Below, piece after piece: positions 1-52,380 of a stretch of 52,380 bases of DNA. The stretch lies in NCBI GenBank assembly GCA_001938485.1, contig MQRK01196200.1, forward strand, positions 13,200 to 65,579. Direction: 5' to 3'. The notes below the pieces were generated by a model that did no database searches, was not told the DNA's origin, and saw only the letters and a program-made list of their open reading frames with translations. The position numbers and the translations under genes are program-made. This DNA comes from Girardia tigrina (lineage: Eukaryota). Each line of letters opens with the position of its first letter. Positions within the stretch are counted from its first letter, which is position 1.

Positions 1-171
1 AATACATGTTTGCCATTTCTTTTGATTAATTTCCGCTGCTTCAAAATATCTTCTGCAGCGAGAAATAAATTTCTCAAGGTCTTCTCCGATCTGGAACATG
101 TCGGGAATCAGTCGGTTCGGGATTGAATCCGCTAGCGCTGCCACCATGTTAGGTTGGGAAATATCTTCCAT
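1..171 (-). mobile_element. Start of a Ty3/gypsy gag ORF (runs off the window) with a probable tRNA-Leu PBS at 136-146
   Basis: Minus strand is open: MEDISQPNMVAALADSIPNRLIPDMFQIGEDLEKFISRCRRYFEAAEINQKKW, a gag-like F..GED.EKF..R..RYF motif. ...AACA|TGGTGGCAGCG resembles an LTR end followed by the tRNA-Leu PBS (TGGTGGCAGCGGTGGGAT), 11 nt matching. Confidence 0.55.
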
Positions 172-364
172 TCTAAATCAAAACAAATTAACAACTTGCA
201 AAAATTTATTAATCTACAACAGTTTAAATTTGTTATTTAAACNNNNNNNNNNNNNNNNNNNNNNTTTTTTTTATTTCTATTTTCTATTATTTTTTTTAAT
301 TTCGATTATAATTCGAAATTTTTAAAAACCAAAATTCTTATTTCTGAAAATTAAAAAATTAACA

Positions 365-925
365 ACAACACTCTCTTACAGTAACAATCGATCATTTCTA
401 TGCCCCACGTTTTCGGTTAAGTATAAATTTCGCACATGTCTAGAAAAAAAATTATTTTCCTTTTTTTAGTGCATTGGTAATGCTTGAAAAACGGGGTTGT
501 TTTTATAAAAAATTTATTATTTAACTATTTAAAAATTATTTAACTATTTTCAGTTATCATTTAGGAATTCAAATCTTTCGATTGATTTCGAATAACAGAA
601 ATGATAATAAAACAAAAATGACAAAGTTTTATTTTAATAAAGGCAAGTTTTATTTCAAAATAATTTTTAAACCTAATTTTAATACTTCTACCCTTAATTA
701 TCACTTGATTTTCACAATATTTGTTCAATTTATTAATTTTTTCCGTACATCCGTAAAGTAAATGTTTTAAAATATTGTATTGTCATCGGAAGCAAGCCTG
801 TATAAAAAAATTCAACTCAATTGGATGACTGAAAGTGGTCGAAAAATCAATCGCATGATTTTTTCCAGACAGACAAACAGACAGACAGACAGACAAGAAA
901 CCAAGCTAAGAAAAACGTGGTAATA
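365..925 (-). mobile_element. DINE-1/HINE-like non-autonomous Helentron-type element
   Basis: Sub-terminal inverted repeats CCACGTTTT (405-413) and AAAACGTGG (912-920), a (GACA)n microsatellite at ~867-895 near one end, non-coding core. Confidence 0.45.
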
Positions 926-1817
926 ATAATTGTTGGTTTCTTGATCAATATTAGAATTTCATAATACCAAAAATTTATTAATAACACAATTAACAATTAT
1001 TCAAACAATTTTTAGTTAACAATTTTTGTTGTAATAAAAATTGTTGTTTTTAATAAAAAATTTTTTGTAGAAATTTTTTAATAAAAACTAATTTTTTCTA
1101 TCGTTTTCTTTATGACTAGATTCTTATAAAAATATGAAATTATAAATATAAATAACTGATAAGTGATTTTAAAATTGAAAATTTTTAATTCTATTTATTT
1201 GAAATTTTTTTAATTCTATTTAATAAAAATTTTGTTGTCATATTTTTACTAAATTAACCTTAATGATTTTTTATTATTTTAGAATTAGTTTAATGTTATT
1301 ATTTTTTTGTGAAACATTTCTAATTAATAAAGATTTTAACGTTTTATTTTTTTTCAATATTTACGAATTTTATTATTAATATTTAAAAGCATTTTTACCT
1401 ACAATTATTTTAAATACCATACAATTTAAATACCAAAAAAATAATTTTTAGTATTTTACAGTAATTAACAAATTTTATTATTATTACGATACGTTAATGA
1501 TAAAAGTCTTAATTAAATTTTTTTTACAAAACTATTTAGAATAATTTTTAAAATTATTACAACCTATTTTATCCTTGTACTTATATATTTTTTTTAATCA
1601 ATTATTTAAAAATTCATTATTTCCCAATTAATTTCATTTTAAGTTTTTTTCACTCTTCAAATAAAATTCGATTATTCTCGAAAATAACTTTTTTAAAATT
1701 AATTACGATATATTTTTAAATTATAAATGTTTAGACAACTTTTGATTTTAAATATTTACTTATTTCAAATATTATTTATAAAAATTATTTATTCAAAAAT
1801 TTAAAGGAATGAGCTTT

Positions 1818-4800
1818 TCACATGGGTCTTTCACATTCCTCCCGTTTTTTGAAAGTTTTGAATTTTTCAACATTCCTTATTATTTGTATATCATTTTTAT
1901 CCTTCAGCCTATAATTCCTATCATGGATCTTTTCTATGATTTCATATGGTCCCTCAAATCTGTCTTCGCCTTTCGTCCTTATTTCCTTCTGTATCCAGAC
2001 CATATCTCCAACCTTGTATACTCTTTTGGTCTCCTTTACTTCCGGGATGTTCTTTTCTTTTATTCTTTTTCTTATATCCTCTCGGTCTATTTTACTTCCA
2101 TTGTACCACTGTTGTCTGTCTATTTTCTTACCAAACACCACTTCCGCTGAACTGCACCATATTGATTTTTGTTTTGTTGCATTTAATGCGAATTCCACAT
2201 CTGGTAATATATCTGCATAACTCATGGCATTTCTTTCTTTTAAACTAGCTTGAATAAATTCTCGAATGGTCCTGAATTGTCTTTCGATTATTCCGTTTGT
2301 ATTGTGGAGGTATGGAATGGAGAAAATTATTTTAACGCCTTTATTCTCCAACATTTCTCTAACTTTTTTTGCCTCAAAACAATATTAATGCCTCAAAACT
2401 CTTACCACAATCAACATGTATCTCATTTGGTGCACCAAATTTTAATATCCATTTTTGTAATATTGTTTGTACAATTGTGTCTTCGTCCTGTCTCTTGATT
2501 GCCGTCAAGCTGATGTACTTGCTAAAATGGTCTATCATTCCGAGAATGTATCTTTCTCTTCTTACTGTTTCATGCCACGGTCCACATATATCCATATAAA
2601 CCTTTTCAAATATTTCTGACGCTGTTATTTTAACGTTTTCTTCCTTTGTCTTCGTGGCTATTATCTTTGTTTGTTGGCACTCTATACATGTTCCGACTAC
2701 CTCCTTTACTGTTTTCTTTTCTTCCTCTATATCAAACTTGTCCCTCAGATATTCGTATACTTTTTCTGCACCTGCATGACACAATAATCTATGTGTTTGT
2801 ATGATTAAATCGTTCCGTTTTTCTTTTAGTATCCATTCTTTTTGACCTGCTCTCGCTTGGCTCCTTGTAGTCACAGCTAATAATCTAGTCTTATTCTTAT
2901 CCTTTTTAGCTTCTTCATGTTCCATTTGACACTGGGTACACGTGTCGCAATTTCGTCTGGATAGCATATCCGCGTTGTTGTGTAGTTCTCCTTTCCTGTA
3001 TTCTATTTATATATTTAAACTACTCAAGTAATTCATCCACGTTTGGAATTGGGCTGTTAATGGTTTCTTTGTATGAAACATGAACGTTATAGCTTTACGG
3101 TCCGTTCTCAGTTTAAAATTTTTCCCGTACAAGTAATGATTGAAATGTTGGCAGAAATAAAAAATTGCCAAAAGTTCTTTTCTTGTTATGCAATATCCTT
3201 TTTCGTGTGATGACATTGAATGTGATCCATATGCTATTACTTGCTCGTGCCTAATTCACCTATCTGCAATAGTACCGCCCCTATGCTGTCAAAACTAGCG
3301 TCTGTATCTAGAATAAACTGTTTTTTGAAATTTGGAAAACTCAATATTGATGCCGTTATCAATGCTTTCTTCATGTCCTGAAAAGCTATTTCACATGCAT
3401 CTGTCCAAATTAATTTTTCTTTATTCGAGACACACATTCCTTCCAATATTTTAGCTTTCTTCGCATATCCATTTATAAACCTTCAGTAGTAATAGCAAAT
3501 TCCGAGAAAACTTCTTAAATTTTTGATACATGAGGGTCTTTGAAAATTCTCTATTGCTGCTATTTTTTCTGGATCAGTCTGTATCCCTTTATCATTTATA
3601 ACGTGTCCTAAAAATTTTACTTCTTGTCGTAATATTTTACATTTCGATGGTTTGATTCTTAATCCTGTCTCCTTTATTTTTCCAAATACTTCTTTTACTA
3701 CGTTATAATGTTCTTCCTTTTTGCTTGTTGCTATTAATATGTCGTCCAGATAAACTGATGGTCCCTTCTTTATCGGTTTTAATACTTTGTTCATTAGTTC
3801 CTGAAATGTTCCTGGGGCCGCTGCTATCCCGAAAGGCATCCGTTTAAAGCAGAATTGTCCTGATTTAGTGGAAAACGCCGTTTTTTCCTGTGATTCCTTG
3901 TCCAATTCTACCTGGTAATACGCGTTTCCTAAGTCTATTGTACTGAAATATTTGGTTCCATGTAGCCTATCCATCATTTCCGCTATATTTGGCATGGGGA
4001 ATGCCTGTCTCTTTGTAATTAAGTTTAACTGTTTGAAATCTAGACATAGTCTGATTTCATCCTTGTCTTTTTTCCAAACGCATACTATTGGTGTCTTCCA
4101 TTGTGAATTACATGGCTTTATTATTCCATTTTCCTCTAGATTTTTGATTGCTTCCTCAAGTTTTTCCTCTAAATGTACCGGCTGTCTTCTTGGTTTTATG
4201 TTTATAGGTCCCCCTGTTGTTTCTGTTCTGTGTCGTAACAAGTTTGTACAGCCAATATCCCAGTCGTTTGCCATGAATATGCCTTGATATTGGTGAATTA
4301 TCTCTTCTAGTGCTTTATCATTTCGCGTATCAATCATTTTCAATGCTTCTTTTCTTCGTTCTTCGTCTGTGATTCCTTTCCCAAACTTGGCCTCGATTTC
4401 ACATATGTTAATTTTACTCTTATCCTGTTGTTTATTTTCTTTCCATTGTAGCTCTATTTCGAATTCCTTCATTAATGGCATGCCCCCAATCATGCCTGGT
4501 CTTAAATTCTTTACTTTTATAAATCTTATTTTCTCTGATTTCTTCCCAATTTTTATCAATGCTTCTATTTCTCTTCTAACATCCATTTTTAATCCATTTG
4601 CTGCTGTAAATTTCTGATTTGTTTGTTCCATTCGTGTGCTCTTTAATTTCTTAAGTATTTCTTCTGTCATTGCGTTTAAGGCTGCACCAGTATCTAATAG
4701 ACATTCAATTTCTGTGTCCTCAATCATGACTCTGATACTTGGTTGACCCTCTAATCTGTTGTATACAATTGGTACATTTTCATAATTAGTTATTATCAAC

Positions 4801-5476
4801 AATTCCCTTTCATCATACGTGTCTTTTTTATGAATTTCGCAACTTTGTGACTTGTTTCTGGTTCCTGATAGAAGTTCGGCTCACTCATGAATTCTGACTT
4901 ATTTTCATTAATTTCATATTTTATGTTATTTATATTTAATTTATTATTTATTTTATTTATATTATTAAAATCATTACTACTATATATATATAATTGATAT
5001 GATCTGGTCTATCTTTAAGAAAACTTACTCCAATGCCAAGATCGGTTCATCGTCGTCTTGGCACGATTCGTTTTTTCTGTATGTTCTCGCTCTTTTCGGT
5101 ATTCTTCCTTCTCCATCATCGCGATCTGTTTTCCTCTTTTGAATCCTCTTCTGTAGTCGTCTGAGTTCCGATTTCCTGGACTTTTCGTTTGTGAATCTGA
5201 GAATTGTCGGCTATCTCTTTGGGTTCTCCTTTGATAATCCGTTCTTCCTTGAAATCGTTTAAATTTCGTTTATATTTTTTATTCTAAACTGGCTTCGATT
5301 TTTTCAATATTTTTTTCATCTTTAAGTCTAATATTTTTGCCCTGACCGGCTGCCATCCCTTTTTGACTGTTCATTTCCTACAGCTGATTATTATTTTTCG
5401 ATATTAGCCTCGAAAATTCGTGTCCTGCATTCTCTAACCCTATACTGTCGTTGATTTTATCCCTTTCCTTTATAGT
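1818..5476 (-). mobile_element. Degenerate Ty3/gypsy LTR retrotransposon (gag remnant, PR-RT-RNaseH-IN); 3' LTR starts at ~1835
   Basis: Protease LLDTGA, RT (IDLGNAYYQV, MPFG, YLDD), RNase H (DTDAS, RKELLA), integrase (HRLLCH..C..CQ, DICGP, NGIIER) and FEGPY, split over frameshifted ORFs 3483-4802, 3237-3446, 3007-3216, 2374-2967, 1818-2354. Polypurine tract AAAAAACGGGAGGAA precedes TG at 1835. Cut at the 5' end by the mariner at 5479. Confidence 0.93.
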
Positions 5477-5478
5477 TA

Positions 5479-6790
5479 CGAGGGGTGTCCCAAAAGTTCA
5501 CGGACTGAGAGAATATGGCGTGGTCACGTGTGTGCGTGACTGTAACGCGCGGTGTGTGTACGATGACATGAGGGGGGAACCAACCAATTGTAAATGAGGT
5601 GAACTATCCTTTGCTGCCCTTCGGCATGTGTGTGATATACAAATGTATTAATTTGTCATTTTTCTCTCTTGTAGTTAGTATGGAAGAGGCAGTGAAATCT
5701 CAACGAGCAATCATCTATTTCTGCTAGAAGGAAGACACCCCCACTGCAGATATTGTGCACGTTTACACCGCGTCTTTGGTGATTCCGCTATTGGATGAAC
5801 GGCTGTCTTTAAGTGGGTGAAACGATTCCAGGCAGGGCGTCAATCATTGGAGGATGATGAACGCAGTGGGCGACCAACAACGTCCGGATGTCAAAAAAAT
5901 GTGAAAGTTATCGAGGAAATCATTCTTGGTGACAGATGTCTCACTATCCGTGAGATAGCAGCTATTAGTGGCGTTTCTAAAAGTCAGGTGCACCGCCTCA
6001 TGTCAGAGGAGCTGCATATGAGGAAACTGACTGCTAGGTGGGTGCCGTGTCTCCTCAACAACGACCAGAAGGCTAATCGAAAGTCTGCTTGTCAAGAACT
6101 GCTGCAACTGGTTCATGATCTGGTGAGGCGTTCTGGTCACGGATTGTGATTGTGGACGAAACGTGGCTCCCGTTTTATCTTCCTGAAACCAAGGAGCAGT
6201 CCCGTCAATGGTGCCGCCCACGTGACAGACCCCCTTTAAAGGCGAAGACCGTCCCTTCAGCCGTGAAGGTAATGGTTACAGTCTTTTGGGACTGTGATGG
6301 GATAATTAACATTGATTACCTACCAAAGAGGGTCACTATCAACAGCGCATACTACGCAAACCTGCTCGACAAAGATCTGCGCAAAGCTCTCAAGAACAAA
6401 CGGCTGGGAAAGTTGTCATCCATCCCATTATTGCAACACTTCCCCATACAACGAAGTTGACTGTTAGTACCGTGCAACGATTGGATTGGACACTTTTGCC
6501 TCACCCCCAATATTTACCGGACCTCACGCCGAGTGATTATCATCTTTTCTCGGCATTGAAGAAACCCCTTCGAGGAAATCATTTTGCGAATTTGGATGAA
6601 ATGAAAACAGCAGTCAGTGCGTGGATTGCGGAGACACTGCGTATTTTCTTCGATAATTGTATTAGGAAGCTAACACCGAGATGGGGAATGTGTGTGAAAC
6701 TGAATGGTGATTATATTGAAAAGTTCGATAGCGATTCTGATGAGGATTGATCAAATTTGTTTCAATATATTGTATCATATATAATAAATT
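5479..6790 (+). mobile_element. Mariner transposon (irritans/Hsmar2-like TIR); transposase pseudogene ~5680-6750
   Basis: TA followed by CGAGGGGTGTCCCAAAAGTTC; motifs DDERSGRP, WVP, VDETW, HPQYLPDLTPSDY; frameshifts and stops; no right TIR found. Confidence 0.92.
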
Positions 6791-6829
6791 TTATATAATA
6801 TATTAAAACATTATTAAAAACAAATAAAG

Positions 6830-7670
6830 GAAAGATAAGATTAATACAATCAGCGGCACATTTCAAGGGTAGAACCGAAGGCCTTTTAAAAGAAACTACA
6901 TTAGTAGCAGCAATCATAATTTTGACATTATCAATAATTCACGAAATTACAACAATCTCGTAATTTCGCAAAAATTCCAAAGCTTGTAGAATAAAATTCT
7001 AAGCTAGTAAGAAAAACAGATGTATTTGGATTGAAAGTTGCTTTTCATAGGAAAGAAATTTTTTCCACCCATCAGTGGCCAACAACTCCCATTTTACACA
7101 ACGGTTTTCAAAAAAATCCTCTTTTAAATTTGTGGCAACTTTTCTATTTCACCACGAACAATATCACGATAAATTTAAGGGACGTTTAATCCTTTAACTA
7201 TGATAGGATTGTCAAAAAATTGTAAAGGAAAAACATGTTTGGAACAGTATAAATTTAAGACAGCTTTGGAGGTATCTGATAATGAGAAAAACGATTCTTT
7301 TTCAATCTTTGAAAAGTTAAAATTTAGAAGCGACTGTTGACTAGATGAACTTCTAATTTTTGTTTAAAGGTAAAAAACACAATAATTTATAAAAATCAAA
7401 TATTTATTTTATTATGGTGTTATTATTAACGACATTTTAAAAAGTTTGGTTAAAAATAAACAGTACAAAACAAAATAATTAAATAAATAATAAATAAAAT
7501 AATAATTAATTAAATAAATCAAACATTAATTTATTAGAATTTTAAAATTAACTACTTAGTCAGATATTTAGTAAGGTCCATGCCCGTACGGGCACGGGCC
7601 TCAAAATACGGACACGGACGGGCAAAATATTACGGGCAACGGGCACGGGCAGGGTACGGGCCGCACCCTA
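6830..7670 (-). mobile_element. hAT transposon 5' portion (TIR with sub-terminal ACGGGC repeats and a transposase remnant)
   Basis: The minus-strand end TAGGGTGCGGCCCGTAC is followed by many ACGGGC repeats (7580-7670). Minus-strand remnants LATDGWK and IIDNVKIMIAA...LKCAADCINLIF match the hAT D..TDNA.NM..CxxH pattern. Confidence 0.65.
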
Positions 7671-9179
7671 GGAAATAAATATAAATAATGGAAGAAAACC
7701 AAGAACGGTTCGTGCGGATATATCTCAATAAAAACGGTTTATATCCGGTAAATCCGTTTCCCGAAGAATATCCAAAGTGAATCTAAACCGAAAGACAAGA
7801 CAGTATTCGACTGAAACTCGACTGGTCTCAATGTCGCATGCCCAAACAGAGAAATCGGCACGGTTACACGAGCTACTTGCCGCAACCGCCTTTACCATCG
7901 TACAGTCGTAATGTTGCTCTCAGTCATTTTCCGCCTTTGGTGACCGGAAAAAAATATCATGAACTGAATTGAAGAAGACCGGTTAGAGAATCCGGGCCGG
8001 AAATTCCTTTTGATTAATGCCAAATCTGAGCATTATCCAGTTCTTAAATAATGACTTGAATGATTTCTAGAATGATCCATTCGATCAGAGATGACATCCC
8101 GGAATCTAGACAATGGAGATTCGATAAGAGAGATTATCAATTGGACTAGAATTGCTTTTGACACTTGTGCTTCAATGAAAATAAATATATTTTTAATTAC
8201 TTTTTTTCTTAACGTTTTGTTTATAAAAAGATATTTCATATGGAAAACTTATGATTATCGGGGTTTTTACTTTATCTGGGCTGATATATTAACCACCAGT
8301 TCGGTTCTTAAGCTGGAAGCTGAGTATAAATTTGATATATCCTCATCATATTCAAAGTTAAGTATAATGATTTTTAATTTTATATTATTAAATGGACATT
8401 TCATTAACTAATGGTCCTATATTATGTGTGCATGTTGTGTGTATGTATGTGTGTTAAGGGATGGAAAAACTTATTTTATATAATTTAGATTATCAAATGA
8501 ACATTTTACTATGAAATGGACATTTGAGTAGGTATATATTTTTTATAAGCATTTTAATTGGTTAACTTTGCATTATCTTTAAATTTTAGACATGGATTTA
8601 TTATCAAATAGATAATTCATATTAATGAATGGAAATAACTGTATATATATTATGAACAGAAATATTTTAGTCCTAGAAAATAACTATCGATATTTTTTTT
8701 TATATATTTCACGTCCTCAATTTGTAAACTTAGAATAAATTTTCTTTTTGTAACATGTTCCAGAAAAAAGTTTTAAAAATCGTTATCTTTCAGAATACGA
8801 TCATCATGAATGTTAATAAATGTACTGTTAAAGTCAAAAAATTTTAGTATCCAAAAAAATCCCATTTTTTAAATTGACAAACTTCATGCCTGGATTTAAC
8901 TATATCATATCTCCGACTTCTGAACCTCTATAAACACACTAACGTTGAATACTTATTCGAAAGTCGATTTCAGAAATTAGTTGAAATTAATAATCATTTG
9001 CAAATTTTGCTTTCATCCAAATCCAAGAGAATTATCTTGTAAGATCAATAATTTCCCGTTCTTTTAACCTCAAAATATGCGGAATTTATTCGTTCATCAT
9101 CTTTTTATGTATAATAATCTTCAAATATTTGTTCTTCGTCCTCGTTCATTTTATTAAATTTTAATTTCTGATCATTGTT

Positions 9180-9480
9180 CTGTATTCTAGATTTTCCATT
9201 GTCATGAATAGTATTCTGTATACTTCAGTTCATCAAACATGCCGCTTCAAGATGCCCATTCCGATCACATTTCTGACACCTAATCTCTGAACATCGGGTT
9301 TGCTGATGTCCCTCTTTTTCGTACAAAGAAGACTTCCATCACTGTTTGATACAGCAGTTTTGGTTGATGCGCAGTCTCTTGACTATTCAAACATAGAACT
9401 GGTCTTCTTTGTTGGAAATTTCTGCTGAGATTTTCCGGTCGACGTCATGTGTAGCATATTTTTTATCAGTTTTGAAGAGT
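9180..9480 (-). mobile_element. Gag remnant with multiple CCHC zinc knuckles
   Basis: Minus strand gives ...GHQQTRCSEIRCQKCDRNGHLEAAC, plus further degenerate knuckles upstream (KICYT...). Confidence 0.6.
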
Positions 9481-9542
9481 TTCCAAGAACTTTTCGATTT
9501 AAGGTAAATTAGTATCCAGTTATTATTTTCAAATATATTATA

Positions 9543-9725
9543 CTAGTAAATAACCCGTCATGTATGACGGATATAATTATATTTCATATTATCTACTTAC
9601 AATTGTAAGTAGATAATTATATTAATAATAATTCATATGGAAAATTATCATGAATAATTCTGCTAATAATAATTTTCCATATGAATTATTATTAATATAA
9701 ATATCTACTTACAATTGTAAGTAGA
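9543..9725 (-). mobile_element. Helitron 3' terminus (hairpin + CTAG|T) with adjacent TCTAC 5'-end-like motifs
   Basis: Minus strand reads CCGTCAT-AC-ATGACGG (hairpin), then GTTATTTA, then CTAG|T at 9546-9543. Confidence 0.6.
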
Positions 9726-9733
9726 TAATATGA
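9584..9733. repeat. Fold-back inverted repeat: 65-bp arms (1 mismatch), 20-nt spacer, each arm containing a perfect 24-bp palindrome
   Basis: 9584-9648 is the reverse complement of 9669-9733. ATCTACTTACAATTGTAAGTAGAT occurs at 9591-9614 and 9703-9726. Confidence 0.95.
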
Positions 9734-10878
9734 GCGTTAGTGAAGCAGTGAGTGACTTGGGCTTTTATAAGATAAGATAATTTTAAACTGAGTTTATATT
9801 ATTTTAAGTTCATATACAACTTAAGAAATACATTGATTTTTTTTTAAAATTTAAGTATTTATTTTTTTTAAAAAAGTATTACTTGACTTATGTTACTATT
9901 TTAGATATTGTAAATTTTAAAAGTTAATTAATTTTAACATAATTTAATATCAGATTCAACAAATACAATCATTATTGTTTCAAAATTATTCTAAATTCCG
10001 TCATCTTTTCGAGTTCCGTATTTTTTAAAAAAATATTTCTTTTTGTTATAATTTTTAAATTAATTTCGTCATTACTTCGTCGAAAAAGTTTCAATTTCGA
10101 TTGAAAATACATTTTTAAAATTTTTTAATAAAAAATCTTTAATATAATTTTTCAGATGTAAATTAATAAATTAATTTTTAATTTTTCTTTAAGAAAACTA
10201 TTTTTATGGGAAAATTTTTTTGTCCTTATTTATAAATTATGCTTAAAAAGATATTTAGATAAATTTAAAAGAAACACAGTAGAAACCGCTTAAAGAGAAC
10301 ATTTTTTGGACTTGAGAAAATGTTCTTTATAACTAATACTTCTCTTTAATCAATACTTTTTTATAAGGATAAATTTTAAAAAATATTCAAAAAATCTTAC
10401 TAATCTTTCCTTAACCGATTTCGATCTTTTTAATCCATTTATTGAAAAAAAGATTTTATTTAATTTTGTTTTTTATTTAACTATTTAAAAGAATAATTTA
10501 TGCACAATTAATCAAAAAATTTATTATAAAATAATTTATTTTCAATTTTAAACAAAAAAATCACAAAACTCAAAAATGAATTAATATAATATATATGTTA
10601 TAAAAGTCATTTATAATTAAAAAAAATAAATTTTAGTTTTTTAAATTTCTAAAAAAACATTTCATATACATAAAATATTATAATTTCATTAAATATTTCA
10701 TTACATTAAAAAATTTATCCGTATAACATTGAATATTGAAAAAAATATTTTTTTATAAGAATTAATATTTTGTTTTAAAATTATTTTATTATTAATTTTT
10801 TTTGACAAAATTTATAACAACCCATTAATATAAATTCTTATTTAATAAAGATTATACTAATAATTAAAGTATTAAATA

Positions 10879-11976
10879 ATGACAAATTCAGATGGAAAGG
10901 AAATTATCGATGGTTTAGATGAAGACAGCGAAAATTGCTTGTACGACTTCGAGTCCGAGGATGATATTGAGATTATTACCAAAGAACCAGAAAATGTACC
11001 TTTAGAACCATTGAAAAACAGTTGGAACCCTACAAATTACGCATTCAATAAATCTAGAATTTTACATCCAAAAGTCTCTTCAAAAAAAGCTTTTATAGAT
11101 CTAGATCATCCTGGAAATATCAATAATGTTTCTACAGTCGAATTCGATATACGAACTTTAAACAAAAAGCCTTGGGATGAACCTGGAGCAAATCTTTCCG
11201 ATTATTTTAATTTTGGTTTTAATGAAAACAATTGGATCAAATATTGCGAAGCTCTTAAACAACTTCCTTCAGATCAAACCACAAATATATTTAGTAAATA
11301 TAAAACAATTTGTGAAAAAAATATATTCAAAGATTGTCACAAAGAAAATCGAAAACAAATTTCAACATCTGACGAAAATCATAAAGATTACGAAGAAAAA
11401 CATTACAAAAAAGATACATGTTACAATGACGATAGAAATATAAAAGATACATATCGGAATGAAAGAATGGAAAAACAAAATCCGAAAAGAAATCACATAT
11501 CTGAAGACGAAAGAGATTATGAACGATCTTCAAAGAAAACAAAAAGAGAATGTGAAACATATATCAAATATAAAGAAAGCAATGATAACAAATCTAGTTA
11601 TAATGAAAAATATAAATCATCAGAATATAGAAATAACAGAGAAAATAGGAATGACATTTATGAAAAACACGAAGATCGAAGAAAGGAATCTAGATACAAT
11701 GGTGAAATGAATTACGAAAATAAACAGTATAGCTATGAGAGAAGAAACCACGAAAGAAAATATGATGACTATTACGATAGAAAAAAAATAAATGAAGATT
11801 ATGAAAGTAAAAAAGAATCTAATTATGATAAAATCAAAACCAAAGAAACTCATTATAATAATAGAGAAAAACAACCAGTAAACAAAAACTATAAAAATAA
11901 AGATTATAGAAAAAGCTATAATGATGACCTTTCCGATACAAAATATTCGACATCTGAATCCCGAAGACATCGATAG
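10879..11976 (+). CDS. FIP1: Single-exon pre-mRNA 3'-end processing factor FIP1-like protein (copy A)
   Basis: Open 365-aa ORF with an acidic N-terminus, the Fip1 motif IDLDHPGNIN...KPWDEPGANLSDYFNFGFNENNWIKYC (canonical [23 protein letters not shown]) and an R/E/D/K/Y-rich tail. AATAAA at ~12016. Confidence 0.85.
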   Translation: MTNSDGKEIIDGLDEDSENCLYDFESEDDIEIITKEPENVPLEPLKNSWNPTNYAFNKSRILHPKVSSKKAFIDLDHPGNINNVSTVEFDIRTLNKKPWDEPGANLSDYFNFGFNENNWIKYCEALKQLPSDQTTNIFSKYKTICEKNIFKDCHKENRKQISTSDENHKDYEEKHYKKDTCYNDDRNIKDTYRNERMEKQNPKRNHISEDERDYERSSKKTKRECETYIKYKESNDNKSSYNEKYKSSEYRNNRENRNDIYEKHEDRRKESRYNGEMNYENKQYSYERRNHERKYDDYYDRKKINEDYESKKESNYDKIKTKETHYNNREKQPVNKNYKNKDYRKSYNDDLSDTKYSTSESRRHR

Positions 11977-12326
11977 CAAGTAAGACCAGACAAAGATATT
12001 ATTTTAATAATTTTAAATAAAAAATTTTCTTTGTTTTTTTGACTTTTTTACTGTCATACTTTTTTACTCGTTAAAAAATTTAAAGAATGTGTTTACGCGA
12101 CAAACATTCATCCATTAATTACGTTTTTATATTTTTGTTTTATCAGGATGAAGAAAGCTATAAAATATAGTTATTAATAAATACGATGACCTATACATTT
12201 TCAAATTTTGACCTAAAAATTTGACATTTTTTGACTCAAAACTAGAAAAATTTACTTATTTTGACCTAAAAAATTTTATTAATAATATAATAGACTAAAA
12301 AATTGTTTGCACGTCACGCTCCAAGA

Positions 12327-12965
12327 TCTACTACTTGCAATTGTAAGTAGACTATGATATACATAAAATTATATTATTATTAAAATTAAATAAATAGAAA
12401 GATCAAATTTTGAACATCGCAACTGAAAATAAAGTTTTTAGTATTAAATTGAAAATTATTAAATTTTCATAATTATTTGACTAATTTTTTGTTTTTTTGA
12501 TGCTTTGTCGATCACGCTCAAAATTTACTATTATCCACTTTTTTCACTTCTAAACAATGTCGATCACGCTCAAAATTTACTATTATCCACTTTTTTCACT
12601 TCTAAACAATGAACTTTTTTCTTTACTACCAATGCATTCAATCATGCATGCATCAGCTGCCTTTCTTGTTAAAGGACAAAGGTACTTCCGGCGTCGGAAA
12701 TAGACTTCCTTTGCTGGAAGTCAGTTTGACATTTGACATAGTCACTTTCAGAAACAATTTTTTTTATAAATGAAGAGCAATTGATACAGATAGCTCAAGT
12801 GTACTAATGTAAAAACGCAAAATTTACAATTTTTTATTGAAAACAAGAAAAATAAAGTGATTTTTTATTGTAATTTTTTTCAAGTTAAGTGTTTCAAAAA
12901 TTAAAAAATTTCCTAAATTTTAAAATGTTTTTTCATGGGCGGCTTGCCGCCTATAAACTTTCTAG
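12327..12965 (+). mobile_element. Non-autonomous Helitron (~640 bp)
   Basis: A|TCTACTACTT 5' end; GGCGGC-TT-GCCGCC hairpin at 12938-12951, then CTAG|T at 12962-12966; sits between A and T with no TSD; internal 52-bp tandem duplication at ~12507-12610. Confidence 0.75.
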
Positions 12966-13124
12966 TTATTATTTATAGTATAAAAGAAAAAAATATATCA
13001 ACATGAAGTCACTAGCTTTCAGTTTTTAAGTAAAAATTGTAATTTTTGGTTCAAAATTGATTAAAGATAATTAAAAATTATAGCATTTTTAAAAATATAC
13101 AAAACAAACAATTACAATATAAGA

Positions 13125-13985
13125 GTTATATTTAGTACACACATATTTTTCAATATGTTTATCATTAAAATTTCTTCTTTTCTGTAATTAAGAATTAAGT
13201 ATTCAGAAGCTTCATTCAACGCTAGCAGAAGAGGGTTTACATTTCATTAAAAGGCTATAAATTGAGGGGCTGAGGTTAGGGCCTGAAATATCTTTTAGTG
13301 CTAAAATATCATTTTTTGAAGCCTTGTTTCCACATAATCTTTAATATTACATTCATCCTCTCCAAAATTAAGACATGTAAGCATTTTCAATGGTGCCTAA
13401 ATTTTATATTGACTAGCTTCCATTTTAATTGAGAAAAATGATAAATTCTTGTATTCGGAGGTGATATTGTATACGGATCTAATGCTTTTTTAGCTTCAAG
13501 AACAAGAATTCCTCATCCGTAATGTTTTCGAAGATTTCTCTTATTTCAGGTAGGTTATTTGAATAATAAAGTGAAGCTTCAATCCAAAAATCCCAATGAG
13601 TGATTATTGGGGTAAGTGGAACCCCTTATCTCTTTAAAAAGTGTTCCGAGGCTTTTATTCGTCACTGTAGCAGCTTAAATTGTATCAGCGTATCAACATC
13701 TTTGTAATTTGCTCTCACTCTCATGACGGCATCATGCATAAGATGGCTTATATATGTTACATTGAAAAGATTTGGATAAAATACTTTCAATTTTTTTCTT
13801 CATGTAATCTTGCTGCATCACTGATCAAAAGAACTCAGTCATTTCTATTTATGTCGAAATCTTTGATAAACTGATCAATGGTTATTGAGACGTCATTTAA
13901 TGTGAGTGATTTTGAGAAAACAATTGATCTTACCAAATCCTGAATTGTGCGAATAAGAATATGTATAATATTCTTACCATTGAGA
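13125..13985 (-). mobile_element. hAT-family (DUF659-type) transposase pseudogene
   Basis: Minus-strand fragments LLISDAAR, YPNLFNVTYISHLMHDAVMRVR, PIITHWDFWIEASLYY, PSSASVE*SF, RRNF. Confidence 0.75.
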
Positions 13986-13986
13986 C

Positions 13987-14480
13987 ATGTCTCATACGAT
14001 AGAAGGTTGCTTTAAGGAGTTCGCCGAACAAAAGGAGCTGAATAGAAATCTCAAGCGGGATCACACGGAATTCACAGTAAGCATCCCGCTTCAGCTCTCA
14101 CAAGATATAAAACTATTCAAAAATACCAAATGCAGAAAAAATTACAAAACGAAAGGATGGTTCACGAGGCATCTGAGTTAAGATCATCGTATAGAAGCTA
14201 GGGAGAATATCAATAATATCCGACAGCATCATCAGCGCAATCTAACAGAAGAAGTTACAATCCAGACAGAGACGAAGAACACATACTCATCCAAACGACC
14301 GACTTTCAGCCAAACTATTTCAATGGTGGTGGAGCTAACGACTTGTCCCGAAGATACACATTTGCCTTTTAGGATCACAGATCCAAATGCGAGGAGAGAG
14401 TTCAAATGTCCCTTTCGCGGCTGTACCAAGTCCACCAATTCAGCCAAATGGATGCTCAATCATGGTACCGCAATCCATGA
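13987..14480 (+). pseudogene. Three degenerate C2H2 zinc fingers, probably the N-terminus of an RLE-type non-LTR retrotransposon ORF
   Basis: One frame read through a stop gives GCFKEFAEQKELNRNLKRDH, KCRKNYKTKGWFTRHLS*DH and FKCPFRGCTKSTNSAKWMLNHGTAIH. Assignment to an R2/CRE-like element is inference. Confidence 0.5.
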
Positions 14481-14637
14481 TTAGTCGTTTGCAACAGGGA
14501 AGCCCAAGAAATTTTAGAGACTGAAGCACTCTGATCCTAAGGAGGCCTATCGGGGGGTAGCTAGCACTCTTTCGTTTGGGTGGATCCTCTAAAGAGCCTA
14601 GTTGCTCAATACCATTCGAAATCGATGGGAGTCCCAA

Positions 14638-14880
14638 ATCGGAGAGACAAATCTTCATCTCAAAAGCCGGATAGTGAGCACTCCCAAATGAGTCGATCGA
14701 GTAAGGTTCTTGATAATTGATTATTGGATAGAACCTCATCCATTTCAAAAGATAAGTTTTCTGTTCTACAAAAGGGATTTGATTCACATTACGAATGACA
14801 GTTTTGTGACACTACAACCCATCAATTAACATTCAGAATGGGCAGAGTAAGGTTATTTCAATACTTAAAATTTTTCATTA
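14638..14880 (+). mobile_element. Penelope-like GIY-YIG endonuclease remnant
   Basis: IGETNLHLKSRI-SEHSQMSRSSKVLD...DKFSVLQKGFDSHYE...QPSINIQ, homologous to the Penelope copy at 46720-46980. Confidence 0.7.
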
Positions 14881-15059
14881 AGATATTTTTTGCCATTATT
14901 ACCCAATAATACTTTAATAAATTATAATATTCATTTTTAAATGTGTGTGTAAGTGCATGTAAATAATTTTCTAACCAACATCCAATAAGAAAACAGCTTT
15001 AGTAGCATACCCATTATGCTATTATTATATATAAAAGTAATTGTGTCAAGTATTTGTGA

Positions 15060-15400
15060 CTATTCCGACATGACTGGCAACCAACTTTTACCCACTCTGA
15101 GGGTACAAATTGTCGCTTTACACGACACTGAAATCTTGAACCGTGCGATTTTCATGTGATTCAATATTAACCGCGCTGCAGTAGTCGACATTCTCCGTCT
15201 TCATCAAGCCTTCGGCGCCTTTGCCTATACGAAACACAGTGGAAGGCCGCCTATCACAAGCAAGGTGACAGATCGAGTCATTTGGGATCCTGGAAGACCG
15301 ATCCATTTGCTGGTTCCTATGAGTAATGGATATTCAAGGTCATATTGATAACTCTCAATAATTCCATCATTTTCCCTTGGCCTAGAATCAATTTTCAAAA
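15060..15400 (-). mobile_element. Possible non-LTR retrotransposon C-terminal zinc-knuckle remnant
   Basis: ECR-YCSAVNIESH...FQC across frameshifts resembles CxxC..ES..H..C; weak. Confidence 0.3.
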
Positions 15401-15589
15401 TACCCATTAATCCATAAAAGATATAGATTTTTTGCTAAATTTTCTCAAAATTTTCAAAAATCTATATTATCATCAGAGAAAATGGAAATATAAAATCAAA
15501 CAAATCGGATAGCGAAAAGCCATATCGATGTATGGCTAATCTTAATAAAAATTAAAATAGAAAGTATAAATAAAACAAGTTAATAAAAA

Positions 15590-16130
15590 GTCTAGTGACA
15601 ATTTAAGTGCAATTTCCTTATGTTATTCGGTGCCCAAATATTAAAACGTTTATATCAGTATTTTACTATGATATAAAATTAATTAATTAATCCATATGAA
15701 ATTAATAGTTGTCTATTAATTATTAAAACGTTTATATAAGTATTTGAATATGATTAATTTTTTGTGACCGAACGAAAGGATATTTTTGAAAACTTTCTTC
15801 GGCAATATTGTTCTAAATTATTGCAGGAATCGATTGGTAAATGTTTCAAGTCGCTAAGTGGTCTTGTTGCCGAAATATAGGCCAAAAACTGCATTTTTTC
15901 GAGGTTTTTTGGCTTTTCCAGGAAATCAATAAAGGAATTCCGGGAATTTTTTTGACCCACAATCATCCTCCAAACTTGCTTAACATATTTGCTTTTGGAA
16001 CTAGCCCTCGATATTGCTTCGTTGAGGAGGAGATACGACTTAAAGCTGCGGACACACATCCATCCATCCATCCACACAGAAATAACCAATTAATAATCGC
16101 AATTGTCAGTATGGAAATTGCGCTAAAAAA
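15590..16130 (-). mobile_element. DINE-1/HINE-like Helentron-associated element
   Basis: Minus strand starts TTTTT-AGCGCAATTTCC (subTIR), a short internal inverted copy AATTGCG, then a (GGAT)n microsatellite. The matching subTIR AGTGCAATTTCC is at 15606-15617. Confidence 0.55.
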
Positions 16131-18285
16131 TAAAAAGTATGAATAACATTTTTTTAAATTAAAATATATTGTTCTGATAATTCTTTTTTATTAAATACTA
16201 TGAGAAAAGATATTATATGTTTGAATATGATCTTCGTTTAATATCATAACCAGAGGAGGCTTGCTTGGTTCTCGATACAATATTTATTTCATGTAATTTC
16301 GATAAAATATGTTTCTCTTCTTTCATTATATTTTTATTATTGAATAAAATATTTTTCCTATCTTCATAAGTTACATTTCTTAATCCTTTATTTTTACATA
16401 TTTCTCCTTTTTCATTTTTCTCAATTACAATATGTCTAAAGGAATAATCTTTAGATTTTATACTAATCATTTCATTAATAAATTTTACACCTCCAATTTC
16501 ATCTTTAAAATTTGCCAAATCACTATTATTATCCCAATCTTTTAATTTTTCTCTAATATTTTTATAACTATCGTAAATTTGAACAAAAAAGAATCGGTAT
16601 CAGTGTAGTGAATTTTCCCATTTCCCGATTCAAATCCCCATATTTTATCCATTCCATCCTCAGCAAATTTATACATTAAAAGTTTAGATAGTTCTAAAAC
16701 CGTAAAACCAATATATTTGAATTTATCAAATTTAATTGAGGTTTCCCTCATTTTAATTGCAAAAAGTTTCCGATTAAATTGTGTCAATGATTTATATTCC
16801 AGCCAACTTTTCAAACAATCCCCGATTGTTAACAATTCTAATATTCAAACGATTTCGAATATTCTCCAAAGTTTTTCCATAGTTGAAAAATTTCCATTAT
16901 GTTGAAAAAAAACTTGAAAAAGGAATCTCCAAATGTATTTTTCCCCGATTCCTTCCGTTTTTCAATATTAAATTCAATATATATGATTTTAACCAATCAT
17001 CTTTAAAATATGTTAATTTTCAATGGATTCGTTCTAACACCATTCCTTGTCGTAAATAGAAATCTAGCATTCGACCTTCAACAACATAATGTTGTTTATC
17101 TTCAAATGATAGTAAAAGCTTCTTTGTTCGATCTGAATGTTCGGGGAAAACCAATTTTTCATATGATGACCTTTCTTCCGGTGGTATATTAGGAAAATTT
17201 TTTTCCGGGCAATAGGGATAATATCTTGATTTTTTCTTAATTGAATCGGGATAATGTAAATCAACTTCGTAAACAAATCCATCTATTGATTCTTCATTCG
17301 ATTCTTCATAAGCTAGATCATTACCCCACTCCATTTCTCCTGTGGATAAATACTTTGTCATTGCATAGGAATATAGTGAATTGGCATCATAATACAAGAA
17401 ATAACTTTCCCGGAAATGTTTATCAAAATCGTAATTCGCCTTATCTTTCGATCGTTCAAAATCTTCTAATATCAAATCAAGTTCTTCTGCACTTATTTCA
17501 ACTTTTGTTTCAATATCTTGTTCCATATGTTGATTATGTGCGCGAGCATATCGGTCACCCAATACAGATCGAACTGTATTCTCCTTCTTAATTCTCTCTC
17601 CTCGTATTCCCGATTCGTAAAACAATAACATATCATAAGTTTCCTCTTTATAATATTTTAATTTTATATCGGTTAGTGTTATACCAGCTTGCCACATCAA
17701 ACCAGGAGTCGAATAACAATATACAGGATCTATCCCATAATTTTTCATACACATATTACGAAAATTTTCTAAAAAGTCTGCCAATAATAATAAATCTGTT
17801 TGTAAATATTTGATACATAATCTCTCTTTGTCTGGCATCCAAAATCCTCCCAATTTCGTTTTGCCACTTCATATTCTTCCGGGGAAATATTTTTATCTTT
17901 CAAAATATTAAAGAATTTATCATGAGATGGTAATTCTGTTTCCGCCAATATTTTTTCTGTCTTCATACGATTCTCCTTTTAAATAATCATAGGGAAATAT
18001 TCTTTTTTTCGGATACCATTTATCTTTTTCTTCATCATAAAATAAAAGATCATATTCATCCAGAATTTTACATTCTTCTCCTTTCAATTGATTACCACAC
18101 GATTCCAAACATCTTCCATCTGTAAATTTCCTAGCGTCTAAAAACCTTATACAAGCAATTTGAAAAGAAATATAATCTTCTAATGTTTTCGGTAGAACGG
18201 ATATTTTTATTCACCGTTCATCGCATCTTATCAATAATTATTTAATGAATAAATTGTTATCGTATTTCGTGTTATTATACATAAT

Positions 18286-19167
18286 TGTAAAAATACTAGA
18301 TCTGATATTCTCAGTTCGCAGTATTTTTATCTCTAATAGCAATACAAAAGAATAAAATTAATCTAACCCAATAGAGTTCTAAAGGAAATTGGGTGAGATT
18401 AATTCTTATGAAAGTCGAACTTAAATAATTAAATAAAACAGCCAAGTCAAAAAAAAACAAACAACAGATAAACTATTTTAATAAAAAAATAAAATAAATC
18501 ACATACACATACGTCATCAAAAAAAATAATGCTCGCAATACATAGCAGTAAATCCGTATTTATATCTTTAATATTGTAATCAATAATATTAATCGATTTT
18601 TAATCTTGAAAATTAATGAGTGTTTGCTTCGTCTGTCATGACTCAACCACAAGTTACTATCTCCAATTGTTTGTTATTTAACAGTCTTTTAACTTGTTNN
18701 NNNNNNNNNNNNNNNNNNNNNNNNNNNNNNNNNNNNNNNNNNNNNNNNNNNNNNNNNNNNNNNNNNNNNNNNNNNNNNNNNNNNNNNNNAAAAATCCAAC
18801 ATATTTAGAATATTTTAAGAATCTTCAAAGTAATACTCATCAAAGCTTTTTATCCATCCTGCATCCTGGTGACTATGTGGAACAACTATAACGAAAAATT
18901 TATCGTTTTGAAAATCTTTTTCCTCATAAACAATATCAGATCCTTGCTTCCACAGGCCACCATCAATATCAGCGAAATCCACGTCATCATAAAGTTTATT
19001 GATGTCTATATCGAAAACAGTAATATTCACAGACCAGTACACTCACACTGACTCCGAACAGTGGCGTCAACAATCAATACACAAATAACAAACAACAACA
19101 GGACGAATACGCAAACACAATACGCGACGCAATGTGTTTGATTTTGTGAAGTAGTGGGTACACTACA
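18286..19167. mobile_element. 882-bp TG...CA element (solo-LTR-like) with 5-bp TSD, inserted in PolB
   Basis: ATAAT (18281-85) | TGTAAAAA...CACTACA | ATAAT (19168-72). Removing it restores PolB IPFIMYNNTKYD on the minus strand. Confidence 0.8.
18605..19135 (-). pseudogene. MAN2A: Intron-less 5' fragment of Golgi alpha-mannosidase II (GH38)
   Basis: TM anchor VAYCVCVFVLLLFVICVLIV, then DIDGGLWKQG..VIVVPHSHQDAGWIKSFDEY; after the 91-N gap QVKRLLNNKQLEIVTCG*VMTDEANTH. The gap length fits the ~30 missing codons. Confidence 0.88.
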
Positions 19168-20479
19168 ATAATAAAAGGAATAAAATTAATTTTTTTGCTT
19201 TCAAATTACATTTGCTATGAGCTGCTCCCCGATATCGTCCCGTTAAATGATCAGGATCACGAACTTTATCTCCATGTTGTTTGAAATGTTTCCCACAATA
19301 GTAACAATGATTTGAGTTTCTAAAATCTCTATTATCTCTTGGCGTCATTTTCAATAATTTAGTTTCATTAAATATTTTTTTTATTTATCATTTACACTTA
19401 TTAAAAAATCAATAAATTGGTCGATTATATCTTTTCCCATAAATTCCTTATCGAAATTAGATTCAATTTCCGGTAATTCAGAATGAAAATATACTCCGCA
19501 AGCAAATGGTTTCTGTTTCATTATATATTTAGTTTTTTTCTGTATCTTGACAATCATCATCACTATTATCAAATTCTATAAAATTATTTTTATCATTTTC
19601 ATCATCAACTACAATGGTTTCTTCCCAGTGAAATTAAAAGATTCAAAATAAGAATACATCGCAAAAAGCGCTAAGAATACATCGACTCATCTGCGCGATA
19701 ATACGGTAATAATTTTAACCATTTCTTAATAAAAACCCAAAAAATTAAAAATATTATCAAATTGTTAAAAATGAATTTAAATTACCTATTATTAATTTTA
19801 TTTATATTTAATTAAATGCTTTTCTTTTCTTAAAAAAATATTAAACTTAATTTTAATTGTTAATTTAAAAGATATAAACTTATAAAATTATTATTTTTAT
19901 TATGTTCGAAAAGTCAATCTTTTTAAATTAAAAAAATACGAATTTCCATCTGGGTTGGAGAATCACCATTCTAAGTTCAACGTACTCAAATCAATATACA
20001 TTATCAATACATTCACACATTCAAACACTTTAAAATACTCCTCACAGTGCATATAGTTATATAGTGAACATTCGTTTGCTATTTCCTACAGTTTTATGAA
20101 AAACATTTTAATTTGATGAAAAATATTAATATTCATTCCCGTTTCATTTAAATTTTTCTCCTATCTTCGTAATTAATTACTTTGCCTCTTAAAGAGATAA
20201 GATGAGCGTAATAGGCCGGTGCTGGATAAGAAATACTTTTTATACATTCACAATTTTTTTCATCAATTCTTAGCCCAATACACTTCCGGTCCTTGCCACG
20301 GTACGGTAGCAATATATACGCCCCCTGGAATCAGAATCAGACAGAAAAAAAGAAAGAGCGATTCCCAAACCAATTTGATTGCCGAAAAATTAGATATTGT
20401 TGAAATAACGCAACTAATCAACTATATTTTCTTTCATCACTGTCTTTTGTAATCTCAAACAAAATTGCTAAAGGTATAT

Positions 20480-21473
20480 CATTTTCTTTTAAAGATGATA
20501 AATTGGTGCCATTTTTACGTCCTTTGATATTAAATCCTGTATAAAAGTTGTCCAAAACCCTCTTTATAGTAATGCGCAAAGCAAAGTAACTAAGCCATCG
20601 GCAGACTTATCAAATTGCGGTCAGAAGAGGTAAATTTATTGAATATAATTATTCAACTACATATCGATATCAGCGCCTGATGCAGAAGTTCCAAATCAAA
20701 CTTCGGTGGTTTTGTCACGATCTTAAGTGCAGCATGTGGGTTTGCATTATCGTGAAGCAATAAGGGAGTCGATCTGTTTACCAAACGCGGCTATTTTTCT
20801 TTGATTTTTAGCAACATATCTTCCAATTGGTTGTGGTAGATATCTGCTGGGATCGACAAACCAGGTTTCTTGAAGTCATTGATTATAACTGCGGTAGTCA
20901 ATCAAACACTCAACATCAGCTTCTTTTGATGACTTTGTGCGTTGTATTGTCTTATGGTGTTTCAATTGTGTTAACCCAGCTTGCCGAACGTTTGCAATTA
21001 TCATATTAAATCCACTTTTCATCACAGATGATGATTCTGTTCAAAAGTTATCAAATTTATATCAAGAAAGTATCACTAAGCAAGTATTCAAACGCTTTTA
21101 TTTCTGATTTTCATTCAACTCATGCAGAATCCATATTTATCCAAGTTTTTCACATTGCAAATTTGAACCAAGTTATTCAATATTGTTTTTGTTGTAACAC
21201 CAAATATTAGCGATAAATAATGAGTACTTTGTTATATATTCGACTCCATGGTTAATTTCAGTTCGTTCTTGTCTAAACTCAATACTGGGCAACCCAGAGA
21301 CTCATTATTGAGGTTAAAATTAACTTTCACGATTTTCCCGAACCGATTTGAGACTGTCTACTGTTTAGTAGTATTTTATCCAAATACACTATTGGTTTTC
21401 GCATGGTTTCTGATACTGAGGTTCCACACAGAAACTCGTACTTCATAATAATTCGAATTTCAGCCTCTTTCAT
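20480..21473 (-). mobile_element. Degenerate mariner transposase (cecropia/Dtmar1-like)
   Basis: MKEAEIRIIMKYEF, ICDEKWI*YDN.KRS, PRLVNRSTPLLLHDNANPH; many stops and frameshifts. Confidence 0.85.
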
Positions 21474-22523
21474 TTTTTAAAATACTGATTACTAAATTAA
21501 GTTATTAATAATTTTAATTAAGTTTTTTATTAATGTTTTCAATAGCCAATATTTTGTGAAATCATCTTGTAGAAATATTAAGTTCTAAAGAGACAGTAAA
21601 AATGTCCTATCAAGAATTTATAGATTTTCGCCTTGCAAATCTTTATTTAAATGGCCTCAACAAACTGTCGATCAAATAGGAAAAGTGTGTCGAGAATATG
21701 AGTAAATTGTATATGATATAAATGGTATAAATTACGTTTGTTAGGAATTGGCGGATTTAAAACATTTTTGAATATTTGAAAATTAAAATATATCTAAAAT
21801 ATTTAAAATCAGAATTTTATTCAGAAGAATTTTTATAATTAAAACATATTTTCTAAATAATTTTTTTAGAATAAAAAGTTGTTTCGTCATTCAAATTAAA
21901 TTAAAGAATAACTCGAAAATTTAAAAACGGAATAAAATCAAATAACTTAACTCTAAAATTAATATGATATTTAAACGAATAACGAAAGTAAAATATTTTG
22001 TTCAGAAGATTTTCAAATGATGATTAAAATAAGATAGGTTAGTAAAATATTAGGATTTTAATTTTATGAGAGTCATTAATAAAGTCGCAAATTTATAATA
22101 TTAAAATTTGTAATAAATAACGTATAAATTTTATAATTTAATTAAAATTTAAATATTGATATTTATATTTACCAATTTTGATAACTGGTTTATGCAAAAT
22201 AAGAAAACATAGTTCCTCATAAATTTGTTTGAAAAATCGTTAATTGTTATAGAAATAAATATTTTGTATTATGAACCAACAACATTAAAATATGCTAAAT
22301 TTAAGTAATATTACATAGTAGTATACGAATGAAATAATTATAAAATTTTGTAAAATTTTTATTTGTCACAAACGAAACAATCGCTGTTGAAAGACTCTAT
22401 TGAAATTTTAAACAAATAAATGAATTTGAAAATATAAAACTTTTCATTTAATTGTAACTTAATTTGCTTTTTGAAGAACTTTAAGAAACAACCGTAATAA
22501 ATAGTTTTTTATTTTAGATTCAA

Positions 22524-22980
22524 ATGCTTACAATAATACAAATATTCATTCTCTATTCAAATGTCCAACTGCATGTCCAACTGTTGTTCAGGAATATGCC
22601 ATCAAACCAGTCATCTTATTTCGATACTAATAGATCTTCCTCTTTAGCAAATGATGGGGTTTATAGTCCAACCGGATATCTTGAAATTACTAATTGTACT
22701 GCTACTATGGGTGACTCTGTGAACTACTGGCTCGTAAATCTAAAAAACCAGTGTATATTAAAATATATAGTAATATACAATAGAAATGATGAATCTGAGA
22801 CTAATATAGTTTCTACAAAAGTAAAAGTCATAAGCCAAAATGGTAATTCGACTGTTGTAGGACAAATTGAAACAGTCGAATCAGTTTATAACATCAGCTG
22901 CAACGATGTCCCGGGACAATATGTAAAAATAGAGTTTGAAAATAAATTCCTCTCTCTCTGTGAAGTGGATGTTTTTGGGG
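22524..22980 (+). CDS. F-type lectin (fucolectin/FTP) domain exon
   Basis: QSS..SSLANDG..CTAT..YWLVNL..IYNRND..C..GQYVKI..LSLCEVDVFG. Polypyrimidine-AG just upstream and a GT donor at 22981. Other exons were not identified. Confidence 0.7.
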
Positions 22981-23759
22981 GTAATATTTCATATTTATTC
23001 GAACCTCAATTAATATATTTATATAATAATAAAATATTATTTGCTTTCATTTTATTAAAAAATACAAACACATTACCAAGTGAATTAAATAATAAAGATA
23101 AAACATTTACAAACGTGAGTAAAGAACATATGAACGTTGTTTCTTTATAATTCATCAATGACCTTTGAGAAAAATTAAATAAAAGTATGTCATTTGTATA
23201 TTTATTTAGAAGAAAAGGGTCATCATAAAATATAAAATTTGATGACATTTGACATACCATTTTATGGTTAAATAATTTATTTCCTTAGTGTTAAAACATT
23301 TAAATATTATAACGAAATGGACTCAATTAATATTTGTATTTCTTAAATAACGTTTGTTATGATTTACATAATATTTTATATATTTATAATTTTGTATTAT
23401 AATTTTTGAAAGAGGCAGAGAAAGAGATTGTGATAAATAAAATGTATAATAATTTATTTTTACAACAATTTGATATTTTATTTCGAATTAAAAAAATTTT
23501 TTTTAAGAATTAAATGTTGTTTTATTTTTAAAGAGAAATAAAAAAGAAATTTCTTTTAATTATATGGTGTTCCGATCAAATGGCCGAAAAATAATTTATT
23601 TAATAAACAGTTGTTTAAATAATATGTGGGTGATGACACCTTTTTAAAAATACTATTTTAAATTTTGTAAGTTAATTTGTCTTATAATAAATGTCGGCTT
23701 TGTCATCGTTATTTTGACTTTGTTATTTTTTTAATTAATAAAAAATAACAACGTGCAAA

Positions 23760-24450
23760 ATAATGCGCCGTATTGGAGATCTCCGCGCTCCCAGCGACCG
23801 CAACAGAGCCGGAGAGACGGGTCGGGAAGCCGTCACCGACTTGTTGAGAACTCAATGCGGATCGTCGCGCCGACCGGTGGCAATCAGGCTTGAAAGGTTC
23901 ATGGCGTCCACCGAACTGGCCGATCAATTCTACCATCCGGCATCTTCCCGCACAAATAAGAGGTGCTGGCCGGCACAAGTCAGTCCGGCAGCAGGACCTT
24001 CAAATTATAATTTTATAATAAACCATTTGATCGCAGAGCGGCAGTTTGAGCACGGCAGCCACGCCCAGATTTCTTCAACTCGTATCTTGTTCTTGTTTTA
24101 GATTTTTGATTTCGGCGTAATAAATATAGCTTATTTAGATATTTAATTTTATAAGCAAACAACACACATACTGTTTCCATTGAACAAGAACCGCAGTCAA
24201 CATAATCCTCAAGAAACAAATATCTATCAGTTGATGATTTTCCACAATTTTGAAAAATTCTCATTATATCATACCAGTGACCATGAATGTCTCCACAAAT
24301 TTTAGTCGGTGCTGAAATTTCGTCAGTTTCTTTGATATGTAATCTCTGATCGGGAATTCTTACATGATTATCTTCAAATGTTTTTATAAAATAATCCAGA
24401 TTAAAAATATAGTCAAATGGTAAAGTTATCTGTTCTTTTAATTTAGACAT
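23760..24450 (-). pseudogene. PP1: Intron-less protein phosphatase 1 catalytic subunit pseudogene
   Basis: KICGDIHGHWYDIMRIF, YLFLEDYVDCG, LFAYKIKY..LLRRNQ. The GC-rich 3' half retains LPL, DLCRPAP (~DLLWSDP), GW*N-DR and QQVGDGF (~HQVVEDGY). Confidence 0.85.
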
Positions 24451-24974
24451 TCAATTTCAGTCAATGAATATTTTTCAACGAAAAGAAATCGATAATTGCT
24501 TGAAATCTTTATTTGATATCATAAAACTATAATAAACAGATGCATTATAACAATCCAAGAATAATGAATAGTAATTACGATTTTCAATTAATAAATACAA
24601 TTCATAACTTACATTTTTACATTTAACTTACAACTTCAAACTTTTTAATTTAATTAATTTACAATTTTCTAAAAATTTTATAAATTTACATTTATTAAAA
24701 AAACTAAATTAACTAATACACAAATAGTGCCAATTTATAAATAATAAATATAAATTTCAATTTATAACTAATTCTTTTTTAAATTTACATTTTTCCATTT
24801 ACAAAAAAACTTTTTAATTTAATTAATTTACATTTTTTTCTAAAATTTTATAAATTTACATTTACAAAAAACTCAATTAACCAATACACAAATTTCTCAA
24901 ACTTAAAATTTTTTTTAATTTAACCTTTTATATTCTCAAACACTATTTATATTTTATTATTATAAATGATGAAA

Positions 24975-25455
24975 TAATATATTAAAAAATTTTAATGACT
25001 GTACAGATTTATTATAATTATTATTATTTAATAATAATTTATAATATATATCTATTTATATGTTCTCAAATTTAGAATCTTAATGATATAAAGTTAATGA
25101 TTTATGAAAAAGAACTTTGTAAAAGTGATGCTTATTCAAATGTGTATGTTTTTTAATAAATATATTTTAATCTTTCTTTTGTTATTTATTTTTATTTTCA
25201 AAATATTGTTCAATTTTGAGACTGGAATCATTCTAATTTGGTTTAAAAGAAAAACAGGAAAGGAAAAATCACTTACAGGAAGAAAATACACCAACTAAAT
25301 ATATTTTGTTTATCTATATATTAGTTTTTAATAAGAATATGTTATTCACGATTTTGCCAGATCTTGAAGGGCGAGATCCTTCGATCACAAATAAAAATTT
25401 AATGTCCGTATATTCTGAGCTTAACATACTTATATAACTTTGCGACATCAGAATT
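24975..25455 (+). repeat. ~480-bp dispersed repeat; inverted copy at 38660-39155
   Basis: For example TTATTCACGAT.TTGCCAGATCTTG...ATATAACTTTGCGACATCA and AAAGTTAATGATTTAT..AAAAGAACTTTGT.AAAGTGATGCTTATTCAAATGTG match the reverse complement of the second copy. Confidence 0.85.
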
Positions 25456-26243
25456 AGGAACGTTTAAAGAATATATTATTATTGTTCATTAGAGAGTTTG
25501 TTGCCGTTGCCACTGAGTTGCCCCAGAGAAATGCTGTAATAATAGTAACAATGGAAGTCGTGCTGGGCCAGGTTTAAAAATTTTCTATTTTTCATGTTGT
25601 TCTAAAGGAAATAAAAAAATTTTTTACTTCATTTAAATGGACAATAATCGTGTTTTTTAAATACAAAGGAAATAATAATTATCGTTTCAAAGTTTCCCAA
25701 ATCGTAAAACAAATTCGTTTCAATTTTACATTTTTCACAATATCGTGAAAATAATCATTCGTGATATTTACAACATTAACAATAATAATTTGTGAAATAA
25801 CAATTTTTAAAATTTTCGATCTTCAGAACACTAATCAATTCAGTTTTAAAATCGTATTAAATTAATAGCAATACGATTTTACAAGTGTCAAAAAGAATTT
25901 CGATTCTTGACGATTTTTTAAAAACATAAAAAGTGATATTTTGAAAATCTCTGGATGACTATAACTCACTCTGATTGGTTAATTACTTAGAACGAGTGTA
26001 TTGGCTCAATAAAATTCATCATTTGAGATGAATCTTCAGGAAACGCGGTAAAACCCCAAATCAACATATTTGGTCAATCTTCGAATTCAGACAAAGAACT
26101 CTTTCTCTGGATTTTAATTTAAATCAATTCAACTCAACTGTGAATAAATATTTTAAGTCAATAATTAATTATTTTTTCTATTTTTGAAAATTTAATTATT
26201 TTAATTCAACATATTTAACTTTTCAAACTCACAGACAAAATAT

Positions 26244-26282
<39 letters not shown>

Positions 26283-26285
<3 letters not shown>

Positions 26286-28388
26286 GTCAAAGTTTCTTTG
26301 ATTTCTTCTTTGATAAGAGATTTTAAAGGATTCTCTTCAACCGTCGGAAGAGATGCAAAGTTTTCATTAGCAATATTTAAATTCCATAAATTAAGTTTTT
26401 CCGTAAACGCTTTTAACTTGCTGGAGATAGCGATAATGTTCTCCTGATAACCTTGTAAATCTAAATTTAGGCTGTTTAATTTGTCGAAAATTTCACTCAA
26501 AAATGTAACTCGTAACCACCAAACATCATTATTCAGGAAAAGAAAATGAATTTCTTCGCTATCAATAAATGCGATTACTTCATTTTTCATTAAAATAAAC
26601 CGATTTAAAACTTTTCCTATCGACAAACATCTGACTTCAGTGTGATAAAATAAATTCATACAATCGGAATCCATTGCTTCATAAAATGCTGAAATCATTC
26701 TCGATCTAAGAACATTTGATTTAACATAATTTACTATTTTGAGGACTTCATCTAGAGTTGTTGCAAAGATGGGAGGAACCTCCTTTGACACTAAAATTTC
26801 TCTATGAATCATGCAGTAAAAAAATTGATATTTGAATTTTTTGTTATGACATGTGCTATAAATCCCTTTTTTAAACCTTTCATAGCTGGAGCTCCATCCG
26901 TGCAGACGCTAATACAATTATCCCATCTCAAGTTATATTTCGTAACATTTTCATCAACTAATTCAAAAATACCCGCACCAGTCGTTCTTTGTTTTAATTC
27001 ATTACAAAAAAAGTAATTATTCACAATTTTTCCTGTATCAACGAACCTCAAAAATGCCAGCAACTGAGCTTTATTGCTAATATCTGTGCTTTCATCAAGC
27101 TGTATAGCCCATTTTCTTGAAGGGTCATTAAAACATTGTTTCATTTGCAACTCAATATCATCTGACATATCTACAATTCTTCTCGCAATAGTTTTTGATG
27201 ACAGTGGAATTTTCATTAACTTCTCCACAGCATTCGTTAACATACATTCAGCCGCAAATTTTTAATCAGGCAAGGTAATTTCCTCTGCTTCTGAGTGAGC
27301 TTTTTTTTCGAGCGATGAGTTGAGCTAGTGGGTAACTAGCTGTTTGTGCTTCATCTGACGTGGTCATAAATTTCTTGATTTTTTTTGATTGATTTTACAG
27401 ATTTGATCGTATATTTTTAAAATAGCTTATTGGATTATTTATCTACCCCCGATGATTTGTCTCAATATGGTGAAGTAGTTTACTTGTCAACATTGCTTCG
27501 ATGCTGAGAGTTTTTATGCAAATTATGCAAAACGGCAGTGATGGATCATTAACAGATTGTATAAATCCATATTTAAGATAATCTTCATCGTAATTTCGTT
27601 TTTTCCGGTTGATTTTATGATTTTCTTATTTGCACTGTTTTCGTTTGGATTTTGTTTATTACTGGCACCTTTTTAATCTCAAATTTCTCCATCTAGTTTT
27701 GAGAGAATTTAGGACACATAATATAAGAACGTTTCTTAATAATGTTTAATTAAAGTACCTTGATTAAAAAGTTAGTGAGAATCTCGCTAAAAATAAATTA
27801 TAAGCACTGGATTCTTGCGCCACAACAAATTATTTTTCACTGTTTTGTGTGATAAAATGACAACAAAAAGATACACAAAAATCATTATTATTTTGATTTG
27901 AAAAATACGTACAATTCTGATTATTTAAACAATTGTCAATATACTTGGTTTTTCAAAATTTAATATTGACTTTTTATTCTAATTTATTTTTGGTCCCCAG
28001 TTGCGAGGATTGACAAGATGGGGGACAAAAAATACTGATTAAATAAATAAAGAAAAAGTTAAAAGAAAAATTAAATATCACATTCCGCCGGACGGCATTA
28101 AGTAAATTAATTTAAAATTTAAATTAAATTAAAATTTAATGCTGAAGTTGTGGACACCACATACTGTTTTTTAACCAACAGATTTTACAGTGTGCGAAAC
28201 TTGCTGTGTGTTTTACAACGATTCAAAAATACGACTAATATTGCTACAGCAATACTTCAATAACTTGTTCAATAACAAGTTCAATAACTTTAACGATTTT
28301 AAATATTGTACAAAAATGTTCACGGCGCCCCCTGAATTTTTCGCAGCGCCCTTAGAATGTTTCGCGGCGCACCGGTTGCCCTACACTG
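26283..28388 (-). mobile_element. hAT Buster/Charlie transposon (ZBED5/SCAND3-like transposase pseudogene), 3'-truncated at (TA)n
   Basis: IQLDESTD, SVCTDGAPAM, (C)MIHRE, HTEVRCLSIG. The terminus CAGTGTAGGGCAACC abuts an 8-bp Charlie-type site ACCTAGAC (28389-96). Confidence 0.9.
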
Positions 28389-29025
28389 ACCTAGACCATC
28401 CTGAATTTTATAGATCAATTACTGAGATTAGTGGAAGGAAAAATGATTCAGTTGCATAGTGAACACTACTGGGAAAGACAGTTGTAGGAAAAATGGATAA
28501 AGAAAGAATAAAAATTCATATGCTCATTTCAATTAAAATTTGGACAGACAGATTTGGATAAAGTTATTTAGTAATACTATTGGGAAGTAGACACAAGTAT
28601 AAAGATTAAAGTACTAATTAGTTCAAAAGGTAAAGCAATTTTATCTGAAATTGAAACAACAATAAATCGTGATGAAGAACGGTATTCAGTAAAGTCTCCG
28701 TGAACTATAGAAAAAATAGGAATGTACAATAAACTATAGTAGAACTGGGTCGTCTTAATTTGCTGGGAAACAGATTTAAAAACGTAGAAGATCTAGACCA
28801 ATGATAAGGACGAACCATCTAGAAACATGAATTACATTACAACATTAGAAAAGTGTATGAAGAACATAACGAGAGAGCTGCGTGCGATCAGCCTGTAATT
28901 AGAATGGATAAAACTACAACTACAGTTAGAATCATATTTGTGGAAGCTGCTAAAACAAATGGAAAATCTCTGAGTGATATCATAAGCGATGGACCCAAAT
29001 TACAATGAGACTTAATAAAATTATT
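28389..29025 (+). mobile_element. BEL/Pao LTR retrotransposon remnant (end of protease to start of RT)
   Basis: LDHPEFY..TLLGKTVVG; QPVIRMDKTTTTVRIIF..AKTNGKSLSD...GPKLQ*DL. Confidence 0.75.
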
Positions 29026-29439
29026 CGAATCCAACGGATCATCTTAACAACATGTTCCTTATGATTAAGATTCACGACCCAATAGTTCAAGAATTCCCAC
29101 GCGGAAGTACATCCTTTTTTTAAAAATTAAAACTGCGATCGGATTATACACTCCATCATTTACTAAGGAGGAAGGTTGGCCTATATTAAAATAGGATTAG
29201 TGACTTGTTTGAAGAATATTGGAAAACAGAATTACTGCCTGTTTCAGTTTGATTTCCGAACAGAGAATATTCTTATGAAGTTTAATGAAAAATAATTGAA
29301 ATAAATTTTTAATTTTGAAATTAACTTATTAGTTTCATATAGAAATAAATTCCTTCAACAATAATGGATTCTCCTGAAGAAGAATAATGAACATTTTCGG
29401 GATAAACGAAATCGCATGTTGTTATTATATAAATTGATT

Positions 29440-30880
29440 CAGGGCTCGAAGTGAGCCGGGATGTGCCGGTATGCCATAGCGCCACTTGTTTTCGAGGCGG
29501 TATGACATACAGGCACTTATTTGATTTTAAGGCAGTATGATTTTTAAGGGGAATACCGGCTCATACCGGCACTTGATTTTCCTAAGGCTTAAAAATTGGA
29601 AAGCATTTATTAAGGAATGAATTATATGGCTACGCTTACGTCTCACCTCAACTGCTATATATGATGCCTCACACAAACAAACGCACACACAAGAACAGCA
29701 TAATGTAAGCAGGAGTGTAACTACCCCTAACGACTAACCGTAATGTCTTACTCTCTCTTTCTATCGCTCCCTGCCACCACTATCTCTCTCACATATACAC
29801 AAACCTCACACACGAGTGTGTGCGCTGTAGATAGAGTAGTAGATAAATCGGGGTAGTGGAAAGGATGCCGACGTTGGTGTCGATTGCATTTACAAAATAT
29901 GTCAGCTCTAGATAGTTTATTGTTGACTGGACACTTAGTGAGATCTGTAGTTACTATAGTTACCATTACACACGCTGGTGAATATCTTTATTGTGTAGTC
30001 AATAAGATTTAAACGGAGAATGGTTTTTAGTTTCCCTCAGGGTTCGTTAATGTGTGGGGGTTGTATATAATTTTGGGTGAGCGGAAATGAAAAGAAACTG
30101 TAGAAATAAATACTCGAATTAGATAAACCAAATGTCAACAAGGGAGTATTTATTTCTACTTACAAAAGTAATTATGGGCAATTAATTGCTAACGTTTAAC
30201 TACAATATCACGAATAAAAAAANNNNNNNNNNNNNNNNNNNNNNNNNNNNNNNNNNNNNNNNNNNNNNNNNNNNNNNNNNNNNNNNNNNNNNNNNNNNNN
30301 NNNNNNNNNNNNNNNNNNNNNNNAGAATTTCAATAAATAGGTAGTTCGTATTTGGATCATCAAAATAGTCTAAGAATGACGAAAATGACAAAATAGTTTT
30401 CCCGGAGTTGATCGGCAAGGTCTGAATTATTCTTATGGAAAACTGGTTTGGATTGTTGAACGACAAGTAATGGCTTTGACTGATTGAAGTTGCACGGATA
30501 AAATCCTGATAATTATTCGACAAGGTATTTGGATCGACGATGTCGCATTAACTGAGTTCTACGACTAATATTTTTTAACTTCATTTTTGTCGATTATTGT
30601 AATCAATTTCATCGATTTCTTGTTTTTTTATATATATTATTTTGTATATATATATATAATTTTATATACAATTTATTATGCATAATTCACATATAATAAT
30701 TTATATATAATAATTGTCTGGGTCACTACAGAAACCACTGTTTTTTTAAATATATTAAAAAATCGGGGAGGGGGCGTGGGAGTGTACGTCAGGGTGTTGG
30801 CATTGGGCAGCGGAGGAGCAAAATCACTGTATGGCCGGTTTCCGCATACCGGCACTTATATTTTCCCACTTCAAGCACTG
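29440..30880. mobile_element. Non-autonomous hAT element with 8-bp TSD AATTGATT
   Basis: TIRs CAGGGCTCGAAGTG and CACTTCAAGCACTG; TSD at 29432-39 and 30881-88; sub-terminal (AT)ACCGGCACTT repeats; the empty site is visible in a paralogous segment at ~31915. Confidence 0.9.
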
Positions 30881-31534
30881 AATTGATTTATATTCATTTA
30901 TTTTGCTTCATCGTACAAATATCATCAATCCTGCTTTCCGAAGCACAAGACATCTTGAACAGCAAAGTCTAATTATAGGGGTATTGTTTAAAAAATCCTT
31001 TAAATAGGGTCAATTTAAACAATAAAACGTTTTGAATTTTTAAGTATAAATATATTAAATTAAAACAAATGTTTTAAAATATCAATTGTTTTAAAACAAT
31101 AATTATTTCAAAACTAATCGAATTCGTAAAACTTATGAAAAATTTTAAGTAATGTCTATGTTTAAATTTCGTGTGGTCAAATGTCACGGAACCATTTTAT
31201 ATCACCAACGATCAAAGTGCAAAATCAATTAAATGTTCTTAGTTTATATTATCGATTTATTAATTATATTATTCTACTTACATATCCCTAAAAAAAGACG
31301 GTATTTAATAACTACAAGAAGGATGTAAACTATCAAAAATTAGGTTTATAAAACTCAAAACTTATAAATTTCTTTTTTCAAATTCACAAATGGTACTATT
31401 TAAATCTCATTTTACTGTTCATTTAGCAAACCATCCTTGGATTCTATGGATGCTGAACTACTTTGTTTTGTCATCATTATATGGCTATCTGTACATTTTT
31501 CAGGATAAGGATCTGCAATTCGTCTTTCCCAAGA

Positions 31535-31940
31535 TTGTAACTTTGATTTTCTAAAGTTTCATTATTGCATAGATTATGTTTTTCTTGTTAAACGGTGTCC
31601 GTTTTAATATCCTTAACATTTACTTTGGATTTTCATTAATCATGTTAGACTCTAACAGTTAGAGTATTTTGTTTGATTCTTCAAGTTATAATTATTTTCG
31701 GCTCTTTTATCATTTTAGCATGATCGTTTACTTTTACTTCCAAACTTTTTACTTTTTTACTTTTACTAAACTAGTTCATTTCCACGTTTAATTTTGAAAT
31801 TAATTAATATTTTAGTTTCATATAGCAATGAATTCCTTCAACAACAATGGATTCTCGTGAAGAAGAATAAGGGACCTTTTCTGGTTATAGGAATTTGCAT
31901 GTTATTATTATTTAAATTGATTTCATGTTCATTTACTATG
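31535..31940 (+). repeat. Locally duplicated blocks (31535-31740 ~ 33528-33716; 31790-31940 ~ 29310-29439 + 30889-30905)
   Basis: Shared TTGTAACTTTGATTTTCTAAAGTTTCATTATT... and AATTCCTTCAACAA.AATGGATTCTC.TGAAGAAGAATAA... Confidence 0.85.
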
Positions 31941-32338
31941 TTTTATACATCATAATTTGTATTGTTTTAAAGGTTTTATTCATATAAAATTAGTCCCAGA
32001 TGATATATTTCGTCCATCCACAGGAAAAAATGTGTCTCTAATATAAATGATTAAATATCAATTTTTAAATGTCCGTCTTAGGGGACTTGATTTAATACAA
32101 CTGAATTTTATACAAAAATAGATTTAACCAGCACGAACTTTCAAATGCTACTAACGTTTTGTTATTAATGATTAAGTTGGTGTACAAAAAGTATTGTTTC
32201 TGACAAAAGAATTGTTTTATATGTTCCAGGTAATTTTTATATTCCGTTTACTAAAATGCAAATTGTTTTTTATTTTTGTGCTATGACTAAAGACTTCACA
32301 ACATACTGTAGATAAACGTACCCATTCTGCACCATAAA

Positions 32339-33500
32339 CCCTTTGAGTCACAACTAGCGCGTTTTCTCGAAAATTATATACATGAAAGAGAATTATGTGC
32401 ATAAATGCTAAACATATCTACTTTTGAAAAGAAGTCGACAAAGTGCGCACAATAAATATTTTTTTGAAAATTTCGAAAATTCATATAAATTTAATATAAA
32501 TCAATATAAATCAAAAGAAGTGGCATAAATCAGCATTATCAATACTTTCTGTCATAGTCCAATACAGTATAATAAGGTATGAAACAGTCTGGAACACACA
32601 AAGGTACCTCATTTAAACATTGTTCTCACGTAAAGGATGTTTAACATTGAAAACCACGTTCACTACACACAGAACATCTCGGTCTTAGATGATGACCATA
32701 GAAACTGCGCGGAAGCAGCGATGGGAAATATCGTTCAACAAGTCTAGGCTAAACTGCCTGATATTTTGGTTTGTGTAAGTGTACTCTTTTACCCAATACT
32801 TCGTGTTTCTCAAATATTTTTCAAGCCACTATCAACTTAAAATCGAAGAATTGCATAGAAAATGTAGTTCTCTTTGTGAAGATAGTATATGAATTAAAGA
32901 GAGCAAGATCGATAAACAGCAAGAAAACTCTTTTAATATCATTTTACCAACTTTCTAATACATACCATAAACGAAATCTGCATATCAACTTTATCCCCGT
33001 ATTCATGAAGTAATTATAATAAATCACACATGTTGGTTTCCTAATGGGACTGTTGTCCATATTTCATTTTCCCGAATCAGAAATTGTCGGCTGGTGCAAT
33101 AAAGTAAGCATATAAACATCTCTTTAATCTTTCCACTTTAAAGCAAGAATGTCCTCTTATTTGCATGTTCAATCTGTTCCTTACATAACTGTCTAAACTT
33201 GGAAAGCCTACAATATTTTTACGAACTGTTCCACAAGCATTTATTAGATACTGCTCGAGAATACAAAATAATTTTGAACTTGTACACCATTTTTCTACAT
33301 AAAGATTATGACCTATGTTCAAAAATGTTTACATTAGTGTCATTACGATCGATACGCTAATTCCTTTTGTTTCTGCCATTATTATTTCAGTCTGACTACC
33401 CACGCAAATAATAAAATCAAGTGAAACTATCGAACCACAGTCAACAAGTAAGAACATTCATACACAAATCGATTGCGTTTGGATGGGATGAATTTTTTTT
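32339..33500 (-). mobile_element. piggyBac (PGBD4-like) transposase 3' remnant with terminus
   Basis: IPSKRNRF, GHNLYVEKWCTS, ACGTVRKN, KWKD*RDVYML, and the C-terminal RCSVC...EQC..VPLCVPDCF. (T)AAA-CCCTTTGAGT resembles a TTAA-CCC terminus at 32339. Confidence 0.8.
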
Positions 33501-34768
33501 ATTGTTAACATATGACTGTCTATTCATTTTTGTAACTTTGATTTTCTAAAGTTTCATTATTCCCTAGATTATGTTTTTCTTGTTAAACGATCTCCGTGTT
33601 AGTATCCTTAACACTTACTTTTGTATTTTCATCTATCATGTTTGAGTTTTTTGTTTGATTCTTCAACTCATAATTTTTTTCAACTTTATCATTTTTAGCA
33701 TGATTGTTTACTTTTAATTTTAAAAAGGAACAAAAACATTAACTGAAATGTTTAAGGTCCACGTTAATCTGTTCATAAAAACAAAAATAAATATAAATTA
33801 TTTAAATGTAAAATTATTTTAGGCTTGAAATATCAATTAGATTCAATTTTATGGTTGTATGTTACAATTGTTTCTTAAATAATAATATAAATGATATTAT
33901 ATAATATATGATATATTATTTTATAAAAAACAATTTTTAAAGGGTGGTTAGTAAAAAAATTATAATAAACGCAAATAATAGAAAAACAATGAGTGATTTA
34001 CAAGAAATGTCCTCGGATCAGGTGAGTCAAAAGACAAACAATATTTATAATATATAACTTTCAGATACTCTGTTTAGATGTTATGCAACGATGTCTCTTT
34101 TAACGAAAAAATGTAGATTATTCGGGGGGCCGAAATTGATAGATGATTATCTCCGATTAGATCAGGAAACGTAAGATTGTTGAAAAGGTATAGCTAGAAT
34201 TGAATAGAATTGATGACTGAGAAGAACATACATAAGAAGAAGAATGTACTGTATTAATTTTACAATAGTGCAAGGAGAGATTCACAGTTTCAAGAAAAAT
34301 AAATACGGAGAAATTCGATGTTGGTTGTTGGCCAACTCGAAATTCACTGGATATTACTATAGACAATTTAAAATAATATAATAATATATTTAAAAATATA
34401 TTTATTTCAGAATATATATATATATATATATATATATTCTTTAGATATTAATTTTTTTTAAAAATTACTAATTTAATATAAAATGAATTTATACAATAAA
34501 TGTTTATCAGAATTTGTAAAATTATGAACAAATATACTTTAGTTTCTATTTTTAACTTTTTATTTATTTATTAATTTTTTATTTTATTAGTACACATCAT
34601 TTATTAGAAAACGATTTTTCAGATTGCTAAAATGTTTTGCATATTTGAAAGATTAATTAAATTATATTTAAGTGAAACAAATATTATTCAAAGATTTTAT
34701 TTTTATGAAAGCACAAATATTCTTCTAAAAAATCAATAATTGAAACCAATCGTTATTTAAAAGGTTCA

Positions 34769-36001
34769 TCAGTACCTTCTGTTTTGATTCCTTTCACAAT
34801 CTCTTCTTGATCTTGATGTCGAACAATCTCTTTTATAAGTATTATTATAATGATCTTGCTGTTCTTCATAACGATAATTTGTGTTTCGCGATTGATTTCT
34901 TTCATCACATTCATTATATTTATTTGAATTTATTCTATCATAATTATATTCGTCATAATTTCTTTTGTAATCTTTATTTACTTTATTTCTATCGTAAAAA
35001 TCATCATAATTGTTTCCTCTTTCTTTTCTACTGTTATTGTATAATTCATTTTCGTATTTTCTTTCATTATAATAATAATCTTCTCTTTTTCTTCTATCAT
35101 TTCTATCATAACTTTCATTTCTATATTCTTTTGTCTCTCTTTTGTATCTGAATTCTGATGTTTTTAATTTCTCATTATCCTTATATTTATCGCTATTGTA
35201 TTCCTCATATTTGTTTATTATTTCACATTCTCTCTTTACTTTCTTTGAAGATTCTTCTAAATTTCTTTCGTTTTCTGATGTTTGTGAGTAATTTCTTTTT
35301 CGATTTTGTCTTTCAATTTGTTCGTTTTGATATTTATCTTTTACGTTATTATTATTATTGTGAAATTTATCTTTTTTGTATCTTTTGTCTTCGAAATNNN
35401 NNNNNNNNNNNNNNNNNNNNNNNNNNNNNNNNNNNNNNNNNNNNNNNNNNNNNNNNNNNNNNNNNNNNNNNNNNNNNNNNNNNNNNNNNNNNNNATGTTT
35501 TCCGTCAGATGTTGAAATATGTTTTTTATTTTCTTTTTGATATTCTTTGAATATATCTTTTTCACAAACTTTTTTATAAGTACTAAATGTATTTAGGATT
35601 TGATCAGAAGAAAATTTTTTGAGAGCTTCGCAATATTTGATCCAATTGTTTTCATTAAAACCAAAATTAAAAAATTCCGATAGATTTGCTCCAGGTTCTT
35701 CCCAAGGCTTTTTGTCTAAAGTTCGTATATCAAATTCGACTGTAGAAACATTATTGATATTTCCAGGATGATCTAGATCTATAAAATCGTTTTTTGAATA
35801 TACTTTCTGTTGGAAAGGTTTACATTTATTTTTGAAATTGGTAAACTTCTTCGTATTGACCTTCAATGGTTCTACAGATACATTTTCTGGTACCTTAGTT
35901 ATAATCTCGATGTCGTTATCGGACTCGTAATCATACAAGTCAAGTGTACTTTCCTCATTCAATCCTTCGACAATTGTTTCTATTTTATTGGAATTTGACA
36001 T
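34769..36001 (-). CDS. FIP1: Single-exon FIP1-like protein (copy B; spans an N gap)
   Basis: IDLDHPGNINNVSTVEFDIRTLDKKPWEEPGANLSEFFNFGFNENNWIKYCEALK, paralogous to 10879-11976, with an RE/D-rich tail. Frame continuity across the gap is assumed. Confidence 0.8.
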   Translation of the reverse strand: MSNSNKIETIVEGLNEESTLDLYDYESDNDIEIITKVPENVSVEPLKVNTKKFTNFKNKCKPFQQKVYSKNDFIDLDHPGNINNVSTVEFDIRTLDKKPWEEPGANLSEFFNFGFNENNWIKYCEALKKFSSDQILNTFSTYKKVCEKDIFKEYQKENKKHISTSDGKHXXXXXXXXXXXXXXXXXXXXXXXXXXXXXXXXXFEDKRYKKDKFHNNNNNVKDKYQNEQIERQNRKRNYSQTSENERNLEESSKKVKRECEIINKYEEYNSDKYKDNEKLKTSEFRYKRETKEYRNESYDRNDRRKREDYYYNERKYENELYNNSRKERGNNYDDFYDRNKVNKDYKRNYDEYNYDRINSNKYNECDERNQSRNTNYRYEEQQDHYNNTYKRDCSTSRSRRDCERNQNRRY

Positions 36002-36626
36002 TTTTCGATTTTTAACTGAAATTGTTGTATATAAAATATCTTATACAAAAAGATGTATGGGAAGATAAAATAAATTAATTATATTTATCCAACATGTAAT
36101 TGGTTAAAATTAAAATTAAAATAATATTTTAAACAATTACATATGTACTTTTTATGTCAAATATTATAAGTATGAAATATTTCTCAAATTTATGTCTACT
36201 TTTTACATTTTTGGATACTAATTTCAAAAAATCTCTTTTACTATACCTTTTTGGTCAACACGAATAGATTCACCCTTATTAATTTAAACCTATTGCTTTT
36301 TGTGAAGTGTTAGGTTGCTGTAGATTTGACCATTTTGAGGTAAGAAAGATTAGAAGGTTTTTGGATGACACTTTCTGTTTTGTAAAAAAATATATATCAT
36401 TGACAAAGAAATCTGAAACAGAAATTCTTTCATGATGAAATTAAAAAAGCACGGAAGAATAAATCCTTAACCGTATCTCAGTCAAAGTCTTACTCCGCCA
36501 CCGGTAACTTCTTGATACTGACACCAAATCTTCTTAAACGGCACATAATCTAATCTCTCTACGTCACAGTAATCAAACCTCGAGTTTCTCGTTTTCTATT
36601 AATCCACCAAATGTTCATTCACAACA

Positions 36627-37068
36627 TTGACAAAATTCTTTTTCCATAAATTCCCAAAATTTCGAATCGATTTCTCACAAAAATATCGAATTATCCAAAT
36701 GCTCATTATCATCGCAATTATTATTATTCGAATTGCCAATAAAGGCGACGGCTCAAACGAAATCGCCAAATCAAATTCATCGAATTTCTCTCACGTCAAT
36801 CAATCAATCAAATCAAATCGATCAGTCGATTATTCGTGCAACATTCTCTCGGTTGCTAATTTGCTCAAGTACGCCGAAGAAAACCAATATCGGAACGGAG
36901 TGCCGAAAATCGTCCACTTCATCTATAAGCACAGCTTCATCCCCGTCCAGTACTTCCCGCTCATTAAACGCTGCATGAAAATCAATTACGATGTGAAATT
37001 CGTTTTCTGAACCGACAGTTTAATCACAGCTCTCATCGTCAAATATTTCCCAGAATTGTTGTCATTAA
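36627..37068 (+). pseudogene. 5' fragment of a GT32 (DXD sugar-binding, OCH1-like) glycosyltransferase
   Basis: Type II TM segment (MLIIIAIIIIRI), stem, then VPKIVHFIY...IKRCMKIN..KFVF*TDS..LIVKYFPELL; truncated before the DXD motif. Confidence 0.7.
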
Positions 37069-37155
37069 AACAGAAACAAAATCTGATTATTATTGTGAAA
37101 ATAAAAACAGAAATTTTCTGCATTTTTAGAATTTGAGATATATTGACGAATTTGT

Positions 37156-37230
37156 ATGCGGCTCGTGTTCTTATTGTCGATTGTGCTGTGTTTGGGCGAG
37201 TGTGTTCGTTTTCGGAGTTTGTTTTGAGTG
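37156..37230 (+). pseudogene. Signal-peptide-like 5' fragment of an unidentified secreted protein
   Basis: MRLVFLLSIVLCLGECVRF. Confidence 0.35.
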
Positions 37231-37537
37231 GATTTTTTGATCCATGGTATAAAAATCAGAAATCACAGTGGTGAATTCTGCGGTTGGTTCAGAAAGCTTT
37301 TGATTGGCCGAATTTTTTTTGAATCGATTCGAACTTTTCTCATATTTTTCGCTTTGTTTGTTCGAACTACTTCGATTGTTTTGGAGCGAATTTTATTTTG
37401 AATTGATATCAAAAGTCACCATTAAAAAAATTGTTTGCGAGAAAAAATAAATTGTTTTGCGTGCAAGTTTGAATTTTTTTTGTTCTGTCGTGAAGAGTCG
37501 CTATTTTTTGAATATTGAATTGTTTTTGAATCAAATA

Positions 37538-37725
37538 ATGACAGATTCAGATAAATTAAATTCAGACAGCATTATTGCCCATCTCTTGGAAGTTCGTGGT
37601 TCAAGTCCGAAAAAAAATGTTCAATTGACCGAAAAGGAATAGCGGGATTTAAAAATAAAAAAATCAACCGCATTGTTTATGGATGAACTATTGAAGATCA
37701 AATTTATATGCGCCCATTATAAATC
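37538..37725 (+). pseudogene. PP1: 5' fragment of PP1 catalytic subunit (with apparent 5' UTR)
   Basis: [34 protein letters not shown] matches the PP1 N-terminus (MSDSEKLNLDSIIGRLLEV.GSRPGKNVQLTENE). Confidence 0.85.
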
Positions 37726-37732
37726 AAAAGAA

Positions 37733-38330
37733 ATGGAGATCGTGAAAAATATGAATGTCGGCAAAGCGACAGTTGAGGGATAAACGAAGATCGTTTATGA
37801 AATACCGGATTCTGACGGTTTGTGCTTGATTGTGTCCAACGGTAAAATAACCGACGGTGAATGTGTGAAGAGTTACTCGGTGGAAGGCGAAGTGGCGATT
37901 AGTACGAAAACGGCGACTCATATTTTCGAATTATTGTTTTTTGCTGGTATAAAAAGTCATTTTATTAAGCAACATTTCGATACTAGTTTTATTGCTAAAA
38001 AATTATATGATTCCAATTGAGTAGGTCACGAGAAGTATCGCTACGGGATCTTTTCTAAAGAGAAATATCGGTGTTCCCGTGGGTTATAAATTTTGTCCGG
38101 TTAAACAAGAAACGTTTTTCAAAAATGATGCCAATCACGATCCACAATGGTCTTACGAGCAGTTAGTTGCTGCTGAACTGAATATCGGGCCGAAGCAACG
38201 GATTATAACAGAGAAAGATATTCGAGTTATGTTGGAAATAACAATCGCGATTTTTAAAAATTTAGAAAAATTTTGGAGAAGTTTAAATTGTCAATTAGTA
38301 GATATAATGATTGAATGCGGCGTTGATGAC
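37733..38330 (+). pseudogene. PAICS: Intron-less 5' fragment of PAICS/ADE2 (SAICAR synthetase domain)
   Basis: VGKATVEG*TKIVYEI, AISTKTATHIFELL..AGIKSHF, GYKF...ETFFKNDANHDPQWS.EQL, LVDIMIECGVD; contains stops and a frameshift. Confidence 0.9.
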
Positions 38331-38659
38331 TGCCTTCGATTACTTGATGTTCGGTGCGATTCTTTGGATTCGCGAACGTTAGTTGTTTATTTTTCCCCTC
38401 GATCCTAAGCCTGCTCCCTAACACCGGAGTGTCGCGGCCACGCATCTGCTGCGCCCGCTCTCGCACCACATTCAATTAAGATTTTATGAAAAGAATAAAA
38501 GTCACATAATAATTTTAAGCTAAAATTATCAATAAATTATTTTTCTAAATGATATATCTTCTCAAATTTTCAATTAGTTTCTTCTTTTTATTACAACTTT
38601 GAAACCATTATATTTACACGATTCAAAAATGCGTTTCCGCACTTTTCTTTAATTGTTTG

Positions 38660-39049
38660 TAATTTTGATGTCGCAAAGTTATATAAAAATGTAAAGCTCA
38701 GAATATATGGACGTTAAATTTTCATCTGAGATCGAAGGATGTCGCTCTACAAGATCTGGCAACATCGTGAATAAGGTTTTCTTCTGGAAACCTTTGATAG
38801 ATAAAGAAATGATATTTAGTTGGTGTATTTTCTTAATGTAAGTAATTTTTTCTTTCCTGTCTTTCCTTTTAACCAAATTGTAATAATTCCAGTCCCAAAA
38901 TTGAGAAATATTGTTAAGATAAAAATAAATAACAAAAGAAAGATTAAAATATATTTATTAAAAAATATTCACATTTGAATAAGCATCACTTTCACAAAGT
39001 TCTTTTTTATAAATCATTAACTTTATATCATTTAGATTCTAAATTTGAG

Positions 39050-39090
<41 letters not shown>

Positions 39091-39155
39091 TATAAATTAT
39101 TATTAAATAATATTAATTATAATACATCTATACATTCATTAAAATTTTATTAATA
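38660..39155 (-). repeat. Inverted copy of the 24975-25455 repeat
   Basis: Reverse-complement match to 24975-25455, with an expanded (TA)n. Confidence 0.85.
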
Positions 39156-39825
39156 TGGGTTGCCTCATAAGTTTTGTCACAAAAAATACCAAAAAAACAT
39201 CATAATACAATAAAATATAAAATATTTTATCAATTGTCCACGTTATGCAAATTGGAAAAGTAGTGACCATTGTGCTCAATACATCTCAGCCAACGTCAAG
39301 GGAGGCTGCGCATCCCATTTAAGAAAAAATCACGCGGCTTCTTGTCAAACCAATGTAGAAGATCTTCGTTGATATCATTGACACAGGCACAATTATTTCC
39401 TCTAAGTGCACATTTCATTGGAGAGAATAGATAGTAGACAGATGGTAAGAGATCGGGGGAGTATGGTGAATACAAGAGCATTCAGCTTGTCCTTGGTCTT
39501 AGCAGCCGTATGTGGACGAGCATTATCGTGGAGATAATGAACATTGTGTTTTCCTCCATGGAGCAACCGTCTGCGACTCTGTTGAACGGCGATAATGAGA
39601 CGATCAAGTTGAGTACAGTAGACATCTGCATTGATTGTACCATTTGTAGGTTATACATCTAACAAGAGCAGACCTTTACTGTCCTAAAAGACGGAAGCGA
39701 GATGTTTTTGGTTTGTCAGTCTTTGTGGCGGTGTTGCAAGTGGGTTTTCATCCGATTTCCTCCATGATATATTTTTGAAAGCGCCTTCATTGTCCGAGTA
39801 TACACATATCTCATCAGTAGGATGA
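39156..39825 (-). mobile_element. Mariner 3' half (5' part lost at the junction with the LTR-element leader)
   Basis: TA-TGGGTTGCCTCATAAGTTTTGTC terminus; TINADVYCTQL, HYLHDNARPH, SPYSPDLLPSVY. Confidence 0.88.
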
Positions 39826-39874
39826 ACATGTATGTTTTAGACAAATCAATAATTAAACCCACCGGAGGTTACCC

Positions 39875-40266
39875 GTTGCCATGACAACGGTTCCGGTTAC
39901 CATAGCGACGTTCGTGGTTACCATGGATATGGTCACGGTCACCATAGCAACGGTCGTAGTAACCTTAGCAACGGTTCCGATCACCTTAGCAACGCTTTTG
40001 GTTGGTCCTTGGTACCCTAGCAACGGTGCCGGTCCACTTGAAAACGCTTCTGATTGGTTCCCGGTACCCTAGGAACGGTCGTGATAACCTTAGCAACGGT
40101 TCCCTTCACCTTAGCCTAGGCAGCAACGGTAAACAAAGTCTTAGTAACCATTGCAACGGTAACCAAGGGACATTTTTCATTAGCAACGGATACAATGATT
40201 CAAGGCTGTTATAACTATAGTAATTGTAACCATATTCATAACAACCGTGACCCTTTCCTTAGCAAC
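39875..40266. promoter_or_regulatory. Phased array of RFX X-box-like palindromes with interspersed CCAAT/Y-boxes
   Basis: GTTGCCATGACAAC (39875), GTTACCATAGCGAC (39896), GTTACCATGGATAT (39917), GTCACCATAGCAAC (39938), GTAACCTTAGCAAC (39959), ATCACCTTAGCAAC (39980), GGTACCCTAGCAAC (40011) and more; CTGATTGG at 40050-40057. Confidence 0.7.
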
Positions 40267-40485
40267 CAAAGAAAAAAGTGCTAATCGATCGCTGCACAGT
40301 ACCCTAATGTGCTAATCAATATTTTTAAAGGGCTAATCGATAATGCACATTGTGCCGCACATTTTAAATTTTCAATCTACACTTGTGTAAATGTGCAATA
40401 ATCAATACATAAAAATTGTTAAAAGTGCTAGTGTCAAAAAAAAATATTTTAATATATGATTTCTGAACCCTATTGTTACAATTAA

Positions 40486-40503
40486 ATCCCACATCTGACA
40501 CCA
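40486..40503 (-). other. tRNA-Leu primer binding site
   Basis: Minus strand TGGTGTCAGATGTGGGAT, 17/18 to the complement of the tRNA-Leu(CAA) 3' end (TGGTGTCAGAAGTGGGAT), directly after the LTR end. Confidence 0.85.
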
Positions 40504-40505
40504 AT

Positions 40506-41321
40506 TAATATAATGGGTTTTATTACCACTGATTAAATAATATTACGAAATTGAATACGTAGGATTTATTTACAACACCACAATTAAAAGGGATTAATAA
40601 TCAACTTGTATACACAACAAAAAATAATCTTACAAAAATAATCGTAAATTGTTAAGATTGTAACCGTACGTCGCTACCCATAAATCGACGTAGAACTGTC
40701 AGGATAATATGCTCTTCGATCCGTCTGAAATTCGGGATAAACCGTTACAGATTTCGTTGTGATCACAAACTGTTTGTTACACCCAACAATGAATACAGAC
40801 TGTCAGGATAATAATCTCTTCGATCTGTAGTAAATTATGGATAAACTGCGTCACGATAAATTATTCAGTATAAATCAAGTATCTGAATTATTAAAGTACG
40901 GAATTCTGCATCATATATTTTTATTGAATTTTTTTAAAACTGATCTCTTAGCGATCATTGATCATTTTATTTTAAATCCATTTTCATTTTAATTCATTAT
41001 TATTTATACATGACGAATTGTTTTTTTCTTTTTTTCTTTCTCCACTACATTTTTTTCCAAAGTGATATTTTCTGGATTAATTATTTTGCCATTTTTTGGT
41101 GATAAAACAATTTCAAATTGTTAACAGCCGACATGATTGCTTTCAAACATTTCTCAAATAAAATTAAACAAAATCCATATTCAGCATGGATCTATCTAAA
41201 AAAACAAAACCCCAACAAATTAACGCATACACCTCAGATCAAACAGAATATAAACAATTTAGAAGATTTCCCGAAGGGAACGATCACGCAACAATGCATT
41301 AACTAAAATTAATATACTATA
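40506..41321 (-). repeat. LTR (inverted 5' LTR)
   Basis: Reverse complement of 45397-46131 (the right copy lacks ~100 bp); internal ~100-bp tandem duplication (CTGTCAGGATA...CTCTTCGATC). Confidence 0.9.
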
Positions 41322-41381
41322 CCTAAACATCTTAACATACAAATTTTTAAAAAAAAGAAAAAAACTTAACAACAAATTATT

Positions 41382-44300
41382 ATGACAAGTAAACAAAGAA
41401 AACCACTAAACAAATATAATTCATTTGAAGATTTATCCTCAAGCAACAACGACACTGCTTACATTAGCAATCTTGATAAATCACATTTCAAACTACCGGA
41501 ATTTTTTACGGACAAACGTCATTCACCACAACAGTGGTTAGACACATGCATTAGTATGTGTACTTTTAATGGCATCACTAATCATAAACAAATCTGTACC
41601 GCACTAATCAACAAATTAACTCCCGATATCATAATCAAAATAGGAAATGACATAAAAAAATTTTCATTTTCTAACAAACCTCTAACGCTACTACGCGAAA
41701 TATTCACTAAAATTTATCCAGTCAACCAACATGCGGTTTTAGAGGGATGTTACTACGATATCGAGTTATGGGATAGAAAACCCTCTGAATATTTAACCGA
41801 TCTAAATTGTAAAATAACAGACAAAAAAGGTGACCTCAATAACGAGTTAATATAATTCTTCTTTTATCGCATATTACCAACTCACATCAAAGACATTCTA
41901 TTAACACGGGAAGATCAGGGTATTGATTCTCTGGGAATTATAGCTGATAGATTATATGGCAATTTGCAATTTAACGTCTATACAGTATCCAACACTATCC
42001 CAACTTCAAATAAACCATCCAATGATGATAATTATAACATACTCCTAGACAAATTTAAGGAACTATTTAATGAAAATAAAAGTTTTAAAAAGGAGATTCT
42101 GGAATTAAAATCAGCTAGAGAAATCGAACTTTTCAGATCTAGTGGAGACTATGACAAAAAGACCATGTCATAAATCAGAATCTCCTAATAATAAACCAGA
42201 ATGGTGTTACTACCACAATAGATTCGGAATAGAAGCATTCCGTTGTATACAACCATGCAAATTCAAATCACGTATGCTTAACCTAAAAGGTTGTCCAGCT
42301 TAGCACCAATGGTGACTTACCTAAACGGTGTTTTCACGGTGCACCTTCTTAATTGTTCTTTTCGTTATTAGTTGACTTGGGATCAATAGTTTCAGTTCTA
42401 CCTGTTTCGCATTATAAAGAATACCGTTATGTTAATAATGTTAGACTTTATGCGGCCAATGGCTCCGAAATAAGGACATTTGGTCACAAGACTCTCAAAA
42501 TAAATCTGGGGAATAATTGGTATAGTTGAAACTTTATTATTGCTGAAATTCCCCAGGCAATATTGGTGCCGATTTTTTGTCCCATTTTGGTTTACTAATA
42601 GAATGCCAGAATCAAACTTTATTTACTAAAACTTCATCAACAAATAAGGTTCGCGACAACTCTATCGTTCTATTCAAAGATATACACTCGAATATTTTAA
42701 ACACCATATTACCTAGAACAAAAATTACAAATTATTATCGCTCACAAAAATATTGTAATCGGATCAGCTACTAACCAAAAACAATCGAATCAGTTACGAA
42801 CACAAACGAAACATTCGATGAAATGAATAAAGTGGGTTTATTGACAGAAAAATATAAAACAGATTTAGATAAAAAATACCATGGTACATCCAACGGCGAC
42901 CCAACACCTACAATCAATGAATGCACACCAAAACAATCGAATAAGAATATAGTGTCCGATCCAACCATACACAAACTATTAACTCTACAAGAATCACCTT
43001 GCTAATAAGAAACATACGTCCAGCCCGATACTACGACACATCACATAATAACTAATGGATATACTATCCATGAAAAGGTACGACAACTTTCTCCAGAAAT
43101 TTATCTGCAGCAAAAGAAATATTTAGTAATATGTTAGAACAAGGGATCATACAACCATCATCATCCAATTGGTCCTCCGCACTTCTAATGAAGAGAAAAA
43201 AAGATAATACTTGGAGATGTTGTGGAGATTATCGGTGGTTAAATGCAATAACAGTCAAGGACGAATATCCCTTACCGTTATTAAAGGACGCGACTACCAG
43301 ATTATCAAATGCCGCATATTTTAGCAAGATCGACCTTGAAAAGGCATACCATCAAATACCGGTGGCGGAGGATGATATTCATAAAACAGCTATTATCACG
43401 CCATTCGGTCTGTTCGAGTATAATCGTATGCCGTTCGGTTTGAAAAATGCGGCATCAACATTCCAAAGACATATGGATCAAATATTTTCGAAATATCCAT
43501 TCGTGGTCAGCTATTTAGACGATTCCTCTAAGTGCACATTTCATTGGGAGTATAAACCAAGAAGACCATTTGAAACATGTGGAAACCATATTGGACATAC
43601 TAAAAACAAATGAATTAAAAATCAACATTGAAAAGTGCGAGTTCGTTAAAAAAGATGTAAATTTTTTATATCATAATATCAGAAAAGGAAAAATAGCTCA
43701 AATTAAAAACAACAGGGATGTAATATCAGCCATTACTCCTCCGCAGACAGTACGAGACATAAGAAGATTCTGTGGAATGGTAAACTTTACCACCAGTTCA
43801 TTCTACATTGTTCGGAACTTCTGTCTCCGATCAATGAAACCAGAAGAAACAAGCAAAAATAGAGTGGACCAACGAATTGAACATTATTTTTGAAAACATT
43901 AAACACGAACTTAACAAAATCACTGAACTGTCAATGGTACTAAATAATACCATATTAACGCTCACTACTGACGCCTCGAATATTACTATAGGTGCCTCGT
44001 TATGTCAAGTGATTGACTATATTGATTCTCCGATCTCTTTCTTTTCTCAAAAATTAAAATCAACTGAAACGAGGTATTCCACTTTTGATCGTGAGTTATT
44101 AGAGATTTTTCGGGCTGTTAAACACTATCAGTACTTAATAGAGCGTAGGAGTTTCAATATACGTACAGATCATAAGCCACTGGTAAGGATATTCGATATA
44201 GAAAACCCAAGTCCAGGTAGTTACACCAAATATGTTTCTTGTCTCAATTTGACTGTAAAATACAATATTTGGCATTGAAAAGTAATATCGTAGCAGATTG

Positions 44301-45349
44301 TTTATCACGTTCTTACATCAATGAGATAAAATATCTACCTATATTTGACATAGAATCTTTAAAAGGCAATCAGGAATAGGTACGTTTAGAATGTTTTAAC
44401 ACCTTATTAAAATTAAAAAAATAAAAGACATATGGTTTGATCAGTCAATAGACGGTTACAATAGACCATTAATTCCAGAGAACCCCAGAGACAAATGCAT
44501 AAAAGCCATACACGAATTGGGACACTATGGGAACCAAGTTACATACAAAATGCTCTATCTACAAATGTGTTTGCAAAGATGCGAAAAGATATACAAAAGT
44601 TTGTACAAAAGTGTATTGCATGTAACAGAAACAAAAATAATACAAAAAGATTTCCACATTGAAGAGATAAACTAGAATAGTTGCATGTTGATATTACTGG
44701 TCCACTTCCCCCGAACAAAAATTTCAGGTACTTAGTCTGTATAATAGACTTTAAGACTAATTGGTTTGAGGTTTTATAAACAAAAGAAATATCATCTGAC
44801 AATATCGTTCAAGTAATTGAGACTCATTGGATCTGTCGATATGGACCATCGAAGATTATCGTGACAGATCAAGGTAGACAATTTGAGTCTTCACTGTTCA
44901 AAACACTGTGTACTAAGTACAATATAAAGAAGATTCGTACAACTCTTTATAATCCTCAATCGAATGGTAAAATTGAAATCTTCCATAGATATTTTAAACA
45001 AACACTGAGGACTAAATGTAACAATTCAAATTGGTACGATAACATCTACGAGACTTGTTTGGCATTAAGAATCAAACTATATTCTATTACCAACAAATCA
45101 CCACTAGGAAACCTCAAAGGAAAAACGTTAAATTGGAATCTGTTTCGATCAATCAGTTACAACAAAGACAATCTCGTATCGAATAAGAATAAGTATACGG
45201 AGGCTTATGTTAGAAACTCGTTAGCTAGAAATTTCGAAGATAAGTTTGTTGGACCGTATCCCGTAAAATGTGTACAGAATAACACAGTAACTGTTGACAT
45301 AAAGCAGAAAAATAAAACAATCAATTTACGCAATGCCAAATTAAGATAA
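41382..45349 (+). mobile_element. Ty3/gypsy CsRn1/Kabuki-type gag-pol, degenerate
   Basis: Gag FKLPEFF and CHCC motif WCYYHNRFGIEAFRCIQPC (~42202-42260); protease LLVDLGS; RT IDLEKAYHQIP, MPFGL, YLDD; RNase H TTDAS, RELL; integrase TDQGRQFES, QSNGKIE, FVGPY. Confidence 0.93.
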
Positions 45350-45396
45350 TATCATATTCTTTTACACAAGCTCCGCTTTTATTGGGTGGGGGCTAT

Positions 45397-46131
45397 TGTA
45401 ATATATTAATTTTAGTTAATGCATTGTTGCGTGATCGTTCCCTTCGTGAATTCTTCTAATTTGTTTGTATTCTGTTTGATCTGAGGTGTGTGCGTTAATT
45501 TGTTGGGGTTTTGTTTTTTTTAGATAGATCCATGCTGAATATGGATTTTGTTTAATTTTATTTGAGAAATGTTTGAAAGCAATCATGTCGGCTGTTAACA
45601 ATTTGAAATTGTTTTATCACCAAAAAATGGCAAAATAATTAATCCAGAAAATATCACTTTGGAAAAAAATGTAGTGGAGAAAGAAAAAAAGAAAAAAACA
45701 ATTCGTCATGTATGAATTAAAATAATGAATTAAAATGAAAATGGATTTAAAATAAAATGATCAATGATCGCTAAGCGATCAGTTTTAAAAAAATTCAATA
45801 AAAATATATGATACAGAATTCCGTACTTTAATAATTCAGATACTTGATTTATACTGAATAATTTATCGTGACGCAGTTTATCCATAATTTATTACAGATC
45901 GAAGAGAATATTATCCTGACAGTCTGTATTCATTGTTGGTTGTAACAAACAGTTTGTGATCACAACGAAATCTGTAACGGTTTATCCCGAATTTCCGACA
46001 GATCGAAGAGTATATTATCCTGACAGTTCGAAGTTGATTTATGGGTAGCGACGTACGGTTACAATCTTAACAATTTACGATTATTTTTGCAAGATTATTT
46101 AAATGTAGTGGTAATAAAACCCATTATAATA
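45397..46131 (+). repeat. 3' LTR preceded by PPT (GGGTGGGGG, 45384-45392)
   Basis: TGTAATATA start right after the purine tract; matches 40506-41321 inverted. Confidence 0.9.
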
Positions 46132-46269
46132 AATATCATGTGTTTGATGCACATTTTGATTCTCTATCTGAATATGCAATTAGAAATTTTTTTGTGTACG
46201 GAGACCAGTTTTATTTAACATTTAGCTGAAAAAATTAAAAAGTAACTTATCATAATGCTTATATAATAA

Positions 46270-47095
46270 TTACCCTCATACTTTTGATTAATTTACCAAA
46301 CTGTACTTTGTTATATGATCAAAAGATTAATATACAGGGTATGTAGCTTAACTTCATGTTATGAAATTTTTGATGATGAACTCGATACGCTACATAACAG
46401 ACTTAGTTATAATGGATATAATATAAAATATCTAAATAAGATCATTTATAATACGGTAAAATCAATCTATTTAAAACTAATAACTTTATCAATATCAAGC
46501 TTAGTGCTTCTGAGGAAGAGACTAACACAAAGAAACATTTCTAAATTCCCATACTCTGTATAACAAAGAGTTGTAAAAGACTTTTTGAAAAATAGTCTCG
46601 AGTAGGCGTTAAAACTAAATTGGGTTTCCTCACTGACAAAATATTTAATTACTTTTCCAATAAATGAAAAACACAATTTGGTATGAAAGCAAATTTAGTC
46701 TACCAGTTTAAATATCACAAGTACATTGGGGAGACAAATCGTCACCTCCGAACTAAAATTGCTGAGCATACCCAATGAAGTAGAAAAAGCTCTATTTTAG
46801 ATCACATTAAGAGCTGTCATGGAACACACAGGAAAGTAAATGAGAGTGATTTTCGGGTTTTGATTAGTAATTTTGACTGTAACTATGAAAGGATTATTAC
46901 TGAAGCACTGTTAATTAAGTTTCATAAACTTTGTTTAAACATGCAAAGTGATTCGTCCAATTATATTAGAGTATTCTGATGTAAGACATGATGTCATAAT
47001 GGTCTTCCGACTACAAATGCAACAGCGATTTACTTTCTTACAGAACTGACGATACCCCAGAAGTGGCGAACATGTTTTCCAATAAAAATTTAGAT
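46270..47095 (+). mobile_element. Penelope-like element 3' part (RT thumb + GIY-YIG + 3' UTR)
   Basis: LIYRVCSLTS...FDDEL...NGY; NLVYQF..KYIGETNRHLRTKIAEH..ILDH..DFRVL..RIITEALLI...LN. Confidence 0.85.
47043..47079 (+). ncRNA. Degenerate minimal type I hammerhead ribozyme (Penelope-associated)
   Basis: GAA-CTGACGA-tacccc-agaa-gtggc-GAA-CATG-TT-TTC: CUGANGA box, stem II, GAA lacking one A, palindromic CATG stem III; AATAAA follows. Confidence 0.55.
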
Positions 47096-47605
47096 TAAAA
47101 TGACTTTATTGTTTTTTATTATTAAAAATGATATTAGACAAATTGAATTTATTAAAAATAAATTGTACATTATACATTTTATTTATCAGAATCTCTTTCT
47201 CTCTGCCTCCCTCTAAATGATTAGTTATATAAAATATAAAATATATAGCATTTTCAGAATGAAATTGACGATTTTCCAAATTAAATTGACAATTTTTTAA
47301 ATAAATATTATTTGAAAATTAAAGATATAATATACTTTTATTAACAAAAAAATAACAAAAACAATTCAGATAAAATATAAAAAAATATACTAAAAAGAGA
47401 TTGTTTTAATTAAAGATATGCTCTTGTGAAGTCAAAAACATATTCTTCTTACATGTCTAAACCATTCTTCACTATCAAGAGAAGTGATATTTGATATCGC
47501 TTCCTTTATGTTATTCCCTAAATTAAGCCCTCTCCCTATGAGTAAGTTTCTTACACATGTTTTTATTTTACTAAAGCTGAATTCTATCGTGTTTAACATA
47601 TATGA

Positions 47606-47890
47606 TTACGGCGATGGATACTTCGTCGATGTAGAGCTAAGAATATATTGAAGAGCTTCAAGAATATTCACTGTAGAATCAATAAATTGTATAAAAGATT
47701 CACTTTGTTCTACCCAACGAGTCTCACATAAACTTTTCAGATCTCTGTTAAGTACATTTTGCAAAACATAATGTCTTTTAGTAGACACATTAAAAAATGA
47801 TATCATTTTTTCAATTACTGCAATAGAAATACGTATTGACTGAACAGTAGATTTATTAATATTGGAACTAAATTTATACTTTATGCTCAA
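47606..47890 (-). mobile_element. hAT transposase fragment (THAP12/P52rIPK/ZMYM1-like)
   Basis: VQSIR..I..IEKMISFFNVS.KRHYVL....LKSLCETRWVE. Confidence 0.75.
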
Positions 47891-48294
47891 AGATAATAAT
47901 AAACTTAGTAGTTATCTTTTTGAATAAGAATACGAAAGAGCCGCATGAAAGAAACTTAAATTTTATGATGTATCATGGGGTTATTGAAGAATCGTAATCC
48001 AAACAATATTTTTTCATTGTTCAAATTGCATAAAGAACATGTTCAATAATATTAAATGTAATTATAAAGTTTAGGAATAGACGTTTTTCCAAGTTGGACA
48101 GTCCAAGTTCTTTTTAAATATATTAAAGAAATATAATATATTCAATATTATAAAAAATTTAAAAGTTAGAAATTTTATTTTGAAAGATTTTGATTCTGTT
48201 AATTTTTATTGGATAATTAAACAAAAATAAATTTATCCGTTTTCCCATTTACCCTTTCATGATGTTTTAATTATACATTTGATAGATAAAAAAC

Positions 48295-49284
48295 ATGAAT
48301 GAATATTGGGAGAATCTAAAGAGTAAATTAACTAAAGCAGTCGAATTACAAAAGAAAAAGATCAACAATGCGAAAGAAAAAACAGTAAATAGTAACAAAA
48401 ATCTAAAAAGAAAACATTCACAATCGATCACAATATCGAATCAAAGTTCATGCAGCAACAATAAAGAAAATAAAAGTAAAAATGATCGCGATCCTTCATT
48501 CGATATACCAAATAAGAAGATAAAACTTGATAACAACTCAGATGGTCTAAAAATTATATTAAAGAGAAACAATTTGGACAAAAATTCTTGGTTTATTTAT
48601 TCATCATCAAAACTCGAAAATAATACTCAAATTAGTCCTCATTCTTCAAACAACAAAGAGATCATCGAACAGAAAATCGATCTTAAAACAAGCCTCTCTC
48701 AGATCCAAAAACACAATTTATCAAAAAACGAAATACCGACAACCTCTTCACAAGAACCCTATCAAACTATAAATGAATCTATAATTAAATGTCCAATTTG
48801 TTTAGAATCGATTTCCAAAGACATCGCAATTATACAAAATTGTAAACACGAATTCTGTGAGACTTGTATTAAAGAATGGCTCGCTCATCAAACCACATGT
48901 CCTATGGATAGAACTATTCCAACACAAGTTATCATTTATAAAGACTTGAATAAAAAGATAACTAAAGAAATTATTAAAAATCCAAAACAATTGAAACAAA
49001 CAATTGATGAATATGAAGAAACGAATGTTTTATATCTGAATGATGAAGATTATATAAATGCAGAAATAGAAATTGAAGAAGATCCTAATGATGAAGAATA
49101 CGTTGTTGAAAGTGAAGAAGAAAGTGAAGTTGAAAGTGGAGATGAAAGTGGAGATGAAAGCGAAGTGGAGATTGTAATTCCAACTCGAAAAAGCAAAAGA
49201 AATCAAATAAATCACAATTTGAACGAGAACGTCCGTGCTTGTAGATTTAATTTAAGAAGTCGTTCTAATATTAATTATTTATAA
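48295..49284 (+). CDS. Single-exon RING-finger protein (PHRF1/SCAF11-like C3HC3D RING) with a basic N-terminus and acidic tail
   Basis: Open 329 aa; CPICLESI....IIQNCKHEFCETCIKEW....TTCPMDR; NLS-like LKRKH and NKKIK; AATAAA at ~49327. Confidence 0.75.
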   Translation: MNEYWENLKSKLTKAVELQKKKINNAKEKTVNSNKNLKRKHSQSITISNQSSCSNNKENKSKNDRDPSFDIPNKKIKLDNNSDGLKIILKRNNLDKNSWFIYSSSKLENNTQISPHSSNNKEIIEQKIDLKTSLSQIQKHNLSKNEIPTTSSQEPYQTINESIIKCPICLESISKDIAIIQNCKHEFCETCIKEWLAHQTTCPMDRTIPTQVIIYKDLNKKITKEIIKNPKQLKQTIDEYEETNVLYLNDEDYINAEIEIEEDPNDEEYVVESEEESEVESGDESGDESEVEIVIPTRKSKRNQINHNLNENVRACRFNLRSRSNINYL

Positions 49285-50139
49285 TTCAAAACATTTATCT
49301 TTAAAGTTACATTGTTCTACTGTTAAAATAAAATCAAATTAAAATTTATAATAATAATTATTGGAATTATTTTCCTATTATAAACTATAACCATATAAAA
49401 GATACTCAAAATAAAATATCAAAAGTACAAAATTTTAAATTATTTTTATTATATTTTAGTCATTTTTTTATTTTTGATTTCAATCTTAAGCAACAAATGT
49501 TATTTTTATAGACTTTATGAAATTTAAAATAAATCATTAAAAATATATTTTATAAGTATTTAATAAAGTTTTATATCCATGCTAATATTTATAAATAAAA
49601 CATGTTTTAAAATTCTGAAAAAAAACTTTTATTAGTATAATAAAAACTTTTTATTTTAAGTGTAAAACTNNNNNNNNNNNNNNNNNNNNNNNNNNNNNNN
49701 NNNNNNNNNNNNNNNNNNNNNNNNNNNNNNNNNNNNNNNNNNNNNNNNNNNNNNNNNNNNNNNNNNNNNNNNNNNNNNNNNNNNNNNNNNNNNNNNNNAG
49801 TTAAGAAAGTAAAATGTACTTCTTGTTTTTAAAATAATATCCAAATTATACAAATTATTCATTAAATACATCTGGTTTTTGCTTTTTTTCTAACACCATC
49901 CAAAATCATACCTAACAAGAGATAGTTATCGATTGACTTTTATGATTATATAGTTGATAAAGAAAATGATGAAAAAGTACTTAAAAAAGAATATTTGCTT
50001 CAAAGCTTGCACCTTCCATCATTCATAACGGGGAAATATTTTATAGAAAAATATTAATTTCATTAATCTTAATTATAGTCAAACGTTCTTATGATATTTT
50101 TAATTGCTTGTCTTGTTCATTTATCAAAATTGATATAAT

Positions 50140-50398
50140 GTCGATGCAACACTAATGGGAAAAGTCAGTAATATCTTTAGTAATTCATTTCATAACAAAT
50201 ATATATATCTACATCACAGTTTTTTAAGGTTTGTTCAACTGTTTCTGGAATTTTTAAATCTTCCAAAGATATCCATTTCTTTTTCCATAGATTTATTTCT
50301 GCAAGTAATGATTGTTCAATGTCATATTCTCCTCTTGTTATTAAAGTTTTGCATAAATTATTTACCTTCAATATCATTACATCTTCATTAATGTGTAC
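50140..50398 (-). mobile_element. hAT transposase C-terminal (dimerisation) remnant, probably continued at ~52060-52300 beyond the Tc1
   Basis: LLAEINLWKKKW...PETVEQTL..CDVDIY..KILLTFPISVAS. Confidence 0.65.
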
Positions 50399-50400
50399 TA

Positions 50401-52058
50401 CAGTGCGCGCCAATTTATTAGTTCCATCTACAATTTTTTACATTTTTGGGCAAACTCTTTGCAAATAATGACACGCTCCCAAACAAATGAATATATAATA
50501 TATTTAATTGATAACATAATTACAGACATAAGAAATAAAAGCATACAAATAACAATGTAGAAAAAAAAACAAATAGTTCATTTTTTGTAATTTAGAAAAT
50601 TAGTATTTTGTTGGGCCTCCTTTTGCTTTGATAACTGCTTCGACTCTATTGGGCATTGAATTGGCCAAACTAATCAATGTTTATTGAACTGATGCGTCAT
50701 GGTTCCAAAAATGTAAAATTCTTTCAATTAATTCTTGTTTTGATGTTATCGTCTCCTCCTTAAGCTTTCTTTTGATGATACCCCAAAGATTTTCGATGGG
50801 GTTGAGGTCATGACTATTCCCACCCATGGAAGTAACTGAATATTGTTGTCTTCAATAAATTTGGCAACAATATTAGATGTGTTGCATGGTGCTTTGTCCT
50901 GAAGTACCATTGTCAGGGTACCACTCACGCATTTGGGGCACCAGACAGTTATTCAAAACGTCAACATACTTAGTGGCAGTCATCATTCACTCACAAATAT
51001 GAAGACGACCTACCCCCTTTGCACTAAAGCAGCCCCACACCATCACTTTTGTTGGATGGCGTTGAACTTGATGTGCTGGAGCAGGTTGATGGGGCAGTTT
51101 CCACACTGTATGACCACCAGAAGTCCCACAATTGAAAATCGATTCATCTGTGAAAACAACCTGTTATGAAAGAAATATTAAAATGATGTGAATACACAAA
51201 AAATCCCACAAATATGATGTATTTAATGAATAAAAAATAATTTTAACCTTTCCCAATCCTCTGCTGTTCAGTGTCTGTGACTTCTTGCCCATTCCAATCT
51301 TTGTTTCTTCATCCGGGCAGTCAACACAGGTACCCGCCTCGCTTTGACTGACCTGCAGCCTAATTCTTTCAATCTGCGTTGAGTTGTCCTCAAAGATAAT
51401 TTTGTTCCGGCTGTCTGTAGAGCTGATTTGACATCTTTTGCCTTCGCAGTTAGGTTTTTTGATATCACCCGCATCATAGCTCTCTCATCAGCACTGGTAG
51501 TCAACTTCTTCTTTCCACAGTGACCAATTCTATGGGACTGAATAGGGGCATTTTTGCAACGCTGCACTGTTGTATGGCTTACATCAACTAAAGCTGCAAC
51601 TTCTCGAATACTTTGCTGGCCTCCATCAAGTAGCATCTTAATTTGTGCTTTCTTATTGCTGTTAATGTCTCCCTTTCTTCCAATTATTGATGAATTTACT
51701 CAGTGTGACCTTGAATCAATGAATAATGATTTTTTCCATTAAGTTGCTTTATATGATAGCTAAATGCTTTTTCAGTGATCATTCTACACTTATTGGTCAT
51801 TTGAATAACTTGTTAACACTTTGTTAAACATAAAAAAACATATGTTCGTTTCATGTACACACACATGAATGCTATATTTTCTACAAACATACTCACATTC
51901 GTGTATGTATATGAGAAAATGCATTATTTTACCAAACTAATGTCAAACCACTTAACATACATAATATTAGTCATCAATCCCATATAAGCACACCATAAAC
52001 AAATGATAACGATGTTTACAAAAAATAGCCAGTGGAACTAATAAATTGACGCGAACGT
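50401..52058 (-). mobile_element. Full-length Tc1 transposon with TIRs and TA TSD; intron-containing transposase pseudogene
   Basis: TA-CAGTGCGCGCCAATTTATTAGTTCCA ... TGGAACTAATAAATTGACGCGAACGT-TA; HTH region, RLEWA..H, VFTDES, LQDKAPC, DLNPIENLW; GT..CAG intron at ~51161-51247. Confidence 0.92.
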
Positions 52059-52380
52059 TAATTAATTTAATTTTTAACCAATGAAATTTGGAAAAAATAT
52101 TTTAACAATTTATGTAAATCTCCATTCGCTCGGATAATAAGATAAAAGTTATTAATTAAATGCAATTGTACGAAAGTTTTGGCAAAGATTATCAAGTTAT
52201 TTCAGTGTTCTTAATAAGTCAAATTGAAATTTGAAAAGTCAAGCAATTACGAAATTTGTTAATTGTTAGAAGACAAACAATCGGTACTAAAATATATTTA
52301 AATAAACTAAATCACAAACACACATACATCAGTTATATACAGAATAAATGGAGAGTCAAAGGTTAACTCTGTTCTCGACC

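What the first reader, a model, noticed from the sequence alone, without database searches (positions are those of the whole stretch)
36600..38470. Same-strand concatemer of 5'-end fragments of unrelated host mRNAs (GT32 > secreted protein > PP1 > PAICS)
Seen: within 1.9 kb, 3-4 unrelated genes lie on the + strand. Each is represented by its N-terminal part, has no recognisable intron, is 3'-truncated without a poly(A), and abuts the next (the PP1 remnant runs into the PAICS ATG). Known: ordinary LINE retrocopies keep the 3' end and poly(A) and lose the 5' end, the reverse of this; R2-type RTs jump from the 5' end of one template to the 3' end of another RNA; Helitrons and LTR elements also capture fragments. 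Inference: serial RT template jumping over 5' cleavage or decay fragments of mRNAs has recorded a transcript sample in DNA. Inside a TE-dense cluster it could yield gene-targeting small RNAs.
Basis: partly seen in the sequence, partly recalled or inferred. Interest (0 to 1): 0.78.

Follow-up and report, generated by a model that had tools for sequence, protein, structure and literature searches.

The report
Repeat carrying broken host gene starts
This is one copy of a repeated, transposon-like element in an animal genome that has collected broken front ends of at least four unrelated host genes, facing both ways, much as 'pack' transposons do in plants and bats.

Summary
The chain is real, but it is not a same-strand string of mature mRNA 5' ends. 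GT32, PP1 and PAICS pieces on + are confirmed. Instead, a minus-strand gene is split by the GT32 piece and appears to keep an intron donor. The PAICS mRNA has a spliced-leader-like 5' end that the window lacks. A DNA run holds the chain in tens of copies, roughly 10 at the left to 70 at the right against a floor depth near 100. Of its contigs, 25 leave the window at about 38461-38468 into unlike flanks, and an inverted repeat marks that end. Best reading: a decayed copy of a non-autonomous pack-type family that captured 5' gene pieces serially from DNA or unspliced RNA and was then amplified. It works like bat Helitrons or Penelope pseudo-LTR capture, but the carrier is not identified and intron loss could not be tested. 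One join (PP1 to PAICS) sits at the leader site, so an RNA or splicing step stays possible.

The parts
36333..36493 (-). Probable start of an intron of gene X (GTAAGA donor at 36493-36488). The left limit is set only by a depth step and is approximate.
   Evidence: X3 and X6 contigs leave the window at 36493; X1 summed depth steps from about 1040 to 3810 in bin 36333-36451. for the donor; GTAAG occurs at 0.055% of positions in the window.
36494..36546 (-). Exon piece of an unidentified, high-depth gene X
   Evidence: tables 2, 5, 7 (depth 636 in X3, 853 in X6). Strand inferred from the donor and the ATG.
36539..37063 (+). GT32 glycosyltransferase 5' region plus codons 1-121 (ATG 36699), one stop, inserted in or replacing the middle of gene X; 8-nt overlaps with X at both ends
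   Evidence: record 18 (1292 nt, 7% other letters, 89 nt further upstream and 672 further downstream)
37056..37146 (-). Gene X 5' UTR and signal-peptide-like start (ATG at 37123)
   Evidence: both RNA contigs end at about 37146, by bin arithmetic plus 19 loose letters; translation. Signal peptide judged by eye.
37147..37529 (.). Unidentified T/G-rich spacer: upstream, outron or UTR DNA between head-to-head gene X and PP1, or a minus-strand piece.
   Evidence: No Pfam hit above its cut-off; no usable Atlas hit for the minus frame; that 73-aa frame is reached by 174 of 2000 shuffles; RNA depth 0-15
37530..37696 (+). PP1 5' piece: about 37534-37633 matches a high-depth mRNA; 37634-37696 is a more diverged, in-frame PP1-like continuation
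   Evidence: anchored score reached by 0-43 of 5000 random stretches for each of 5 homologues.
37698..38329 (+). PAICS from the position where the mRNA's leader-like letters end to about codon 199 (ATG 37733); two stops and one frameshift
   Evidence: records 12, 15, 16, 19, 24 (5-14% other letters)
38330..38474 (.). GC-rich (54%) terminal segment of the family, with an imperfect inverted repeat of about 20 bp (38340-38359 / 38461-38480); fixed outer end
   Evidence: 1 of 1000 shuffles; table 7 (14 and 11 X1 contigs leave at 38461 and 38468, flank agreement 0.58 and 0.52)
34772..36040 (-). Adjacent single-ORF FIP1-like gene, itself about 10-fold repeated in X1; possibly cargo of a longer form of the unit
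   Evidence: Fip1 E 5.5e-17; record 1 (depth 1090, 1 difference in 377). Linkage to the chain in other copies is inferred from depth only.

Best explanation
The stretch is one decayed copy of a non-autonomous, pack-type mobile family. Steps: (1) shown: pieces of at least four unrelated host genes lie between about 36333 and a fixed end at about 38474, and the chain exists in tens of copies. (2) Inferred: pieces were gained one after another from genomic DNA or unspliced RNA by template switching at short overlaps, giving both orientations, an intron remnant and a bias to gene 5' ends. (3) Inferred: after each gain the element was copied onward from its fixed right end, so the pieces nearest that end are the most numerous. 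The carrier I think single most likely is a rolling-circle (Helitron-like) element. I give about 0.8 to 'amplified cargo-bearing family' and about 0.35-0.4 to a Helitron-like carrier.
For: Copy number: X1 summed depth is 265-272 just right of the unit, 1000-1500 over FIP1, 3300-5000 over GT32 and 8400-24000 over PP1-PAICS; most single contigs listed lie at 66-223. One fixed end: 25 contigs leave at 38461/38468. Deletion variants: joints 37768>38003, 37803>38423, 37887>38069. Subfamily pattern: at 37770, 37774, 37825, 37842 and 37865 nearly all X3 depth has another letter, but only 48, 54, 41, 28 and 7% of X1 depth does (5 sites picked from the 40 of 369 rows shown). DNA or pre-mRNA template: donor at 36493, minus-strand piece, no leader, 8-nt overlaps. 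[quoted passage not shown]
Against: Helitron end signals are not met in this copy. There is no CTRR after the hairpin; the hairpin folds no better than shuffles (z -0.19); no TC start was located; and no partner for the inverted repeat was found elsewhere in the window. No RepHel family appeared among the window ORFs scanned (not every stretch was scanned). The PP1/PAICS join within a few bases of the leader site is unexpected for a DNA break. Three of the four parents are very high-depth RNAs, which hints at RNA templates. The tool warns that summed contig depth is not a copy number, and only 24 of 360 loose-end rows were shown.
Confidence: 0.4

Rival explanations
1. Penelope-like retroelement capture: the 145-bp end is a pseudo-LTR with palindromic ends. 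Cargo is copied from unspliced or antisense RNA, which gives a fixed 3' end, variable 5' truncation, head-to-head inversion and intron retention.
For: PMC3846280 (passages): pLTRs of about 180-220 bp with palindromes capture host DNA, keep introns and form head-to-head inverted structures, and a related clade exists in flatworms. Here there is one fixed end, depth falling leftwards, and a head-to-head switch between 37146 and 37530.
Against: No second pLTR or TSD in the window. No Penelope ORF recognised. Rfam finds no ribozyme (0 matches at E<=1).
Confidence: 0.22
2. Pack-TIR (MULE-, Foldback- or Ginger-like DNA transposon) with long terminal inverted repeats; cargo gained by gap filling or fork stalling and template switching.
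For: Two exit classes of similar size (14 and 11 contigs) whose printed consensus share TATCA could be left and right TIR variants. Microhomology joins and multi-copy Pack-TIRs are described in animals (PMC8277862, passages).
Against: No inverted copy of the end in the 52-kb window. A steady one-sided depth gradient is not expected when both ends are needed.
Confidence: 0.12
3. LTR-mediated retroposition or TRIM: mRNA pieces copied by RT template switching inside particles, with 38345-38474 as a short TG..CA LTR.
For: Partial, poly(A)-less, multi-gene chimeras with microsimilar joins are known in animals (PMC5131818, passages). The segment begins TG and ends CA, and has a short inverted repeat. 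The in-frame switch between two PP1-like sequences resembles copy choice.
Against: No purine tract or primer-binding-like site next to the segment and no second LTR. No multi-contig exit at its left edge among the 6 X1 rows shown. An antisense piece and an intron donor are not expected.
Confidence: 0.12
4. One reading: a LINE/R2-type RT jumped serially over 5' fragments of mature mRNAs.
For: GT32, PP1 and PAICS are on +, start near mRNA 5' ends and lack poly(A). A fixed 3' end and leftward decline fit target-primed copying. Double template jumps are described (PMC2104539, abstract).
Against: Minus-strand gene X with an intron donor; leader absent before PAICS; GT32 piece starts inside its transcript and splits gene X; no clear tail or TSD.
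Confidence: 0.1
5. No mobile carrier: an old rearranged block amplified by segmental or tandem duplication.
For: Neighbouring FIP1 is also repeated, and the window holds other duplicated blocks.
Against: 25 contigs leave at one end into unlike flanks.
Confidence: 0.04

Closest known systems
Gene-capturing Helitrons of vesper bats (HelibatN3, N217.1, N22; PMC4224331)
   Same: 5'-biased host pieces with a partial intron, sequential capture of unrelated genes, either orientation, amplification as non-autonomous families
   Different: No TC...hairpin-CTRR ends shown here; at least four genes in 2.1 kb; host appears to be a trans-splicing invertebrate
Penelope pseudo-LTR capture of host DNA in Adineta vaga (PMC3846280)
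   Same: Short palindromic terminal unit, intron retention, head-to-head arrangement
   Different: There the cargo is a single gene or spacer between pLTRs with TSDs and at low copy; here it is a multi-gene chain with only one end seen
LTR-mediated chimeric retrocopies (PMC5131818)
   Same: Both-end-truncated, poly(A)-less pieces of two or more genes, short overlaps at joins, later re-amplification
   Different: No flanking LTR element recognised; antisense piece and intron donor present
Pack-TIRs such as Ssk-FB4 (PMC8277862) and plant Pack-MULEs (recalled)
   Same: DNA-level capture with microhomology; multi-copy families
   Different: Second TIR and TSD not found
Tripartite LINE chimeras (PMC2104539)
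   Same: Direct fusion of copies of different transcripts
   Different: Those are built from a non-coding RNA, SINE and LINE and flanked by direct repeats; here mixed strands and no LINE part recognised

Membership tests
Helitron (HLE1) | 3' hairpin followed by CTRR | tested here: not met
   Weak hairpin 38434-38458, z -0.19; no CTRR at the end of this copy. The copy is decayed, and the printed exit consensus reads CTGT/CTAT.
Helitron (HLE1) | 5' TC end, insertion between A and T, no TSD | tested here: inconclusive
   Left end not located; only a depth step at 36333-36451
Helitron2/Helentron (HLE2, HINE) | 11-18 bp subterminal inverted repeats at both ends plus 3' stem-loop, T-T target | tested here: inconclusive
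   An inverted pair about 100 bp apart exists at one end; no partner elsewhere in the window; DINE-1's inner repeat lies only 3-22 bp from the subTIR
Helitron, any | Autonomous RepHel partner sharing the ends | not testable with these tools
   No genome held
Penelope-like element | Pseudo-LTRs (direct or inverted) and variable TSD | tested here: inconclusive
   One palindromic terminal unit only
Penelope-like element | Hammerhead ribozyme motifs near the 3' end (recalled feature) | tested here: inconclusive
   0 Rfam matches; minimal or decayed motifs can be missed
LTR retrocopy / TRIM | Two direct LTRs, PBS, PPT, 4-6 bp TSD | tested here: not met
   One TG..CA segment, no second copy, no PBS or PPT beside it
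LTR retrocopy / LINE chimera | Introns of parent genes removed | not testable with these tools
   Parent genes not available. PAICS is colinear with mRNA for 632 nt, but gene X appears to keep a donor.
LINE/R2 template-jump chimera | All pieces sense and copied to their 5' ends | tested here: not met
   Minus-strand gene X; leader absent; GT32 piece starts 89 nt inside its contig
LINE/R2 template-jump chimera | LINE 3' end with poly(A) or simple-repeat tail and TSD | tested here: inconclusive
   No tail in this copy; one exit consensus is A-rich but agreement is only 0.52
Pack-TIR / Pack-MULE | TIRs at both ends and fixed-length TSD | tested here: not met
   No inverted partner within the window; the left end of this copy may be lost

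The most novel reading that the evidence does not exclude
A retroelement family (Penelope-like or undescribed) in a trans-splicing animal that repeatedly captures nascent, unspliced 5' ends of abundant transcripts. It joins some of them by splicing onto spliced-leader acceptor sites and amplifies the growing chain, leaving a layered record of pre-mRNA 5' ends that is itself transcribed and could yield sense and antisense small RNAs against housekeeping genes.
Probability: 0.15. Interest if true: 0.78.

Novelty: new variant of a known kind. Interest (0 to 1): 0.47.

Why it matters
Multi-gene pack elements are well known in plants and bats. I saw no report of one in flatworms in the listings, which cover an incomplete library. 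A family with tens of copies at different cargo lengths would let one order the captures and test DNA against RNA capture directly, using introns and the spliced leader as markers. Low-depth variant contigs in two RNA-labelled runs suggest copies are transcribed, so housekeeping genes could be exposed to small RNAs. Such copies can also mislead gene counts and read mapping for PP1 and PAICS.

Tried and rejected
No genome was held, so other copies, empty sites and parent genes could not be read. Cluster look-up for 10 proteins could not be made, and a PAICS tree script returned nothing and was not repeated, so the host is not placed on a tree. Horizontal transfer from another species: considered because run X8 (same label as X1) holds only 6 short matches under 90%. 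Rejected as unnecessary, since X6 also holds a FIP1 match at about 92% and low-depth variant copies; X8's nature is unknown, so its blank is no evidence. GT32 nested in an intron of gene X: rejected, because the GT32 contig does not match gene X upstream of 36539. 37634-37697 as the PAICS outron: rejected, because it is PP1-like in frame. A minus-strand gene in 37147-37421: not supported. Operon: rejected, because the upstream genes are truncated. tRNA/SINE or ribozyme at the end: Rfam 0 matches; ARAGORN was not run. Terminal motif in viral contigs: 0. The metagenome scan gave 2 loci, both of mRNA size, so no intron positions. The planarian leader sequence was not found in passages or supplements searched. 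Earlier findings: none returned.

Full report
Setting. The window is AT-rich animal DNA dense in mobile elements: Gypsy-type RT/integrase ORFs, mariner/Tc1, hAT-like and DNA polymerase B remnants. No genome is held. The closest PAICS proteins are two unnamed metatranscriptome sequences at 55-69% identity to the fragment. They share only 61% or less with every other listed hit. The host is probably a free-living flatworm. This is an inference from leader-like mRNA ends that finish in ATG (flatworm leaders end in ATG: PMC12582326, passages) and from a recalled likeness to planarian leaders, which I could not retrieve from a paper.

Observation. GT32, PP1 and PAICS are real, decayed, 3'-truncated pieces on +. 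PAICS covers residues 5-199 of 419 without a large insertion. I laid 4 of the 15 listed runs on 35500-39050. X3 and X6, whose RNA label is a guess by the tool, hold high-depth contigs that match PP1 to 37633 and PAICS to 38329 and then continue in frame as those genes, so the truncations are in the window and not in the parents. Their PAICS and GT32 contigs differ from the window by 5-14%.

Corrections. The + strand 'secreted protein' rests on a private change: at 37172 the other copies read G (X1 depth 2558 of 2601; X6 17.6 of 17.6), a stop at codon 6. A different gene is present. One contig in each RNA run (depth 636 and 853) matches both 36493-36546 and 37056-37127/46, with the GT32 piece in between. 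On the minus strand it begins about 23 nt before an ATG and a hydrophobic start. At its other end the window continues with GTAAGA exactly where both RNAs diverge. I read this as an exon followed by a retained intron start. GTAAG occurs at 0.055% of positions, but I examined about eight junctions with a few bases of slack, so this is good evidence, not proof; the parent locus was not seen. The two RNA runs agree at 29 of 30 loose letters there and are not fully independent. The GT32 contig (1292 nt) has 89 letters upstream that the window lacks, and GT32 overlaps gene X by 8 nt at both ends.

The leader. Both PAICS contigs align from 37698 and carry 15 and 22 extra letters that end in ATG plus one G (table 7). 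The window lacks them. What precedes 37698 is an in-frame, more diverged PP1-like stretch: its anchored score is reached by 4, 12, 1, 43 and 0 of 5000 random stretches for five homologues, though it matches the expressed PP1 mRNA at only 14 of 30 letters (hand count). A join within a few bases of the leader site is, however, what splicing onto that acceptor would give, which counts for an RNA step. The letters could also be plain UTR divergence between species. The spacer 37147-37529 is unidentified. It may be upstream DNA between head-to-head gene X and PP1.

A family. X1 (DNA by the tool's guess; 37% of sampled words) gave 963 contigs. Summed depth is about 270 right of the unit, 1000-1500 over FIP1, 2200-7000 over gene X, GT32 and the spacer, 8400-24000 over PP1-PAICS, and 7700 over the end. 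Most single contigs listed lie at 66-223. Taking about 100 as one copy and the lowest per-site depths shown gives roughly 10, 20-30, 45-55, 60-85 and 75 copies from left to right. These are rough, because the tool warns that summed depth is no copy number. Fourteen and eleven contigs leave the window at 38461 and 38468 into unlike AT-rich flanks; no comparable left exit is among the 6 X1 rows shown (24 of 360 rows in all). Internal deletion variants exist. X3 and X6 hold low-depth variants with their own joints, which suggests transcribed copies or DNA carry-over. The last 145 bp are 54% GC with an inverted repeat of about 20 bp (1 of 1000 shuffles) and no partner in the window.

Mechanism. 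Shown: multi-gene cargo, many copies, one shared end. Inferred: mixed orientation with an intron remnant, serial capture by switching at short overlaps from DNA or unspliced RNA, then amplification anchored at the right end. Bat Helitrons show 5'-biased, intron-bearing, sequential, either-strand capture (PMC4224331, passages), so it works like them. Their end signals (PMC11417382, PMC4067079, passages) are not met in this decayed copy, so I do not file it as a Helitron. Penelope pseudo-LTR capture keeps introns and makes head-to-head inversions (PMC3846280, passages) and is the strongest rival. LTR-mediated chimeras (PMC5131818, passages), Pack-TIRs (PMC8277862, passages) and LINE template jumps (PMC2104539, abstract) each fit part of the anatomy. 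PMC2831318 (abstract) describes short mRNA pseudogenes with poly(A) and TSDs, which this lacks.

Novelty. Gene-fragment capture and amplification is a known kind. A chain of four or more genes in a trans-splicing animal, with a join at a leader site, did not appear in the search listings. I read listings only for most hits, and the library lacks most subscription journals. Verdict: real, more complex than first described, a new variant of pack-type elements with an unidentified carrier; interest 0.47.

Noticed in passing
window 40622-46138: Gypsy-type gag/RT/RNaseH/integrase ORFs (41370-45346, +) flanked by about 700-bp repeats in INVERTED orientation (96.7%). The right one follows a purine tract and starts TGTAA like a normal 3' LTR; the left one is flipped and no primer-binding site is evident. 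Real inversion, composite element or mis-scaffolding.
   Followed up: partly
window 10876-11973 (+) and 34772-36040 (-): Two single-ORF FIP1-like genes, 70-81% identical, both frames open, dN/dS about 0.6 by a simple count. The second has about 10 near-identical copies in X1. An amplified intronless FIP1 family.
   Followed up: partly
window 24016-24450 (-): Second, unrelated PP1-like remnant (catalytic part, about 50% to PP1, an internal gap and catalytic motifs altered), followed by an unidentified GC-rich stretch 23742-24010
   Followed up: partly
window 38645-39156 and 24979-25471: A 500-bp block present twice in inverted orientation, 85% identical: right after the chain's end here and upstream of the other PP1 remnant there; low depth in X1
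   Followed up: no
window 48286-49281 (+): Single-ORF 332-aa RING-finger protein with an acidic tail
   Followed up: no
window 22518-23147 (+): F5/8 type C (galactose-binding) domain ORF
   Followed up: no
window 16216-18210 (-): Broken type B DNA polymerase, Maverick/Polinton-like
   Followed up: no
window 39867-40115: 21/42/52-bp tandem repeat array between a mariner remnant and the Gypsy element
   Followed up: no
window 9584-9733: Near-perfect 68-bp inverted repeat with a 14-bp spacer, MITE-like
   Followed up: no
window 36550-36569 (+): Branch-point-like CTAAT, pyrimidine run and CAG in the GT32 upstream region; the X6 contig covers it unspliced
   Followed up: partly

Follow-up and report, generated by a model that had tools for sequence, protein, structure and literature searches.

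Antisense self-nesting has been published for EVADE in Arabidopsis: in the sections of PMC11624286 that deal with it, a copy lies back-to-front in a member of its own family, the inverted LTRs stand a few kb apart and are a proposed hairpin source, and both copies are complete and young. Nesting in opposite orientation has also been published for Drosophila elements (PMC5932611). Autointegration inversion circles, as treated for Ty1, HIV and SISYPHUS in passages of PMC7197481 and PMC2644782, carry an LTR outer end reversed onto an internal site, are extrachromosomal and contain both LTR-internal junctions. In one-ended integrations of HIV and ASLV, according to parts of PMC5041404, one end is clean, while the bad end is often trimmed and may be linked, in either orientation, to viral DNA; flanking host DNA can be deleted, and the short duplication is missing. 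These cases come from culture with drugs or mutants, and a germline retrotransposon copy is not shown in those parts.

The locus analysed here lies in a window of 52,380 nucleotides (the whole stretch of DNA that was analysed) from Girardia tigrina, contig MQRK01196200.1. It consists of a reversed leader, a reversed PBS, a reversed LTR, 60 nt, gag-pol, a PPT and a forward LTR. This order had been proposed in a sequence-only reading of the window, and it is borne out by the LTR alignment, the minus-strand PBS, the PPT and the plus-strand order of the protein domains. The parts and their flanks are as follows.

39156..39815, minus strand: left flank, 3' half of a mariner element, from the catalytic domain to the terminal repeat (Pfam Transposase_1; alignment to P0121)
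39816..39862, no strand: junction 1, from mariner to reversed leader, falling somewhere in this interval
39863..40485, minus strand: reversed 5' leader, continuing from the PBS
40486..40503, minus strand: PBS of tRNA-Leu(CAA) type, read from 40503
40506..41321, minus strand: left LTR, reversed; its outer (U3) end is 41321 (41316 on the reading with a 5-nt trim)
41322..41381, plus strand: A-rich leader piece before gag, 60 nt (AT skew +0.36)
41382..42300, plus strand: gag, 81% and 79% identical to P0275 in two frames
42341..45349, plus strand: pol (protease, RT, RNase H, integrase), order PR-RT-RH-IN
43523..43547, plus strand: mariner match in RT, 25 nt identical to 39397-39421 of the left-flank mariner
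45378..45396, plus strand: PPT-like G-rich tract, seen directly in the sequence and abutting the right LTR start at 45397
45397..46132, plus strand: right LTR, ending between 46128 and 46133
46315..46976, plus strand: right flank, 5'-truncated Penelope-type element (GIY-YIG), aligned to P0126 residues 283-505

If it is a nest, the locus shares the back-to-front copy, the LTR spacing and the proposed hairpin with EVADE, but here the greater part of the pair has been lost, the element belongs to Gypsy, and the host appears to be an animal. It has the segment order and the reversed LTR outer end of the inversion circles, but one LTR-internal junction instead of both. The HIV and ASLV products resemble it in the clean end, the other end trimmed or reversed onto element DNA, the host deletion and the lack of an evident short duplication.

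Judged from its genes and priming signals, the element is a Ty3/Gypsy LTR retrotransposon, since gag is followed by a pol of the order PR-RT-RH-IN, the PBS (on the opposite strand) comes after an LTR and the PPT before one. The PBS is identical by eye at 18 of 19 nt to a published antisense probe for tRNA-Leu(CAA) (PMC7997516) and shares 11 of 12 nt with a PBS start labelled Leu in PMC8905726; an Rfam search of 38500-47600 returned 0 matches and a tRNA gene search found none. The CHCC motif of Gag (CX2HX9CX3C at 42205), the order of the pol domains and an LTR right end lacking the usual ACA recall the CsRn1 clade of Gypsy as presented in part of PMC2582038. There, however, the PBS matches tRNA-Trp instead of tRNA-Leu(CAA), and the LTRs measure 146-383 nt in the relevant portion of its table, as against about 816 nt here. 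Inverted terminal repeats are common to DIRS-1 and this element, but DIRS uses a tyrosine recombinase, whereas here there are a DDE integrase, a PBS and a PPT; a DIRS identity was rejected, as both rve and Integrase_H2C2 were found and Gypsy relatives account for the whole of pol. The 5' leader has a repeat array of 21-nt period at its far end and a folding z of -4.6 against 20 shuffles, part of which is due to palindromic repeats; we infer that this far end is part of the element. On the other side of the LTR, the gag ATG (41382) aligns with residue 1 of the 81%-identical relative, so that the gap before gag is exactly 60 nt, in agreement with the ~60 bp claimed earlier, and because the gag relatives begin at the same ATG, coding sequence cannot join the two leader pieces.

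The LTR pair is inverted, not direct (40622-41319 against 45399-46100, 96.7% identity over 702 columns), and the U5 tips also pair (40505-40550 with 46085-46132). The inversion in the sequence-only reading therefore stands, but its ~750-bp repeats are in fact unequal: the left LTR has 816 nt and the right ~735 nt, the latter being ~85 nt shorter in U5. About 21 substitutions and 3 indels separate the two, which have a 199-nt run free of differences in common. They look equally old, G/C being kept nine times in the left and eight times in the right copy. A 223-nt run without substitutions (p 0.016, for a run picked after the fact) hints at possible conversion between the LTRs.

The flanks, a truncated mariner on the left and unrelated DNA on the right, had been overlooked in the sequence-only reading. 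Residues 129-328 of P0121 align to 39815-39233 (86%), while residues 1-128 have no match nearby; the 5' half of the mariner is missing, and so is its second terminal repeat (the terminus was found once at up to 3 mismatches). On the right, P0126 comprises RVT_1 and GIY-YIG domains, and the segment between the right LTR and the Penelope piece (46133-46314) has no mariner match. Downstream of that piece a candidate hammerhead was rejected as unsupported (folding z +1.4). No LTR end is present at junction 1, where the mariner is cut inside its catalytic domain; together with the absent 5' half, this independently indicates a deletion at this point. Since the mariner breaks off within its gene, the right flank bears no relation to it and a target duplication is not apparent, host DNA was lost here. 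The leader end had been placed at ~39826-39830, but it may fall anywhere in 39816-39862. Mariner similarity past 39815 is at chance level (170 of 400 null segments, 42.5%, score as high), and a back-translated mariner profile gave no extension of mariner beyond this position.

Junction 2, between the left LTR and the pre-gag piece, lies 0-5 nt from the LTR outer end. It had been described as the outer end itself with two transitions; both mismatches (41320 and 41317) are indeed transitions, but an LTR trimmed by 5 nt is an equally good reading (chance match p 0.16). Junction 3, between the right LTR and the right flank, is within about 5 nt of the LTR end, and the proximity of junctions 2 and 3 to LTR ends is as expected for cDNA ends. 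A search for a target-site duplication over all junction choices returned only AT-rich 4-5-mers between unrelated flanks, and a search for templated patches at junctions 1-3 only matches of chance length.

We tentatively favour, with a probability of roughly 0.4, a model in which a sister copy inserted antisense in the leader of a first copy and a deletion followed. The three junctions, the truncated mariner and the dead reading frames from which it starts are observed directly. Copy 1 would have integrated normally, junction 3 being its right end, and a sister copy would then have integrated back-to-front in the leader of copy 1, 60 nt before gag, with its outer LTR end at junction 2. This would have produced a long inverted repeat, its gag-pol-LTR arms flanking a 1.5-kb spacer, from which a deletion could have taken the left arm, the 5' end of copy 1 and host DNA up to the middle of the mariner, leaving junction 1. 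From what remains we infer the order of these events, the participation of two molecules and the inverted repeat as the driver of the deletion. Nesting followed by deletion accounts for all three junctions, and the second copy plus deletion listed among the earlier suggestions has a published precedent (PMC5932611, and PMC11624286 in the sections cited). Several points speak against it. The LTRs look equally old, as a single-molecule origin would predict without further assumptions. Within the leader, the pre-gag piece finds its best match at the cut end (8 nt, p 0.05-0.07); should the two pieces be contiguous, nesting would require either a coincidence or breakage exactly at the edge of the stem. 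The supposed integrase-made end has two mismatches within its first 5 nt (p 0.008-0.025). Neither the deleted arm nor the 5' end of copy 1 was traced within the window. Junction 2 would also be positioned at an LTR outer end if this were the centre of a palindrome, in a head-to-head dimer or two adjacent divergent copies that suffered one deletion at the palindrome centre and one of the left arm. Inverted tandems of LTR elements exist in Drosophila (PMC5932611), but this origin requires two separate deletions and has no specific support, and we consider it improbable.

The equal LTR ages fit a single molecule and a single event, a one-ended self-attack in which the U5 end entered the chromosome and the U3 end was reversed onto its own leader. 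One step would then cover the three junctions, the absent target duplication, the host deletion and the LTR ages. Joining of the U3 end could be due to half-site attack by integrase or to a host polymerase primed from the loose end, and closure would have come from joining the freed leader 3' end to host DNA with loss of the intervening sequence. The 5-nt-trimmed version of junction 2 fits such an origin, and the 8-nt leader match is a weak hint of contiguity, but this hint vanishes over the whole 60-nt piece (26.5% of 1811 segments do as well), the 4-5-nt inverted duplication cannot be pinned down, and the precedent, in the parts of PMC5041404 cited, consists of drug-treated or mutant retroviruses in culture. 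No report of a one-ended self-attack product fixed in a genome was found among the literature matches listed. We regard this origin as a close rival of nesting, possible if doubtful; slightly more doubtful is the fuller proposal that the locus is a germline-fixed product of this kind, in which repair template switching closed the break and left the mariner patch in RT. If one-ended self-attack is true, it would show that a "suicide" route of virus-like particles and cultured cells is heritable, and would supply a signature countable across genomes, namely an LTR outer end joined backwards to the leader of its own family.

The self-attack proposed in the sequence-only reading survives in this one-ended version, but not as a fixed autointegrant of the standard, two-ended form, since the right LTR borders on host DNA and the leader runs into a broken mariner. 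The segment order does match an inversion circle (passages of PMC7197481), and the U3 end is reversed onto an internal site (to 0-5 nt), but the U5 end is not found on the other side, and the absence of the right LTR-leader joint, which such a circle would keep, disfavours it. A circle that re-entered the genome must have opened exactly at its own defining U5-end/leader joint, whereas here the U5 end abuts host DNA, and such circles are described as non-productive. We consider this origin very improbable.

Gag-pol is dead: gag has one frameshift and one stop (41853), and pol has 8 frameshifts and 8 stops. With its PBS directed away from gag-pol and its genes defective, the element is unable to replicate. 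The 9 stops in 1289 codons, including 3 in a poorly conserved linker, exceed the 2.6-3.4 expected from LTR divergence for one molecule (p 0.001-0.009), so that a one-ended self-attack would have to be supplemented by LTR homogenisation or an already defective template; the 9 frameshifts are no excess over the 5.7 expected for a single molecule (p 0.12). Dating by ORF decay against LTR divergence does not separate the origin models.

The mariner match in RT follows the catalytic aspartates directly, with a frameshift at about 43527. Its 25 nt exceed the longest match among 200 shuffles (19 nt), and the BLAST match covers 33 nt at 94%, which suggests a repair template switch. The template could be another copy of the same mariner. 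Switching between the flank (or such a copy) and the element is what would be expected if one copy had integrated normally and post-insertion repair had then removed host DNA and flipped the LTR-leader segment of this copy, an origin that the equal LTR ages fit as well. However, nothing would direct a chromosomal break to within 5 nt of the LTR outer end, templated insertions are described mostly from within about 100 bp (PMC8421209) as against 4.1 kb here, and the two flanks do not make up a single target, so that an extra deletion is needed. This makes such a repair unlikely, and for the last of these reasons the precise inversion suggested earlier is insufficient alone.

By tying flank to body, the RT match argues against mis-assembly, although another mariner copy could have been the template. 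A short-read assembler might have merged different genomic copies via common LTR or leader sequence: N gaps of 22-129 nt interrupt the scaffold, as is presumably typical of short-read scaffolding, and the LTRs have their 199-nt identical run in common. The N runs are at 243, 18699, 30223, 35398 and 49670, none in or near the element. Junction 2, however, offers no common sequence for a misjoin, a misjoin within the inverted pair would merely flip the middle, and the LTRs differ at the positions counted above. We hold an artefact to be less likely again than the repair origin.

The earlier suggestion that the inverted LTRs could give dsRNA holds structurally, 398 of 684 21-nt windows between them being perfect, and the pair may be a dsRNA source on read-through. 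A silencing hairpin would need such read-through, because both LTR promoters face outward and the element has none directed towards the loop. Mu killer of maize is likewise a transposon-derived inverted repeat with a potential hairpin on read-through, but for Mu killer a flanking promoter and a silencing effect are known, whereas here there is a candidate hairpin only, with a 4.1-kb loop. Inverted LTRs are unable to collapse into a solo LTR, so that the 700-bp repeat can persist, and it would be a candidate hairpin source if read through, whichever its origin. If nesting and deletion are the correct origin, the locus adds a further rearranged relic to a repeat-dense region, and its interest is modest. 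An inverted-LTR relic of this kind would escape LTR finders that require direct repeats.

The element at ~39816–46132 is a real, oddly arranged and dead relic of Ty3/Gypsy origin in a window (~29% GC) that is dense in mariner, Tc1, Penelope, Gypsy and polymerase-B fragments, a content that suggests an animal host. The element's layout bears out the sequence-only reading, which had described inverted LTRs, a primer-binding site (PBS) on the minus strand and gag-pol on the plus strand. Self-BLAST aligns the reversed left LTR (40622–41319) with the forward right LTR (45399–46100) at 96.7% identity over 702 columns, and matches their U5 tips separately from this main inverted pair. The pairwise alignment of the LTRs contains ~21 substitutions and two small indels, and U5 of the right LTR lacks ~85 nt, the gap being bounded by a 7-nt repeat; an 11-mer at this deletion junction (46101–46111) equals LTR positions 45667–45677, which is within the chance range. 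The PBS runs from 40503 on the minus strand, next after the left LTR and oriented away from gag-pol, and matches 18 of 19 nt of a tRNA-Leu(CAA) probe listed in PMC7997516. On the plus strand, the gag start at 41382 agrees to the residue with that of a relative sharing 81% identity; protease, RT, RNase H and integrase follow in this order, with a G-rich tract before the start of the right LTR at 45397. Compared with three relatives, pol has accumulated 8 frameshifts and 7–8 stops; gag has one of each. The CHCC motif in gag is shared with the CsRn1 clade, as are LTR ends without ACA (described for the clade in PMC2582038), but the element is not filed as CsRn1 because its PBS is of the Leu type. 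A DIRS identity was rejected.

At junction 1 (39816–39862), which carries no LTR end, the reversed leader meets a mariner element cut inside its catalytic domain: the alignment to a close relative covers its residues 129–328 at 86%, residues 1–128 have no match near the left flank, and of good terminal repeats there is just one. Since mariner is cut mid-domain and its 5' part is missing, the flanks are not two halves of one target; host DNA has been lost here, and no convincing target duplication was found between the element flanks. A clean in-place inversion, one of three origins offered from sequence, fails to account for the cut mariner. A degenerate (74%) copy of this mariner terminus lies at 10754–10836, and the terminus itself adjoins the second of two inverted copies of a 500-nt repeat (24979–25471 and 38645–39156, 85% identical). 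Junction 3 (46128–46133) is the nearly complete right end of the right LTR, beyond which 180 nt without an assigned element precede a 5'-truncated Penelope-type element.

At junction 2 (41321/41322) the outer end of the left LTR meets a 60-nt leader piece, with two mismatches to the right LTR within the first five bases of the left LTR end. Two such mismatches at a precise LTR end have p 0.008–0.025 at the observed divergence, against p 0.16 for five unrelated bases matching this well; allowing for the prior on trimming, we judge a precise end and a 5-nt trim about even. Under both, the break lies at a cDNA end and not at a random point.

We regard as the most likely origin, with a probability of roughly 0.4, a known kind of event in which a sister copy would have inserted in antisense into the first copy, followed by a deletion. 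It is favoured because it explains all three junctions by common events with precedent, antisense nesting being reported for EVADE in Arabidopsis (PMC11624286) and further nesting in Drosophila (PMC5932611). All such weights are judgements, not computed values. One-ended integration, with the loose cDNA end joining the element's own leader, is a tentative second choice: it explains all three junctions in a single event and has precedent in HIV and ASLV (PMC5041404). A repair-driven deletion-inversion seems to us unlikely, and a head-to-head dimer with trimmed ends decidedly more so. In autointegration inversion circles, as described in PMC7197481 and PMC2644782, both LTR ends are joined to an internal target. 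The joint between U5 end and leader is exactly what is absent at this locus, so that a re-inserted circle is very improbable; of the three suggested origins, we favour the second copy followed by deletion.

Directly after the catalytic aspartates of RT, positions 43523–43547 are an exact 25-nt copy of mariner 39397–39421, in the same orientation and 4126 nt from these left-flank bases (200 shuffles gave matches of at most 19 nt), and the reading frame shifts at this patch. This is most simply read as a template switch during repair, guided by short similarity; repair templates described in PMC8421209 lie mostly within 100 bp. If the adjacent mariner served as template, flank and body are physically linked, which argues against mis-assembly, an explanation we hold unlikely; another mariner copy may have been used instead.

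As for contiguity between the two leader pieces, the cut end of the leader at junction 1 shares an 8-nt word with the pre-gag piece (41322–41381), and no other stretch of the leader matches that piece better. As an indirect test this match is weak, being equalled by 5.9–6.7% of 1811 GC-matched segments (26.5% score as well with the whole pre-gag piece as query), and its bases could belong to mariner. The leader also contains a 21-nt-period repeat array (39860–40270) with 6/6 of the window's matches to one half-site pattern and 5/10 of those to a loosened full pattern; we take these half sites to be X-box/RFX-like, purely as a motif label.

The two LTRs appear to have mutated to the same extent (9 vs 8). 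ORF stops, 9 in 1289 codons, exceed the 2.6–3.4 expected for a single molecule, three of them being located in a poorly conserved linker; frameshifts (9 vs 5.7 expected) show no excess. Dating by LTR divergence and ORF decay does not help to separate the origins. A 223-nt run without substitutions between the LTRs (p 0.016, post hoc) suggests some conversion, which would blur any dating.

In the stem that the LTRs would form, 398 of 684 21-nt windows are perfect, and a single-strand transcript across both would fold into a long stem with a 4.1-kb loop. Judged by their orientation, the LTR promoters point away from each other, the left one towards the mariner fragment, the right one towards the Penelope fragment; a transcript of this kind would require read-through from outside or antisense activity of an LTR. 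The proposed dsRNA would have its stem, but neither LTR promoter points inward. Recombination between inverted LTRs flips the middle without deleting it, and the inverted repeat can therefore persist.

Elsewhere in the window, a second Gypsy-type pol relic, unrelated to the inverted-LTR element, occupies 1818–4880 (minus strand), with no LTR pair found within 1–9000. A Fip1 motif occurs in two uninterrupted ORFs (10876–11976, plus; 34769–36040, minus) that are inverted relative to each other and have diverged to a DNA identity of 70–81%, as an old duplication or retrocopies; the first ORF begins 40 nt after the degenerate mariner terminus. A hairpin of 68 nt, near-perfect at 97%, lies at 9584–9733, a 52-nt sequence is duplicated exactly in tandem at 12506–12609, and diverged direct repeats (82–90%), ~2–2.5 kb apart, occur at 29308–33719. 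Pfam matches identify further fragments:
17020–17868, minus strand, DNA polymerase B2
22518–23150, plus strand, F5/8-type domain
24013–24450, minus strand, metallophosphoesterase
38025–38408, plus strand, SAICAR synthetase
48286–49284, plus strand, RING finger
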